A stretch of 64,000 nucleotides of DNA from IMG/VR virus record IMGVR_UViG_3300044970_002959, positions 14,717-78,716 of that record. One strand, written 5' to 3'. The translations under genes were made by a program, and so were the position numbers. Numbering within the stretch: position 1 is the stretch's first letter; the number at the start of each line of letters is the position of its first letter. Positions 1 through 64,000 of this stretch are shown piece by piece. The stretch comes from a virus. The notes below the pieces were generated by a model. The model made no database searches. It was not told where the DNA came from and saw only the letters and a list, made by a program, of their open reading frames with translations.

Positions 1-1
1 T

Positions 2-97
2 AAGCCCTTTACTGATGACGACGGTAATCCGATTTTAGAAGATGGAAATAAGGATGATAACACAAAACAGACAGAAGAGCCAAAAGCGTCCGAATAA
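2..97 (+). CDS. 3' end of upstream gene (acidic C-terminus; position suggests a tail assembly chaperone), partial
   Basis: Frame 2 reads KPFTDDDGNPILEDG...KASE* to TAA at 95-97, directly upstream of the tape measure gene. Confidence 0.55.
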   Translation, partial: KPFTDDDGNPILEDGNKDDNTKQTEEPKASE

Positions 98-127
98 TAT
101 TGCGTCACTTTTTTTAAATAAGCAAAG

Positions 128-159
128 AGACATCATGATGTATTTCGTGGTGTCTTTTT
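128..159 (+). terminator. Putative intrinsic terminator/attenuator hairpin before the tape measure gene
   Basis: AGACATCATGA (128-138) pairs with TCGTGGTGTCT (145-155) using two G-U pairs; 6-nt loop; followed by a T run. Confidence 0.55.
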
Positions 160-177
160 GATTTTATGGAGTAATTA

Positions 178-3100
178 ATGGCCGCATTTAATCTTACAGC
201 AGAACTAAATATTAGAGGGCCGTCGAACCTAAATAGGGTTGTTGCGGATATACGCAGACAGCTTTCCACAGTTTCTTTAGATGTTAATATAAACCCCAAT
301 ACTTCTAGGGGTATACAAGCAGTAACTAGAGACGTAAGAGATTTAAGTGCCGCATTAAGAGATGCTCAGTCTAATGCTGTTGCGCTTGGGGCCGCATTGA
401 GGGGTATTGGTGGCAGTTTTAATAATTTGTCATCATCTGTTAACAACATAGGTAATAGTCTTGGTAGAGTAAGCACATCATCTACTGCTGTGTCCACCAG
501 TATAAAAGCGGCATCGTCAGAAATGGCAGAGTTCGGTAAGCAGTCAGCTTTGGCTATTAGAAGATTTGCTGCGTTTAGCGTAGCGACGGGCGCTGTTTAT
601 ACACTAGGAAAGGCTATCGCATCAGCATATTCTGAATTCGTAACATTCAATCAAGAGTTTGTTAGACTACAACAGGTAACAGATACTACCAAGGCTGGTC
701 TAGGTGGATTAGCTTCTGAGATTACAAGATTATCGACCAACTTAGGCGTTAGCTCTTCGGAGCTGTTAAATGTGTCGGTAACACTAGCTCAGGCAGGCTT
801 AAGCGCCGGAGAAACAAAGCAGGCATTAGAAGCATTAGCTAAATCAGCACTCGCTCCGTCGTTCGATGGCCTTAACGAAACTGTCGAGGGAAGTATCGCT
901 TTGATGAGACAGTTCGGCATTGGTGCTGGAGAACTTGAATCCGCTCTTGGATCGGTAAACGCCGTTGCTGCAAAATTCGCCGTAGAAGCCAGCGATATTA
1001 TTACTGCTATTCAAAGAACCGGTGGTGTGTTTGCCGCTGCTAGTCAAGGAGTAAGTCAGGGGAAAGATGCTCTCAATGAGTTCTTGGCAGTATTTACAAG
1101 TGTAAGAGCCACTACTCGTGAAAGCGCAGAAACTATCGCTACCGGTTTAAGAACTATTTTTACCAGAATACAAAGAACATCCACAATAGATTCTCTAAAA
1201 GAGTTTGGTATTACTCTAACTGATTTAGAAGGTAAGTTCGTCGGTCCTTTTGAAGCGATTAGGAGACTCTCTGATGGTCTTAGAACACTAGATCCTAGAG
1301 ATCTAAGATTCTCCGAGATAGTGGAAGAGCTTGGTGGTTTCAGACAGATCGGTAAGGTTATTCCTCTTATCCAACAGTTTGCTACAGCGCAACAAGCTCT
1401 TTCTGTTGCCCAAAAGGGTTCGGGATCGCTCGCTAATGATGCGGCTACAGCCCAAGAAGCACTTGCTGTGAGAATAACAAAAGTTAGAGAGCAATTCATA
1501 TCTCTAGTAAGAGACATAGGACAAAGCTCAAACTTTCAAGCGTTCGCAGACGTTTCCTTAAAGCTAGCCAGCGCATTAATATCCGTAGCAGATGCTGCTA
1601 AAGATGTGCTACCCGCTCTTGCTGCTATTACCGCTATTAGGGGTGTTGGCGCTTTGGGTCAGTTTTTTGGTGGTTTTAGCGGAGGAGTAAGTCGTCGTCC
1701 AAGAGGTTTTGCTACTGGTGGCGTTGTTCCTGGTAGCGGAAACGGAGATACTGTTCCCGCGATGCTCACTCCCGGAGAGTTTGTTATTCGCAAAAAAGCG
1801 GTAGCAGCTATTGGTACTAGTAATTTGCATAGAATGAATAAATATGCTGGTGGGGGCAGAGTCAAAAAATTTGCTAGAGGCGGAATAGCAAATGCTCCAA
1901 TGGTAGATGATATTATTCAAACTAGCGGATCAATACTACCAAAACCATCTTCGATACAAGATCTAATAAAAGCTGGCGGTGGCGGCGTTGATGTAGATAG
2001 AACACTCATAAGAACCACAGGAGATAAAGCGTACAGTAGCGCTCCGGGGAGCTCCAAGAATGCTGTTTTATCCAAGTACTTTAGGGACGACGAGAATAGA
2101 CTAAAAGATATACAATCATCACCACTAACATCATTTGGTAGAGCACTACAACAAGCTATTCGTGCTGGAGAACTAAAGGCCGCTAACGTTAGCATTATTA
2201 GTAAGTCTCGTAGAACACGAGGCGTTCCAGAATATTTAAGTCAACTTTTTGGCATCCCAGTTCAAAATATGGTATTTACTCAAGGAGGAGACAAGCAGCC
2301 CGCTATGGATGCTATTAGGTCTAAGGGTCCAAGAGCAAACAGGGTCTCTAGATTTGCTCTGGGCGGACTGGTACAAAGATTTGCACAAAAGGGGACCGGT
2401 TCGTACAGATCTGGTACTGTTAAGCCATTAAGTCCAGAAGAGCAATCCGAACTATCTGGTTTGCTTAGTCTAGAAAAAAGATGGCAAGACTCGGGACAAA
2501 AACTAAGAGCATTTACATCCGATAAACAATCTAGATTATCCCAACTTAAGTCTCGTAAAGAATTAGGCGGCGCGCAATCAGACGAAATTATTAATGGAAT
2601 AAAGCTATCTAAAACATTCGGCGTTTCATTTTTAGAGGGTGGAGCACCAGATATCTCTGCTACCATAAGCGATGTATTGGCTAGAGGTAATGCTACTGGC
2701 GTAGACAAGCTTAGGGAATTTATCGGGAATAAACAAAAGGCTAGAGGAGCTAGAATAACAACAGACGGCAAAAGTAGTACTTTATCTCCAGGAGGTAAAG
2801 ATATTTTTGATAGACAAATTATGAATGGATTGCCAGATCTATTTGATAATGCAGTAGCCGCTTTGCCAGAGCCACTAAGACCCGGAAGAGGGCAAGTATC
2901 AACAGATCAACTAATAAGCTCCTCTGCCAGACAAGCAGTAAAGGGCTATTTTTTTGAAGCCTTTATTAGAAGAGCTAGTCAAAATCTATTATCAGATAAT
3001 GACACAACAGACGCAATTTTTGATTTTACTGGGGCTGGCAACAAGGAGGCATTAGGAAGGCTATTTGGCGGTAGATTTGTGACGCCAAATGAATTTAAGG

Positions 3101-6100
3101 TATCTCCCACTCCTGAAAATATTGCTAATGCTATTTCCAAAGCCATAGCTATTAGTTCGCCATCAGCACTCCAATACTTTAATAGTGGAGGTAGTGTAGA
3201 GGACACGGTTCCAGCGCTCTTAACCCCAGGAGAGTTTGTTATTAACAAAAGAGCGGCCTCTAGACTAGGAGCTGCAAAATTAAATCAACTTAATAAAGCA
3301 GATAAGGTCCAAGGATTCAATAAGGGCGGTGTTGTTCAAAGATTTGCTGGCGGAGGCTCGGTACTCCCAGCCAGACCCGAAAATCCCACAAGAGGAAATA
3401 CTACCGCTGTTGGCGCGGCCATAGCAGCAATCAATGAAATGTCTTCTGCTTTAGAAGCACTAGGTTTATCAGCGTCCGCTTCTTCTAGACTGATAGAGGC
3501 TGGAGGAGCTATTAGTATAGCAGTATCTGAAAGAGCGCTTCAAGCGGATGTTAATAGACTTAGAATGGCTGGCGCCTCTGCTACAGATATCTATAGAGCA
3601 GAACAACAGCTTGCTAATGTTAGAGAACAAAATGCCAATAAGCTCAATACTCAACAAATTATGAGTGGTGCTACTGGTGGTACTCTACAAGATATTCAAA
3701 CCAGAGCAGAAACCGAAAGAGAAAGACTACTAGATGAGCGCCGAACAATTATGGCCTCTCGCGGCAGAACACAACAGGAGATAGAAGAAACTCTTGCTAA
3801 TGACACCGGCTTCCAAGACCATGTTAGACGCAGAAGTTACGAAACTGCAACAACAGCAGTAACTGGGGCTCCGGCCAGAAGCATGAGAGACGCTGGCGTA
3901 ACCGGAGCAGATATCGAACAGTATGTTAATCAGAGCATGATGGACAGGAGAACCCTTGCCCAGATGGATGCTCAATTAATACGAACAAGAGAACAAGAGC
4001 TAAGAAGTAGTGCTGCTTTCGCGTCAGCATCATCTACCGAACAACGAAGAATGCTAGGAGAATTAAGAGCAAGGAATAATGAAGAAATTAGAGAGAGACG
4101 CAATATAGTTAATCAGTTGGCCAAAGACAGGGGCATGACATCTGGCTTAACTGGTGCTGTTGGTAGAGGATTTAGAACAACTGGCGCTTTGTTCGGTATG
4201 GGTACATTTGCTGAAAATGAGAATGTTCCTGGTGGTGGTATGGGTGGTAGACTGAATAGATTTAGTGCTGGCGCGCAAAGAGCTGGTTTGGGCTTGAGTT
4301 TGGCTGGTGGTATGATAGGCAATACTATTGGCGATGCGATAGGAGGCAAAACCGGAGCTGGAATAGGTGCCGCAACATCTGCTTTTGCTAGTAGTGTTGG
4401 AGTTGGCGCTATGTTTGGTCCTGTAGGCGCTCTTGCCGGTGTTGTTACCGGAGCAACAGCAGCTATCAAAGCATGGACAGATGCTGTATCCGATGCTACC
4501 CTAGCAGAAGAAGCTAGTAAAACAGAGAAAGCATCCATTAAGATACAAAAAGGTTTTGAAAAACTAGAAAAAAGTACCACAAACGCAGAATCTTCTTCTC
4601 TTATCAAAGATATTGTGGATAATCTTAGAAGCACATCTGGTAGCTTTTCTAGGTCTGTAAATAGCACCACAGACAAGATTGCTCCCGCATCGGGCTGGTC
4701 TGGCTTTTTTGCAGACCTTGGTAATTCCACAGCTAATATCACATCAGAAATAGCATCACAGGGTTTTGAGTCTTTAGGAAACATACTCAAGTCCGGATTG
4801 AATCTGACTGGCTTAACCAATATGCCTATTCAAGACACACCAGCTAATTTTAACGGCTTCAGAAGAGAAATAGACACAAATCAACTAGGTAAAGAAATAG
4901 CAGCATTAGCTCGAAATAGTCAAGTTAATAGAGACCTACCACAATTGTTTGAACAAGGATTACGCAAAGGTAGAACATTCGAGCAAATATCTGCCGAAAT
5001 TGGACCAGACTCTCTTGCTTCTATGAAGGAAATATTTGCTGTTTCTCAAGGCAATGAGACGATAACAAGTTTGATGGCAGATAGATCCGCCGCTAGACAA
5101 CAGCTTTCTCAGGCCGATACCGATGAGGATAGAGACAGGATAAAGAGAAGAATAGATAATCTTAATAAGTTAATTAGACGTATAGCAGAAGAATCGTTTA
5201 ATAATGATATTAAGAAGAGTATTGTTGATAAAATAGCAGCAGAAAAGAAACTAGAACAAGCAGCAGCATCCGCAACCGTTCGCATAAATTTATTTGCTAG
5301 TGTGTTAAACGACATATCTTCCGCAGTTAATAAGGCTGGTGTGGATTTCCAGGCAGCTCAAAGACAAATAGAAATTAATCTTGGGAGTGCATTTGGAGAT
5401 CAGGTTCAGATGGCTGGCCCAGACAGAAGAAACGAAAATGTATTGGAGAATATGAGTGCTTATTCTGTTGAGGCTATTAGATCAGAGATTGGTAAGATCG
5501 GGTCTGATCTTAAGTTTAATCCGGCTGTGGTTCAAGAGGCTCAGTCGGCAGCCACGAATAAGAAAATTTTAGAAACAGAATTACCGAAAATACTATCAGA
5601 AATTGCGGCTAAAGAAAAGAAGGGCTTCGACCCAGAAGGATCTGCTGCTCAAGTTATTAGAAATAGACTGTCCACAGTGCTAGAGGGGAAGGTAGATGAT
5701 CCTAATGCTATAATTAGTAATGTAATAGCTAAAATCACAGAAAAAATCCAAACCAATTCTAGACAGGGACTAACAGTAGAGGAATTATCTAAAGACAATA
5801 ATGCTATTAATGAAATATTGAGCTCTGATACTAAAACACTAGAAATATTTAATAATCTAATTAAAATGGCCAATGATCAAGTGGCCGCACTAACAGCCTC
5901 ATTTAATAGATTTTCTGGCCAACTAAATAGATTTTCAGAACTACAAATACAAAAAGAAAATATCGGAATAGAAGGAGAAAATCAGTTAACACAAGCTCTG
6001 GGTGGAAATCTTAGCTTGTTTGATATGAATGAACCTTTTGAGAATGCTATAGATATTCTTACTTCCAGAATCGGTGCTGATGGAAGACCAGCTAGAGGCA

Positions 6101-9100
6101 CAGGAACACTAGACCCAGCACAAATAATGCAAAGAATGCTTGAGAAAGAAGCAGAAGCGGCAAATATTCAAAAACAACTAGATCAAGAGAGGCCATCTGT
6201 TGATAGTGCTAGATTCAAAGAACTAAATTCTTCTCTGGCCAGAACAACAGCAGAGGCCAGAAATCTACAAACAGCCCACCAGAAACTAGCAACAGACTCT
6301 AGTAGAGCCTCCAACGCTCTTGCTAAAATTGGTGAGATTAGACAGCAGAACGAAAATAGACAATCGATGTTTTTAGAAATATTGAAAAATGCGAACAACC
6401 CAGAATGGCAAATGGAGTTCATCAATAGCGTTGATAACTATCAAAGAGTTATGGCTGGGCAAAATGTTGGGCCGGATGGATGGGCCAGTGCGGTTCAGGG
6501 CTTAGAGAATGCTCTAAGAGCAAATCCAAGAGATGCCAAAGACATACAGGAAAAATTTATACAGAATGCTGCGAATCTACAAGGACTAGATAAAAATTTC
6601 GTTCAAAATATGATGAATTCAATAGGTATTGGGCTTGGAGAACCATCACCAGAGATGAAGGGATTGATAGATGAATTCTATAGATTTAATGAGGTGCAAC
6701 AAGAGGCCATTAATCAGTCGGCAGAAAGGATTATTACTGCCGGTAAAGAATTTTTAACAGCTGTTAATCAGGCTGGCGCGAATTGGAACGCTACTGTTGG
6801 TGCTGGTGGACAAAGAGATCCTTCGGTAGTTAAACCAGCGAATCCACCACGGCTCGCTCGTGGCGGAGTTGTATATGCTCAAGACGGTGGACATATGGTT
6901 AATTTCCAACCAAGAGGAACCGATACTGTTCCAGCTATGTTAACTCCCGGTGAGTTTGTTGTTAATCGCAAAGCTGCTGCTAAGAATATGGGTCTTCTTA
7001 AGGCTATTAATAGTGGAGCTAAGGGTTATAGTAGGGGGGGTATTGTTTACCTACAACAAGGTGGCTATGTTCCTAAAGACACTACAATTGATGCAGATGC
7101 TAAGGCATTAGAAGTAGAGATGAATACTGAATATGCTGCTGTTGATCAAAAAATAGCAGAAAATGATGCATTAATGGCTTTATTAAGGAGTGACTATGCT
7201 AATATACCAGAAGGTCCTCAAAAAGAAGCTATTCTAGAGAAGATAAGACAAACATATGTTGCAAATGGCGAATTACAAACCCAAAGAAAACAAATCGAGG
7301 AATCTTTTATACCAAGAATGGACCAAATTAGAGAAAGAAGAGATTTAGAAAGGGACAGAAGAATAGCTGGTACTGGTGAATTAAATATGTTCGATATGGA
7401 GTCTCTAGATACTACTGATATTCCGGGAGATGAGCTTCGTTTCAAAGGAATGGATTTTGCCACTGGTAGGGTTGATCTTAATAGGTTGACACTCGAAGAA
7501 CAGAAACAATACGAAACATATCAAGCAGAGGTAGAGAAGAGAAAACAAGCAAGAATACAAAAGGCAAAAGATCGCGTTGCGTCCGTAGACGGACCTCCAG
7601 CAGCCACATCATCAGCACCACAACAAGAACCCGAACTCACCAAAGACTTCTTAATTGGTGGTTACAAACCAAAACCCATTGGTATGGGACCAGACTCAAA
7701 TAAGCCCGATAGCGGAAAACCACCAATTCAAAGAGGTCCTTACGACCCAAATAAACCGGATGACGGCAGGCCAGCAATGGAGATGTTGTCTGGTTCTGAT
7801 GTAACGCCAGAAGAAAGAATAGCTGCTAGAAGAAATGCTGCTAGGCAAGCATACTTAGCAGATAAAAACCAAAAGAGAGCCAACTTCTTAGCAAACAACC
7901 CTTTCTATGCAAAGAAAGAACAAGAAAAACAACAGAGAGCACAACAAGAGCAAAAAGATGCTCTAGCATGGAAACAAAAACAGTTAGGACCAAATGCCAA
8001 AATCAGCTCAGAAGAAACACAAGACATTATTAAAGAGCATAGGGCAATGAAGAGGGAGGAGAGAGCCAAGAAGGAAAGACTAGCTACCTATGGCACGGAA
8101 GACAAATTAAGTCCAGAAAAAGCTAGAGAAATATTAGATGAAAAGAGGGGCGCTGCATTAGCAAAAAGATTCGGATGGAAAGCAGACTCTATTGCTGGAA
8201 CTTATGAGGGAGGAGACCGTCTTGAGCCACAAGAAGTAACTAGATTACCGGCTAAAGATAGGGAGCTTTTAACGCAATATCAAAATGCCCAAATAGCAAA
8301 AGCAGCAGAAGCAGAAAGAAATAAGAAAAAATCCGAAATGGTTGCTGCTAGAGAGAAAGAAGACGCAACATTTAGAGCCTCTTTAGATAAAAAAGCCGAA
8401 GAAAGTATGGCTACCTATAGGAGCAACAAAGCAAAAGAAACCCAGCTACAGCAAGAGGCAGATAAAAAGAAACAAGAAGAAGCTGGCGCTGCTGCTATAG
8501 CAAAAAAGGCAGCTGATGAAAAGAGACTACAAGATAGTATCAAGGCACAAAATGCTGAGTACGAAGCTCAAAAACTAGCAAAAGAACAGAAAAAACTCAA
8601 AGAGGAAGCAGAAGCCAGAGACCTTAAAGAAGCACAAGTAACAGCAGTAGAGAATGCCGTACAAATAGATCCTGTATCAAGACAGATTATTAATATTAAT
8701 CCAGATCAAGTAAACTCTAGAGTTGCTGAACTAAGAGAGAAAAAGAAGGCAAAGCTTGATCCATTTGTGGCCGGAGGCAAGCGTTCCGGAGCATCAAAAC
8801 CACGCACAGAAGCAGATTTAGCAAAAATAGACCCAGAATTTGCTCAATTAAATAAGGAACTAGAAAGAGAAGAATTAGTAAAAGCTGGTATTGATAGAGC
8901 GAGAACTAAATTTGATGAAAAGAGAGCAGAAGAGAATCTTGCCACACAAGACAGATATGAAGAATTAAAATCGCTAGCAGATAAAAATAAACTTAGTCCG
9001 CAAGACTCACAAGAATATGCTACTCTAGCAATCAAGAGAGGAGTTAAGCCATCAGAAATTGCTGGTGGCGGAGCTGTTCGTGCGGAAAGAGTTCTAAGAG

Positions 9101-11079
9101 ACGATGCTCTTGGATATGAAACTCGTCAACAACTAGAACAAACCGAATTAGATACCTATAGAAAGAAGTATGGAGAAAGAAAGTCTGTTATAGATCAAGT
9201 TCTAGATGAGGCAGCTGCTAGTGCTGGTAGTGGCGTTGAAGGTCTTACTGGCTCGAAGACACTTGGAACCATAGCTCAAACAGTAGCAAGAATTGGTGTT
9301 GGGGCGCTAGATCCCGCCGAAATGGCTGTGGGTATTGGTACTGGTGGTATTGGCAAAGCATTGTCTGCCGCACAAGATGTTGCCAACTCTGGTAAGGCAG
9401 TAGCTAATGCCAAAGGAATTGCTGCTAGAGCAGCGCAAAATCCATCAAGATACACGCCGGGAACGCTCAGACTACCCAAAAGCACAAAAGCTGCCAATCC
9501 AAGAAGTGTACTAGATGAAGCTGGTAATTTTAGATCACAAAAAGATGTAGAGGCGGCTAGAGAAGCTCGTAAAATAGAGAGACATGCTAGAAAAGATGCT
9601 GGAATAGCAAGAGCTGTTAAGGTTGAAGATCAAAAGGCATCGCAATTTTTAGAAGAGGCTGGGGACAGTGTTGATAATAGTGTGTCCTCATCGCCAAACG
9701 AAACAAAGGACTTGTCTCTTTTCGATGGAAGAGAGGTATCTCCAAACTCTGTTCCGTGGGTCGCCAGAGAAAAAACCAGAAGCAGTCTGGAGTTGGCCTG
9801 GGCCGTTGAAGATGGAAAAAAGATGGCAGAGAGTTTCAAAAGACAAGGTATAGAGATGCCAGACTTTACCTCCCCGTCTCCCGCTACAACAAGTAGAACC
9901 ACAGCAGCAACAAGAGCAGCATCCACAAAAACAGGAGGCTCTACCAGAACATCGCTATCGCAAGCAATAGCGGAAGCAGACAAGGATGAGATACTCAAAA
10001 AATATGGTAGCGGCGGAGAAGGCAAATATGGTGGTAGCAATAGATACGATTTATCCAAAGAAGCTGCTGAAGGACCAATAACAGCGAAGGAACGCAAAGA
10101 AGCAATTAAGTCAGTTAAAGATGCTAAAAAAACAGCAGAGATTCGGGCAACCCAAAAGGCTTCTGCGGATAGAAGCGTAGAAGAGCAAACATACGCGGCT
10201 TTACAAAGATTAGAAAAAGATAAGTCTAATAGAAGATCTTTAGTTAGGTCTGGTGTCGGTGCTGCGGGAGCTGGAGCAGTAGCCTATAATAAGGATGCTT
10301 TAGCTAATGCTATAGTTTCAGAAGAAGAAATGCGCAGACAAATACGTAAGGCTAGAGGTATGAGTACCGGCGGTGTGGTTTATGCGGCAAAAGGCCAGTT
10401 AATTCCTTTTACCCCAAAGGGTACGGATACGGTTCCCGCTATGCTAACGCCGGGTGAATTTGTGATCAACCGTGCTGCCACACAAAAACACCTACCCTTA
10501 TTAAAAGCTATTAATAATAATCAAGTACCAGGATATGCTAAAGGTGGCAAGGTTCGCTATTTTAGCGGTGGGTCAGATGGTCCTATATCTCCTTCGTCCG
10601 GCGGTTCTGGGGGTGGTGGCGGTGTATCTAATATTAGTTTGGACACATCGGGCTTGGATACCGCTTTTAATTCTTTTGCTACTAATGTAGAGTCACTAAA
10701 ATCTGTAATGGACAGCTTTGCAGCAGCAGCATCTAGCATTAGCGGTGGTTTTAGCCAGTTAAGTCAATTGGAGGCTGGGGCAAATAGGATTGGTACAGCA
10801 GCTACCTCGATTAGTGCAGCATCACAAACCTTCGGGTCTGTAATCGCTAACTTTAATACGTCGATAGCCGCTATGCAAGAGGCCTTTTCTAAGATTCCTA
10901 GCGCTGTAGATTTTAGAGTAAGTGGTTCGGTACCAATCAATATAACAGTAGATGTTAATGGTGGAGACGGATTACAAGATAGTTTAGCTCAATTCCAAGA
11001 CCAAATTTTTACCGAAATTTCTAATGGAATTAGCAACGCAATGCCAGGTGTGAATATAAGTTTTACTCGAACAACTTAG
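178..11079 (+). CDS. Giant tail tape measure protein (3633 aa) with repeated GG/DTVP modules and inserted domains
   Basis: N-terminal TP901-type TMP core (LAQAG, ESAETIATGLRTIFTR), Gly/Ala hydrophobic segments, long helical regions, four DTVP(A)xLTPGEFV motifs; first gene of tail block. Confidence 0.9.
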   Translation: MAAFNLTAELNIRGPSNLNRVVADIRRQLSTVSLDVNINPNTSRGIQAVTRDVRDLSAALRDAQSNAVALGAALRGIGGSFNNLSSSVNNIGNSLGRVSTSSTAVSTSIKAASSEMAEFGKQSALAIRRFAAFSVATGAVYTLGKAIASAYSEFVTFNQEFVRLQQVTDTTKAGLGGLASEITRLSTNLGVSSSELLNVSVTLAQAGLSAGETKQALEALAKSALAPSFDGLNETVEGSIALMRQFGIGAGELESALGSVNAVAAKFAVEASDIITAIQRTGGVFAAASQGVSQGKDALNEFLAVFTSVRATTRESAETIATGLRTIFTRIQRTSTIDSLKEFGITLTDLEGKFVGPFEAIRRLSDGLRTLDPRDLRFSEIVEELGGFRQIGKVIPLIQQFATAQQALSVAQKGSGSLANDAATAQEALAVRITKVREQFISLVRDIGQSSNFQAFADVSLKLASALISVADAAKDVLPALAAITAIRGVGALGQFFGGFSGGVSRRPRGFATGGVVPGSGNGDTVPAMLTPGEFVIRKKAVAAIGTSNLHRMNKYAGGGRVKKFARGGIANAPMVDDIIQTSGSILPKPSSIQDLIKAGGGGVDVDRTLIRTTGDKAYSSAPGSSKNAVLSKYFRDDENRLKDIQSSPLTSFGRALQQAIRAGELKAANVSIISKSRRTRGVPEYLSQLFGIPVQNMVFTQGGDKQPAMDAIRSKGPRANRVSRFALGGLVQRFAQKGTGSYRSGTVKPLSPEEQSELSGLLSLEKRWQDSGQKLRAFTSDKQSRLSQLKSRKELGGAQSDEIINGIKLSKTFGVSFLEGGAPDISATISDVLARGNATGVDKLREFIGNKQKARGARITTDGKSSTLSPGGKDIFDRQIMNGLPDLFDNAVAALPEPLRPGRGQVSTDQLISSSARQAVKGYFFEAFIRRASQNLLSDNDTTDAIFDFTGAGNKEALGRLFGGRFVTPNEFKVSPTPENIANAISKAIAISSPSALQYFNSGGSVEDTVPALLTPGEFVINKRAASRLGAAKLNQLNKADKVQGFNKGGVVQRFAGGGSVLPARPENPTRGNTTAVGAAIAAINEMSSALEALGLSASASSRLIEAGGAISIAVSERALQADVNRLRMAGASATDIYRAEQQLANVREQNANKLNTQQIMSGATGGTLQDIQTRAETERERLLDERRTIMASRGRTQQEIEETLANDTGFQDHVRRRSYETATTAVTGAPARSMRDAGVTGADIEQYVNQSMMDRRTLAQMDAQLIRTREQELRSSAAFASASSTEQRRMLGELRARNNEEIRERRNIVNQLAKDRGMTSGLTGAVGRGFRTTGALFGMGTFAENENVPGGGMGGRLNRFSAGAQRAGLGLSLAGGMIGNTIGDAIGGKTGAGIGAATSAFASSVGVGAMFGPVGALAGVVTGATAAIKAWTDAVSDATLAEEASKTEKASIKIQKGFEKLEKSTTNAESSSLIKDIVDNLRSTSGSFSRSVNSTTDKIAPASGWSGFFADLGNSTANITSEIASQGFESLGNILKSGLNLTGLTNMPIQDTPANFNGFRREIDTNQLGKEIAALARNSQVNRDLPQLFEQGLRKGRTFEQISAEIGPDSLASMKEIFAVSQGNETITSLMADRSAARQQLSQADTDEDRDRIKRRIDNLNKLIRRIAEESFNNDIKKSIVDKIAAEKKLEQAAASATVRINLFASVLNDISSAVNKAGVDFQAAQRQIEINLGSAFGDQVQMAGPDRRNENVLENMSAYSVEAIRSEIGKIGSDLKFNPAVVQEAQSAATNKKILETELPKILSEIAAKEKKGFDPEGSAAQVIRNRLSTVLEGKVDDPNAIISNVIAKITEKIQTNSRQGLTVEELSKDNNAINEILSSDTKTLEIFNNLIKMANDQVAALTASFNRFSGQLNRFSELQIQKENIGIEGENQLTQALGGNLSLFDMNEPFENAIDILTSRIGADGRPARGTGTLDPAQIMQRMLEKEAEAANIQKQLDQERPSVDSARFKELNSSLARTTAEARNLQTAHQKLATDSSRASNALAKIGEIRQQNENRQSMFLEILKNANNPEWQMEFINSVDNYQRVMAGQNVGPDGWASAVQGLENALRANPRDAKDIQEKFIQNAANLQGLDKNFVQNMMNSIGIGLGEPSPEMKGLIDEFYRFNEVQQEAINQSAERIITAGKEFLTAVNQAGANWNATVGAGGQRDPSVVKPANPPRLARGGVVYAQDGGHMVNFQPRGTDTVPAMLTPGEFVVNRKAAAKNMGLLKAINSGAKGYSRGGIVYLQQGGYVPKDTTIDADAKALEVEMNTEYAAVDQKIAENDALMALLRSDYANIPEGPQKEAILEKIRQTYVANGELQTQRKQIEESFIPRMDQIRERRDLERDRRIAGTGELNMFDMESLDTTDIPGDELRFKGMDFATGRVDLNRLTLEEQKQYETYQAEVEKRKQARIQKAKDRVASVDGPPAATSSAPQQEPELTKDFLIGGYKPKPIGMGPDSNKPDSGKPPIQRGPYDPNKPDDGRPAMEMLSGSDVTPEERIAARRNAARQAYLADKNQKRANFLANNPFYAKKEQEKQQRAQQEQKDALAWKQKQLGPNAKISSEETQDIIKEHRAMKREERAKKERLATYGTEDKLSPEKAREILDEKRGAALAKRFGWKADSIAGTYEGGDRLEPQEVTRLPAKDRELLTQYQNAQIAKAAEAERNKKKSEMVAAREKEDATFRASLDKKAEESMATYRSNKAKETQLQQEADKKKQEEAGAAAIAKKAADEKRLQDSIKAQNAEYEAQKLAKEQKKLKEEAEARDLKEAQVTAVENAVQIDPVSRQIININPDQVNSRVAELREKKKAKLDPFVAGGKRSGASKPRTEADLAKIDPEFAQLNKELEREELVKAGIDRARTKFDEKRAEENLATQDRYEELKSLADKNKLSPQDSQEYATLAIKRGVKPSEIAGGGAVRAERVLRDDALGYETRQQLEQTELDTYRKKYGERKSVIDQVLDEAAASAGSGVEGLTGSKTLGTIAQTVARIGVGALDPAEMAVGIGTGGIGKALSAAQDVANSGKAVANAKGIAARAAQNPSRYTPGTLRLPKSTKAANPRSVLDEAGNFRSQKDVEAAREARKIERHARKDAGIARAVKVEDQKASQFLEEAGDSVDNSVSSSPNETKDLSLFDGREVSPNSVPWVAREKTRSSLELAWAVEDGKKMAESFKRQGIEMPDFTSPSPATTSRTTAATRAASTKTGGSTRTSLSQAIAEADKDEILKKYGSGGEGKYGGSNRYDLSKEAAEGPITAKERKEAIKSVKDAKKTAEIRATQKASADRSVEEQTYAALQRLEKDKSNRRSLVRSGVGAAGAGAVAYNKDALANAIVSEEEMRRQIRKARGMSTGGVVYAAKGQLIPFTPKGTDTVPAMLTPGEFVINRAATQKHLPLLKAINNNQVPGYAKGGKVRYFSGGSDGPISPSSGGSGGGGGVSNISLDTSGLDTAFNSFATNVESLKSVMDSFAAAASSISGGFSQLSQLEAGANRIGTAATSISAASQTFGSVIANFNTSIAAMQEAFSKIPSAVDFRVSGSVPINITVDVNGGDGLQDSLAQFQDQIFTEISNGISNAMPGVNISFTRTT

Positions 11080-11088
11080 GGAGCAACC

Positions 11089-13950
11089 ATGTCGATTAAA
11101 TATTATGCTAATAAAGTACAAGAAACATCTAATACAACTACCACCATTAATCCCGGTGGCAACCTTGTGCTAAATGGCGCATCCGTAGGCTACAGGAGTT
11201 TGTCTGGCACTATAGGACCAAACAACAGCTTATCTTATTATATTTATCGTATAGACGCATCCGCTAATTTTGAATGGGAAATTGGTATTGGTTATATCTC
11301 TAGTAGCGGTGGAGTTAACCAGCTAGTAAGAGAAAAGGTAATAGCCTCTAGTACTGCTGGTGGATTTGTTGGTTTCACAGCAGGTACGAAATACATAGAA
11401 CCAATTATTAGTCAAGATAGAGTCAACTCTTCTTTCGTTAACCTAGAAGAAAGATCATCAAGCTTCACAGCCCCGGTAGCATCCGCCACATATGTAATAG
11501 ATGCTTCGTCAAATAATATTACTGTTTCTTTACCTAGCGTTTCCGGTATAGAGCCCGTTGTTTTGGGTTTCATGCTAAATAAGACCATAGGAAATCAATT
11601 CGAACAATCTGGTGCTATTGAACTAGTTCCTAGCGGCACAGAAACCATCAATGGCACAAATTTACCATATGATATTTCTATTAAAAAAGACTATATACAA
11701 TTAATATCTGTACCCTCTCAGAGCGGATGGTTGGTATTGGACCCTATCCAGGACTCTACCACAGCTTATGGTAATGTTGGTACTATTCAATTTGCTAATA
11801 ATCAAGCTTTTAGTGGAGTAGCTTCTTTGTCTTGGGAGCCAACCTCTAGCTCTTTATTAGTCGGTGGTTCTGGAACTATATTGTCCGCGGATGTAATAAT
11901 CCCAACAGGTACGCAAACAGTTGTATTTAATGAACAATCATTAGATAAAGATTTCAGAGTAGAAGGTAGTGGCAGCACACACTTATTATTCGTGGATGCT
12001 AGCACAAACAATGTTGGCATAAATACTTCGAACCTTACCGATAAACTAACCATCACATCAACTTCGGGCTCTGGTCTAACCATACAAGCTAGTGGTGCTG
12101 GTCCCGCAATATCTCTTAAAAATACCGCTCTTAGTGGAGTAGCATCATCAAATACCATAGGAAGCATATCTTTTGATGCTCTAAATAACTCGGGCAATCC
12201 TGTTCAATATGCAGAGATATATGGTAAAATATTATCTAATAATAGTCTATCAGAAGATTCTGTTGTTAATATAGATGTAAATAAAGATGGATCTAAAGAA
12301 ACTGTAGCTTCTTTTAGTGCTAGCGGAGTTACTCTTGGCTTTAATAGCCAAAATGTTGATGGCATTTTGTTGGGTTCTGTTTCTAGTAATCAAGGAGATA
12401 ATGTTGTTCTAGGTTACTATAATAATGTTTGCGGTAATAATTCGGTGGTTTTGGGAAATAATGCTGTTTTATCTACTGGCACTTTTGGTGGTATTATTGG
12501 TCTCGACCATACCGCATCTGGTAATAATGTGTGGATCATCGGCGGGTCGGGAGTAACAGCAACGGGCAATAATAGTGTATACCTAGCATTAAACAACAAT
12601 ACCTATGTAAAAATTGATAATCAGTCTAAGCTAAGATATACAACACAATCTACAGATAATGTTTCTATTGGCATTAATAATACTGCTATTTTAGCTAGTG
12701 GAGTAGAAGAGTCGTTGTCTATGGAGTTCGTGAACTCTTCTGGAGTACAAAAAACGGGCTTGTTAATATCTAGTCAAATAAACGGCGTGGTTGGCGGTTC
12801 GGAGAATACAGCACTAACCGCAAAAATTATTCAAGACGGAACTCAGTCTCAGGTCGTGAGAGTAGAGAAAAATAATGTTGTTATTGGTAAAAACGCAACA
12901 GTAGGCAACAATGTTATTTATGGTCACGACAATTCTGTTCTATCTAGTGGTAATATAGTATATGGAAAAAATATCAATGCTAGTGGTACAAATAATGTAT
13001 TGCTTGGTAAAAATATTAGTGGTAGCGGAAATAATATTACCGTATTAGGATCAGATAATACGTGTGGAGCATCGGGTAATCTTGGCGTGATAATGGTCGG
13101 AAACAACAATCTTGCTAATGAAGACTATGTTGTGGCTATAGGTGATAATAATGCTGCTAGTGGTCTTTATGCTATAGCTTGTGGATATAATAACGGAGCA
13201 CATGCGGAGTATTCTGTTGCTGTTGGCTCCGATAACTTGGCTTTATCTAGAGCTAGTGTGTTGGTTGGCAGAAGCAATAGCGCTAGTGGCACATCGTTAG
13301 ATGCTTCTGTATTTGCTGTTGGTATTGGAAATACAGCTAGTATCAGCAACTCTGGAATTTTGGTTGGTTATGGTAATGAGCTTTATGGATCTGGTGGCTT
13401 ATTGTGTGGTACTGATTTGTATGCTTCTGGCAATAATAATATTGTTGTAGGAAGATCTTCTGATGTAGTTGGAACAAATAATGTAATAGTAGGCCATAAT
13501 ATTGCTTATTCTGGATCTAATAGCGTAGTTATTTCTGGTAGTGGATTGGTATCTTTATCTGTTGGCCCAGCTAGTTTAAATGTAGTTAGTAGTGGAGTGT
13601 TGTATTCTGGATATCCTACCACTGGCGGAGGCTCACCACTAGTAATAGAAAACAATATAATAAAAGCCTCTACCAGTTCCGAAAGATACAAAGAAAACAT
13701 AAGGCCATACGACAAAGGCCTTGAAGACTTAATGAAATTGGATCCTGTTTATTTTAATTATAAAGGGAATCCAACAACCAGAGCTGGCTTAATAGCAGAA
13801 AAAGTTTCAGCGTCCGGCCTGGAAGAATTTGTTGTAAGAGAAGACAACGGGACTATAGAAAGCATTAATTATCATCATATGATAGTTTTATTAATTAATT
13901 CAATTAAAGAACTTCAGGCAGAAATTAATGAGCTTAAAAAAAATAACTAA
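11089..13950 (+). CDS. Tail fibre/spike with GxxN beta-roll repeats and C-terminal S74-type intramolecular chaperone
   Basis: Many VxxGxxN repeats; C-terminal SSERYKENI...LxPVxFNYK...GLIAE...LINSIKEL followed by coiled coil. Confidence 0.85.
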   Translation: MSIKYYANKVQETSNTTTTINPGGNLVLNGASVGYRSLSGTIGPNNSLSYYIYRIDASANFEWEIGIGYISSSGGVNQLVREKVIASSTAGGFVGFTAGTKYIEPIISQDRVNSSFVNLEERSSSFTAPVASATYVIDASSNNITVSLPSVSGIEPVVLGFMLNKTIGNQFEQSGAIELVPSGTETINGTNLPYDISIKKDYIQLISVPSQSGWLVLDPIQDSTTAYGNVGTIQFANNQAFSGVASLSWEPTSSSLLVGGSGTILSADVIIPTGTQTVVFNEQSLDKDFRVEGSGSTHLLFVDASTNNVGINTSNLTDKLTITSTSGSGLTIQASGAGPAISLKNTALSGVASSNTIGSISFDALNNSGNPVQYAEIYGKILSNNSLSEDSVVNIDVNKDGSKETVASFSASGVTLGFNSQNVDGILLGSVSSNQGDNVVLGYYNNVCGNNSVVLGNNAVLSTGTFGGIIGLDHTASGNNVWIIGGSGVTATGNNSVYLALNNNTYVKIDNQSKLRYTTQSTDNVSIGINNTAILASGVEESLSMEFVNSSGVQKTGLLISSQINGVVGGSENTALTAKIIQDGTQSQVVRVEKNNVVIGKNATVGNNVIYGHDNSVLSSGNIVYGKNINASGTNNVLLGKNISGSGNNITVLGSDNTCGASGNLGVIMVGNNNLANEDYVVAIGDNNAASGLYAIACGYNNGAHAEYSVAVGSDNLALSRASVLVGRSNSASGTSLDASVFAVGIGNTASISNSGILVGYGNELYGSGGLLCGTDLYASGNNNIVVGRSSDVVGTNNVIVGHNIAYSGSNSVVISGSGLVSLSVGPASLNVVSSGVLYSGYPTTGGGSPLVIENNIIKASTSSERYKENIRPYDKGLEDLMKLDPVYFNYKGNPTTRAGLIAEKVSASGLEEFVVREDNGTIESINYHHMIVLLINSIKELQAEINELKKNN

Positions 13951-13979
13951 TTTTAGTTAGATTATCATAGGATTTATTT

Positions 13980-15422
13980 ATGTCTATAACAATAGGAGAA
14001 GCAACTCTGGACTCAACATCAACGCCTATGGTCAAGGTAGCGTATGATTACTTCAAAAGTAAGTCCGGAGAGGTTTTAGGCGGTAATACCATCTTTACTA
14101 TTAGCGGTACGGTTACTGTCGAGGATGGAGGACTGTCTGGTTCTTCGGTAATGACAAAACTAAAAAGCATAAGAGATATGGGTAAGCAGAGTACCTGTGT
14201 GCCTGTGAATATTCCTGGATTTTTTAATGGGCAGGGTAGAATTTCCAATGTAAGCATAGAACAAGGTCCCGATCCAACATGGGTTAATCAGGGTGGATAT
14301 AGTATTGAGGTGAGAACACCTATCGAGAATTTGCCCCCTAATAGTTTAGGAATTACAAAAGATGATTGCGTTACAGACCTTAGCATATCGGAAAGTATAG
14401 AAATAGGTGAAGAATCTCATGGAATTATTATAGATTCTATGGGTAGTTCTTTTGTTAAGTTTACGAACAAGATTAGCGTTACTTGCAAGCCTTTGTGTTC
14501 TAGTAGCGGAACCCCCTTTAGTAAAGCTTTAGGGGTTGTGAAAAGACTCATAAAAATTGGTCCGCAAAATGATATTTTTTCTGAATATAAAAACTGGAAA
14601 ATATGCTTACAAGATAGAACACTAGAAATGAGTTCCGAAGGAAGTTTAAATTTTTCATCTACTATAATAATGCTACCTCCAACAACCACACATCTTGCAT
14701 TAGTAAACTTAAGTTTTGGTAGCAGCAGATCCTATGATTCCGAAACGCAAACAAAAACCATATCCGGAACTATTACTGGCTTGGCGCCGATATCTTGGTC
14801 AGACTTAGTGAATTTGGGAGATACTTGCTCCGCCTCAAAAATAGCCAATGCCGATGCTGCTCTATCAGAGATTAAAGGTAGATATAGAGATGTATCTTCT
14901 TGGGACGGAATGGATTTGCTTTTAACCAGAACGGCTAACTGTCCGGAAACATCCACTAATATCCCTACCGGCCAATGCGGTAATTCTACACAGCCACAGG
15001 TAGGATGTTTAGAGCCGTCAAACTCTACTATTTCCAAAAATAGAACAGAAGGATCTATTAATTTTAGTTTTGAGTGGGCGAGCACGGAATCTGGTCAGTG
15101 TGCGAGCGAAGGAAATAAAACAGAAGTGATTATTGATGTTGATGATCCTCAACCAACACTAGTAGAACATAGTATCATTGGTCACGGAACATCTATACAG
15201 AATATCAATTGCAAAACAGCCAAGCGCGTGTCTGGTACACTTACCATTACATCTCAAGGAGGAGGATGTCCATCTCCGGCCAACTGTTCATCAGGATCAG
15301 ATAATCTTATGGAGCAGATTAATCAACACACCGGAGACGGTACCTATTATACTATCGGTCATACAGAGACCCAAACACTTAATTCGTATAGCTTAAAAAT
15401 AGATCTTATTAAGGGTTGCTAA
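13980..15422 (+). CDS. Putative tail structural protein, paralog A (Cys-rich, beta-rich)
   Basis: Tail-module position; colinear similarity with next ORF (P.V...Y.Y, G.GRI..I.I, GTI.GL, G.I.FS.E). Confidence 0.6.
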   Translation: MSITIGEATLDSTSTPMVKVAYDYFKSKSGEVLGGNTIFTISGTVTVEDGGLSGSSVMTKLKSIRDMGKQSTCVPVNIPGFFNGQGRISNVSIEQGPDPTWVNQGGYSIEVRTPIENLPPNSLGITKDDCVTDLSISESIEIGEESHGIIIDSMGSSFVKFTNKISVTCKPLCSSSGTPFSKALGVVKRLIKIGPQNDIFSEYKNWKICLQDRTLEMSSEGSLNFSSTIIMLPPTTTHLALVNLSFGSSRSYDSETQTKTISGTITGLAPISWSDLVNLGDTCSASKIANADAALSEIKGRYRDVSSWDGMDLLLTRTANCPETSTNIPTGQCGNSTQPQVGCLEPSNSTISKNRTEGSINFSFEWASTESGQCASEGNKTEVIIDVDDPQPTLVEHSIIGHGTSIQNINCKTAKRVSGTLTITSQGGGCPSPANCSSGSDNLMEQINQHTGDGTYYTIGHTETQTLNSYSLKIDLIKGC

Positions 15423-15423
15423 A

Positions 15424-16875
15424 ATGAGTTCATTTAATTTTGTAAATGTTGGCGGAACCAATCTTAGGCCAGCTCCGTATGTTAGCACTAGTTACGAGTA
15501 CAATAAGTTTGGAGAGGTTATTATAGGTGGTGTTTTGCTAGTTACGCTAAACGGAACTTTGGTTGGTGAAGATATTATTAGTCAAATGAATAATTTAAGT
15601 TATAAGCAAATGAACACAAATTGTATTAATGTTATAATTGGGTGTTCTGGTAATAGTGATTTTTTAGATGGTTCTGGCAGAATTAGATCAATAGACATAA
15701 ATCCATCGGACCAGCCTTTCGTGGCTACTTATAGTATGCAGATAGCGATAGAAACAATAGGAGGCAAACCAGCTGTTGAGCCAGACTCTCAATTTTTAAA
15801 AAATAATTGTTTGAAAAACGTAGAATACTTACAAAGCTATAGTGAGACAATTAGTATTCAGGCAGAAGGATCAACTATAGGTTCTACAGATTCTATTATG
15901 AATGTTAGTAAATCATATGTAAAAGCTTCTGGACAAATATCTGTAGCTTCTTATGGTAGAGAAATTTGCGGAGTACCTGAATTTAAAGGAATAGATCAGT
16001 CCCTTGATATCATTAAACAAAGAGCAAATGCTCTATTATCCTTACAGTCATGCGACACCAGCCCCATCTCTACGTTTAGCGGATGGTCCAAATGGCTAGA
16101 CACAAAAAGGTTAGACATAGATACTGGCACAGGTACCGTAACCTGGTCTTTTGATCTATATATGAGCAAAGGAGGATGCGCTCCATCAGCATGGGTGGAC
16201 ATAACAACAGAAGATAAATTTGATGAAAAAAAGAAAATGAAAACCAAAATTATCAACGGAACCATCAAGGGTCTGTCCTCAGCAACAACAGACTATCTTG
16301 GTAATAAAGCCTCTGGTTCTGATAAAATGAGTAATGCTATGTCTGCTTATGGAAAGATATCCTCTTCTATTACTTCTGGTTCGTGGGCTGGAGATGGTAT
16401 AGTATTGTCTGGTACCGAGGGTTCTTGCATAGCCCCAGACCCATGCGTAAATAATAAGGTTTGTTATCAACGAATATCTAGCAATATTACTAAATCTATT
16501 ATAAGTGGTGAAATAACTTTTAGTGCAGAATTTGGAGATGTGAGCGCTTGTAAGGCAAACGGAGGAGGTATAGGCACTATTGATGTTAGTGTAGAAATTA
16601 GCAATCCGTCAGTGAAAATTGTGGAAATTATAGTGCCTAATGGTGTAAATGCTATTGTGCAACCAATAGGGGATACTCCAGCAAGAGCTACAGTAACAGC
16701 CAGAGGAACGCTATCAGGATGCGATCAAAGTAAGATCGCTCAATTAAAAAACTGCGTTCTAACAGAACTCAATAAAAAAGCTAGTAATTTTAATGGATGG
16801 ATTATACTTAAGAACAAGGAATCTATTGGAAATTTTTCTTATAGTTTAACTAGAGAGTATATAAGATGCGGCTAG
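15424..16875 (+). CDS. Putative tail structural protein, paralog B
   Basis: Tandem paralog of 13980..15422 of near-identical length. Confidence 0.6.
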   Translation: MSSFNFVNVGGTNLRPAPYVSTSYEYNKFGEVIIGGVLLVTLNGTLVGEDIISQMNNLSYKQMNTNCINVIIGCSGNSDFLDGSGRIRSIDINPSDQPFVATYSMQIAIETIGGKPAVEPDSQFLKNNCLKNVEYLQSYSETISIQAEGSTIGSTDSIMNVSKSYVKASGQISVASYGREICGVPEFKGIDQSLDIIKQRANALLSLQSCDTSPISTFSGWSKWLDTKRLDIDTGTGTVTWSFDLYMSKGGCAPSAWVDITTEDKFDEKKKMKTKIINGTIKGLSSATTDYLGNKASGSDKMSNAMSAYGKISSSITSGSWAGDGIVLSGTEGSCIAPDPCVNNKVCYQRISSNITKSIISGEITFSAEFGDVSACKANGGGIGTIDVSVEISNPSVKIVEIIVPNGVNAIVQPIGDTPARATVTARGTLSGCDQSKIAQLKNCVLTELNKKASNFNGWIILKNKESIGNFSYSLTREYIRCG

Positions 16876-18251
16876 GACCATCAACATATAAAAAGTTTTT
16901 TTCTGGGATTTCTAGCAACGAATTTGTTAGAGTATCAGACATAAATAATAATCACAATTATACAGGCTCTGCTTACGACATACCACGGTATGATTTTACT
17001 AATAACAACGGAGGCTGGACAACCTCTCCCACCTCGGGAACTCCTTTTGTTTGGGAACCAGGAAGATGGTATATAGTTGGAAATAACAATAAGCAGGCCA
17101 TCTTGACCAGCCCCAGCATACCACACAATACTTATAAAGTAGTAGTTGAACATAAATGGAACTTTGAAAACATACTAGACCATGGAAAACTACAGTGCTC
17201 TATAGATAATGGTGTTAATTGGGTTGAGATTCCGTCTGTCTTATTTAGCGAAGGATGGTACAATACAACGAATGGATGGAGTGGCCTACAAAATAAATAT
17301 ATCCGTAGTGAATGTCTTATAAATCTAACAGGATTGCCGATTGGCCCAGGTTTTAAAATTAGATTTGTTGGTATTTGGAATAATAGTACCTTAACACCAA
17401 ATCCCAACTGGGATATATCCTCTGTTTCTATCGAAGGATTGGGTTCTGTATCGTACACATATCAAATTACTAAATATGAGATTACAAATAACGAGTATTG
17501 CCTATTTTTAAATAGTGTTGATCCCGCAGGAACTAATCCAAATAGCATCTACACAGCAGAAATGACATCATCCGCAACAGGAGGAATACAGCTGCTACCA
17601 TCTGCCCCAAACGGCCATAAGTATATGACAAAGACAAATATGGGAAATAAACCAGTTAATTTTATTAATTGGTGGAGAGCAGCGAGATATTGCAATTGGC
17701 TATATAATGGAGGTAATAAGTATAGAAAAAGCGATAATACTAGTATAGCACCACAAAATTTTGGCGCCTACAATATCGGCACCACAACTTCGGGATCTAC
17801 TCTGTTTAGGCCCTTGAGTAGTAGGTTTAGGATACCAACACTAAATGAGTGGATAAAGGCTGGATACTACATGGGAGATGGTGAAAACTCTGGATATTGG
17901 TCGTATCCGACACAAAAAAATATCACACCAGAATGTATAAGTATTGTTACTTCTGGCGGAGATCCGATAGTGTCACCGACCCACTCTACTTTTCTATCTT
18001 TAGATGCTAGTATTATTCAGGACTTTAATTTAGAGATTCTTAGTAGTATTTATTCTGATACTATGGTTAGACCCATTCATAATCAAATCATTCTTAATTC
18101 ACAAATGTATGAAGATGTGCTTGTAGAAACAAAGGATACCGGAACGATGATTAATTCACAAATGTATGGAGATGTGCTCGTAGAACCGAAGGATACCGGA
18201 ACGATGGTTAATTCGCAAATGTATGGAGATGTGCTTGTGGTTAGTTCATAG
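16866..18251 (+). CDS. Virion adhesin-like protein: beta-sandwich domain, N-half of FGE-sulfatase (C-type lectin fold) domain, C-terminal 19-aa repeats
   Basis: TKYEITNNEYCLFLN, NKPVNFINWWRAARYCNWL, RIPTLNEWIKAGYY are FGE-sulfatase motifs; the GxxDMxGNVxEW/GFR half is absent. Confidence 0.7.
   Translation: MRLGPSTYKKFFSGISSNEFVRVSDINNNHNYTGSAYDIPRYDFTNNNGGWTTSPTSGTPFVWEPGRWYIVGNNNKQAILTSPSIPHNTYKVVVEHKWNFENILDHGKLQCSIDNGVNWVEIPSVLFSEGWYNTTNGWSGLQNKYIRSECLINLTGLPIGPGFKIRFVGIWNNSTLTPNPNWDISSVSIEGLGSVSYTYQITKYEITNNEYCLFLNSVDPAGTNPNSIYTAEMTSSATGGIQLLPSAPNGHKYMTKTNMGNKPVNFINWWRAARYCNWLYNGGNKYRKSDNTSIAPQNFGAYNIGTTTSGSTLFRPLSSRFRIPTLNEWIKAGYYMGDGENSGYWSYPTQKNITPECISIVTSGGDPIVSPTHSTFLSLDASIIQDFNLEILSSIYSDTMVRPIHNQIILNSQMYEDVLVETKDTGTMINSQMYGDVLVEPKDTGTMVNSQMYGDVLVVSS
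18096..18239 (+). repeat. 57-bp tandem repeat, ~2.5 copies (NSQMYxDVLVExKDTGTMx)
   Basis: Copies start at 18096, 18153 and 18210 with high DNA identity. Confidence 0.9.
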
Positions 18252-18276
18252 GATGCAATTGAACAAAATGAATAAT

Positions 18277-18294
18277 GGTGTAATTATAACTATA
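18277..18294 (+). promoter_or_regulatory. GGTGTA-type putative phage promoter motif
   Basis: GGTGTAATTATAACTATA in intergenic gap upstream of 18329; related motif at three other gene-upstream sites. Confidence 0.45.
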
Positions 18295-18328
18295 TCAGTC
18301 TAAATTTTTAAGTTTTAGGAGATTTAAA

Positions 18329-19519
18329 ATGGCCATTGTTTTTTATGAGGGATTCAATTATTCTACTAATGATTTGCCAAATATAGATACAACATATTGG
18401 TCATCCAGCCATCCCCTAGAAATCTCTTATGGCGAGGGAAGAACAAACAATCAAATACGCATACCGGGTCACCCATTTGCGGCGCCAGTAGAGAAAAGTA
18501 TAAGTTTATCCAATTTTATAGATCCTCTATCTACTAATAGCTGTTTTGGTCTAGGATTTAGTGCAGCAGGAATCGGTCATTCACATACCGCCTATACTGC
18601 AGCTCCACACAGAGTAAAGTACTTGACTTTTACAAATTCTGCTAATAATATTGTATTAGAAATAAATACTATAAGAACTACATATAACAATGCTGTTAGT
18701 ATCGGTCTAGAACTGGTCCAGAGTGGGACTGTGGTTGCCGTTTACGATTTTAGCAGCGTGCTTGGTCGCAGCTGGGGCTATTCACATCTCGGTAATGATC
18801 AGTATATTATTAATACCTCCATTTATTTAGAGTTTTTTATAGATCCCACAAATAGTAACACTATCCAGATTAGAGCTAGTCAAGACGGAGGAACCATACA
18901 TGGATACTTAAAAAACTTATCTGGCGATACAGTCACATCTATTACTGGATTTAGTTCATTAAAATCGATATCTTTTTATGGTAGAAGTGATTTTGCCAGT
19001 CAAATTCACTCAATTGATGACCTATATTTATCAGCCGGAAATAATATTACTGAGTGTCTTTTTGGGCCTAGTGTTAGAATATATAGATTATCACTTACTG
19101 GCAATAGTTCTACTACCGAATGGACAGCAAATAACTCAAACAGTCAGCACCTCAATCTAAACAACGCTGATGGAGATTCCAACTACATATATTCTCCAAT
19201 GAATACCCCTGGACAAACATCAATATTTGATATATCTAATATAGCATCTCCGCCAGCTGGAAATTTAGAAATAATACTAAAGCCTGTAAATATAGTTCGT
19301 AAAACCAGCATAAATAGTAATGCTAAGTTTGTCAATGTTATGACAGACGGCACAACCTCAACCGTATATGATTTAGGGCCAGAAAAAACAGTAGTATCCA
19401 ATGAATACCGTGTTATTTCTAGTTTTGTAAATTTAAATCCAGCTACATCAAATCCATGGACAATTCAGGATATTAATAATATGCAAATAGGAATTAAGAA
19501 TCTAGGCGTAGCTTCTTAG
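18329..19519 (+). CDS. Putative virion beta-sandwich (lectin-like) protein
   Basis: MAIVFYEGF start, IDDLY, C-terminal NPATSNPWT.QDINNMQIG typical of phage tail-associated proteins; AGGAG RBS. Confidence 0.55.
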   Translation: MAIVFYEGFNYSTNDLPNIDTTYWSSSHPLEISYGEGRTNNQIRIPGHPFAAPVEKSISLSNFIDPLSTNSCFGLGFSAAGIGHSHTAYTAAPHRVKYLTFTNSANNIVLEINTIRTTYNNAVSIGLELVQSGTVVAVYDFSSVLGRSWGYSHLGNDQYIINTSIYLEFFIDPTNSNTIQIRASQDGGTIHGYLKNLSGDTVTSITGFSSLKSISFYGRSDFASQIHSIDDLYLSAGNNITECLFGPSVRIYRLSLTGNSSTTEWTANNSNSQHLNLNNADGDSNYIYSPMNTPGQTSIFDISNIASPPAGNLEIILKPVNIVRKTSINSNAKFVNVMTDGTTSTVYDLGPEKTVVSNEYRVISSFVNLNPATSNPWTIQDINNMQIGIKNLGVAS

Positions 19520-19551
19520 AAAGATACTAAAAGATATTTAAAAGGATTATC

Positions 19552-22500
19552 ATGGTCTCCCCAGCAGGAACTAACACAGCAAACTTCAATAATTGCGCAA
19601 ACTGGAATAACCAGAGTGGTAATCTTACAACAGTAGGATTAAATGGGGGTCCTAGTGCTTACGGAACATACGATCAGGCCGGTAGTGTAGCGGAGTGGAC
19701 TTCCGATGGATGGTTATTGGGAGGGTCTTACTCTTCTTCTGTTAATGAATTGGGGCTGCCTTCTGGACTACTCAGAGGTTCCCTTGGCGATAGTAGTAGT
19801 ACTTCTGGATTTAGGATTACTGGTGAAGACCATACGCACATCAATGTTTCTTTTGATGGTCCTGATTTTTATATACCCTCACAGCAACTAAACCACTCCT
19901 TTACCATTATTAATGACGAGCAATTTACGATCAGTATGGATATAGACTGTCCTCTCGATAGTAAGATTACAACAAATTCTTGGAGTGTTTCTTATGGTCC
20001 TGGCTCATCAGGAATAGTTTCAGGAACAGGAAATCCATCCGGACTTATATCGCTAGGACCACTATCAACTGCTACGTTTAATATGATATCAAATACAGAT
20101 AGTTTAGCAAAAACATCTATAGTTATAGCGGCGAGCCTGTCACTAACGACACAAACAGCCCCACTGATAAATTCTATTTTTTATAACACAATACCCGTAT
20201 CTTTTCAGAAAAGCCCCGTCCCGTCTCTTTATAGTATTTTAGTGGATGGTTCTGGATGGAATCCTGTTGCGCCCAATGAATTTCTTTTGATAGATGATGC
20301 AAATAACGCCCCAACAGCTTCTGGAAAGGGTTCTGTCGGGTATAATTATTTGATGACAAAATATGAAATCACGAATTTAGAATATTGTAAGTTTTTGAAT
20401 TCAATAGATCCTCAGGGAATACAACCCAATGGATTATGGGATTCTTATAATAGAGAGTATTATGATTACCTTATGCTGGGCGGTATACTATATAATTCTT
20501 TTGCAAGTAATGGGTCGAAATATACCACTAGAGCAGAGATGTCGAACAAGCCGGTTAATCTCGTGAGTTGGTGGGCAGCAGCCAGATATTGTAATTGGCT
20601 TCATAATGGAGGCATTGCTTATTCAACTACACAGACCGGTAATACAGCGCCTCAAAATTCGGGAGCGTATACTCTTGGAGAAAACACAACCGGAGCTATG
20701 CCTCTACCAAATGCAGGAGCTAAATATCGTATACCAACAAGTAATGAATGGATAAAAGCAGCATACTACTTAAGAGGTAGCACCAGCGCCGGATACTCAA
20801 CTTTTGCTACGAGAAGTTCTACTGCTCCTTCTGGCGTATCCGCTAATGAGGCCGGAGACGGGGTTTCAACCATATATAATAATTCTGTCAATTGTTTCAA
20901 CCAGGCCATCTGGAACCCAGAAGGCTATAACGAATGGTGGCACGGTCAACAACCAAGACCAACTACTGTTGGTACCAATGGAACACCATCGTCATATGGG
21001 TTGTTCGACATGAACGGCAACGTAGAGGAAATAACAGAAGGATCAGATAGAAACTATTTTTATCCCAGAGGACGAGCATACGATTCCACTTCCCTAACTG
21101 GTATTAACACAGACAACCTGCCTGAGTCTGGCATCGCTTTGGAAACTCATGCGGTTTCATGGAATACGGGATTTCGTATTATTTCTTTGTTCGAAGGAGA
21201 TATTACGGTTTCGTCGTCAGTTAGTGATGCTTATTATACACAAAATAAAGAAATAACAGTATCTCTAATTCTTAATAATCAGTCAATTTATAATATAGAT
21301 TACGCTACCCTAGACATGAATATATCTGGGCCAGAATTTGAATCAATAGATTGGTTAGCTACATACCCTTCAACATCGTCTGGTCCTATAAGGGGCCACT
21401 CTTCTTTTACTAGCAATATGAGTATAGGAGCAGGAGACTCTATAACTTTTATAGTTAAGCTAGTAACAAAAAACAATACCGTAGCTCCAATACTGCTTAG
21501 CGCCTTAGTAACTCCTCCGGAGCTATTTTCCGACATAAATCTCACTAATAATATCACTACGATAACAATACCTCCGAAACCAACCGATGTAAGTATTTCT
21601 ATTAGTGGTCCGCCATTCTACGAGCAGTCCGAACCTGCAAATTATAATTTAGTAATAAATAATATCGGAGATTCCTATATCGAGGATGCTACAGTTCTAT
21701 TTTCTTATTCTGGTGGTATTATTGCCGCATTAGACTGGAGTGCTTCCCATAATCTATCTATCGGTGAAATGTCTGGAGCAAATATTCTTTATACAAACAT
21801 AGCTCTTTTACCCAGCGGACAAACAACATACAATATACAACTAACTCCGTCCGCTACAACCATAAATAATATTCTTTTGTCTGCTAGTATTGTAGCTCCG
21901 TCGTCACTACCAGATCCCAACCTATCAAATAATATCGTTTCATTATCAACTCCAGTTAAGCCAACAGATCTAGGGATTAATATAACAAGCCTAGGAGAGT
22001 ATTATACACAAAATATTATTTTTCCTATTATAGTGCAAATTACTAATACTGGCCAATACAGCCCAGATACGATTTTCAATATTGCATTTAGTGGTAGTTC
22101 TAATGACACTGCCATAAGCTGGACCGCAATATATAGCTCTGGAAGCTCTGGACCTATGTCTGGTGTTGGTAATCCATCTAATAGCGGCATAAATTTAGCT
22201 AATGGTGGATCTTGTGAGCTGAACATATCATATATTCCTGGTGTCAATTCATTAGTTCCGATACAAGTTATAGCGAGTGTTGGCAGTAAAAGCCCACTAA
22301 TAGACAATAATATAAATAATAATACTAGTTTATCTTCTTTAGTCTTTTTATCTCCTACTGATATCAGTATATCTGGTTCTTTAGGATCAAGACCATATTA
22401 TATAAATAATGAATATATAGACTATTCATTTACTGTTACTAATAATGGACCTAATGCCATTTCCGACATAAGCGTATCTATTCCTTCCTCATCAGGATTA

Positions 22501-24816
22501 ATTTCTACAAAATGGACAGCAGCATACACTAATGGTAGCGGACCAGGATTTGGTTCTGGCGATATAAATAGCTATATTTATCTTGCTTCTGGAGGATCTG
22601 CAAAATATACGATTGATGGTACAGCAGCTCCTGGCATGACTTCCCCAATTCTTTCCACAGGAACAGTGTCTTTGCCAAACATTAGCGGCTTAATGGATCC
22701 CGACGAATCCAATAATATCTCTACTGTATCCGTCCCGCGAGCATTATCTATAGGCAATGTTTTGTATTCTCAAAGTACCTGCGACGACGATGGTTATATT
22801 ACGATTAATCTTAATGATGGCGTTCCTCCTTTTAGATATACTATAGGGTCTGTGTTCGCCAACTCTTCAGAAAGAACATATAAATTTACAGGATTAAAAT
22901 CAGGTACATATAATATTGTTGTCATAGACTCAACCAGCTATACTTCTTCTTATTCAGAGGAGATAGTTATAGAGGACTCGACCATATCTTTATCCATAAA
23001 TAACGCCCTACCTCCTGTGCTACTTGATTCTTTCGGCAAGTTAGACTTTACTATAAGTGGAGATGGTCCATTCAGTCTAGTATTCAGTAATACAACAAAT
23101 GAAGAAACTATAGAGATACCAGCATTTGAAACCAAATACTTGGTGGATATCACAGGGAATAAATATAACTATATTATAGATGATAAAATAACACCTGGCA
23201 CCTATTCTCTTATGATTATTGGCAGTAATAATTGCAGGCTCTTAGAAACCTTTATTATGCCAAACATAACGCCAATGTCTGTTTCTGTATCGTCATCTCC
23301 AGACGAGCCAATCATAATAAATTCTCCACTAATATCATTAGATATTTTTGATACATTGCTGGTGCCATACAAGCATATCTTGCATAATTCTGATCTTTGG
23401 TCTCTAATCAAAGAATTTAATATTAAAGACAATATTTATTTATGGATAAATAATGATAGATATGAATTTAGGGTCGTCAGAACAATGCTCGATAAATATT
23501 GCTTAAATGAAAATAAAATAGAGATACTTAAACTAGGTAACTCATATGAAGACTGGTATTTTTATCTTTATATAGCTCCATCTATTAATTTAAGTTCTAA
23601 TCCTGAGCTTATCAACGCAAAGATAAGACTTGGTACGGCAGACGAAACACAAATGTATGACATTGTGTTAGGACTATCAGAAGACGGCAGACTTGAGCAG
23701 GAGGCTCCTAGCTTAATTAAGGGCAGTATTATTGTAGACGGAGTATCTTTTCCTGATATTGTGAATGGATCGTCCGCAAATATTTCTATTGGAGTTAATG
23801 AATTAGGCTTAGGATCAAACGACTATGAATTGCTCAATATTAAAAAAACACAATTTTCTAGAATGTATTCAGCCGGAGCTGTTACAGCAATTAATTTCTT
23901 AGAAAATTTTAATGTTCTTAATGAATATGTGGGGCTTTCTCAGACATCTTGTAATACTAATGAAACAGATTATCAATATTTAATAAGAATCAAAAATCTA
24001 TTAATTACTATTAATAACTTTAATAACCTAAATACTATTTATTTATTTAATAATAATAACATTATTCATACTGGTCAGATCAATTGCTTTCCCAGCATAC
24101 ACAGTCCAATGATAACAGATAAAGGATCGATAGATAATAACTTTAATATTCAGTACTTTACATTTAATATTAACGATAAACATATACATAAATTTATTAG
24201 CAATAATAAAAAAGTAGAAAACGTCACCGTAATGAATGGCCTAGACTCAAGATATGTTATTGCTAGAACTACCGATAATTATGGAAATATTCCTAAATCA
24301 ATAGTTTATGATAATATCATAGTGTCATACGATTCCCATTTTATAAAGAGTAAACAAATAATTCAAAATATTAATGCAGATATACTGCATGATTTTACTT
24401 ATGGAGACATCCTGATATTTGTACCAACACCAGAAGAGAATGATTTGCCGAACCCGAACCCAACACCACCAGTAATACCAGTGACGCCGACAACCCCTGT
24501 TATTACAATACCAACAGTAGAAGTTACTAAAGATGTTACTAACACAAGTTCTTTAACTGTAAATATTTTCCCACTAAATACAAAGTGCATCATATATGGG
24601 CCACACCAATATATGCATACTTTTAGCGGAAATACAAAATTTACTAATATTATTCCTGGTATTTATAGGATTATTGGGGAGCCCACAGATATAAAAAATA
24701 AAAACTTATACCAGAATGAATATAGAATTATAATAAATAAGAATACAGCGGTATCTCAAAATGTCGAATTTTTCTCATATGCTAACATGATTTTTATAAG
24801 TAAAGAGGACCACTAA
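19552..24816 (+). CDS. Large adhesin-like virion protein: FGE-sulfatase domain(s), several DUF11-like Ig repeats, SprB-like repeats
   Basis: YGTYDQAGSVAEW..GFRI and YGLFDMNGNVEE..GFRI; repeated TDxSI..YxxxVTNNGP..DPxxSNN; GVPPFRY..FTGLKSGTY. Confidence 0.75.
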   Translation: MVSPAGTNTANFNNCANWNNQSGNLTTVGLNGGPSAYGTYDQAGSVAEWTSDGWLLGGSYSSSVNELGLPSGLLRGSLGDSSSTSGFRITGEDHTHINVSFDGPDFYIPSQQLNHSFTIINDEQFTISMDIDCPLDSKITTNSWSVSYGPGSSGIVSGTGNPSGLISLGPLSTATFNMISNTDSLAKTSIVIAASLSLTTQTAPLINSIFYNTIPVSFQKSPVPSLYSILVDGSGWNPVAPNEFLLIDDANNAPTASGKGSVGYNYLMTKYEITNLEYCKFLNSIDPQGIQPNGLWDSYNREYYDYLMLGGILYNSFASNGSKYTTRAEMSNKPVNLVSWWAAARYCNWLHNGGIAYSTTQTGNTAPQNSGAYTLGENTTGAMPLPNAGAKYRIPTSNEWIKAAYYLRGSTSAGYSTFATRSSTAPSGVSANEAGDGVSTIYNNSVNCFNQAIWNPEGYNEWWHGQQPRPTTVGTNGTPSSYGLFDMNGNVEEITEGSDRNYFYPRGRAYDSTSLTGINTDNLPESGIALETHAVSWNTGFRIISLFEGDITVSSSVSDAYYTQNKEITVSLILNNQSIYNIDYATLDMNISGPEFESIDWLATYPSTSSGPIRGHSSFTSNMSIGAGDSITFIVKLVTKNNTVAPILLSALVTPPELFSDINLTNNITTITIPPKPTDVSISISGPPFYEQSEPANYNLVINNIGDSYIEDATVLFSYSGGIIAALDWSASHNLSIGEMSGANILYTNIALLPSGQTTYNIQLTPSATTINNILLSASIVAPSSLPDPNLSNNIVSLSTPVKPTDLGINITSLGEYYTQNIIFPIIVQITNTGQYSPDTIFNIAFSGSSNDTAISWTAIYSSGSSGPMSGVGNPSNSGINLANGGSCELNISYIPGVNSLVPIQVIASVGSKSPLIDNNINNNTSLSSLVFLSPTDISISGSLGSRPYYINNEYIDYSFTVTNNGPNAISDISVSIPSSSGLISTKWTAAYTNGSGPGFGSGDINSYIYLASGGSAKYTIDGTAAPGMTSPILSTGTVSLPNISGLMDPDESNNISTVSVPRALSIGNVLYSQSTCDDDGYITINLNDGVPPFRYTIGSVFANSSERTYKFTGLKSGTYNIVVIDSTSYTSSYSEEIVIEDSTISLSINNALPPVLLDSFGKLDFTISGDGPFSLVFSNTTNEETIEIPAFETKYLVDITGNKYNYIIDDKITPGTYSLMIIGSNNCRLLETFIMPNITPMSVSVSSSPDEPIIINSPLISLDIFDTLLVPYKHILHNSDLWSLIKEFNIKDNIYLWINNDRYEFRVVRTMLDKYCLNENKIEILKLGNSYEDWYFYLYIAPSINLSSNPELINAKIRLGTADETQMYDIVLGLSEDGRLEQEAPSLIKGSIIVDGVSFPDIVNGSSANISIGVNELGLGSNDYELLNIKKTQFSRMYSAGAVTAINFLENFNVLNEYVGLSQTSCNTNETDYQYLIRIKNLLITINNFNNLNTIYLFNNNNIIHTGQINCFPSIHSPMITDKGSIDNNFNIQYFTFNINDKHIHKFISNNKKVENVTVMNGLDSRYVIARTTDNYGNIPKSIVYDNIIVSYDSHFIKSKQIIQNINADILHDFTYGDILIFVPTPEENDLPNPNPTPPVIPVTPTTPVITIPTVEVTKDVTNTSSLTVNIFPLNTKCIIYGPHQYMHTFSGNTKFTNIIPGIYRIIGEPTDIKNKNLYQNEYRIIINKNTAVSQNVEFFSYANMIFISKEDH

Positions 24817-24818
24817 TT

Positions 24819-27800
24819 ATGCCAACTTCTTGCTCCAATGTAGGAATGCCCGCTTCTCTTCGTTATGCTAATGGTGGTGGCCCTGTTATAGATGGGGATG
24901 TCAAGTTAAGTAATTTTAGCTTGGTTATTGGCATAGGATCTTCTTCTTCTAATTTAGATTTAGAGATGGTATATAATAATTGTGGTGGTGCTGGTGGCGT
25001 TCAGCTACCGCCAATAGGTAGTGCTGTTAGATTTCAGTGCGGAGCACTATATTTTGGAGGTATTGTAAATAGCTGTACATATTCACAAAATAGTAATGGT
25101 ATCTCTTATAAATTTAAAATAATCGACCCACGCAAAGTTTTGGAGATGGTATCAGTGATGCTAAAGGATTACTATTGCGCCTTGAATGCCCCAAACTTTA
25201 TAAATGCTATGTACTATATGGAACAGGGGGTTGGGGTTTGTCCTAATCCTGGGAGCGATACCGAAAACTGGCCTAGACTTGGTGGCTGCGGTTCTTTTGG
25301 AAGATCTGGCGGACCAAGTTCTACTTACTTGAAAATGGCCCTAATGGCTGTGCAGACTAGTAATGCACCCATATATACCACATCGGGTGATATGTTAAGA
25401 CTAAACATCAGCAGTGTTGTGGCTGCTTGTCCACAGTATGCAACAGTCAGTGGAAGTAGCTCATCACTACTAGGTCTTATTACTCAAGCGTGTGACGAAG
25501 GTGCGTGTGACTTCACCGTAACTTTGGAAGGAAATGCTATAACAGTTTGGACAATAAAGAGATTTGAACAACCCCCTACAAAAGTTATAGAGAATATTAT
25601 ATCGGCAGCCCAATCAACCGGAACGCTCATTAGCTCGGAAATAGGATTTGAGGAAATGTATGGGTCCGCAAATAAGGTTGTACTAGGAGAGAAGGTCAGC
25701 TATATGACAACGGCCCAAACGCGAGGTCGTGCGTCCATGATGCTAGGATACGATTCTAGTGGTCAGCCAGTTAGGGTTTATGGGGCTAATTTTACAGCAA
25801 ATATTGATATCTCCGGATTATCTGAAAGCATGAGATCTCTGGCCGGTGTAGGACTACCAAATATGTTTCCAATCACAGAAGAAGAAATATTGTGTTCTGG
25901 TTCGGTTGAATTATGGAAGCTTTATGGAACTATTAAGCCAGGAAGTTTGGCTGGATATCTACTAAGAGCTCTTGGTATTCAACAAAAAATGCGTCCAGTG
26001 TATGATGCTTTTATGAGACTAATGAGCGGTGGCGATCAAGCCGCTTCCAATCTAAATACTGTTAATAGATCTCCAAGATTTGCGGCAAAAGAGCCAAAAG
26101 TGGTACTTTTTGAATTGGCTCATAAGTGGCTAACAGACTGGGCAGCAGATTGGTATGGGAAAAAATGGCTAATACCTATTAATTCATTTTGTGTGTCTCC
26201 TCTTCCAATGACCAGTGTTATTTCTGATGGCGGCCCATACTATATGTCTGATGCTCCAACAGACGCTGGATGGCCGACTAATGCTAATTTATTGGGTTTA
26301 TCATATGGCTCGGATACATCAATATTTGAGTCCTCCGACGGAAAATTGTGTGGGTTTGTTGTGTTACCATTATCAGAGTCTATATCACGCAATATTTATG
26401 GCAAGAGTATTGATTTCGTTTTATCTCCCGATGGTCTTAGTGGTGACTATTTATTAAAAAATAATAGAGCATACATAAAAGTAAATACAGATGGTCCTGT
26501 ATTTAGAAACGGAAACACTGCTGAGGTGCTTATTACTTCACCATTTATGGGTATGACAGCTAAACTTAATGAAAATCTCTTATCTTTTGGCCTGACTGCT
26601 CTAGCGTGTTTGATGCAGGATGCGAGCGTTTTGAAGCAAATGGAGACAAGACAATCTGGTTACGCAGATATTACCAGCTCAAATATTTATAAAATGGGGA
26701 TGGCTTCTGCGGGATTTGATTTTGCTACTATCCCTATGAAAAGTAATGTATATGTTTATGGACCATGGACTGGCGGTGCTGGAGCCATTGGTGGTACCGA
26801 GGTAATATCTACAGACTTAAGTCCATGGAACTATGGAACATATGAGGCTATGGAAAGAGTCGGATCAACACTAGCATCAACAGGCTTTAGGAACTCGAAC
26901 ATAACAGAAACCGGAAGCATGACTGTCGCAGAACCACCCGGCTATAGCATACAGTATTTTTTGGGATTTGGTGTGCTAATAAATAGCATTAACGTAAACT
27001 ATAATAGTGGTGGCGCTACAACCAACTATAATTTTCAAACATATAGTGCTAAATTTGGGCAGTATGGTAAGGCATTAGCAGATAGTGTTAAGCAGTCGGT
27101 TAAAGCTAGAAACGAGATATTCTCATTTGTTAAAGAACAAAGAAGAAGAACTATTGCACTAACTAATACTATGAGAAGTAGCTTTAGTAGAGCTACTAGT
27201 ATCAATACTTTTCGTACTGAATATAGATCGAGTATTAACAGCGCCTCTCCAGGAAATGTTTTGGTCGGAGGATACCACGACCCTTCCGCGCAAAGAAAGG
27301 TGATAGAGATAGGTCTAAATTCTAAGAAAGAATACGAAACCGCTGTCGAGGGGGCCGGTTTTCAAAATATGGCTATTATGTCATTGGATGGATTATTTAT
27401 GCCAGTATCCATAAAAGGAAGAAATAACTATCTTCCTAGATATATGGCTAATTTTAAATATGAAAAGGGTAATAAGTCTAGAAAAACTAGACCATCCATG
27501 CCTCCATTAAATGGAGACCAAGACAATACATCAAAAGCTTTTCCCATCAATCAAACATATCTGAATCCCATTCTGAGTTCCAGTATGTTTAGCGAATGGA
27601 CAGACGGAAGAGGCAGATCGTCCAGCACCACCATACAGGCTCTTGGTTTTGGAACAAACTCTCCGTCGCAAGACTTATACGGACCAATAGATAGTAAATA
27701 TGATAGTCAAACAGATTTTGGTTTCTATGCCTTAAGAGGCCCTCTAGTGCTACAGTCTTGGGGATATGATACAGAAAATAAACCGATACCGAATGCCGTA

Positions 27801-28871
27801 GACAGTCCATCTAGCGCGATGGCGGGCCAATTTAATCATGAAAATACAAGAAATAAGTTTTTGGACGATTGGTTAGCCAAGCCAGAAACATGGCCCATAG
27901 GTCCTGTGGATCTTAGATTCGACAGGGATAGGGGTGTATGGGTTTGTCCACCCCCAGATAGAATACTTTTAGCTGAACTAACCGCAGAGCTTAAAGAGAG
28001 CGGATGCGCGGAGGCAAAATTATTAAATCCAACACTAAGCGGTTCGGGCTGTAGCAACCCAAAAGCATTTTATGATCAGTATAAAATTTGGGGCAGTAAT
28101 GGCGAAAGTTTAATTGATCAAATAGAAAAACAAAAAATAACAGTTTATAATTTTTTAAATAATACAAGTATATCTAAGGGTGAAAAAATATATGTAGTAT
28201 ATAATGATGATAAGTATTTAGCCATACCTAAAGGAGGAGGCTCCAAGATCAAGGTTTGCAAATATGAAGGGGAATGGAAAATAAATGAAGCAAAAGACGT
28301 TACCCCCTATAAGGTTACTGGAGAGAAAAATCATAAAACAGATCCAAGCAAAGGAAATTTAGAAGGAGATGGTGATTATCAACCGGTAAAGGCATTAAAT
28401 TTACTCAGGACAGTTAAACCAAATTCTGACGGAGAGGAGACTTGGTGCATAATAGCCGACATCGGATCTTCTTTTCATGTTGTTATAGCCTTTGGTAGTG
28501 GTTGTCCCTCTGGTCATATGGACGCCGGGCTTATTGATCCTAATGCTGATATGGAAGCCGCTCTAGATAATATAACTCAGGGAAGCGAGAAGGTGCAAAT
28601 TTTGGTTAACAACAAAGGGTGTGCTACTTGGTGGAATTTAGAGGCGGTTGATGTTTTAAAAGATGCATCTCTAGAATCCTCAGAACTTAAGTTTGATAAG
28701 AAAAAAATATTTGCACTTATTTCTAGCGAAGAGATAGAGCCAGCAACCATACCCGTGGCTGCTTGCGAGGAAGAAACTGGTAGTGGCGTTAGTGCAAGTT
28801 CCGATGGGGAATCCCCGGTCGATAGCGAACCACCTCCGGAATTACCTGGAGGTCGAGGGCCACCCTTTTAA
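24819..28871 (+). CDS. Putative baseplate hub/tail tip protein
   Basis: 1350 aa, last gene of tail block; FGGIV..Y..IIDPR N-terminus, INSINVNYNSGGATTNY late-hub-like segment, coiled coil; no catalytic motif. Confidence 0.5.
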   Translation: MPTSCSNVGMPASLRYANGGGPVIDGDVKLSNFSLVIGIGSSSSNLDLEMVYNNCGGAGGVQLPPIGSAVRFQCGALYFGGIVNSCTYSQNSNGISYKFKIIDPRKVLEMVSVMLKDYYCALNAPNFINAMYYMEQGVGVCPNPGSDTENWPRLGGCGSFGRSGGPSSTYLKMALMAVQTSNAPIYTTSGDMLRLNISSVVAACPQYATVSGSSSSLLGLITQACDEGACDFTVTLEGNAITVWTIKRFEQPPTKVIENIISAAQSTGTLISSEIGFEEMYGSANKVVLGEKVSYMTTAQTRGRASMMLGYDSSGQPVRVYGANFTANIDISGLSESMRSLAGVGLPNMFPITEEEILCSGSVELWKLYGTIKPGSLAGYLLRALGIQQKMRPVYDAFMRLMSGGDQAASNLNTVNRSPRFAAKEPKVVLFELAHKWLTDWAADWYGKKWLIPINSFCVSPLPMTSVISDGGPYYMSDAPTDAGWPTNANLLGLSYGSDTSIFESSDGKLCGFVVLPLSESISRNIYGKSIDFVLSPDGLSGDYLLKNNRAYIKVNTDGPVFRNGNTAEVLITSPFMGMTAKLNENLLSFGLTALACLMQDASVLKQMETRQSGYADITSSNIYKMGMASAGFDFATIPMKSNVYVYGPWTGGAGAIGGTEVISTDLSPWNYGTYEAMERVGSTLASTGFRNSNITETGSMTVAEPPGYSIQYFLGFGVLINSINVNYNSGGATTNYNFQTYSAKFGQYGKALADSVKQSVKARNEIFSFVKEQRRRTIALTNTMRSSFSRATSINTFRTEYRSSINSASPGNVLVGGYHDPSAQRKVIEIGLNSKKEYETAVEGAGFQNMAIMSLDGLFMPVSIKGRNNYLPRYMANFKYEKGNKSRKTRPSMPPLNGDQDNTSKAFPINQTYLNPILSSSMFSEWTDGRGRSSSTTIQALGFGTNSPSQDLYGPIDSKYDSQTDFGFYALRGPLVLQSWGYDTENKPIPNAVDSPSSAMAGQFNHENTRNKFLDDWLAKPETWPIGPVDLRFDRDRGVWVCPPPDRILLAELTAELKESGCAEAKLLNPTLSGSGCSNPKAFYDQYKIWGSNGESLIDQIEKQKITVYNFLNNTSISKGEKIYVVYNDDKYLAIPKGGGSKIKVCKYEGEWKINEAKDVTPYKVTGEKNHKTDPSKGNLEGDGDYQPVKALNLLRTVKPNSDGEETWCIIADIGSSFHVVIAFGSGCPSGHMDAGLIDPNADMEAALDNITQGSEKVQILVNNKGCATWWNLEAVDVLKDASLESSELKFDKKKIFALISSEEIEPATIPVAACEEETGSGVSASSDGESPVDSEPPPELPGGRGPPF

Positions 28872-28895
28872 CCGTCCGAATAAGTAGATAATAAC

Positions 28896-29696
28896 TTACT
28901 TATTCGGTAAAATCATAAGATGATTATGTAGTGGTTCTTTTGTAAGAAATACTGTTTTTGTGGAGCAAATTTTACGCTCGTCGAAACCTTTTAATTTTTT
29001 TCCATACATGACTATATCTCCATATAAAGACGTTTTATATAGCTTGTGCTCAGGAGACTTTACTATCTCTACAAATTCATAATTATTGGTGTCTACTATT
29101 AATTCCTTTGCGTGTCGAGGATTTTCTTTTTTTTGTAGTGAAATAATTATTTTAGTTGGGTCTTTTGATAGATATGAAACCTTATGAATATATTGATTTA
29201 ATGAGACTAATGTTTTTTTGGAGCCGTTTCTATGATTTATATAAATATGTATATCATCATTATCTAAAAATTTAGTTCTAACAAATAGACAGTTATTTAT
29301 AAAGCCATGATAAGACATAACATTTGTATCATGCGCTAACGACATATGCTCTAATGAATAACCAAGCATTTTATAAAGCCTGTAGGTTGGCTTTTCCGGA
29401 GTGCTCGCAAGAAAAGAAATAACTACTTGATTGTTTTTATTGATATATCCGGTTGGAGAACACTCTACAGTACCAGAAGGTAATCCCGTATTAAAAAGAC
29501 CCCACTGTTGAGTCACCGCATTAATATATCCAACACGCCAATCTTTTCCTGGAAAATCTGGATTATCAAAACCAATAGAAAATAATAGAATTTTATCGCT
29601 CAAGATGAAAGGCATATGAGTATTTATTCCTTTCGCATGCAGATCATCTAACACAGAGCAGAAAGGAGTTTTGGTCTCAGTAAACAAATTGTTCAT
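28896..29696 (-). CDS. Hypothetical protein (beta-rich, possibly propeller-like)
   Basis: 266-aa ORF overlapping upstream neighbour. Confidence 0.5.
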   Translation of the reverse strand: MNNLFTETKTPFCSVLDDLHAKGINTHMPFILSDKILLFSIGFDNPDFPGKDWRVGYINAVTQQWGLFNTGLPSGTVECSPTGYINKNNQVVISFLASTPEKPTYRLYKMLGYSLEHMSLAHDTNVMSYHGFINNCLFVRTKFLDNDDIHIYINHRNGSKKTLVSLNQYIHKVSYLSKDPTKIIISLQKKENPRHAKELIVDTNNYEFVEIVKSPEHKLYKTSLYGDIVMYGKKLKGFDERKICSTKTVFLTKEPLHNHLMILPNK

Positions 29697-30279
29697 ATAT
29701 CTTACTTTGTTCGTATGCGTACTTGCCTATGGTTTTGCTAAGTTTTCCAATGGCTTCCATTTGATCGGATGGCAGGACCACCTCTTTCCTTTTATTGCTC
29801 TCTGAGAGTCTAAAGGCTTGTTCTAGTCGTAAATTGCAGTTTATCCACAGCGCCTCGTGCATATGCTCAAGCATAAAATATGCCTGCTTTATTGACTTAA
29901 ATGGAGCAACAGTGTTTATGGGTACGTCTCTGGTCTGAAAACCAGCATGTGTATCCATAAAGACCCCGTTACTAGCAAAAAAGCAAACGCGATCTGGTAC
30001 TGGAGGCTTGAAACTATCTGGAGGGAACTCGTCCAGCTTCTGATTTAGGACTATATTATTCTCTATGAGACCATTTACAAAATTTTCCATTTGTTCTGTT
30101 AGTTTGGTTTTATTCGTAGTAAGAGTTTCTATAAAAATATTATCATCTTTTTTTAAGGTGAGATAATAGCTAACCAAGCAGAGTATTTTTCTGATTAGTT
30201 TTACATCGCATCTTAAAAGATCTAAGAAATATTCATAAGAAACAATCACACGATCCTGCTCAAAGGTTTGCTCTGCCAT
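29677..30279 (-). CDS. Hypothetical protein
   Basis: 200-aa ORF with AAGGA RBS. Confidence 0.6.
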   Translation of the reverse strand: MAEQTFEQDRVIVSYEYFLDLLRCDVKLIRKILCLVSYYLTLKKDDNIFIETLTTNKTKLTEQMENFVNGLIENNIVLNQKLDEFPPDSFKPPVPDRVCFFASNGVFMDTHAGFQTRDVPINTVAPFKSIKQAYFMLEHMHEALWINCNLRLEQAFRLSESNKRKEVVLPSDQMEAIGKLSKTIGKYAYEQSKIYEQFVY

Positions 30280-30306
30280 TGGGTCCTTTCTTGCTGTTTT
30301 TATAAT

Positions 30307-30969
30307 TTATGGCACTATGGGATCTGGCATATTGTCTTCCCATGGTATACCTGGGCCGTTGTGGTCTGCTATGGCTGGCACACAAGGATCAGGTCCAGGC
30401 CATATAACTTTCCCATTTTTTCTACACCCTATTTGAAGCTGTAATACATACCTACACGAAAGATCTCCATCACAGTGTAGTCCCAAGATAAGACTACCTA
30501 GTATCGCTGCTATGGTTTGTGTGTCCAACAGACCCATACTATGAGCTAGATACAACAAGGGAGAGCCCCATAATAAACTAGCAAAAGTAAAAGGAGAATC
30601 CTTTGTGACGCATGGCGGCTCATACGGCATCGGATAACATGCATCATTTGGTAATCCATTTAATTCGCCATTATCAATCTGTCCTGATTTTATAACCTGA
30701 CAGGTTGGTAAATTAATAATTCTCCAGTCTGTGCCACCACGACACTCAGACGGAGCGTCTTTGATCTTTTTGTATTTAGAAAATCCTTTCGCACACTTGG
30801 AAACTCCAGGCCAAACAATAGGTCTGATTAAAGTAACCGTAGTAACAATACAGCCACCCGAGCAACAGCAACAACCCTTTCCGTCGCTACCAGCAAAAAC
30901 AAGAGAAGCTCCTCTTTTTAGCAGATTCGAGACCCCGTCTTTACTGAAGATAGTTAATGAGTTGGCCAT
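30307..30969 (-). CDS. Cys-rich hypothetical protein (CCCC motif, hydrophobic segment)
   Basis: GCCCCSGGC near the N-terminus, many further Cys, hydrophobic stretch in the C-terminal half. Confidence 0.55.
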   Translation of the reverse strand: MANSLTIFSKDGVSNLLKRGASLVFAGSDGKGCCCCSGGCIVTTVTLIRPIVWPGVSKCAKGFSKYKKIKDAPSECRGGTDWRIINLPTCQVIKSGQIDNGELNGLPNDACYPMPYEPPCVTKDSPFTFASLLWGSPLLYLAHSMGLLDTQTIAAILGSLILGLHCDGDLSCRYVLQLQIGCRKNGKVIWPGPDPCVPAIADHNGPGIPWEDNMPDPIVP

Positions 30970-30982
30970 CTTATCTTAATTA

Positions 30983-31312
30983 TTATTTACTGGACGAGTC
31001 CTTGGACCATTTATGCCATCCCTTATTTGGCAAATAATTACCGTCATCATCTTTGCGCTTAGGGAATAGAGTGCCTCCCTTTTTGTGCTGACCAAAAGCA
31101 AGAAGAGCGCCGCAGTCGTTACACCTTAATTCATAGTAATCATTGCCATCCACATTTCTCACCACAAAACGTAAATTATCCTTTCCGCACAAGCCACACT
31201 TTTCTTCTCCAAAAATTTCTTGTATTAAAGCCAACTCCTTAAAGATCTCTTTTTGACCAGAGCCCTCAAGTTCAAATGCTAGCTTATTATTAACGTTATA
31301 TATAACTTTCAT
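30983..31312 (-). CDS. Zinc-ribbon protein
   Basis: CGLC...CNDC. Confidence 0.65.
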   Translation of the reverse strand: MKVIYNVNNKLAFELEGSGQKEIFKELALIQEIFGEEKCGLCGKDNLRFVVRNVDGNDYYELRCNDCGALLAFGQHKKGGTLFPKRKDDDGNYLPNKGWHKWSKDSSSK

Positions 31313-31324
31313 AGATAATCTCCA

Positions 31325-32026
31325 CTATTTCCAATTACTATCGTATCCCTTTAGCTCTGACGGAATATTTTTAGTATCTTGTTGGTAAGATGACAAGTTT
31401 TTGATAATGTCAACAGCGACACTATGCTCTATATTATAAACATTTTTATCGGTGTGTCCACTAGAATTTAATAATTTTTCCATACTAATATCTAGTCTTC
31501 TAGCTAATACATCCATAAAATTAAGCTGATTATTACTTACCTTAGAAATATTGGCTCCATCTGGATGGTCTTCTGTTTCCGTAGCCAATTCGTCAGCAGT
31601 TACTACCTTTCTTAGTCTTAGTGCTCGTCTTAGCGCTCTGCCTTCGGCTCGTGTTTCTGCTACCGCTACCGGATGATTGCGAAAAATCTTATCGCAATTC
31701 CCCCAGTAAACATCCGCCGCGCCACTGACCGTTTTTGGATTTCTTTCCTTATCTCCGTTTAAAACATATGCTAGCGTATGAACTACTGTTGCTCGTTTTT
31801 CATTATCAATAGTAGGAGACTGAACAACATCAGAAATAGAATCAACTATTTCGCAGTTCATTGCTATTTCAAAGATTCTCCTGAGTCCGTCCGTGGTAGG
31901 ATTGTCATCTATCTTCTCGTCGTCGTGCAGAAGACCAAGAACATAATCATTCCACTCTATATCATGATATGAGATCTTTTTGTCTTTTGTATTATTGTCC
32001 TTGGATTCTTTTACCTTTTCTGCCAT
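31325..32026 (-). CDS. Rad52/Sak-like single-strand annealing protein
   Basis: VAETRAEGRALRRAL resembles the Rad52/22-family helix motif. Confidence 0.55.
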   Translation of the reverse strand: MAEKVKESKDNNTKDKKISYHDIEWNDYVLGLLHDDEKIDDNPTTDGLRRIFEIAMNCEIVDSISDVVQSPTIDNEKRATVVHTLAYVLNGDKERNPKTVSGAADVYWGNCDKIFRNHPVAVAETRAEGRALRRALRLRKVVTADELATETEDHPDGANISKVSNNQLNFMDVLARRLDISMEKLLNSSGHTDKNVYNIEHSVAVDIIKNLSSYQQDTKNIPSELKGYDSNWK

Positions 32027-32820
32027 TAGCAGTCTCCTATTGTTATGAGTCTATTATCAATGTCCGGAAACTTAGTTTCTATTTGCTTTATTTGTTTCAG
32101 AACAGATTCCCAGATGATCCGCCCCCTGGTTGGTGAGTAGTCCTTGGTCTGTTTTATTCTAATCAGAACGCAGCCCTTGCCAAGGAGTAGTCCAGTTTTC
32201 TTGTTGTCATACTTTATGTTTCTGTTAAGAGCATCCTCTCCCCACACTGGTAAAAAATGTGATGGTCCATCTACCTCAATAGCAATATTTAAAGACGGAA
32301 TAAATATGTCTATTTGTAGTTTGGTGTTAAGTATAGACTGTTCTTTATGAAACTCTGGCTTATAACCAGCTTTTAGTAATTCTGAGAGTAAAAATTTTTC
32401 TAATTTTGATCCCTGCTTACTAGTGTCCCTTACGGCTTTATTAGCTGAGTCTATCATGTTTTGTCTTTCGTCTTCCGATAGACTATCCCAGTGTTGTTTT
32501 GCTTTTTCTTTTCGTTGACGCAAACAAGCCTCATCCATATTTTCCCAACTACTTAAAACCCCCTCCCCTATTTTTCTTTTTGTTTGCTCTGGCCTATTTT
32601 TGCCTTTTGTTGGGTGTTTGTGCGTTCCGGTAGATAGTGCATTTTTTTGAGCTTCACTTTTGTCTCTTATTTGTATATTAAACTTTTTTGCATCTCTTCT
32701 AATTTTATTAGCATAAGTATTATATATCTCAGCTATTTGTTGAAAAGATTTTTTTTCTAAACAATATAGTTTATTAATGATCTCTGTTTTTTTGCTATCA
32801 GACAAGTCTTCGTATTTCAT
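32026..32820 (-). CDS. Vsr/DUF559-like endonuclease with N-terminal HTH and NUMOD3-like segment (probable homing endonuclease)
   Basis: SKLE...IDIFIP..IAIEVDGPSH...D; HPTKGKNRPEQTKRKIG. Confidence 0.7.
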   Translation of the reverse strand: MKYEDLSDSKKTEIINKLYCLEKKSFQQIAEIYNTYANKIRRDAKKFNIQIRDKSEAQKNALSTGTHKHPTKGKNRPEQTKRKIGEGVLSSWENMDEACLRQRKEKAKQHWDSLSEDERQNMIDSANKAVRDTSKQGSKLEKFLLSELLKAGYKPEFHKEQSILNTKLQIDIFIPSLNIAIEVDGPSHFLPVWGEDALNRNIKYDNKKTGLLLGKGCVLIRIKQTKDYSPTRGRIIWESVLKQIKQIETKFPDIDNRLITIGDC

Positions 32821-32822
32821 AG

Positions 32823-33197
32823 CTATTGACCTATTTCTTTAATAGATTTGATCTTAATAATCTTTTCGTTGTTTAGTGTTGTTTCATCATCACCCATATA
32901 GAAATATGTGTTGTTTGGAAAAGCAGACAATAGCCAGTCATCATTAATGCTTTCTAAAATAACATTTGCTTTTCCGGACCCAAGATAAATAGAATGAAAA
33001 ATCGGCATGAATAGGTTTTCTCTTAATAGATTGATGTCAGAATAAAGAGCATAAATGTATTTATTTAGATTCTCTTTTTCTGAGAGCATCGTTTGTAACT
33101 CTACGAATCTAGGATCAGTAAGAATGTCCTGAGTAATTTCATTATAATATAAAGCTATATTAATTGGCATGTTTTTTGATGAATCTACAGATAGCAT
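32823..33197 (-). CDS. Hypothetical protein (end of glycosylation cluster)
   Basis: ORF in operon; probable start at MPINIAL. Confidence 0.5.
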   Translation of the reverse strand: MLSVDSSKNMPINIALYYNEITQDILTDPRFVELQTMLSEKENLNKYIYALYSDINLLRENLFMPIFHSIYLGSGKANVILESINDDWLLSAFPNNTYFYMGDDETTLNNEKIIKIKSIKEIGQ

Positions 33198-33828
33198 TTT
33201 TTTGTCTCATATTGTTAAAGTAAATAAAATCTTTGTCATCTATTTTAGATTTGTTAACCAAAGATCCTGTTTCAACTAATTTATTTATCATTTCAAAATA
33301 TAGTAAATTATATCTTTGATAAAATAATTCATTTTTAATTTTATTGGTTTCTTTTTCAGCTAAGAAAAATATATTACAAAACTTGTGTTGTGGCAAATCT
33401 AGAAACATATGTTCTACCCTATCATTTGCCGTTATACATCCAACTCCAAGATCCGCACACTTATCTGTAGTTATAATAGTAGAATTTTCGAATGAGTCTA
33501 TCTTTTGTAAGATGCTGGGATTAAATAAACATCCATAATCTATAAAGCATACCTTTTCATTTTTAGATTCTTTACATCCCGCGTATATAGGATTTAAGTT
33601 ATTGCTGTCAATAACTTTTATATTTTTACCAAAAGCCTTTTGCAGCTTCTGAAAATCAAAGTCGGCAACTATCACAATCTCTACATTTTTGGCTTTCTTT
33701 TTTTTGATCCACGATATTTGATAATCAAGCAATCTATAATTATTAAATGTCATAAGCCCTTTAGAGCCAAAAGATTTCATTCCCTTGTCTATATGACATG
33801 CGACTATAACATATGTAATTTTATGCAT
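33160..33828 (-). CDS. Sugar-phosphate nucleotidyltransferase-like protein (degenerate)
   Basis: VIVAC..KGMKSFGSKGL..LLDYQI resembles the GT-A/NTase AAGxGxRM..PKxL start. Confidence 0.55.
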   Translation of the reverse strand: MHKITYVIVACHIDKGMKSFGSKGLMTFNNYRLLDYQISWIKKKKAKNVEIVIVADFDFQKLQKAFGKNIKVIDSNNLNPIYAGCKESKNEKVCFIDYGCLFNPSILQKIDSFENSTIITTDKCADLGVGCITANDRVEHMFLDLPQHKFCNIFFLAEKETNKIKNELFYQRYNLLYFEMINKLVETGSLVNKSKIDDKDFIYFNNMRQKNAICRFIKKHAN

Positions 33829-34255
33829 TGTTTTTGCCGCACTTTATAGAGTATTGGACTCCATTTACAAACTTTGATTCCAAGATAACCAATCCAGCAT
33901 CTTTAAGCAATGTTATTATCCTGCCCATACTGCTAATATTCTTTTTGTGCTGAGAAAATACTAGATTATTATATGTTTCTATGTCTATTTGATTATTCAA
34001 TACGGCAGAACTGACCCCATAGATATCCGTAGCCTGAATGCAAAGAACTCCGTCACTATCCAAGCAGCTTGATACCTCTTCAAGAAAAGAGTTTTTTTGA
34101 ATATTGTCTATAAAGTCGAGTAGATCTAGTATAAAAATTTCTTTCGCTTTTTTAATCTTCTTGATCTTATTATATTCTATAAATTGTAAATCTTGTGGTA
34201 TTATTGGTAGTTCCGAATGATACACAAAATATTTCTTACTCTTATTGCTCGTCAT
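33821..34255 (-). CDS. Truncated SAM-methyltransferase-like protein
   Basis: FLEEVSSCLDSDGVLCI..D..H......LLKDAGL resembles the class I MTase C-half; no GxG motif. Confidence 0.4.
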   Translation of the reverse strand: MTSNKSKKYFVYHSELPIIPQDLQFIEYNKIKKIKKAKEIFILDLLDFIDNIQKNSFLEEVSSCLDSDGVLCIQATDIYGVSSAVLNNQIDIETYNNLVFSQHKKNISSMGRIITLLKDAGLVILESKFVNGVQYSIKCGKNNA

Positions 34256-34727
34256 TATCTTTTATCTTTACAACCGATTTTATTAGGTCGTATATCAGAT
34301 CCCTCCACTGGTTGATTGATTCTGTTTTTGTAGTATCATACAACATAATTTTGTCATGAATTCTCCCCCAAGAATCATAAATAAGATCACTAATGGCTAT
34401 CTGTAGTGTTGGTTCTATTTCAATATTATTTTTAGTGTCTATAGTAATATTTCTAGGCTTATGATCATGATCTACTATCAGTAGGGGACTATGAAAGTAT
34501 TTTGCTGATTCTATACATTTTTCTAAATGACTAATCCTAGAATTACATATGATGATATCTATAGAGGCAAACCCAAAATATGTGTGGTCAAATTCTAAAA
34601 AGGATGGCTTATCCAAGCACTTATCAATAAAGTTTTTGAACATTATATTGTCTGTTGGCGTCCATAAAACGTTAATAACGTCTTGTTTTTGGAGAAATTC
34701 TCTATGTAATATAGACGATAGTATCAT
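34242..34727 (-). CDS. Hypothetical protein, possible GT-B N-domain fragment
   Basis: DIIIC..PLLIVDH..IAIS pattern; adjacent to glycosyltransferases. Confidence 0.4.
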   Translation of the reverse strand: MILSSILHREFLQKQDVINVLWTPTDNIMFKNFIDKCLDKPSFLEFDHTYFGFASIDIIICNSRISHLEKCIESAKYFHSPLLIVDHDHKPRNITIDTKNNIEIEPTLQIAISDLIYDSWGRIHDKIMLYDTTKTESINQWRDLIYDLIKSVVKIKDNDEQ

Positions 34728-35836
34728 AGACCCCTCAACATATCAGCAACGGAATCCATAGAACATCTCTTTAATTTCGCTCGCTGTTTTTCTATTCTTT
34801 TTACTTTGTCTGATTCGTTCTCAAGAATAGCCATCTCCATTTTTCGCACCAAGTCGTGCAAGTCTGGCTTCTGCCATTCTTGAAAGACGGTATTATACAT
34901 AAAATATGGCTTATGGTTTTCTTCGCAAGGAACTGTCGTAGAAGATACTAACAGTCCAAAACCGTCATCTAAAAGATCTTCTACTCCTGTGTTTTCGCTC
35001 ACAATAATATTATTATCGAATGCTAGAGCCTCTAGCGATGGATAGCCAAAGCTTTCCCCACTAGAAATACTAACTAAACAATCTCCTCGGTTGTGAAGAT
35101 GTAATATATTTTTATATTCAGTATTACCAACTATAATTCTTGGCTGCCTTTCATGGTCTTTAGATATTGGAAACACAGTATTATTAATTTCTATGCTTTC
35201 TTTGATATGACTATTAGATATAATATGCTCAGCTAGATTTTTGTTTTTTGTTTTGATAATCAAGTTAACATAGTCATATCTTGAACAAATAATGGCGTGA
35301 GCTAGCATGGTTGTTAGCATATTTTTTCTGGTAGAAAAGTCTCCCAAAGAATAGAACGTAAAACCGTCCGACTTTTTCTCGTTTAGCTCTCTAAAACTAC
35401 CAAAAAAATCTAGATCTATCGGCTCTGGAACAATATGCAGTGGCTTGTCGCTCACTCCAGCGCCAACAATAGCATCACGACAGGTTTTGGATCCTACTAT
35501 TATTTCATCCACAAGCCTAAAATATTGAGCCATATCGTTTGCATAATTATATGACTCTAAATGAATAAGGCCTATTGTTTTTCCCACCTTATTATTATAT
35601 TGCATCTGGTGTGGATAACAATGCTGTATGCAAGTATGATATGATGTACTACTATTTTTTTCCAGATCTAGGATTTCTTTTTCTATCTCCGACTCTGGAT
35701 ACGGACAAAACGCATTATATATTGGTCTTATAGAAACGTGATGGCCAGCCCTATTTAGGGCTTGTATATATCTTCTAGAAGCATTACCCATGCCGCTAAA
35801 TTCTCTATATGGGCCGATATATAAAATATTACTCAT
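34724..35836 (-). CDS. GT4-family (GT-B) glycosyltransferase
   Basis: SGMGNASR, RKN, GESFGYPSLEALA. Confidence 0.85.
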   Translation of the reverse strand: MSNILYIGPYREFSGMGNASRRYIQALNRAGHHVSIRPIYNAFCPYPESEIEKEILDLEKNSSTSYHTCIQHCYPHQMQYNNKVGKTIGLIHLESYNYANDMAQYFRLVDEIIVGSKTCRDAIVGAGVSDKPLHIVPEPIDLDFFGSFRELNEKKSDGFTFYSLGDFSTRKNMLTTMLAHAIICSRYDYVNLIIKTKNKNLAEHIISNSHIKESIEINNTVFPISKDHERQPRIIVGNTEYKNILHLHNRGDCLVSISSGESFGYPSLEALAFDNNIIVSENTGVEDLLDDGFGLLVSSTTVPCEENHKPYFMYNTVFQEWQKPDLHDLVRKMEMAILENESDKVKRIEKQRAKLKRCSMDSVADMLRGL

Positions 35837-35837
35837 C

Positions 35838-37448
35838 TTATCTGTTTAAAAAAGAATCTGTTAATGTGATTTCGCCACTCCGTACTTTTTCACAATATAT
35901 CTTATTATTCAAATAAATTTCTAGCGTTTGAACAGCCGACTTTTTATCAAAATTATTCATAGAATTACCAGCTACAGAATAACCCTCATCCATACTGCGA
36001 ATAAGATTTTGTATAAATGATGTTTTAATTAGCTCTGGCGATTTGATAATATTATTTACTATCCAGTAAACAAACTCTCTGTTATTGACTATGTTATTAG
36101 GCACTGGTGTTGAGGGGCTTGTAGTCATTGGTGTTCCCCATAGATTTTTGACCGACAGCGAATCAAAAACCTCCATCATTTTTTGCGCTGTTCTATTCCA
36201 GCTATAATTATCAACCAAAAGCCTTCTTGTTCTCTTAGATATCGCCGTCTTTTCTGATTTTGGTAAACTAATCCATTTTTTTAGTTCAGATACAAGATGA
36301 TCATTGTCCGGGACCGCCCGCTCTGCTCCGGTCTCTAGTTCTTTACAAAGCCTATTATTGATTTTGATTCCTTGAACCTTATTGGTTATCTCCTCCATAC
36401 CGCTATAGTTGACAGCAAAAATCGGAATCCCACATGAGGCAGCCTCTAATTGGGGTATGCCAAGACCTTCACAAATGGCATATTGGACATAAACATCAAA
36501 ACAATTATATATCTCATTAAGACACTTATTTGAAACGCCATGTATTACATTGGGAAATATATAAAAAGACTCCGAATCGCCTTTGGAATATCTTATTTTG
36601 GGTCCCTTATATGGAGATATTACTATATCGTTCTTTTCTGGGGAGTAGTATGTGAATAAAACATTATTAGCAACCCCAAACTCTTGTAATAGTTCTGGTA
36701 TATTCCATCCCTGAGCTTCCGGAAAAGATGTATGCAAATATAAGTAAATCTTATTGTCTGCACCAATATCATCTAAAAGCTTTCTTAATGCCCTAAATAG
36801 CTCAGGTATTAATTTTCTTTTTTGGTTTCTCATCACAGAGCCTATAATAATAGAGTCTGGTGGTAGACCATATTTTGCTTTGTGATAAGCCTTTGTGTAA
36901 CTAATTGGCTTAAAGGTCTCTGGATCCACAGAGTCTGTAACGCAACCCTGTACGTTTATTGGCCTGCTAAGAGCCCTCAAGTAATCGGCAGCCCAATCTG
37001 TGTGTGTTAAAACAACATCGGCGTTCTCGTATGTTTTTATCCATTCTGGTCTTTGAGGTATAGAATCTATCGTCGGTGCCACTACCCAGTGATAATATTT
37101 GCGCAGCGGGGACGTTTCTTGATATGCGAACATCCAGTAGTCCCTAATATCAAAAACAATATCTGGCTTGAAGTGAAGTACAGTCTTCTCAAATCTCCAC
37201 TGTCCAAACTGATTTACCGGATTAGACTTATAAAGATCTCTTTCTGGTGTGTTGTCTGACGGTTCGTTCGGATATACTTTCCACGGAACATCGCTGTTCT
37301 CAGCATCTTCTTTTCTGTAGGATGCGAATTCCGCAATTTCAAAATCTTTGCGCTCGTATAGGCTGGTTAAGATTTCTTTGGTATATCGACCAAATCCAGA
37401 ATTAACCCCATGATACTCCGCACACATCAAGATTCTTTTTTTTGTCAT
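35838..37448 (-). CDS. GT4-family (GT-B) glycosyltransferase
   Basis: SGFGRY, RNQKRK, EGLGIPQLEAASCGIP, YSW. Confidence 0.9.
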   Translation of the reverse strand: MTKKRILMCAEYHGVNSGFGRYTKEILTSLYERKDFEIAEFASYRKEDAENSDVPWKVYPNEPSDNTPERDLYKSNPVNQFGQWRFEKTVLHFKPDIVFDIRDYWMFAYQETSPLRKYYHWVVAPTIDSIPQRPEWIKTYENADVVLTHTDWAADYLRALSRPINVQGCVTDSVDPETFKPISYTKAYHKAKYGLPPDSIIIGSVMRNQKRKLIPELFRALRKLLDDIGADNKIYLYLHTSFPEAQGWNIPELLQEFGVANNVLFTYYSPEKNDIVISPYKGPKIRYSKGDSESFYIFPNVIHGVSNKCLNEIYNCFDVYVQYAICEGLGIPQLEAASCGIPIFAVNYSGMEEITNKVQGIKINNRLCKELETGAERAVPDNDHLVSELKKWISLPKSEKTAISKRTRRLLVDNYSWNRTAQKMMEVFDSLSVKNLWGTPMTTSPSTPVPNNIVNNREFVYWIVNNIIKSPELIKTSFIQNLIRSMDEGYSVAGNSMNNFDKKSAVQTLEIYLNNKIYCEKVRSGEITLTDSFLNR

Positions 37449-37467
37449 TATTTTTTATCCTATAAAC

Positions 37468-37500
37468 AAAACAAGGGGCAGGGTGAGTGCCCCCAGTTTT
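37468..37500 (-). terminator. Intrinsic terminator downstream of ssb
   Basis: GGGGCA (37475-80)/TGCCCC (37488-93) stem followed on the - strand by TTGTTTTGTTT. Confidence 0.7.
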
Positions 37501-37519
37501 GAATTTATTTTCTACAACA

Positions 37520-37888
37520 TCAGAAAGAAACGGTTTCTTCCGTCTCCTTCTTCTTGATCTTTGTGACCTTAGAGAAGTTATTCACTCTGACCTTTAGCGT
37601 AGAGTGCTTAACGCCGTCCTTTTCCCAGTTGTCATTACGCAGACTTCCTTCGATCATAACAAGATCACCCTTTTGGAACGAGGAGCCGATAACCTCTGCT
37701 CCGCTATCCCAGGCTTCGCACTGAACATACGAAACGATCTTGTCCTTCGTTCCATTCGCCCTCGTAAAGTCCTTTGATACGGCTACTGTGAATGAAACAA
37801 CAGATGTTTGCTTCTCTCCACTAGAAATAACACGTAGTTCTGGATCACGAGTTAGGTTTCCCTTTAGTAAAACAATATTCATATTCAA
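37520..37888 (-). CDS. ssb: Single-stranded DNA-binding protein
   Basis: NIVLLKGNLTRDPELR, KGDLVMIEGSLR..W; acidic tail ending in F. Confidence 0.95.
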   Translation of the reverse strand: MNMNIVLLKGNLTRDPELRVISSGEKQTSVVSFTVAVSKDFTRANGTKDKIVSYVQCEAWDSGAEVIGSSFQKGDLVMIEGSLRNDNWEKDGVKHSTLKVRVNNFSKVTKIKKKETEETVSF

Positions 37889-37942
37889 ATCTCCTTTAAG
37901 GTTACAAAATTACTAACAAGGTTGAGGTTCGCACCACAGTTT

Positions 37943-37970
37943 ATTATATGGAGGGCGTGTGGCGTGTCAA
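37943..37970 (-). promoter_or_regulatory. Consensus sigma70 promoter for ssb
   Basis: TTGACA (37970-37965), 16-bp spacer, TATAAT (37948-37943) on the - strand. Confidence 0.85.
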
Positions 37971-37973
37971 GAA

Positions 37974-39578
37974 TCAGACCACGAAACACTTTTTAATCAC
38001 CGGCGTACTGTTCTTCCCTGACTTTTGGCCGCTAAACATTAAAACTCGTCCGTTCTCTAATAGTTCTTTGTATTCTTCAAACTCTTCCGGAAACAGCACG
38101 GCAGAGTCTAGACTGCCATACGAGTCTGATAGTCTCAGAAAGCACATTTCTTTACCGGGAGTTTTGCCTCTCTTTGTTACTATCACGCTCATCTGATCTA
38201 TCTCAGCAACAACAAAAAACTGCTTATTATTAGGAAAGGTTTTTAGATCCTTACAATCGGTATTTGCGTAAGAAGAATCGTACAGATCTGTTTTGGTGAT
38301 TGTTAGAGAGGCTCCTAACAGGTCTCTTTCATTGTTTGAAATCCATTCGGGATCATCATCTAGAGAGTAGGGAGGATTGGTTATTTGATTAATAATGCTT
38401 AATATCTTTGGTAATCTATTTTTTGTTATTTTTGCTGTGCTTATCAAGGTTCTTAACAATATAGTAATATCTTTGATTTTTTGACCATCTATAATCTCAA
38501 TACACTTCTGCAGTTCTCTTTGAGTTAGTTCGCTAATGAGATTCAAATCAAAAGTCATTTTATTTCTGCTTATTTTTAGATAATCCATAGCTCCGGATAA
38601 TATGAGAGATTTTGCTGCTGATGAGTTTATGTTTACCATAACCCTCACTAGTGTTTCTATCCAAGACATTTTAGATAGATCAAACTTTTCTATGATAGAT
38701 ATAAGTTTGGTATATACAGAATCCCCCAATCCCTTTATATTAGTTAGACCAAAATATATTTTTCCATCTACTATCTCAAACTCTTTGTTCTTGAGTGTTA
38801 GATTTGGACCAAATACACTAATATCCATATCTCTGGCATTACTAATTAATTCCAATATTTCTTGCTGTGGATCTATTTTATCTTTTGCTAATCTAAGATA
38901 AGACAAAAAGAATATTCTTGGAAAATGTGCTTTTGCATAGGCCGAGATATATCCGTTGATAGCATAACTAACAGCGTGAGACTTATTAAATGAATATCTC
39001 TGGCTTTTTTCTATCCATCCGAATATCTGTTCGGCCTCGTCTTGGGTCACTTTTCCTAGCTGTTTGGATCCTTCTAGAAACTTGGTTTTAATTTTAGCCA
39101 TCTCTTCGGGCTTCTTTTTTCCAATGGCTTTTCTTAACATATCTGCTTCTTGCAAATTAAACCCAGCTATATCTTTGGCTATTTCCATCGCCTGTTCTTG
39201 ATAAACCATCTCTCCGTATGTGTTTTTCAAAATAGGTTCAAGAGCTTCATGAAAGTAATCAATAGACTCCTGGCCATTTTTTTTATCAATGTAGTGATTG
39301 CTTACGCTTTTTCCGTCTCTAATAGCTTCCAAACATCCCGGTCTTAAAATACTAATTAGAGCAGAAAGCTGTTCTATATTTTCCGGCATGAGTTTTTTTG
39401 CCATGCTTTGACCAAGCCTAGATTCTAGCTGAAAACACCCCTTGGTATTCCCATCGCCTATCAACTCCCAGGTTTTTGGACACCTAAAATTAATAGTGTT
39501 GATATCAAAATCTATAGCTATTAGTTCTTGGTTTTTCTGGGTTGGAAAACAGCAACCACACTCAAAATTAATTGTCAT
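37974..39578 (-). CDS. dnaE: DNA polymerase III alpha, C-terminal part (fingers, HhH, OB fold)
   Basis: GCFQLES, LRPG, TYGEMVYQEQ, ADMLRKAIGKKK, YSFNKSHAVSY, IKGLG, C-terminal OB fold. Confidence 0.93.
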   Translation of the reverse strand: MTINFECGCCFPTQKNQELIAIDFDINTINFRCPKTWELIGDGNTKGCFQLESRLGQSMAKKLMPENIEQLSALISILRPGCLEAIRDGKSVSNHYIDKKNGQESIDYFHEALEPILKNTYGEMVYQEQAMEIAKDIAGFNLQEADMLRKAIGKKKPEEMAKIKTKFLEGSKQLGKVTQDEAEQIFGWIEKSQRYSFNKSHAVSYAINGYISAYAKAHFPRIFFLSYLRLAKDKIDPQQEILELISNARDMDISVFGPNLTLKNKEFEIVDGKIYFGLTNIKGLGDSVYTKLISIIEKFDLSKMSWIETLVRVMVNINSSAAKSLILSGAMDYLKISRNKMTFDLNLISELTQRELQKCIEIIDGQKIKDITILLRTLISTAKITKNRLPKILSIINQITNPPYSLDDDPEWISNNERDLLGASLTITKTDLYDSSYANTDCKDLKTFPNNKQFFVVAEIDQMSVIVTKRGKTPGKEMCFLRLSDSYGSLDSAVLFPEEFEEYKELLENGRVLMFSGQKSGKNSTPVIKKCFVV

Positions 39579-40263
39579 TTAAAAAAGAGTCCTTAAACTT
39601 TACCTTCTGCGATAAATTCCTATGAAGCTTTAGGAACCTAATAAGTATTTTAGCGCAATCCTGTACATCCTTTAGTGCATCGTGAGCGCCCTCTTTATCT
39701 AGACCAAGATAATCTCTAATAGTATCCAATGAATAGCTTTTTAGTTCTGTGCTTTCGAACCAATAAAAAACCAAATTCATAATATCTAGAACATCTCTGG
39801 GATGAAAGATATTACTATTTTTTTCTTTGGGTTCATAATTTTTATACTTTAGGCATAGTCTATTAACAATTTTTAGATCAAACCTATGTATATTATATCC
39901 CGCTGCAATTGGAGCAGAAAACATACTCTTTTTCTTGCCTCCAAAACAGTGATATTTTTCAAGGTAAGAAACAAAAGCTTTCCACGATACTTCTTGTGAT
40001 GGATAGTTTTGCCATTGCTTATATATTTCTTCCTCTGAACACCCCCTAACCTTAGCATGGAAGCCCAGTATATCTGTTTCGTATTTGTAGTCCGCAGATG
40101 CTTCCATAACCTCTGGTTTGCAGAAGATATTGAATTCTGAGCCTGGGACCACTTCTAACTTAACAGGATCCACAATAACTGCGGATATTTGAACCGGACT
40201 ACATACGTTTGGATCGGATCCGTCCGTCTCCATATCGAAAACACAGATTTTTTTAGTTAGCAT
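39568..40263 (-). CDS. DEDDh 3'-5' exonuclease (DnaQ/epsilon-like)
   Basis: VFDMETDG, AGYNIHRFD, HDALKD. Confidence 0.9.
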   Translation of the reverse strand: MLTKKICVFDMETDGSDPNVCSPVQISAVIVDPVKLEVVPGSEFNIFCKPEVMEASADYKYETDILGFHAKVRGCSEEEIYKQWQNYPSQEVSWKAFVSYLEKYHCFGGKKKSMFSAPIAAGYNIHRFDLKIVNRLCLKYKNYEPKEKNSNIFHPRDVLDIMNLVFYWFESTELKSYSLDTIRDYLGLDKEGAHDALKDVQDCAKILIRFLKLHRNLSQKVKFKDSFLNDN

Positions 40264-40439
40264 TACTGGTCAATCTTCTCTACTTCGTCTAGTGGCTTTA
40301 AAACTACTTTTTCTGCTGTACCGGCAAGTTCGGCATTGCAAGAGATCTTACAACAACTAACTCTAACTTCTGGAACCTTTACGTATTCCTGGTTATTGAA
40401 CTTGAACTTGTCACCAACCGCAACTTCATGAAATTTCAT
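40263..40439 (-). CDS. Small 58-aa Cys-containing protein (not in ORF track)
   Basis: MKFHEVAVGDKFKFNNQEYVKVPEVRVSCCKISCNAELAGTAEKVVLKPLDEVEKIDQ*; AGGAG RBS; TAATG overlap with exonuclease start. Confidence 0.75.
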   Translation of the reverse strand: MKFHEVAVGDKFKFNNQEYVKVPEVRVSCCKISCNAELAGTAEKVVLKPLDEVEKIDQ

Positions 40440-42306
40440 TAGAAACTCCTTTCTTGAGGTAATCTGAAATTAACATAATTTTATCTAACATAGCTACACC
40501 TAAAATATCAAACTTAACAACTCCTATTGATTCTAGATCTTCCATTTCCATACCAGCGATTCTGGTTTTAGTTTTTGTATCATAAATCATAGGACATATT
40601 GTTGATAAATCGCTGTCTGCGATAACGACTCCAGCAGCGTGTTTTGATTGATTGACTTTGGTGCCCTCTAATCTTATAGCTTGTTCGAATCTTTTGGCAA
40701 GAGGTCCTTGTAATTCATTATTTTCGTCAACGTAGCACCAGTCTTTGAGTTTCTCGGCCTGATTCTCTAGAGCCCATCTAATGATAGAGGCATCGCCGGT
40801 TTCGTCTTTCATTTCTTGTAGTTCGTCTGCGATCTTAGCTTCGTCCGGTATGTTTCTAGTAATATTATTCATTTCGTCAAAACTAATATTACCGTATACC
40901 CTTAATACGTCTTTAATTGCTCCGCGGCCCTTAATCGTATTAAAAGTCACCATCTGAGATACTTGCTGGTCGCCGTACTTATCCTTAATATAAGATATAA
41001 CATTTTCTCTCTTATTAATTGGTACGTCAACGTCTATATCGGGCATACTGACTCTATCCTTGGTATTTCTACCAGAATTATAGAATCTATCAAAGATCAG
41101 ATTGTATTGTAGTGGATCTATTCCGGTTATGCCTATTAGATAAGAAACTAAACAGCCAGCAGCCGAACCTCTACCGGGACCGGGAAGCCAATTATTGTTT
41201 CTAACATAATTAACTATGTCTTGAACTATAAGAAAATAACTAGATAATCCAGCCCCCTGCAAAACATCTAACTCATATTTGATTCTGTCAATATACTTAT
41301 CTTGATCTTCTTTGCTAATCTTATCTTGTATTTTATTACGCCAGCCATTTCTGCACAGTTGTCTCAGATACTCGTCTGGAGATTCGCAATCAAACGGGGG
41401 TAGTCTGGGTCTACTCGTTATATCGTACTCTTCACACATATCCGCTACGATATTCGTGTTTTCTATTTCTTCTTCTGTGTGTAGTCTAGACATTTCTTCT
41501 TGGGATAGGATATGAAAATTATCTGATGTAAAAAAGCATCCCATCGGCAAGTCTTCGCCATTATTAATCTTTCTACTAATTTCTGGCATGGTTGTTTTTA
41601 GGTTATTACAAAGAAGTATTCTTTGGTCTGATGCGTCGGACTTTCTAACATAATGAGCATCAGGAGTACATACTACTGTAGTGTTGGTGTGTTTACCAAG
41701 AGCCCTAATTATGTCGGTAAGCTGTTTTTGTATAGGAGTATTCTCATAGTCCATCAATTGGGCTTCAAGAACAAAGTTTTCTGCACCAAATATATCTTTT
41801 AATCTACCAATTAGATTTATGCCTATATTTTTCCAGTCCGGATTAATTTGATTATTGTCTACAATTTTATCGGCCAATAATGAACCTAAGTGTCCGCACA
41901 TACCTAACATATTGCCATCACAGAACTCACCAAGAGCCTCCAGAGTCAATCTGGGCTTGTGATAATAAAAGTCTGGACGGTTGGACTCTGAAACTAAACG
42001 AATCAGATTTTGCCACCCCTTGAGGTTTTTTGCCAGCACAATAAAATGGGTCAATTCCTTGTTTGACTTGTCTCTAATTTCTACGTCCTGATCACACAAG
42101 TAGATTTCACAACCAAGTATTGGCTTTATACCAACGGACTTCATTTCTTTAAAAAACTTAATTGATCCGGCTATATTGCCATGATCCGTTAGTGCGCAGG
42201 CCCTAGCCCCTATCTCTAAACATCTCTCTGCAATCTGAGATGGCTTACTTAGGCCGTCCAATAAAGAATACATAGAATGACAATGCAATGGTATATAGTT
42301 TTTCAT
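40426..42306 (-). CDS. dnaE: DNA polymerase III alpha, N-terminal part (PHP, palm, thumb)
   Basis: HCHSMYSLLDG, TDHG, DAHY, GRGSAAG, PDIDVD, HAAGVVI, KFDILG. Confidence 0.95.
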   Translation of the reverse strand: MKNYIPLHCHSMYSLLDGLSKPSQIAERCLEIGARACALTDHGNIAGSIKFFKEMKSVGIKPILGCEIYLCDQDVEIRDKSNKELTHFIVLAKNLKGWQNLIRLVSESNRPDFYYHKPRLTLEALGEFCDGNMLGMCGHLGSLLADKIVDNNQINPDWKNIGINLIGRLKDIFGAENFVLEAQLMDYENTPIQKQLTDIIRALGKHTNTTVVCTPDAHYVRKSDASDQRILLCNNLKTTMPEISRKINNGEDLPMGCFFTSDNFHILSQEEMSRLHTEEEIENTNIVADMCEEYDITSRPRLPPFDCESPDEYLRQLCRNGWRNKIQDKISKEDQDKYIDRIKYELDVLQGAGLSSYFLIVQDIVNYVRNNNWLPGPGRGSAAGCLVSYLIGITGIDPLQYNLIFDRFYNSGRNTKDRVSMPDIDVDVPINKRENVISYIKDKYGDQQVSQMVTFNTIKGRGAIKDVLRVYGNISFDEMNNITRNIPDEAKIADELQEMKDETGDASIIRWALENQAEKLKDWCYVDENNELQGPLAKRFEQAIRLEGTKVNQSKHAAGVVIADSDLSTICPMIYDTKTKTRIAGMEMEDLESIGVVKFDILGVAMLDKIMLISDYLKKGVSNEIS

Positions 42307-43349
42307 TCGGCGCTTCCGGGTGCTTTATACTTTCCAAAAGAATGGTTGTCTGCTTTATATTCAGAAACCACAGATTTCATACCCTTTATTTCAACATCGT
42401 GTTTAATTTGTTCACACTTTGTCATAAAAGAGTCTTTGTTACAGGTCTGGTGGTCTCTGTACTCTATGATAGGCAAAACCTTGGTGCTGTCCTGAAATGT
42501 TGTTTTTCCAAAATGACACAACTTACTACACATCCATGTTTTGTTAAGTCTGGGCTGTCTTGTTTGTTTGATTATTTCAAATTTCTTCTGGAGCATCTGC
42601 TCTGTTCTTGCTAGGTCTGTTTTATCGAAAAGTATAGAGAATGGACCGCCATCATTGATAAAATAGATGGTTACTATTACATGATCATATTGAGGATATA
42701 ACTGACTAATAGCATAATGGTATATCATTAGCTGAGGATCACTCTGTAATTTTTCTGGTGTTTTTTCCTTACCGGTGGCCCAATCCAGTCTACGTCCCGT
42801 TTTCCAATCAACTATCTCCAAGGTATTATCGTTGACCTTTGTAATTAAGTCAATAGTCCCCTTTAATGCCAAGTTACCATCAAGCTTACCTTCGTCTGTA
42901 TCATAACTATAGGCTGCCCACGGCTTATTGATTACTATGTCGAAGTGTTGTTCTGGACAAACTATTTCTCTGTTTCTTGGATCAAAAGCTCCTTCATGAT
43001 ATTGTATTGCTTTATATGTCCAGGCGTGGCAATCCTTATAGTCTTTGGGTTCCCATGTATGGTGAGAAAACCTATCTGTATAATACTTGTATGTTTTTTG
43101 TATCAGCGTGTCTAGATTATATTTTGATACATTAACGAGCCCAACAACTTCGTCATCAAAAGAAGGAATACTGTCCTGTTGGCTCTGTTTGATTATAGCT
43201 AATAGCTCTAATACTTTATGTACTATGGTTCCTTTATCAGCTTTTTTATTTGATGGGCCTCTTAGTCCTAGCACATATTCAATAAAATATTGCTGTTCGC
43301 ACATATTATGTGCATTAAAGGAGCTACTGCGAAAATACGTAATTATAAT
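42303..43349 (-). CDS. PD-(D/E)xK exonuclease (RecB/Cas4-like); start probably non-canonical ATT at 43349
   Basis: GTIVH, E, GTIDL, DWKTG, QLMIY, C..C; upstream in-frame TYFRSSSFNAHNMCEQQY completes the N-terminal motif. Confidence 0.8.
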   Translation of the reverse strand: MIITYFRSSSFNAHNMCEQQYFIEYVLGLRGPSNKKADKGTIVHKVLELLAIIKQSQQDSIPSFDDEVVGLVNVSKYNLDTLIQKTYKYYTDRFSHHTWEPKDYKDCHAWTYKAIQYHEGAFDPRNREIVCPEQHFDIVINKPWAAYSYDTDEGKLDGNLALKGTIDLITKVNDNTLEIVDWKTGRRLDWATGKEKTPEKLQSDPQLMIYHYAISQLYPQYDHVIVTIYFINDGGPFSILFDKTDLARTEQMLQKKFEIIKQTRQPRLNKTWMCSKLCHFGKTTFQDSTKVLPIIEYRDHQTCNKDSFMTKCEQIKHDVEIKGMKSVVSEYKADNHSFGKYKAPGSAE

Positions 43350-43936
43350 GGTAATATTCCTTTATCTGATAGAAAAGCTAGTATGTTTTGATTTTTTTGG
43401 GCCATTGTCATGGAGCTATTGTTTATGACGAGACTAAATCTTGACCAATCATATACGTCCTTATCTAGTGCCTTTTCACTATTAGACTGAGAGTTAAATG
43501 GGTCTAGATCTAGTCTGATTACATATCCTCCAGCAGATAGAATGGTTTCAATCTCGTTGGGGAATCTACAATCTGGAATAATAGCTAAATCAGCATTGTC
43601 TCTTTGGATTTTTCTCATTGTGGCTTCTACCCAAACTTCGGTATATAGACTACGGAATATGTCTGTTCCTATTACTTCCATAGCTCTTCTGGCTGTTAGT
43701 TTTTCGTTTTCCCATACCAAATTTGTCATGGTGTTCTTGTCTTCATCAGAGCCATAGCACTGATCATACGTAAGACCCAATATATTCATACAGATGTCTT
43801 CTTTCAAAGGATCGGCAAAATTATAAATCTTATGACTTACCGATAGTCCATTCCCATCTATAATAGACTCTACATACTGAGAGCCGGTTGTCTTACCGGA
43901 TTGCTTCCTGCCAGAAAACGCTAAAATTTTTGTCAT
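43343..43936 (-). CDS. Deoxynucleoside monophosphate kinase
   Basis: GRKQSGKTT, FADPLK, R..EVIGTD..R, DCRFPNE. Confidence 0.9.
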   Translation of the reverse strand: MTKILAFSGRKQSGKTTGSQYVESIIDGNGLSVSHKIYNFADPLKEDICMNILGLTYDQCYGSDEDKNTMTNLVWENEKLTARRAMEVIGTDIFRSLYTEVWVEATMRKIQRDNADLAIIPDCRFPNEIETILSAGGYVIRLDLDPFNSQSNSEKALDKDVYDWSRFSLVINNSSMTMAQKNQNILAFLSDKGILPL

Positions 43937-45096
43937 ATAATGCTCGCTAGTTTAGGCTTAATTTCTTGTTCTATCTCTTTTACGCTCATTTCTGCAACAT
44001 CAGCTTTGGATATATTTATTCTAGTAACTTTGTATGTGTTTTTGCACTTATCCTTAATCGCTTCTGCCGCTTTATTCCCGGCCTCATCATTGTCCGTTAA
44101 GACTATAATATGCATTGCTCCAGAACCATCAAGTATTATTTTCTGTCTATCGCTCAAAGAAGAACCAAACATACCAACAGAATTATGAATGCCAGCTTCT
44201 TCTAGTCTCCACACATTACCAGGACTTTCTACTAATATCACTTTCGTAGATTCTAGTATATGTTGTTTGGCAAACCAGAAGTTATACAGGTGGTTTTGGC
44301 TCTTAAATTCATAATTATGTTTCCACTTAGAGTATTTCCACCTATCCGAATCGGACGGACAACTTAGACCAGGATCATGGTATGACCCACAATGAGGACA
44401 TTTTTCCCATACGCTACGAGCAGTACACCCCACTAAATATTTATAGTCATTATCATATATGGGTGCCACAACCCTACCAAACATTTCTTTGGTTTTGTTT
44501 GTGCATAGTCCGACATCGTACTTGTCTAGTATTTCTTTGCTGAATCCGCGACCGATAAAATATTCTGCTGGTATTTGTAGCGTTTTTCTAACATGGCTTC
44601 TTTTAACCGTTCTTACCATCTTATCGGAATTTGGAATTATGTTGCTGATTATATTAGCAAATTTTGCTTTTTCTACTTCTGTTTTATTGATTTGGATATC
44701 GTCTATCTTATTGTCCAAGAAGTTTTCAACGAACTCTACGGTGTCTTGAAAAGATACTGTCTGGTCTCCTGATTTTGACCAGCCATATTTTTTATGAGAT
44801 AAAACCCCGCGAATAAATCCTATAATAGAAGACCTAAAAACCTTTTCACAATTATGCGTTCTGCATTTCCAGTTACCTCTGTAGTGGTCGCCTTCTGGGT
44901 ATATATTAAACGCAGTGGTGTTATCTCCATCGTGTATAGGACAGCGCCCGACAAGCATTTTGCCGTTTTGTCTAATATCCGATGAGACACCCAAGTATTC
45001 CAAAAGATCATCTATATTATCACATAATCTGTCGCATACTACTTTAAGTTGCTTTTGATTATACGAACGGTATTGTTTCTGAGCTGCCATTCCCAT
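43933..45096 (-). CDS. DnaG-like primase (zinc finger and Toprim)
   Basis: CPIH..C..C, LVES, DNDEAG; adjacent to helicase. Confidence 0.88.
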   Translation of the reverse strand: MGMAAQKQYRSYNQKQLKVVCDRLCDNIDDLLEYLGVSSDIRQNGKMLVGRCPIHDGDNTTAFNIYPEGDHYRGNWKCRTHNCEKVFRSSIIGFIRGVLSHKKYGWSKSGDQTVSFQDTVEFVENFLDNKIDDIQINKTEVEKAKFANIISNIIPNSDKMVRTVKRSHVRKTLQIPAEYFIGRGFSKEILDKYDVGLCTNKTKEMFGRVVAPIYDNDYKYLVGCTARSVWEKCPHCGSYHDPGLSCPSDSDRWKYSKWKHNYEFKSQNHLYNFWFAKQHILESTKVILVESPGNVWRLEEAGIHNSVGMFGSSLSDRQKIILDGSGAMHIIVLTDNDEAGNKAAEAIKDKCKNTYKVTRINISKADVAEMSVKEIEQEIKPKLASII

Positions 45097-46534
45097 CTTC
45101 TTCTATATTAAATCCATTAGATTTTTTGTCTTTGCCAACGTTATTTGCTATTTCCAGTTTGGTTCTACCCTCTGTAATTTTTGCGCACCAACCTTTCATA
45201 TGACAATTAATATAGTCATTATCGTCTAGTCCTCCGCCGTGCCTACTAATTAACGGAATAAGTTTTCTGTTGCCTTCAGTCGGACCATCTTCTGCTATTT
45301 CCTCATCGCTCTTTCGTTTAAATATACTGAAGTTGCTACAAAGCCAGATGATTCTGTCTGATCCAGACGCTGTATCTGTACTTTCTTTTGTTATGCCGTC
45401 TCTGTTTAGCTGTATAAATGCCACGATAGGTACTCTATACCTAACAGCAAAATTATGTAGTGATGTCATCATAAAGCCGAGAACTTGATACTCTTTCATA
45501 TCCTGGCTTATACCGGCACTATCCATTAGCTTTAAATAGTCATAAAAGATAACACAATCCTTTGCTGTTCCGTCATCATTTAGTCCAACCTCCTTAACCA
45601 ACCACCTTCTCATAATAGCGAGCTGATCCTCAAAAGGCTTTCCGGCTATACTTTTGTGATATAGTCTTAAATTCTTAAGCTCCTGAACAGCCTTTCCTAT
45701 TTTATTTTTCTTGTCTGGTGAATCAGAAAATCTACCAGTTTCTATCGTATTAATCTCGATCTCAGTACTCATGGCGAGTATACGATTAATATGATCCTCC
45801 TTGGCCATCTCTGTATCCATATTGAGTACCGGTATTCCCGCCACTGCAATATTTCTACCCATGTTATCGGACAGTAGCGTTTTTCCTGTTTTTGGTCTAG
45901 CGGCTATAACATTTACTGTGCCTTTTCTTAAGCCTCCACCAATAGCCTGATCATATACAGGAAATCCCGTTGGTATGCCGATCTGATCAACCTGATTCTC
46001 TTCTAGAGACTTTACATAGTCTTCTATGGTAGACCCGATCTGTTCTGGACCACTATCAGAATCGCTCAACAAGGAAGTAAAATTGAAGATGCTATCTTCG
46101 GCTAGTCCGATAATAGAAGATATTGGCTCTGTGCCATTTACATCTAAAATTTTATTTTGTGCTAATTCAAGCTGCTCCCTTAAAAGCCTAGCTATTTCTA
46201 ATTTTCTGATTTTTGCTGCTAACTTACGAACATTCTCTTTATGTACTGGAAAATCCAATACAGCCCTAAGATGCTGCGTCTCGTCTTTTCTAGATAGAAC
46301 ATGAGAGACCCCAAGCTCTTGAGCAACAGAGTATATCGACGCTATGTCTATTTTCTTTGCGTTTTGCTTTTCACAAAGCTCTTTTACGCACTTAAAAATA
46401 ATACTATTACTATCTATAGTAAAAGAAGAGTCCTGAATAATATCAGCTATATCAAGATATACTTCTTCGCCATATTTACAAATACCGGACAATACGGCGC
46501 GTTCTGCCGAAGGATCTGCTAAAATTGTTGACAT
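45059..46534 (-). CDS. dnaB: Replicative DnaB-family helicase
   Basis: AERAVL, GIPTGF, AARPKTGKT, DYL, QLNR; start adjusted to MSTIL. Confidence 0.92.
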   Translation of the reverse strand: MSTILADPSAERAVLSGICKYGEEVYLDIADIIQDSSFTIDSNSIIFKCVKELCEKQNAKKIDIASIYSVAQELGVSHVLSRKDETQHLRAVLDFPVHKENVRKLAAKIRKLEIARLLREQLELAQNKILDVNGTEPISSIIGLAEDSIFNFTSLLSDSDSGPEQIGSTIEDYVKSLEENQVDQIGIPTGFPVYDQAIGGGLRKGTVNVIAARPKTGKTLLSDNMGRNIAVAGIPVLNMDTEMAKEDHINRILAMSTEIEINTIETGRFSDSPDKKNKIGKAVQELKNLRLYHKSIAGKPFEDQLAIMRRWLVKEVGLNDDGTAKDCVIFYDYLKLMDSAGISQDMKEYQVLGFMMTSLHNFAVRYRVPIVAFIQLNRDGITKESTDTASGSDRIIWLCSNFSIFKRKSDEEIAEDGPTEGNRKLIPLISRHGGGLDDNDYINCHMKGWCAKITEGRTKLEIANNVGKDKKSNGFNIEEDGNGSSETIPFV

Positions 46535-46539
46535 ATTTT

Positions 46540-46932
46540 TTAACCACCAGCCATCGTTGAGCACTTGTTACATTTATATCTATCCACGGAATCGAGGATA
46601 GCAGGATTGACTTTTTCTTTTTTCCCGCATGCTCTACACCTTACCTCAACAGGCTCAAAAGATCTGGTCCTTGGAGAAGGTGGCTGGGTAGCTAGTTTTT
46701 GATCAATTTTAACATCCGCCTTATGCATATTCATTTCGGGCATAGACAGAAACTTATTTTGACGAGCGCCGGGAATTTTGGTGCTCTTGGTTTTGATATT
46801 CGGGTTGTCGAATTCATCAACCTTTCTATCTGTGGTTTGAGTTTTTGATGGCTGTTCTTCTTTTGGAAGCATGCTTTGCAGCATACTAATTAAAAGCTTT
46901 ATTTGTTCTGGATTGGTTGGATCAAGATCCAT
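46540..46932 (-). CDS. Hypothetical protein with C-terminal zinc ribbon
   Basis: CRAC...CNKC. Confidence 0.65.
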   Translation of the reverse strand: MDLDPTNPEQIKLLISMLQSMLPKEEQPSKTQTTDRKVDEFDNPNIKTKSTKIPGARQNKFLSMPEMNMHKADVKIDQKLATQPPSPRTRSFEPVEVRCRACGKKEKVNPAILDSVDRYKCNKCSTMAGG

Positions 46933-47419
46933 GATGTTTTACCTTTGTTTTTTGAATAGATATTAGTATATCGGACAAATTCTTGATTGAGGCGGCTAGG
47001 AAATAAAGCCTATCTGATCTTTGCTTGGCGTATTTTTTTATTTTATTCAGGGAGTGTGCTTTGTCATTATGCTTTATTGCTTGAGAGGACTTTTCAGCAT
47101 ACCCATATCCCTTATAATTATTCAGCTCGTCTGCGATTACTTCCTTCATGCTTTCTTCTGCCCAGTTTAGTCTGGCCATTTCTCTATTTGCTGTTCTTTG
47201 AACATGAAAGGCAAATTGACCTAATCTATAAGATATTTGGGCGCAGTCCTCGGGGGATAGTTTTTCTATGGCGGTTCTATCCATTGTCAAGTATTGGTTC
47301 AGCTCAGTTTCCCCAAAAGTATTTGAGGCGTACTTTGGCAAACCTATTCCCTGTTCGTATTCATCTAGGATATTATCCCAGTAGCCTACTTGGTCTGATG
47401 TTGTTTGTGTAGATGTCAT
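46922..47419 (-). CDS. Helical protein, possibly UvsY-like recombination mediator
   Basis: Coiled-coil pattern; lies between recA and helicase. Confidence 0.4.
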   Translation of the reverse strand: MTSTQTTSDQVGYWDNILDEYEQGIGLPKYASNTFGETELNQYLTMDRTAIEKLSPEDCAQISYRLGQFAFHVQRTANREMARLNWAEESMKEVIADELNNYKGYGYAEKSSQAIKHNDKAHSLNKIKKYAKQRSDRLYFLAASIKNLSDILISIQKTKVKHHGS

Positions 47420-47820
47420 TTTTCAATTCTTTCTGTCCACTGTTCCTGAGTCTCACTATATGGCAATTCAATATACTTGATACCATTTATCTCGCACCAC
47501 TCTCTTTTTTCTCTATCCTTTTTTTGTGCCTTTAGGAATGCTAGCTGATTAGCATGATAAAATGGCGTAAACTTATAGTGTTGCTCTCCATGCACTTCTA
47601 TTGCTCGTTTCAATAACGGGATATAAAAATCCAAATATGCAACTTCTGATTTTTTTAATGGTATAGTAACCTCTTCTAGGATCTGAAGCGTCGGGTATTG
47701 CTTTTTGAGCAACTCTCTTGCTATCAAATGGAAAGAGGACTTACGCTCTATTCTAGCGTGGGAGGTGTATCCTGTCAACTGCCAGTTTTGAACTAAACCA
47801 TCCAAAGACTGAATCTGCAT
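47416..47820 (-). CDS. DUF559/Vsr-like PD-(D/E)xK nuclease
   Basis: LDFYIP..IEVHGEQH..D..K..WC. Confidence 0.75.
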   Translation of the reverse strand: MQIQSLDGLVQNWQLTGYTSHARIERKSSFHLIARELLKKQYPTLQILEEVTIPLKKSEVAYLDFYIPLLKRAIEVHGEQHYKFTPFYHANQLAFLKAQKKDREKREWCEINGIKYIELPYSETQEQWTERIEK

Positions 47821-47821
47821 A

Positions 47822-48838
47822 TTAATACTTTGTTCCCATCATTTCTTTAACGGACTTTAGCAACTTGCTGTATTCTTCATGGTTTTCCAAAAAATAAGTT
47901 CTAAGCTTTTCTGTTCCTTGAAACTTTTCTTTGACACCATCAATAGTATACCACGCACCTCCCTTATTGATTAATCCTAGATCAACAGCAAGACTAATTA
48001 ATTCCATACATTTGTCTATGCCCTGTCCATATCTAATGTATGATGTTATAGTTGCCCCAGGAGGACCAAGCGCCGAGCAAGCGACCTGCCATTCGATCTC
48101 TTGCCCGATTTGTGTGTTATCGGCACCAAGGAGCCACGGCTTAAATGTCTTTGCCCTGAGCTTAATATCTGTTTGATAGGCGATAGCCTGTCCAGACTTT
48201 TCCTTGAATTCAGCACCGTATCCTGTTGGATTTCCCATCAAGTGCGTGATCCCTATCACGATATTTTTATTAACCGGAATAACATTAGCAACTTTTCTAC
48301 AGAATTTTGCCAATAGTTTTGCTCCGTCTGCTCTTTGCATCTTGTCCATATCTGATGTAATTTCAGCTTCGGTACACAGAGCAGAGTATGAGTCTATAAT
48401 CAAAACGCTTCCGGGTTCCTCATTAATAATTCTCTCTGCTATCTGTAGGTATTCTTCCGCGTGTAGAATCTTGCCCTGTTGACTACCAATAATATCAAAT
48501 CTAGAAAGATCAAGCCCAGGTATTCCTTCAAGATCTCTCTTTTTCAATCTACCCTCAATATTTAGGTAATACACATGCCTAGGCTTTTTTAGGTCTCCCT
48601 GATATTCTGGTTTTTGTGCTGTAGCGGCGAAGTCTAGAGAGGTTGTTGTTTTTCCGCACTTGGGTTGCCCGGTTAAAATAACAAAACTTCCTTCAGGCAC
48701 ACCGCCACTCAAGATTATATCTAGTGATGGACTTACCGGAATTATAACATTTTTTCTATCCACGAGAGCACTAGCGGACAGCATAATATCTGAACCAAAC
48801 TGTTTTGTTACGTCGTCTTTTAGGCTGGTTGCACTCAT
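47822..48838 (-). CDS. recA: RecA/UvsX recombinase
   Basis: SLDIILSGGVP, GQPKCGKTT, IIDS, KGGAWY, KFQG. Confidence 0.9.
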   Translation of the reverse strand: MSATSLKDDVTKQFGSDIMLSASALVDRKNVIIPVSPSLDIILSGGVPEGSFVILTGQPKCGKTTTSLDFAATAQKPEYQGDLKKPRHVYYLNIEGRLKKRDLEGIPGLDLSRFDIIGSQQGKILHAEEYLQIAERIINEEPGSVLIIDSYSALCTEAEITSDMDKMQRADGAKLLAKFCRKVANVIPVNKNIVIGITHLMGNPTGYGAEFKEKSGQAIAYQTDIKLRAKTFKPWLLGADNTQIGQEIEWQVACSALGPPGATITSYIRYGQGIDKCMELISLAVDLGLINKGGAWYTIDGVKEKFQGTEKLRTYFLENHEEYSKLLKSVKEMMGTKY

Positions 48839-49242
48839 TCTATTTCCTTTAGTTTCGATAATATATTTTTATTATTTTGGTTCTGTTTGAATGTTTTTGT
48901 TTCTGTTCTGTCGTAATTTTTCGACAAGTCTTTGTTGGCTGCTTCCAGCAACAAAACCTCTTGCTCTATGATAGCGATAAGGTGTGGCGCTCGCAACGAA
49001 TATATTTTTTCCGCTTTCTTGTTTTTCAGAGCATTTACTATAGCCTTCTCTGGATATTTGGTAACCAGTTGGTTTGCTGTTGCTATCTGATTTCTGTAAT
49101 ATGCTGACCATTCTTTACTAGACCAAAATCTGAAATGAAGATCTTTACCATCTTTTTTTGCTTTATTCTCACAAATAATTTCTGTGATATATTGGGCAGC
49201 GGTAACGGTCTTATTGTTGGAATACTTGGATATGTATTTCAT
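48835..49242 (-). CDS. Hypothetical protein
   Basis: ORF with ATGA-type coupling to neighbours. Confidence 0.6.
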   Translation of the reverse strand: MKYISKYSNNKTVTAAQYITEIICENKAKKDGKDLHFRFWSSKEWSAYYRNQIATANQLVTKYPEKAIVNALKNKKAEKIYSLRAPHLIAIIEQEVLLLEAANKDLSKNYDRTETKTFKQNQNNKNILSKLKEIE

Positions 49243-49592
49243 TTATTGTTTGGTCTAAAAATAGCGTCCTTGCCGGTTCGTGACACCGTGGGTCCGAGAC
49301 CTTTCTTAAACTCATCATTTACTTCCGAGGCTGCTTTGGTCATGATAGCTACGGACTTTATCTTCTTAGCTTCTGTTTGAGTAATCATTAGATTTTTACT
49401 ATTAACAGGAGACGAGGTTGTTTTGATATTATCCGATGATTTTGTTTGCTTTGAGCTAGCAGTCTTAGTAAGAGACTTTACTTCTTTTACAGCGATCCCC
49501 AACTCTTCGGCTATTTGATCTGGTGTTCTTCCTTCATTTTGAAGATACAGAGCAGCATATCTTAGTGTATTATTTTCTGTTTTCTTTTTCAT
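49239..49592 (-). CDS. HTH-containing protein
   Basis: GRTPDQIAEELGIAVKEV. Confidence 0.6.
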   Translation of the reverse strand: MKKKTENNTLRYAALYLQNEGRTPDQIAEELGIAVKEVKSLTKTASSKQTKSSDNIKTTSSPVNSKNLMITQTEAKKIKSVAIMTKAASEVNDEFKKGLGPTVSRTGKDAIFRPNNK

Positions 49593-49963
49593 GCCAGTTC
49601 CCTTTCTGCGTTATTGAGCCAAGCAATATTTTTTGTCCTTAAGAAATTGATATACATATCAAAAACCTTTTGGTTTACTCTGGTAAAGTTATATTCTGCC
49701 TTGCCCACCTTAGACAAAAATTTATTCGCTCTACCCTCCGAATAAAGACCTATTGGATTATATATCTTCCCATACAGGCCAACTTTGATATAGTATTGTT
49801 TTTCGTGTTCAGCATTCTTTATATACGCTAATGAGTTTTTTTGATCTTCTACTCTTGGGTTCTTTGTTTCGTCTAAAAAGGCGTGCTTACCCAAGACGGT
49901 ATAATACTCATATTCGGCTGTATTTTTTTCTTTCGTTGGATTGATCTCAAAAATATCACTCAT
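49589..49963 (-). CDS. Hypothetical protein
   Basis: Coupled ORF in operon. Confidence 0.6.
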   Translation of the reverse strand: MSDIFEINPTKEKNTAEYEYYTVLGKHAFLDETKNPRVEDQKNSLAYIKNAEHEKQYYIKVGLYGKIYNPIGLYSEGRANKFLSKVGKAEYNFTRVNQKVFDMYINFLRTKNIAWLNNAERELA

Positions 49964-50340
49964 ATCTTAGGTTTCCTTTTATTTTTGCCTTTTGATCCTG
50001 GCCAAACGGGCTTGGGTTGTTTTTTAATTCTGCTCATTCCTCTTGGAAGTTCTTTTTGTGGTCCATCTTCTCTATAAGAGTTGTGTTTTTGATGAAGGTG
50101 TACTTTTTCGTCATCACTCATTCTTTCTGAGTTCCTCTTTGCTAAATCACCTATAGTTTTTAGCTCATTATCTGACTTTCTTACAGACGCGCTTTGTGTG
50201 ATAACATCTTTTGCGTATTCTCTATGAGTATTATTGCTATCGCAATGAATGCACTTTGGATGTTCGGTATAGTCTTTGATATATAAAAAAAGCTCAAAAT
50301 CGCAAGAGCAATTACCGCATGTATATGAATATGTAGGCAT
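49960..50340 (-). CDS. FmdB-family zinc-ribbon protein
   Basis: MPTYSYTCGNC..FE..CIHC. Confidence 0.8.
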   Translation of the reverse strand: MPTYSYTCGNCSCDFELFLYIKDYTEHPKCIHCDSNNTHREYAKDVITQSASVRKSDNELKTIGDLAKRNSERMSDDEKVHLHQKHNSYREDGPQKELPRGMSRIKKQPKPVWPGSKGKNKRKPKI

Positions 50341-50921
50341 TATGAACTAAAAGATTGTGGTAGATAAAAGGTCCACTCTTCCGGGATCTCTTCCTTTATT
50401 CTAAGCAGATTGTGGAGTATTGGCAAGTAACGAAGGTTCTTATTTGGTACGATGGGATTATTCATCAAGGGCATATTAGCTTCTTTGGGCGTTCTATTAC
50501 CCTTCTTCCTGTTGCAAGACACGCATGCTGTGACTATGTTTGTCCAATTTGTGGGCGAATGATTTGGGTCGGACCATTTAGACTTAGGAACAACATGATC
50601 ATAGGTTAATTGATTAGTATCAAAAAGCTGCCCACAATATTGACATGAATAATTATCTCTAACAAAAATATTCTTCCTAGAGAAATTAACTGGCTGTGTG
50701 TTGATTTTAAAAAATCTTTTTGTCTTTGCTACTGCGGGTATGGGTATTTTTTTATCAACGCCCACAATATAATCATTTTTATAAAAGTCTATGACCTCTA
50801 TGCCATATTTATTATTATTTTCATATCTCATAGACCAGACCATAGCCCTCTTCCACGACATTATACCGAGAGGGCTATAGTCCGCATTAACTAATAGACA
50901 TCTAGTATGTTTTGGGTCCAT
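50340..50921 (-). CDS. HNH endonuclease
   Basis: RDNYSCQYCG, TYDHVVP, NIVTACVSCNRKK. Confidence 0.92.
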   Translation of the reverse strand: MDPKHTRCLLVNADYSPLGIMSWKRAMVWSMRYENNNKYGIEVIDFYKNDYIVGVDKKIPIPAVAKTKRFFKINTQPVNFSRKNIFVRDNYSCQYCGQLFDTNQLTYDHVVPKSKWSDPNHSPTNWTNIVTACVSCNRKKGNRTPKEANMPLMNNPIVPNKNLRYLPILHNLLRIKEEIPEEWTFYLPQSFSS

Positions 50922-51630
50922 TCTCGTGATTTTCTAATCTACTAAGAATCTTGGCGATTATTGGATTTCTTACAATATCACCAGACTCTAATTTTCCTAG
51001 TCCTATACCCTCAACGCCGTCCAAAGCTTGAATTAATGATAAAAATCCTCCCTGAGCATGCCTAGCCAAATCAGACTGTCCAACGTCGCCGGTTAGTACT
51101 AGTTTACTATTCATTCCCACTCTAGTCAGTAACATTTTTAGCTGTTCATAAGATGCGTTCTGACACTCATCAGCGACTATAAAACAGTTATGAAAATTGC
51201 GACCTCTCATCAATCCTAGAGGAACAACCTCTATCTTATTATTTGTTTTTAGACTCACATACTGAGCAATAGGTATAAAGTGATTGATTTCATCTAATAT
51301 TGGTAATAGATAGGGGTGTAGTTTTTCTTCCGCTGTTCCGGGCAGATAGCCTATCTTCTCACCAGCCTCGATTACCGGCCTAGTAATAATAATTCTACTA
51401 ACCTTCTCTTCCAATAAATACTCTAGAGCCATACCTATAGCAATATGGGTTTTACCACTTCCGGCAAGCCCTTGACAAAAGGTAATGGTATTTTCTGCTA
51501 TAGTTCTAATATATTCTTTTTGGTTCTCGCTTCTTGGCTTTAATCTATTCCTATAGATAGCACCGCTTGATGTTATGTCGTTGGTTGCATCTATAACTTT
51601 TTTCTTCTTAGCTTTATTATTTTTTCTCAA
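50902..51630 (-). CDS. phoH: PhoH-family ATPase
   Basis: GLAGSGKT, TRP, GYLPG, MRGR, DECQN, LTR, GD..QSD, VRNP. Confidence 0.95.
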   Translation of the reverse strand: MRKNNKAKKKKVIDATNDITSSGAIYRNRLKPRSENQKEYIRTIAENTITFCQGLAGSGKTHIAIGMALEYLLEEKVSRIIITRPVIEAGEKIGYLPGTAEEKLHPYLLPILDEINHFIPIAQYVSLKTNNKIEVVPLGLMRGRNFHNCFIVADECQNASYEQLKMLLTRVGMNSKLVLTGDVGQSDLARHAQGGFLSLIQALDGVEGIGLGKLESGDIVRNPIIAKILSRLENHENGPKTY

Positions 51631-51654
51631 TGGTTACCCTTTGACGAATAGTAA

Positions 51655-53850
51655 TTAAATTAGACATGCGCCACCAGCACAACTAATCTCTTCTATTCCT
51701 ACGGTATTGTCCTCTGTTTCTAATAGTTGTGTATAATCAACCTTCTTGAAGCTATTAAACAGATCACAGTATATTTTCCAATTATATACGTCTTTCATGC
51801 AGTACGTGAGTCTACGAGCATCGCCACCAAAATATTTACCAGCAAAATTCTTCATCTTGGTAACAAATGTAAGCTTTTTAATATCATCATTATCTTTAGC
51901 CTGATTCATGGACACATAATCGCATGCGGCCCAAAGATTATTATCAAAAGCATCCAAAGCTAGTTCTATTAAACCAGAGCACCATAAAGCAGCATCGCCG
52001 TATTCCTTAACTATCTCTCTGCTTGTATAGACTGTGGTGAATGGGGCTTGTGGGTAGTCTTTATCTCCGCTCTGTGGAATCAAAGATATTCCTGCAAAAT
52101 ACTTACGATTATCATAAATGTATTTAGTAACACTCTCCCACTCGTCGGGCTTGACTGTGACAGTATTACTAACATTATGACTTAAGTATTCCTGAGTGCA
52201 TAATGCTTTATTTTTACCAGAATAAACCCAATTTTTTTGCGTATCTTTGACCACTTGTAGCATTTCTACTGCCGGAAGTTGATTCTTTAATTTGGCACCG
52301 TCAGGCACCTCTATAGGAAACTTAACCACTTCGTCTGTATTATTAGCTGACCAACAAGACTTTTCACAGGCTTGGGGGTTAAACTTTTTAAAGTACTGGT
52401 ACGGTGCTTCTAAAACATTCGCCTGAACATGCCTTATATATCGTTTGGCGTGGTGTGGGTGGATGCCAGAACTAGTACCTAGCATACTACTACTAGTGCC
52501 TTCTGGTTTTAGGCAAGTCACTCTAGCCGCTTGATTAATTTTGATTTTCTTTGATATTTCCTTATTTGTTTCTACGGCTATCTTAGCGCCGCTTCTTAGG
52601 ACTTTTTCAGACAACACAAGATCATGCTTCTCCATCGTTCCTGTTAAAGAAACGCCCAAGAGAGCTTCTCTTTCAAAGATTCTGCAACTATTTTCTCCCA
52701 AATAGTCTAGCTTGGTAAAGCCTGCTTGTAAAGTACCAATAATAGCTGCTGCTCTGCATCTTTCATAAAAGTCTTCTTCGTTTTCTATGGAAGAACAATT
52801 TATTGTGGACAGATTGCAGCCCTGCCAACCAGATTTGCCAGTTTGCTCGTCTACTGGCCACATGCCTACTTCAACACACGGATTAAATGTCATCTCTGTG
52901 GAATCACTCCAGATAAATCCAGGCTCGCCAAATTCTTTAACGCTAGTCATTAGAGTATTAAACTCTTCAAAGGTAGTTCCGTCTTTTAAGAGCAATGCGG
53001 AATTATTACTTCTTGCTCTTTGTGGATTATCAATATACCAGTTGCCGGTTTTTGCCTTGGCCATTTCCTCATCGTCGTGACTGAACAATGCCAATGATGC
53101 GCTTCTTCTAACACCACCAGATAAAACAGCATCGCTACTATGCATAATAATATCATACGCATCAATAGGTCTAAGTTTTTTTTGTCCGTTAGCTAAGCAT
53201 CTATCTAATAGTGTTCTGATCTTTTCTAGACCATTGGCTAGAGGTTCAAAACCAGGGGCTTTGCCAACTCCCGAACTAAGATCCGAACCCTTGGGTCTGA
53301 TATTAGAGTAGTCAAAAACCACATAAGTATTTTTGTACATCTTAAATTCTTCGATAGGCTTGCTAAAGTAAGAGCTTAATAAAACGCCTAATGCGTCCGC
53401 CCATCCTTCTATACTATCTTCTATCACATATTTTGTGCCTTGATTAGGATCTTCTATATCGTGTTCTAGAGTTGGGAGTTTAGCGACGTGATGCTTTTGA
53501 ACGCTAAATCCCGTGCCACTACCACAAAGCAATAACCAAAAACACTCTTGAAAGAATCTTAAACGATCACAATATGAGCTAGTGCAATTATAGATTTTTG
53601 CATGTCTCTTTAGAATTGGGTCTCCGCCGAACTGTAGGGCTCTTTGACTACCAAGAACCTTCTTCTTATACATCATATCGTAGGCCCAGTCGATTTCTTC
53701 TGTGATGCCAAGCTCACCATACTTTGAGTGCATCATGTTTCTAACTCTGTCTACCGCCTCTTTCCATGTTTCTCTGCGATTCTTGTCTTCTAGCCATCTT
53801 GCATACTTACTAACGAAAGTATAATTTTGTAACTCTTGAATCGCTGACAT
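51655..53850 (-). CDS. nrdJ: Class II (adenosylcobalamin-dependent) ribonucleotide reductase
   Basis: YNC, GGVRRSA, NPCVE, CNL, KPEGTSS, C-terminal CAGGAC; no beta-subunit gene adjacent. Confidence 0.88.
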   Translation of the reverse strand: MSAIQELQNYTFVSKYARWLEDKNRRETWKEAVDRVRNMMHSKYGELGITEEIDWAYDMMYKKKVLGSQRALQFGGDPILKRHAKIYNCTSSYCDRLRFFQECFWLLLCGSGTGFSVQKHHVAKLPTLEHDIEDPNQGTKYVIEDSIEGWADALGVLLSSYFSKPIEEFKMYKNTYVVFDYSNIRPKGSDLSSGVGKAPGFEPLANGLEKIRTLLDRCLANGQKKLRPIDAYDIIMHSSDAVLSGGVRRSASLALFSHDDEEMAKAKTGNWYIDNPQRARSNNSALLLKDGTTFEEFNTLMTSVKEFGEPGFIWSDSTEMTFNPCVEVGMWPVDEQTGKSGWQGCNLSTINCSSIENEEDFYERCRAAAIIGTLQAGFTKLDYLGENSCRIFEREALLGVSLTGTMEKHDLVLSEKVLRSGAKIAVETNKEISKKIKINQAARVTCLKPEGTSSSMLGTSSGIHPHHAKRYIRHVQANVLEAPYQYFKKFNPQACEKSCWSANNTDEVVKFPIEVPDGAKLKNQLPAVEMLQVVKDTQKNWVYSGKNKALCTQEYLSHNVSNTVTVKPDEWESVTKYIYDNRKYFAGISLIPQSGDKDYPQAPFTTVYTSREIVKEYGDAALWCSGLIELALDAFDNNLWAACDYVSMNQAKDNDDIKKLTFVTKMKNFAGKYFGGDARRLTYCMKDVYNWKIYCDLFNSFKKVDYTQLLETEDNTVGIEEISCAGGACLI

Positions 53851-53960
53851 AATATCTCCTAGATAGTTCAGAATTGAATGAATGAATTAGATGGGTAACA
53901 AATATAGTCCGAATTCATTTTGTTGTTACCATATGATTTTTAAATATTTCTTCTTAGGTT

Positions 53961-53975
53961 ATATCCTTATACACC
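53961..53975 (-). promoter_or_regulatory. GGTGTA-type putative phage promoter motif upstream of nrdJ
   Basis: GGTGTATAAGGATAT overlapping the last codons of the deaminase gene. Confidence 0.35.
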
Positions 53976-54431
53976 GACGATATGTCCTAGCCAAGAAAGA
54001 TCTGGTTCTACTTTTTCTATTGTCATCCCGCTCATTCGAATAAAAGTATCAAATCTTTCTTTCGCCTCATCATTAAAAAGTTGTGTGCCATGATCATCAA
54101 TCATAATAACTTTTTTAATTCCTTCTTGCCACAGAGCAATTATGCAGTCATTGCAGCATTGTCCGGTGACATAGGCTATTCCATTATCTGGCCTTATGAC
54201 ACAATTAGATAAAGCATTGCGCTCAGAATGTACCATCCAGTGATATTTTTCTGGTCTTTGTGTTGGTAATTCTTTATCTTTTAGTCCTTTTGGAAATCCA
54301 TTGTATCCCACGCCAAGAATTCTATTATTTTGGTCAGTAATTACGCAACCGTGCTGGGTGTGTATGTCGTGACTGCGTTGAGAAACAACCTTGGCTAATC
54401 CAAGGAAATAATTAGTCCAGTCCGGACGCAT
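53967..54431 (-). CDS. dCMP deaminase
   Basis: GYNG, HSERNA, CCNDC (HxE..CxxC); start adjusted to MRPDW. Confidence 0.9.
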   Translation of the reverse strand: MRPDWTNYFLGLAKVVSQRSHDIHTQHGCVITDQNNRILGVGYNGFPKGLKDKELPTQRPEKYHWMVHSERNALSNCVIRPDNGIAYVTGQCCNDCIIALWQEGIKKVIMIDDHGTQLFNDEAKERFDTFIRMSGMTIEKVEPDLSWLGHIVGV

Positions 54432-54435
54432 AGTG

Positions 54436-54687
54436 TTATGATTTGGGTTGTGATAATTTATTATATAGAACGAGAGCGGATACCGCCCCGACAACACCCA
54501 TAATGATACCAGATGGTTCCAGTGGAGTCATTCCGAGGAGGTAAGTTATTATACCTCCGGCGTATGATCCCGCAACCCCGAGAACTACTGTTTTTACAAA
54601 ACCAAAATTCTCTTCTCCTGGTACTATTGTTTTTGCTATACTGCCGACAAAAATACCATAAACACACCAGACCAGAATACTAAACAT
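54436..54687 (-). CDS. GlsB/YeaQ/YmgE-family (transglycosylase-associated) membrane protein
   Basis: Three Gly-rich TM helices: G.IAK.IVPG, LGVAGSYAGG, GVVGA. Confidence 0.85.
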   Translation of the reverse strand: MFSILVWCVYGIFVGSIAKTIVPGEENFGFVKTVVLGVAGSYAGGIITYLLGMTPLEPSGIIMGVVGAVSALVLYNKLSQPKS

Positions 54688-55078
54688 GTGCCGCCTCCAC
54701 TAATGTAATAATTTCATCTTCCTTGAGAGACTCTCCTGTTGCTAAAATCGCCTCGACCAAGACCAAAGAATACTTGTTGTAGTCTTCTTTATTTAGCTCT
54801 TTTCGTATAATCTTTTTTAGTCTCATACGAGTAAACCAGCCTCTTCTTGAACTGAACAATTTTATTTCTTGACCATATAAGGAATACTTGTCTTCTTTTG
54901 CTAGAGAAGAAGCTTTTGATTTATTGCATTCTTGTAAAACTCTGACAGCAGTTAGTATAATACTAATAATCATTAGTATAGCAATAACACTACCAAAATT
55001 TTCTGTTTGAGATAACTTTGCGTTTGCTAAAACTTTTTCTGCTATTAGTTTGAGTTTCTGGCTTTCGTCATTTTTCAT
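54680..55078 (-). CDS. Single-TM membrane protein
   Basis: VIAILMIISIILTAV. Confidence 0.65.
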   Translation of the reverse strand: MKNDESQKLKLIAEKVLANAKLSQTENFGSVIAILMIISIILTAVRVLQECNKSKASSLAKEDKYSLYGQEIKLFSSRRGWFTRMRLKKIIRKELNKEDYNKYSLVLVEAILATGESLKEDEIITLVEAAHV

Positions 55079-55120
55079 AATATAACCAGTACTAAAATAG
55101 GGTATTTATATTTATTCTTA

Positions 55121-55132
55121 ATTAAATACACC
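55121..55132 (-). promoter_or_regulatory. GGTGTA-type putative phage promoter motif
   Basis: GGTGTATTTAAT in the intergenic gap upstream of 55078. Confidence 0.5.
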
Positions 55133-55154
55133 ACAGATAATTCTTATCGCTTAA

Positions 55155-55445
55155 CTATCTTCTAATAACTTTTGTTTTATCCGTGCTTTTTGACTGCTCC
55201 TGTGCTTTGTCTTTTTCTTGCTCGCAATATCCGCAATCTACTCTTTTAATGCCGTCACCACTTAAATACCAGCCCTTACCTTCGCACACAGGACAATCTT
55301 TTCTTTTATATTTAACACTTAGCGGATTATCTAGAGCCTTAATGTGGGCGCCAACTAAAGTAACCACAGCGGTTGTTGAACCATTATAATCATACAGGCC
55401 GAATATTGTAGCGGCAATTAATATTGATGGTAGGAAAAATTTCAT
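55155..55445 (-). CDS. Signal-peptide/TM protein with CxxCxGxG zinc-finger motif
   Basis: MKFFLPSILIAA; CPVCEGKG...CGYC. Confidence 0.65.
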   Translation of the reverse strand: MKFFLPSILIAATIFGLYDYNGSTTAVVTLVGAHIKALDNPLSVKYKRKDCPVCEGKGWYLSGDGIKRVDCGYCEQEKDKAQEQSKSTDKTKVIRR

Positions 55446-55609
55446 TGCTTTTTTCTCTTAAGTTTTTTTCTAATATTGGGCAACCATCTATCATCGGTAT
55501 CAACAGCATCTGTTTTGATTTGTGGTGCAAAAATTTTTAAAACACCCAAAATAAAACTAGTAATTAAAGAAATTAGTCTATTTAAAGCAATCTTATCTAA
55601 TAGTCTCAT
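55442..55609 (-). CDS. Small 55-aa membrane protein with basic tail (not in ORF track)
   Basis: MRLLDKIALNRLISLITSFILGVLKIFAPQIKTDAVDTDDRWLPNIRKKLKRKKQ*; ATGA overlaps at both ends. Confidence 0.7.
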   Translation of the reverse strand: MRLLDKIALNRLISLITSFILGVLKIFAPQIKTDAVDTDDRWLPNIRKKLKRKKQ

Positions 55610-56532
55610 AAATAATCCTCAAAACCATAAGAAGGAAGTTTTTGTACAGGAAAGCCGTCGAATTGACTAAACGCATACGAGCCTTGTTGGGCCAACATAT
55701 CCGCAGCGTCTTGAGCCCTAATTAAAAACGATCCGTCTGGAATAGGACCCCAATCTGGATGTCCACCATCATTCCATTTGCCCCAACTGTTTTGCACTAA
55801 AAAGGCCGGTTCCGACCCAGTGTCATCACAGGCTATCCAAGCCATACAATGAGCCCAGCCTCCGCTTTTTCTTGCAAATCCCTTTTTGTCTCTTGTTGAG
55901 GAAAATCCATGTCCAGAACATACGGCTATTCCATAGCCATTAGCAAGAGCATCTCTAGCTTCTTCTACTGTTTTTAATAGACTAACTGTTTTAATTTGAT
56001 GATCATTAGCGAGATCCAAAACCCCATCAGGGACTCCTCTTACTCCCCAGCCGCTACCTATATTGCTATTGTATTTACTAAAATCAATAACTCCAGGATA
56101 GTTTTTTCTCACTAAAATACCACCAGCCCTGCTCACAAATTCTGCGGCTCGACTACAGCTCATGCCTTGTCCACCATGACCCCTATATCCGTAAATACCT
56201 TCTGTTGCACCCCTGGCTATCCACGACTCTCTTTCGGAATGAATATCTATTTCTACTGCTCTAGAAACATCACAAGCATTTCGTGTTCCATGAGACACAC
56301 AGTCTCCAGTAGTTTGACGTTCATTATATGGATTTTTATCAAATTTTAACACACTTTTATATGGTGTTGATAATTTGCCTTTGCCACTATTTTTTATTTT
56401 TCTACTAGCATCACCAAACAAAGGGTGTTTAAGACTAGTCATCATGTACTCAAAGTGTGCTGGTTCCCAAATACAACCAGAATACCCACCACGATACATA
56501 TCATACAGATCTTTAGAAGAATATCTAGCCAT
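55606..56532 (-). CDS. Papain-family (C1) cysteine peptidase
   Basis: QTTGDC (oxyanion Gln and catalytic Cys), AHCM (His), QNSWG (Asn); start at MARY via TAATG overlap. Confidence 0.88.
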   Translation of the reverse strand: MARYSSKDLYDMYRGGYSGCIWEPAHFEYMMTSLKHPLFGDASRKIKNSGKGKLSTPYKSVLKFDKNPYNERQTTGDCVSHGTRNACDVSRAVEIDIHSERESWIARGATEGIYGYRGHGGQGMSCSRAAEFVSRAGGILVRKNYPGVIDFSKYNSNIGSGWGVRGVPDGVLDLANDHQIKTVSLLKTVEEARDALANGYGIAVCSGHGFSSTRDKKGFARKSGGWAHCMAWIACDDTGSEPAFLVQNSWGKWNDGGHPDWGPIPDGSFLIRAQDAADMLAQQGSYAFSQFDGFPVQKLPSYGFEDYL

Positions 56533-57032
56533 TATTTTGATCCTTCGTAACAAGCCCACGCTAAAGCCATGAAAGCTTCTGCTGATCTTTTTCTAAGCTC
56601 CGCATTTAATACAATATTATCCTGGCCTATAGCAGTTACCACAACCCCATTTGTGGCTTGGGCTAGGTCTGGATAGTCCCCTTTTATATTCATCCTTAGC
56701 ATAGTGCCAGATAAAGAATTAGCTCCTCTAATTTCATCTGTAGTTTTTACAACAGTATTATCGCCCTCCAACTCTATTAGTGTTGCTAAATCAACATAAA
56801 GATCGCCCAGTCTTTTGGCATCTTTTGTTCTGGAAGAACTGCCATTCTTGAACGCCTTAACAACATCAAGACATTTCTCTTTCAGTTCTGGATCCGAAGG
56901 CTCCGCAACGCTCACCCTACTGTCTACAACTCTTGCTGGATTGAGCACATTCCCTAAAAAAGACAAGTCTAGTTTTGAATATCCAATTAAAACGAGCAGA
57001 GCAGCTATGGCTAGTAATATTTTTTTACTCAT
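56532..57032 (-). CDS. N-terminally anchored/exported helical protein
   Basis: MSKKILLAIAALLVLIG. Confidence 0.65.
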   Translation of the reverse strand: MSKKILLAIAALLVLIGYSKLDLSFLGNVLNPARVVDSRVSVAEPSDPELKEKCLDVVKAFKNGSSSRTKDAKRLGDLYVDLATLIELEGDNTVVKTTDEIRGANSLSGTMLRMNIKGDYPDLAQATNGVVVTAIGQDNIVLNAELRKRSAEAFMALAWACYEGSK

Positions 57033-57438
57033 TTGAATTAACCTTTTTTCCTTGACAAACGTTTGGACTTAAAAAAGGAAACATTTCGTCAGCAACGCGA
57101 ACAGCCTCTTCGCACTTGCTCTGAACCGCTAGGTCGCGGGTTTGTTTCCATGATACTATTAGCCTAAAGAAAATATCCTCCGTACTTGCAGCCGAATCGT
57201 TTGATTTAGCAGGAACAGGAACGACTGTGGTTGCAACCGGCAAAGAAGATATCACACTACTTTTATTTGTGGATAAAAGAGCTTTTGCTTTATTGGTCAC
57301 ATCGAGAATAATTTTTTGCACTGGACTAAGCTTATCTTTAAAGATTACCCATAGCGCTAGTCCAACACCAGCATATAATGCTAGGTCTCTGGGGCCAACT
57401 CTACTACTAAATTGATCAAAGGTTTCGGTAAAATTCAT
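57025..57438 (-). CDS. Single-TM membrane protein
   Basis: LALYAGVGLALWVIF. Confidence 0.65.
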   Translation of the reverse strand: MNFTETFDQFSSRVGPRDLALYAGVGLALWVIFKDKLSPVQKIILDVTNKAKALLSTNKSSVISSLPVATTVVPVPAKSNDSAASTEDIFFRLIVSWKQTRDLAVQSKCEEAVRVADEMFPFLSPNVCQGKKVNSNE

Positions 57439-57448
57439 TTTGGTCCTC

Positions 57449-57871
57449 TTATTTTTCTGAAACTTTAGGAACTATGTCTTGGTTTGGGTCTAGATTGTTG
57501 GGATCCGTAAAAACGCCGGTTTGTCTAAAAGTTGTGACCATAGCATCTATTGTGGAACCAACAAGGATCATCAAGAACGTCTTGACATACCTATGTATTA
57601 TAGGCTCGACGATAGTTGGAACAAAAGGAATGTCTACGACTATAAAAACACTATCATAAAACTTTGATAGTAATTCCATAGCTACGGCTTTTTTATCTTT
57701 ACCAGCTAATCCTATAGCTGTAGTTTCAATAACTTGAATAGTTCTAGCAACAGCTAGTTGTAGTATTTTCCATGCTTGAGCAACTGCTACTCTTTTAACT
57801 TCTTTTAGTGCTGTTTGGCTTTCTCTTACCAGATTTTCTAGTTCTGGTTTTAGAAGATCTATTAGGCTCAT
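57449..57871 (-). CDS. Hypothetical amphipathic protein
   Basis: GKDKKAVA..DIPFVPTIVE..; start adjusted to MSLID. Confidence 0.55.
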   Translation of the reverse strand: MSLIDLLKPELENLVRESQTALKEVKRVAVAQAWKILQLAVARTIQVIETTAIGLAGKDKKAVAMELLSKFYDSVFIVVDIPFVPTIVEPIIHRYVKTFLMILVGSTIDAMVTTFRQTGVFTDPNNLDPNQDIVPKVSEK

Positions 57872-58154
57872 GTTTGATATCTCCATTATTAATATTTTCT
57901 ATAACCAATTCTTCTTTATTCGGGGTGCTCCACCAAGCTTGTTTTATCTCTTTACGACTATTAATATACTTATATAAGACTAGTAGCTGGCCACCAATTA
58001 AAATGCACGACTCAACAGCATGACTGACATTCGATATTAGTTCATCTTTTTGTGCCACATCTCCTATTAGACCAAGCAGATATAGTCCACTAAAAACAAA
58101 ACTAACAAGAGTAAACCAGAATTCACTAGTTTTATAACCGGGTTTGATCATCAT
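57795..58154 (-). CDS. Holin-like two-TM protein
   Basis: KPGYKTSEFW followed by two TM helices, Y..SR..K, highly basic C-terminal tail; Met-Met start. Confidence 0.6.
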   Translation of the reverse strand: MMIKPGYKTSEFWFTLVSFVFSGLYLLGLIGDVAQKDELISNVSHAVESCILIGGQLLVLYKYINSRKEIKQAWWSTPNKEELVIENINNGDIKHEPNRSSKTRTRKSGKRKPNSTKRS

Positions 58155-58169
58155 TGGCGTTCTCTCTCT

Positions 58170-58185
58170 TATAGTTAAATACACC
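58170..58185 (-). promoter_or_regulatory. GGTGTA-type putative phage promoter motif upstream of the holin-like cluster
   Basis: GGTGTATTTAACTATA, 15 nt upstream of the ATG. Confidence 0.5.
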
Positions 58186-58220
58186 AAATCAAAATTGGAC
58201 AAAAAAATTGATTTTGAGTA

Positions 58221-58397
58221 TTAGAGAATCGAGATATCAATACAACCAAGACTAGCTAGATATTCTACCACTTCTTGGTCTGTTAGCGTATTTAGTTTTT
58301 CGGTATAGGATAGTACTGTAGTGATGTCTATATCTAGGCCGCGAGGCACAGAAAACGAGACACTGAACTTTTCTAGTGTGATTGTAAAATCTTCCAT
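58221..58397 (-). CDS. Small 58-aa acidic protein (not in ORF track)
   Basis: MEDFTITLEKFSVSFSVPRGLDID...GCIDISIL*; AGGAG RBS in the end of the upstream gene. Confidence 0.65.
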   Translation of the reverse strand: MEDFTITLEKFSVSFSVPRGLDIDITTVLSYTEKLNTLTDQEVVEYLASLGCIDISIL

Positions 58398-58398
58398 T

Positions 58399-61300
58399 TT
58401 ATATGTTCTCCTGTGTGTTATTGTCTAATGGTGGTAATTTCAACCCTTCTTCCGGAGTAGGCGTTGTTCTTTGTGGACCGATTAGTGTGGGCTTTGGCAT
58501 ATTTTCTTTATGTTTGCAGTGCTCCAAGCATCCGCAACCAAATTTCACTCTGGGTTGTGCATTCTCGGGCTCGGTAGTCAAAGAAGTAAATAATGTTGTT
58601 GTTGCGTCCTGAATAGTGGGATTCCCATCTCCATTAGGTTTGATAATATCAAGATACCCAAAATCTTTTAAGGCTCCTAGGGTGATGGGAGAAACTACAT
58701 AATTTACAGTTGTGTCAAAATAGCCTACCATAATATCGTTTACTATACCTCTATAAGTGGTTAGTTCTCCTGTTAGTGTTCGTCCTTCGTTCGTAAAGCC
58801 GTCTTCCCAGTGACCACCAAAAGTTCCTGGACCTCCAGATTTTTCCAAAGGAACAGCCCCTCTAGAATTAACATCTCCATATGCAGCTCTAGAATATGCT
58901 TCTGTAGCATTCACATACCCTGGATATCTTTGTAAAGTATCATTTGAGATATCACAACTATTTTGAGTACTAATTTTATGCTCTTTAAATAGAAGTGCTT
59001 CTCTAGGATCAGTAACATATATTGACCATATATTCTCTAGAGTAAGACCCCATAATGTCCCTATACCTAGGGCATGTCCAAGCTCATGGACCATAACATT
59101 TATCCATTGAGCGGCGGTATATCTTGAATAGTATGCCATGTTTACATATAGGTCAAATGATGTTGGTGCGGCCATGAAGTTTATAGGATCGCAGTCATCG
59201 CATCCAGTAGCATTTTTGGGACCCAAAAAATACGCTATTCCATCTTTTAGGGTTTCATCATGAATGAAGTCCAAGCTGGCTTTGTTTACTGTCATAACTA
59301 GAATGCCGGGATCGTAATCAATATTTGGTGGAGAGGGGACGGGTACAATACTGGTTACTACACCCTGACTATTGAATCGTTCTTCCATATCACAAGCAAC
59401 GAAAAGAGCAATGGCTCCGGCTTCTTTTGCTTTTTGTATTTGTATGGGCAGGCTTTCGCTAGGATCATATCCAGGAACAACCATAGGAACAACTGCACCA
59501 ATTTGAGGCCCGGGATGTCCAGGACTTGTTATGGGACTTACGGTATTATTTTGTACTAGCTGTCGTATATTATCCCAATGACTAGTTTCTAATCCAGAAG
59601 GTTTTTCCGGACTTAATGTTGGAGATACTGCTGCAAGAGCAATACTATTGCCATCATGTAATCCAGCTATAAATTTCCATGGCGATTGACCCATATTGTA
59701 TGGGGCTCCTAGTTGTCCAGGACCGCCTGGCCCTGGTCCATATTGTGTATAGAAGCCAACCGTAATGCTGTGTCTAGAAGGAGGTATCGGCTTAAAATAT
59801 TCTCTGTAGCATCCTATGCTCAATCCGGTATCGAATGCACAGGCCGCTATAAAGTCGTCTGGATCACTAAAAAATTCCACACTATTGAGTCTTATGCCAT
59901 TAAAATTAGGCTCTAAACTAGTTCTAATTCTTTTGCTCGCTTTATTACTGTATGCTATGTATTGTGACCATTTTGTTGCAGCGGAATTTAACCAGCTTCT
60001 CATATTATTTATTCTTGCTGCTGGATATTCGGGCCAATCGGCAGCGCGTATAACGTTTGTGAAAGTAGTAGTATCAAATAGAGGGTGTAGTGGCGGTGGT
60101 GCTAGCGGTGATGTTGGCGCGGATGTGACCGAGTATTCACCAAGACCGATGACATTTCTAGCCGCTACCCTAAATGTATACGATATGGACGGATCTAGAT
60201 TGCTAGCTACAAAGGTAGTGGTCGTGGATGTGCCAATAGTTTGCGAAGAAAACCCTGACACGGACTGAATTGTATACTGTAATACTGGTTTGCCACCATC
60301 ATAAGAAGGAGCGCTCCAAGATAGGGTAATCTGATTATTTCCAGGTACTGTTGTTAAATTTGTTGGAGCATTTGGGACCGTAGATAAAGTAATAGTGTTA
60401 GATGGATTTCCAGAAGAACTACTTCCTACGGAGTTGATCGCCTTGACATAAAACTCATAAGATCCCTTGGCCGAATGGTTGGGGTCCGATGGGGGTAGTA
60501 ATAGTGTTGAACCAACAGAATTTCTAAGTGTTACCGTGGCTATTATTGTGCTTTCTGGAGGAACATTTATTGGTGAAATTATTTGAATCAAGTTACTAGC
60601 AATAGTTTGTGTGGCAGCAAGAGGTGGGGCGGAATATTCTATGGAGTATCCAACAATATTAGATCCGCCATCGCTGGCTGGGCTTTTCCATCTTAGTTCA
60701 ACAGATGTTTCTTCTGGGTGTAGGGTCGCTATTACATTGATAGGAGGCGTAGGCGTAGATACTGTAGGAATTACAGGATAAGAATTAATCGAATAATTAC
60801 TGGTGCCCACACTATTAACTGCTGCTACCCTAAATATATGAGATATTCCATTTGTCAATCCAGAAATTAATATGTTTTGTGCCACGGATGATATTCCGTG
60901 TGTTATCCATGTAAGACCACTGTTGGTACTATACTGAATAACATAATGAGTAATAGATGACCCACCATTGCTTGTTGGTGCTGGCCAATCCAAGAATACG
61001 CTTTGATTACTTGGTGATGCGTTTGGCCTGCCCGGTGACGAAGGGACTGTTGGAGCAAATGGTACTACTGTATTGGAGTTACTAGAGTATGGGCCAATAC
61101 CAATAGCATTTTGGGCTGCTACCCTAAAAATATATGCTGTGCCATTAGTTAATCCTGTAACGACCGTAGATGTGGCGGTCCCGACATTATTGTTTGAGGT
61201 TGTCCAAGAAGCTCCGCTGTTGGAGCTATATTGAACAATATAATTTGTTATGGGCGATCTTCCATCTGATGATGGAATTGTCCAAGAAAGTGAGACTTGT

Positions 61301-63006
61301 GTATTTCCTGTGGTGGCATTTGGGTTTCTTGGTGCCGATGGAGGTTCTGGTACTTGTATTGGTGTTATTGGAGCGGAGTTTGTTGAGAACGCTCCCGGTC
61401 CTTGATTATTAATTGCCGCTACTCTAAATATATAGGATGTATTATTTACTAATCCTGTTACTATGGTAGACCTATTCGATGTAACCGCATCGGTAAATGT
61501 GGTCCATGACGACCCACCATTAGAGCTATACTGAATAAGGTAATCACTTATAATACCACCGCCATTAGAACTTGGAACTTTCCAAGACAGAGATACCTGA
61601 GCATCTCCCGCTGTTCCAATTAATTCTCTGGGAGCCGAGGGTGGCAATATTACATAAGTATTATAGTATACCGATGCTTGACCAATAGAGCTGGTTCCAT
61701 ATATGAATTTTTCAGTATCTTTAGCAAAGGCTATGTCTCTTAGAGCGGGAGTCGGGTATTCTGTGTGTTCTGCCTGCCAAGAATTAGTTGTGTTATCATA
61801 ATCATATACTCTAATTCTAGATGGTACTCTAAGTGTTGTTGTATTGTCCTTCAGTCCACCGCCAATCGCAACTGCTATTTTTTCTCCATCTTTGCTCATG
61901 CCAAAAGACGAACCAAGCCTATCAAGATTAACTTCTCCTAGTATTGGACTTCCTTTTTGGACGGGAGTATTATTAATAAATTGATATACCGCAATACTAC
62001 CAGGAATTGGTGGATTTGTTAATAGTTCAGATGCGGATATGGTTCTTACTCTGGTTCTTCCGGGGCTACCAATAGCCAACGTGTTTCCGTCGGCACTTAG
62101 GGAGATTTTTTCACCAAAATTCTGCTTTGGGGTTGTGATACTATTTCTAACATCTCCAGATAAAACCCATACTGATCCATTCCAAACGTATCTTTTTACA
62201 TATTGCCCTCCTGCACAAGCTATCGTATTTCCATCGCTGCTAATGTCTAGACTCCAACCAAAACCATGTCCATTAGCTTCTCCAAATAATGTTGCTCCTT
62301 TTGGTACCCATTTTGAACCATCCCATCTATGAACTCTTACGTATCCTTTTTTAGGAGTATTACTTGTTTGTCCAGATGTTGTTGATGCGTAATTTAGTGG
62401 AGCGCTTGAGATTATGGTATTACCATCACTACTTAGTCTTGTTACTCTTCCAAACCAATCAAAATATAAACTTCCTACTAGATTTATTCCTTTTCTAACC
62501 CATTGATTAGTTGAACTATTCCATGACCATACTCTCACCAGGCCCTGAGAACTATTCCAATCATCAGAACCAACAGCTAATACAGTACCATCATTATTTA
62601 ATGATATTGATGAAACGCCCATATAATTGGTGGCCCCAACAATTTCTTGGCCTAATGATACCCATTGTGGTTGAGCACCCGGCACTGTTGAGCTTACTCT
62701 TCTATATACATTAACTTTACCTTTTCTGGTACTAAATCCGTCTGATCCAATAGCTATAGTATTTCCGTCTCCGCTAATAGCAACAACACCACCATAGTCA
62801 GCGGCGATACTGCCGCTCAGAGTTGAGCCTTCTTGAATCCACTTTAGTTGAGGTATTGTAGGATCTTCTGGTTCTGGGTCGGTAGGATCTGTTGGGTTAG
62901 TAGGATCTATTGGGTCCGTTGGATCTGTTGGGTCGGTTGGATCCGTGGTTGGCGGAGCAACTTGTGAAAAAGAGGATATTAAAGTATTATTATGTTTCTT
63001 AAACAC
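58399..63006 (-). CDS. Multidomain protein: DPT repeats, beta-propeller, ~5 FN3 domains, PA domain, leishmanolysin-like (M8) zinc metalloprotease
   Basis: SxDGNTxAxG blades; VSLSW..P.S.GG..I..Y..YIFRVAA.N FN3 repeats; KAKEAGAIALFV; HELGHALG..GHWE..DIM. Confidence 0.85.
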   Translation of the reverse strand: MFKKHNNTLISSFSQVAPPTTDPTDPTDPTDPIDPTNPTDPTDPEPEDPTIPQLKWIQEGSTLSGSIAADYGGVVAISGDGNTIAIGSDGFSTRKGKVNVYRRVSSTVPGAQPQWVSLGQEIVGATNYMGVSSISLNNDGTVLAVGSDDWNSSQGLVRVWSWNSSTNQWVRKGINLVGSLYFDWFGRVTRLSSDGNTIISSAPLNYASTTSGQTSNTPKKGYVRVHRWDGSKWVPKGATLFGEANGHGFGWSLDISSDGNTIACAGGQYVKRYVWNGSVWVLSGDVRNSITTPKQNFGEKISLSADGNTLAIGSPGRTRVRTISASELLTNPPIPGSIAVYQFINNTPVQKGSPILGEVNLDRLGSSFGMSKDGEKIAVAIGGGLKDNTTTLRVPSRIRVYDYDNTTNSWQAEHTEYPTPALRDIAFAKDTEKFIYGTSSIGQASVYYNTYVILPPSAPRELIGTAGDAQVSLSWKVPSSNGGGIISDYLIQYSSNGGSSWTTFTDAVTSNRSTIVTGLVNNTSYIFRVAAINNQGPGAFSTNSAPITPIQVPEPPSAPRNPNATTGNTQVSLSWTIPSSDGRSPITNYIVQYSSNSGASWTTSNNNVGTATSTVVTGLTNGTAYIFRVAAQNAIGIGPYSSNSNTVVPFAPTVPSSPGRPNASPSNQSVFLDWPAPTSNGGSSITHYVIQYSTNSGLTWITHGISSVAQNILISGLTNGISHIFRVAAVNSVGTSNYSINSYPVIPTVSTPTPPINVIATLHPEETSVELRWKSPASDGGSNIVGYSIEYSAPPLAATQTIASNLIQIISPINVPPESTIIATVTLRNSVGSTLLLPPSDPNHSAKGSYEFYVKAINSVGSSSSGNPSNTITLSTVPNAPTNLTTVPGNNQITLSWSAPSYDGGKPVLQYTIQSVSGFSSQTIGTSTTTTFVASNLDPSISYTFRVAARNVIGLGEYSVTSAPTSPLAPPPLHPLFDTTTFTNVIRAADWPEYPAARINNMRSWLNSAATKWSQYIAYSNKASKRIRTSLEPNFNGIRLNSVEFFSDPDDFIAACAFDTGLSIGCYREYFKPIPPSRHSITVGFYTQYGPGPGGPGQLGAPYNMGQSPWKFIAGLHDGNSIALAAVSPTLSPEKPSGLETSHWDNIRQLVQNNTVSPITSPGHPGPQIGAVVPMVVPGYDPSESLPIQIQKAKEAGAIALFVACDMEERFNSQGVVTSIVPVPSPPNIDYDPGILVMTVNKASLDFIHDETLKDGIAYFLGPKNATGCDDCDPINFMAAPTSFDLYVNMAYYSRYTAAQWINVMVHELGHALGIGTLWGLTLENIWSIYVTDPREALLFKEHKISTQNSCDISNDTLQRYPGYVNATEAYSRAAYGDVNSRGAVPLEKSGGPGTFGGHWEDGFTNEGRTLTGELTTYRGIVNDIMVGYFDTTVNYVVSPITLGALKDFGYLDIIKPNGDGNPTIQDATTTLFTSLTTEPENAQPRVKFGCGCLEHCKHKENMPKPTLIGPQRTTPTPEEGLKLPPLDNNTQENI
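62860..62948 (-). repeat. Degenerate 9-bp repeat encoding a (D/N)PT linker
   Basis: TDPTDPTDPTDPIDPTNPTDPTDPEPEDP. Confidence 0.85.
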
Positions 63007-64000
63007 TGGCTTTGCTCCCTATGTAGTGGCCTTCGATGGTGTTTGGTCCAACGGATCTAAATAAAATTAAGTGAGTACCAGTTAGTCCATTAGCTGATGA
63101 TGGTGGCTGATTGTACCATTCGGTTACAATATTCCAATTAATAGTAGTGTTTGTGGTGAGAGTTAGTTTTAGAATAACATCAGCACTTACACTAGTTGTT
63201 GGCCAACCGGATCCTTTGGTTATGGTTAGTAGTTGGTCTGAGCATGATACAAGCTGCATTTGTTTATCAGAAGCATATGGTACCGCATAAGTTCCTCCCG
63301 ATACGGCGCCAGCATCAAAAACAGTAGTGAGTTCTGCTGCTTTTGTGTTGAGGACGGTTTGGGTAGCATTACTTATTGGCTTATCAAGATCGCTGGTGTT
63401 ATCAACGTTACTTAAACCAACCATGCTCTTGGTGATGCCACTAACAGTACCAGTAAAGGTTGGGCTGTTAATGTTAGCTTTGAGATCAAGAGCGGCTTGC
63501 TGGGCGACACTAACTGGCTTGCTAGCGTCACTGGTGTTATCAACGTTACCTAAGCCAACCATGCTCTTGGTAATACCGCTTACGGTGCCAGTAAAAGTCG
63601 GACTGTTGATGTTCGCTTTAAGATCAAGAGCGGTTTGCTGAGCAGTACTAACTGGCTTGTTAGCGTCGCTAGTATTGTCAACGTTACCAAGACCAACTGT
63701 TGCTTTAGTTATATTATTTATATTAGAAGCAGCTCCGTCAACTAATCCCTTTAAACTCTTGAGAGCTTGTTGAACAGTCGCAGCACCGGCAATACCACTA
63801 TCAATCTGGTTGTGATAGATGTTTCTGCTATCGTGCAATACTTCGAGCGCGTGCTGCACGTTGTAAGAAATTGCCGAGGTGCCAGCCACAGTCAACGTAG
63901 CACTGGCGTTGGTCGCCGTAGCGTTTGCACTGAGCGTTAGGGCCGAGCCGCTGATGGCCGTGATCGTGGTATTGGCCGGAATGCCAGTACCGGTGATCAC
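62999..64000 (-). CDS. Tail fibre-like repeat protein, 5' partial
   Basis: GTGIPANTTITAI and VGLGNVDNTSD.KPVS..ANINSPTFTGTV repeats typical of phage fibres. Confidence 0.75.
   Translation of the reverse strand: MITGTGIPANTTITAISGSALTLSANATATNASATLTVAGTSAISYNVQHALEVLHDSRNIYHNQIDSGIAGAATVQQALKSLKGLVDGAASNINNITKATVGLGNVDNTSDANKPVSTAQQTALDLKANINSPTFTGTVSGITKSMVGLGNVDNTSDASKPVSVAQQAALDLKANINSPTFTGTVSGITKSMVGLSNVDNTSDLDKPISNATQTVLNTKAAELTTVFDAGAVSGGTYAVPYASDKQMQLVSCSDQLLTITKGSGWPTTSVSADVILKLTLTTNTTINWNIVTEWYNQPPSSANGLTGTHLILFRSVGPNTIEGHYIGSKASV
63339..63712 (-). repeat. 138-bp (46-aa) tandem repeat, ~2.7 copies
   Basis: ITK.. units start at 63712, 63574 and 63436. Confidence 0.9.

Follow-up and report, generated by a model that had tools for sequence, protein, structure and literature searches.

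The window analysed here is a stretch of 64,000 nucleotides of viral DNA (positions 14,717 to 78,716 of the IMG/VR record IMGVR_UViG_3300044970_002959), in which a single open reading frame on the plus strand (178..11079) encodes a tape measure protein (TMP) of 3,633 amino acids, referred to below as P0001. The protein matches the Pfam model PhageMin_Tail (PF10145; aa 182-374, 82.2 bits against a cut-off of 33.2) and TIGR01760 (aa 143-451, 74.3 bits against a cut-off of 28.8), and by these profiles it is a TP901-family tape measure protein. Upstream of the gene lie a terminase and a major head protein, and downstream of it fibre-like proteins with S74-chaperone and FGE-sulfatase domains; profile searches identified no tail tube or chaperone genes. 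The source is probably an uncultured phage with a non-contractile tail, and a tail of approximately 550 nm is predicted if the whole 3,633-aa chain measures, at about 0.15 nm per residue. A megablast search against cultured phages returned zero matches, and tblastn recovered distant TMPs only.

The segments of P0001, all on the plus strand, are separated by four copies of a module of approximately 70 residues each with the pattern GG...DTVPA(M/L)LTPGEFV...GG. The four modules of 60-70 residues that the original prediction had described are present, and their positions had been given correctly to within a few codons. The DTVP motif lies at aa 524, 1009, 2249, and 3417 (nt 1747, 3202, 6922, and 10426), and in all four cases A(M/L)LTPGEFV comes after it and [FYLM]xxGGxV motifs lie on its flanks. 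The N-terminal body S0 (aa 1-506, 178..1695), of TP901 type and common to approximately 215 of 231 family members, has a hydrophobic stretch (aa 467-498) and a Gly-rich segment at its end, and is followed by module copy 1 (aa 507-575, 1696..1902), located by the four-copy profile and its flanking GG motifs. Then come a folded α/β domain, S1a (aa ~569-726, 1882..2355), the short GG motif RFALGGLVQRFA that closes it (aa 725-736, 2341..2385), which was found by motif match where a short version of the module had been noted at nt ~2350, and a variable cassette, S1b (aa 737-997, 2386..3168). Module copy 2 (aa 998-1065, 3169..3372) precedes the long helical body S2 (aa 1066-2221, 1,156 aa, 3373..6840), and module copy 3 (aa 2222-2301, 6841..7080) precedes the charged, hypervariable spacer S3 (aa 2302-3390, 7081..10347). 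Module copy 4 (aa 3391-3466, 10348..10575), located like copies 2 and 3 by the four-copy profile, sits at the same position as the module in ordinary TMPs, and is followed by the C-terminal tail S4 (aa 3467-3633, 10576..11076), which is partly conserved across the family.

Each of the four copies reaches 102-108 bits with a profile made from them, the alignment of the four has 22 invariant columns, and a search with the profile matched 19,068 representative proteins among 1.84 billion; the invariant columns and the number of matches together exclude a repeat that arose by chance. Such a scan had been put forward along with the original prediction. Over 1,214 instances the 13 core residues are 85-99% conserved, with the exception of the Met (76%), and the D, T, E, and N are near-invariant. 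Within the P0001 gene the copies share 61-72% identity at the DNA level, with differences that are mainly synonymous, and in a tree of the copies from 20 four-module proteins the grouping is by position and not by protein, with the first copies forming a clade at 100/97 support and the second copies at 95/80. The positional clustering and the mainly synonymous differences indicate that each copy is old and under selection, and sequence comparison has in this way shown each of the four to be a positional ortholog under purifying selection; the same two observations rule out recent duplication or gene conversion. At only 61-72% DNA identity the copies are poor handles for within-gene recombination, which speaks against the role of recombination handle suggested for them earlier.

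Despite well-filled alignment columns, AF2 models the modules at a pLDDT of 30-54 overall, with module 1 at 33-54 and showing a central helix only; as a monomer, the module is thus shown in these models to have no confident fold. Pfam holds no model of the module itself, and its Tape_meas_lam_C model was rejected as an equivalent, as it covers residues 627-701 of the lambda TMP gpH, upstream of the module. The NCBIfam model TIGR01541 spans the region only within a 332-position lambda-specific model, which leaves P0001 unmatched. Also rejected was an identity with TMP motif 3 (mt3) of Hatfull, which is approximately 110 aa long, contains a conserved Trp, and has Rv0320/Rv1728c as relatives. Neither the module motif nor giant marine TMPs turned up as described in literature searches.

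The segment S1a is modeled by AF2 as an α/β domain with a pLDDT of 89-98, in which a strand (98-100) leads into D101-V-D103-R-T105 (model numbering; aa 605-609) at a pLDDT above 90, and a four-helix insert lies between two strands. Conservation of the DVDRT residues is 90% or higher across 36 homologs, and they belong to a conserved acidic pocket formed by DD, DxDRT, S-K-S, and K. The modeled fold is Rossmannoid and places DxDxT where a core strand ends, as in a HAD superfamily phosphatase. Consistent with that, the best Foldseek matches are HAD phosphatases (probability 0.99 but E 0.04; PSP and AphA at a probability of 0.9-0.99 but E 0.04-0.14), a comparison with BFVD gives PNKP phosphatase and HAD-like matches, and HAD families come up in the ESM Atlas at 0.90-0.91. 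VIA-align places CheY receivers at Z 7.3, ahead of class C acid phosphatases at Z 6.3, the CheY superposition having an rmsd of 3-4 Å over 100-110 residues and a Z below the guideline of 8 for the tool. The residue order DD ... DxD ... S ... K would be as compatible with a receiver as with a permuted HAD. Sequence profiles of S1a match no Pfam family at E ≤ 10 (Response_reg included) and no NCBIfam family, hhalign found no match between the S1 alignment and T5 Dmp, and the search for stand-alone homologs of S1 found only TMP fragments. In 33 of 38 homologs S1a has an FxxGG motif at either end, and for approximately 10 of these the closing GG motif is the first GG of the next full module. S1a is predicted to be a confidently folding HAD/CheY-like α/β domain between FxxGG motifs, and the HAD-like segment of the original prediction is supported at the level of the fold (AF2, Foldseek, VIA-align, BFVD, and ESM Atlas).

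S1b is present in approximately 10 family members and missing from several close relatives; the ~130 aa at its C-terminal end make up a conserved block that includes an E (FFEAF), a D (IFDF), and an ExK (NEFK), which are invariant in 8-9 homologs at identities down to 37%. These residues fit the E ... hhD ... ExK pattern of a PD-(D/E)xK nuclease, so that the nuclease-like segment proposed earlier retains its motif but lacks backing from a fold or a profile: no Pfam, PDB-sequence, or Atlas family matched S1b, and AF2 yields low-confidence helices from a shallow alignment, with the exception of one helical hairpin. S2 is approximately 80% helix in AF2, at a pLDDT of mostly 70-90, is conserved in 30-50% of the family, and contains a Gly-rich hydrophobic stretch (aa ~1361-1440) with a TM-like window (aa 1402-1431). 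A fold search with its model gave generic helical matches only, and by its model S2 is plain helical TMP. S3 contains 35-42% K/R/D/E, with a high helix propensity and a Pro-rich patch (aa 2481-2560), and is common to less than 5% of the family. Its sequence is only 13-33% alignable in several relatives with a 90% identical S0 (up to 82% in P0004), but its length stays at 920-1140 aa, and it looks like a length-conserved charged spacer. The TMP chain is in this way mostly α-helical, as modeled for S2 and as indicated for S3 by composition only, with S1a as the α/β exception. It had been claimed that the stretches between the modules are not TMP-like helices, which does not hold for S2, the largest of them and one that had been left undescribed; the charged region of approximately 1,100 aa is real but looks like a spacer rather than an effector. 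Structure prediction on the segments, as had been suggested, separates an α/β domain (S1a) from a helical body (S2) and a low-confidence cassette (S1b). S4 is probably the hub-binding end of the TMP, by analogy with lambda gpH 818-849 and the TMP residues 1658-1699 of phage Douge, both of which structures show attached at the tip of the tail (PMC10721106, PMC13033339).

The N-terminus of P0001 recurs in more than 1,200 metagenomic TMPs, which are 2,000-6,400 aa long and carry 2-13 modules, and the longest other module-bearing proteins reach approximately 7,900 aa. The number of modules correlates with TMP length (r = 0.58), with an irregular spacing of about 50 to 1,800 aa. The family median for the distance between the last module and the C-terminus is 137 aa; in P0001 copy 4 is 167 aa from the end of the protein and copies 1-3 are internal. 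The corresponding distances elsewhere are 68 aa in lambda, approximately 80 in a Rhizobium phage, approximately 120 in the Gordonia phage Bialota, and 238 in Douge. In ordinary short TMPs a single copy is retained, close to the C-terminus, as had been expected of the GG/GEFV motif. Among close relatives the presence of S1b and the sequence of S3 vary between flanking modules that are 75-89% identical, and these comparisons support the view of the module as a constant island among variable segments. The cassette idea of the original prediction stands as far as constant modules and a variable S1b and S3 are concerned, but not as regards free shuffling, which is rejected by the collinear order of segments across the family, with the S1a/S1b order swapped in two proteins as the exception. 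One related protein, P0008, begins within a module and seems to result from a broken ORF call.

Against 177,635 PDB sequences, the module matches lambda gpH 732-789 (E 5e-5) and two internal sites of the Douge TMP gp16, 965-1034 and 1410-1461 (E 4e-8). The profile of 1,214 instances scores the lambda module at 25.7 bits, with an hhalign probability of 80%, and by these comparisons the module is homologous to gpH 732-789. Lambda gpH is cut after tail assembly in a Gly-rich region near its C-terminus, which gives gpH* of ~78 kDa and gpHC of ~14 kDa, with the exact site and the protease not being known (PMC12617516). The masses of the two products place the cut at approximately 710-730, a gel-derived estimate with a margin of about 20 residues to either side, and the module starts at 729-732. 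A link of the module to cleavage is therefore plausible, in that it is homologous to a part of gpH adjoining the cut region, and this link draws on one phage and on gel-derived masses.

The reading that we favour, if tentatively and at somewhat less than an even chance, is that P0001 is a TP901-type TMP lengthened by units of a segment plus a module, in which the module serves as a joint and the last copy marks a cut. An ordinary TMP plan, consisting of a helical body, a hydrophobic and Gly-rich stretch, the module, and a short tail, looks to have been extended by further units; the module is an iterated form of an old TMP motif that is single near the C-terminus in ordinary phages, e.g. at lambda gpH 732-789, and S1a and S1b are inserted between GG motifs after module 1. 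Inside the lumen of the tail, the GGxV and GEFV strands of the three or six chains may pair across chains, a pairing suggested by low monomer confidence and strand-like motifs only, and the module joints may hold a bundle of more than 0.5 micrometre in register and punctuate it. At least the last copy would mark the chain for a cut after tail assembly, as in lambda, and the whole protein with its embedded domains would, in the manner of TMPs generally, exit the tail before the DNA. The conservation of the 65-residue module could instead reflect a catalytic or partner-binding role.

A purely structural module that involves no proteolysis, required at intervals in the building of very long tails as a chain staple or as a contact to the tube lumen or an assembly chaperone, with the adjacency to the lambda cut being coincidental, is rather unlikely, if the strongest of the alternatives. 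It would accord with the increase of module number with TMP length, with purifying selection on all copies, with the lack of a stable monomeric fold, and with the length of the Douge tail, where a 1,699-aa TMP with two internal modules matches a 270-nm tube (PMC13033339); the tube corresponds to the full TMP length, and the module-bearing regions therefore count in the ruler. However, the irregular spacing of the modules makes for a poor fit to a periodic staple, and short TMPs retain their one copy near the C-terminus, where lambda is cut.

Less probable still, and on balance unlikely, is the polyprotein of the original prediction, in which every module is a cleavage or refolding linker and the TMP is cut at GG into HAD-like, nuclease-like, and charged effectors injected before the DNA. 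Part of that proposal persists: S1a is folded between [F/Y/L]xxGG motifs that resemble the LRGG end of ubiquitin cut by JAB peptidases, the module adjoins the lambda cleavage region, lambda gpK has JAB and NlpC/P60 domains, S1b has its invariant E...D...ExK, and S1b and S3 are exchanged among close relatives. What does not persist is the notion of a chain made of effectors, given that approximately 60% of the protein (S2 and S3, ~2,200 of 3,633 residues) is a helical ruler or spacer and that the nuclease fold lacks support. As for the linker, Prok-JAB, Peptidase_M23, and NLPC_P60 had no match in six frames of the contig, which is 54% complete, and the gene is split at a module in none of 23 related loci. 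The module-bearing mycobacteriophages and Gordonia phages are also not known to encode gpK-like proteases, which counts further against the polyprotein.

In a bolder reading, the GG/DTVPAMLTPGEFV module of lambda, actinophages, and a very large clade of uncultured marine phages would be an assembly-triggered self-processing element, which cuts the packed TMP chains at the flanking GG, so that giant TMPs would be true polyproteins that free S1a, and perhaps a nuclease-like S1b, into the host ahead of the DNA. We regard this as quite unlikely, but if true it would also explain the cleavage of lambda gpH to gpH*. The rival view of the module as catalytic, be it an assembly-triggered self-cleaving element or an oligomerising half-barrel that binds or cuts the wall, is very unlikely. 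Such a role would agree with the near-invariant D, T, E, and N, with the unfolded state of the module monomer in AF2, with the protease of gpH not being known, and with a contig devoid of a candidate among the JAB, M23, and NlpC/P60 families searched; the pattern GD-x-VPA-x-L-x-PGE-x-V may resemble double-psi barrel lytic domains. Against it, the module has no profile or fold match to a peptidase or lytic family, and wall-hydrolase activity of lambda virions is not reported (PMC12617516). A last possibility, in which TMP genes were serially fused or duplicated and the internal copies are inert remnants without present function, is already disfavoured and highly improbable: S0 and module 1 together have the look of a whole small TMP, suggesting that the protein grew by accretion, but the internal copies are as conserved as the terminal one over deep divergence, with differences that are synonymous.

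TMPs are among the least understood parts of the tail, and the module of ~65 residues, which lies inside lambda gpH ~690-817, is one of their most conserved features, spanning lambda, actinophages, and marine phages, with as many as 13 copies in TMPs that reach ~7,900 aa. In lambda, Douge, or Gordonia phages it offers mutagenesis and mass spectrometry a well-delimited target. The family indicates a large clade of uncultured phages whose tails are predicted to measure 0.3-1 micrometre, and a HAD/CheY-like S1a would widen the known TMP "cargo" beyond wall hydrolases.

Among known systems, lambda gpH shares with P0001 the motif FATGG...(x)PA..(x)GEFV...A....G..L..L..GYATGGYV, a hydrophobic and Gly-rich stretch ahead of the module (gpH 691-731, mirrored by the end of S0), and a C-terminal tail after it, which binds the hub in lambda and probably does so in P0001. 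It differs in having one copy in 853 aa, as opposed to four in 3,633 aa with three of them far from the C-terminus, and in its N-terminal body, which is TMP_2 and not PhageMin_Tail/TP901; lambda also encodes gpK, whereas this contig, at 54% completeness, has no such gene. The module is absent from the resolved structures of lambda, where gpH ~690-817 is missing, and likewise from those of Douge. The TMPs of Douge (gp16; PDB 8zdo) and of Gordonia phages come from cultured phages and, like P0001, hold more than one module inside the TMP, but they have two copies as compared to 4-13, no shared N-terminal family, and no HAD-like insert. The Nodularia phage kac65v162 is a further cultured phage that carries at least two modules. 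The TMP repeat PF05017 is likewise a case of internal repetition tied to TMP length, and Belcaid et al. reportedly described tandem-repeat units in TMPs whose internal repetition relates to length; those repeats are short, helical, and arranged head to tail, whereas P0001 has a nonhelical motif of ~70 aa at distances of 50-1,800 aa with unrelated segments in between. Finally, the mt3 of TM4 gp17, the Rpf motif of Barnyard, T5 pb2, and SPbeta YomI resemble P0001 in placing a folded domain of catalytic type within the ruler, and embedded TMP domains of that kind are delivered to the cell envelope at infection (PMC1796659). Those inserts are peptidoglycan hydrolases, whereas S1a resembles a phospho-Asp Rossmannoid domain and S1b carries a nuclease-type motif.

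The protein P0001, encoded as a single ORF of 3,633 aa (178..11079, + strand), is a tape measure protein (TMP) by its profile matches, with PhageMin_Tail at aa 182-374 (82 bits), TIGR01760 at aa 143-451 and several PHROG TMP families over its first ~560 aa. On a 78.7-kb source contig that is 54% complete (CheckV), its gene is preceded by terminase and major head protein genes and followed by fibre-like genes. The latter encode large proteins, at window 11089-13950, 16866-18251 and 19552-24816; one downstream protein has an S74 intramolecular chaperone domain at its C-terminus together with beta-roll and YadA-like repeats, and FGE-sulfatase domains (C-type-lectin fold) occur in two. As no sheath-sized gene was seen between the head and TMP genes, the tail is likely non-contractile. 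Megablast found no close cultured phage, and the tblastn matches, SPbeta-type and other TMPs, were no more than 22-29% identical. Immediately upstream of the TMP gene (L004:13962-14813, before window base 178) is a conserved ORF of ~280-300 aa, kept in this position in 22 of the 23 related loci (L005-L027) and without Pfam or PHROG assignment, which could encode a chaperone for tail assembly or some other partner of the TMP.

The repeated GG/DTVP module of the original prediction is present and well located, in four copies (aa 507-575, 998-1065, 2222-2301 and 3391-3466) and a short version, RFALGGLVQRFA, at nt ~2350. The DTVPA(M/L)LTPGEFV motif occurs at aa 524, 1009, 2249 and 3417, and each of the four DTVPA cores has [F/Y/L/M]xxGGxV motifs around it and a short helix, A....L..(L/I/M)N, after it. 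The copies are 46-51% identical to copy 1, share 22 invariant columns and each score 102-108 bits with their joint profile; between the 61-nt cores DNA identity is only 61-72%, the differences falling at synonymous positions. Module 1 is preceded by a membrane-like hydrophobic stretch and a Gly-rich run (window 1579-1701).

Searched against 1.84 billion cluster representatives, the four-copy profile matches 19,068 proteins at E <= 1e-3. At E <= 1e-30 there remain 1,103, which carry several copies, with as many as 13 in proteins ~7,800 aa long. A whole-length search found the N-terminal ~560 aa in more than 1,200 proteins of 2,000-6,400 aa. At a strict threshold, the 232 family proteins analysed have 2 to 9 copies each; the first module lies near residue 522, the last at a median distance of 137 aa from the C-terminus, and the spacing between modules ranges from <100 to ~2,000 aa. 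Cultured phages of Gordonia, Mycobacterium, Ralstonia, Burkholderia, Rhizobium, Paracoccus, Dinoroseobacter, Brevundimonas and Nodularia carry it once or twice in their TMPs, for instance a Rhizobium phage TMP of 1,065 aa, where it ends up ~80 aa short of the C-terminus, and the 2,146-aa Bialota TMP, where the distance is ~120 aa. Per-position conservation of the core across 1,214 instances is 85-99% (Met excepted, at 76%), an uncommon level among TMPs.

A tree built on 80 modules, taken from 20 four-module proteins, sorts the copies by position, the first forming a clade at 100/97, the second at 95/80, and the third and last a joint clade at 99/96, inside which they are largely separated. The duplications are therefore older than the divergence of the 20 proteins, and every copy has been retained under selection. 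Recent conversion of the copies is ruled out by the same clustering.

The 3,312-aa TMP gp180 of the cultured 147-kb cyanophage vB_NspS-kac65v162 of Nodularia (L109:9259-19197) has two or three modules clustered at aa 892-1116, in its first third and away from the C-terminus, which makes this phage a possible laboratory model for modules in internal positions. A partial core match (57.6% identity over 33 aa, E 8e-4) to a hypothetical protein of the 205-kb Synechococcus phage Bellamy (NC_047838, 7795-7893) may lie outside the classical TMP context. The called ORF of the relative P0008 (2,920 aa) begins with MQDTVPALLTPGEFV inside module 2, without the entire N-terminal core, and is probably broken or miscalled rather than a natural split.

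Outside the modules, the conserved TP901 core makes up segment S0 (aa 1-506). S2 (aa 1066-2221), kept in 30-50% of the family, is ~80% helical in the AF2 model (pLDDT mostly 70-90) with a Gly-rich hydrophobic stretch; a fold search with it gave no specific match, and as modelled it is ordinary TMP body, contradicting the expectation that the inter-module stretches are not TMP-like helices. S3 (aa 2302-3390) is 35-42% charged and helix-prone, with a Pro-rich patch. It is alignable over just 13-33% in several relatives in which S0, S2, modules 3 and 4 and the C-terminal S4 are 70-90% identical, with up to 82% in P0004, at ~41% identity; its length nevertheless keeps to 920-1140 aa, so that from these alignments it behaves as a spacer whose length is constrained and whose sequence is not.

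S1 (aa 576-997) is the cargo-like part. Its first portion, S1a (aa ~569-726), is a folded alpha/beta domain (AF2 pLDDT 89-98) with HAD phosphatases as best Foldseek matches in the PDB (phosphoserine phosphatase, prob 0.99, E 0.04; AphA), PNKP-phosphatase and HAD-like viral proteins in BFVD, and HAD families in the ESM Atlas (0.90-0.91); an exhaustive aligner places CheY-type receivers on top (Z 7.3), ahead of class C acid phosphatases (Z 6.3). Across 36 homologs, conservation is at least 90% at the residues D-D, D-x-D-R-T, S-K-S and K. Since the fold matches point both ways and no sequence profile assigns it to HAD or Response_reg, the predicted HAD-like domain is better described as a putative HAD/CheY-like acidic-pocket Rossmannoid domain, membership of either family being unproven. 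S1a occurs in ~45 of 238 family proteins, with no stand-alone homologs found; [hydrophobic]xxGG brackets it in 33 of 38 cases, ~10 of which have S1a directly abutting the next full module. S1b (aa 737-997) is 82% identical in some close relatives, missing from others, and precedes S1a in two proteins. In its final ~130 aa, E (FFEAF), D (IFDF) and ExK (NEFK) are invariant, but the originally predicted nuclease-like domain finds no support in Pfam, PDB sequences, the Atlas or AF2.

We tentatively favor, at somewhat under even odds, a composite model in which the module would be a joint that takes on structure only once the bundle of three or six chains is assembled and, by analogy with lambda, would flag the position of a post-assembly cut, in the last copy at least. 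A joint ordered in the bundle is proposed in view of AF2 monomer pLDDT values of 30-54 despite well-filled alignment columns. The same values fit a purely structural joint without cleavage, which we consider possible though clearly less probable; the homology to gpH makes a link to cleavage plausible. The originally predicted polyprotein, its modules acting as cleavage or refolding linkers between injected effectors, is unlikely: the modules are constant and S1 is variable, with at least one folded, GG-bracketed insert, but most of the protein is ruler, no JAB, M23 or NlpC/P60 peptidase was found on the contig, and no gene fission at modules occurs among the 23 related loci, the last two points speaking against a cut at every copy. 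That the module is itself catalytic is quite improbable, and internal copies as inert relics are ruled out by the position-wise clades with each copy retained.

A 42-instance module profile, run against all PDB sequences, matches lambda gpH 732-789 (E 5e-5) and two internal sites of the mycobacteriophage Douge TMP, 965-1034 and 1410-1461 (E 4e-8); gpH 732-785 scores 25.7 bits with the 1,214-instance profile, and hhalign gives 80% probability, so that the module is homologous to this part of gpH. Pfam Tape_meas_lam_C spans gpH 627-701, so that no Pfam model describes the module itself. The mt3 hydrolase motif of TM4 was rejected as the module's identity. PDB 8rk3 chain A (TMP, 1,158 aa) has a weak third match near its C-terminus (1014-1070, E 0.13). 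As the full 1,699-aa Douge TMP fits a 270-nm tube (PMC13033339), internal modules count as part of the ruler. Lambda gpH is cut after tail assembly within a glycine-rich stretch close to its C-terminus, giving gpH* (~78 kDa) and gpHC (~14 kDa), both site and protease being unknown (PMC12617516); residues ~690-817 are not resolved, and 818-849 alone are visible, bound to gpI (PMC12617516, PMC10721106). By mass, a split into 78-79 kDa and ~14 kDa falls at residue ~710-730, and the module starts at 729-732. This extremely conserved, unmodelled element, repeated in a very large uncultured clade, touches an open question in lambda. Lambda gpH 691-731 and P0001 467-510 are alike in having a hydrophobic stretch, then a Gly-rich run and then the module, which suggests that the three form one conserved unit.
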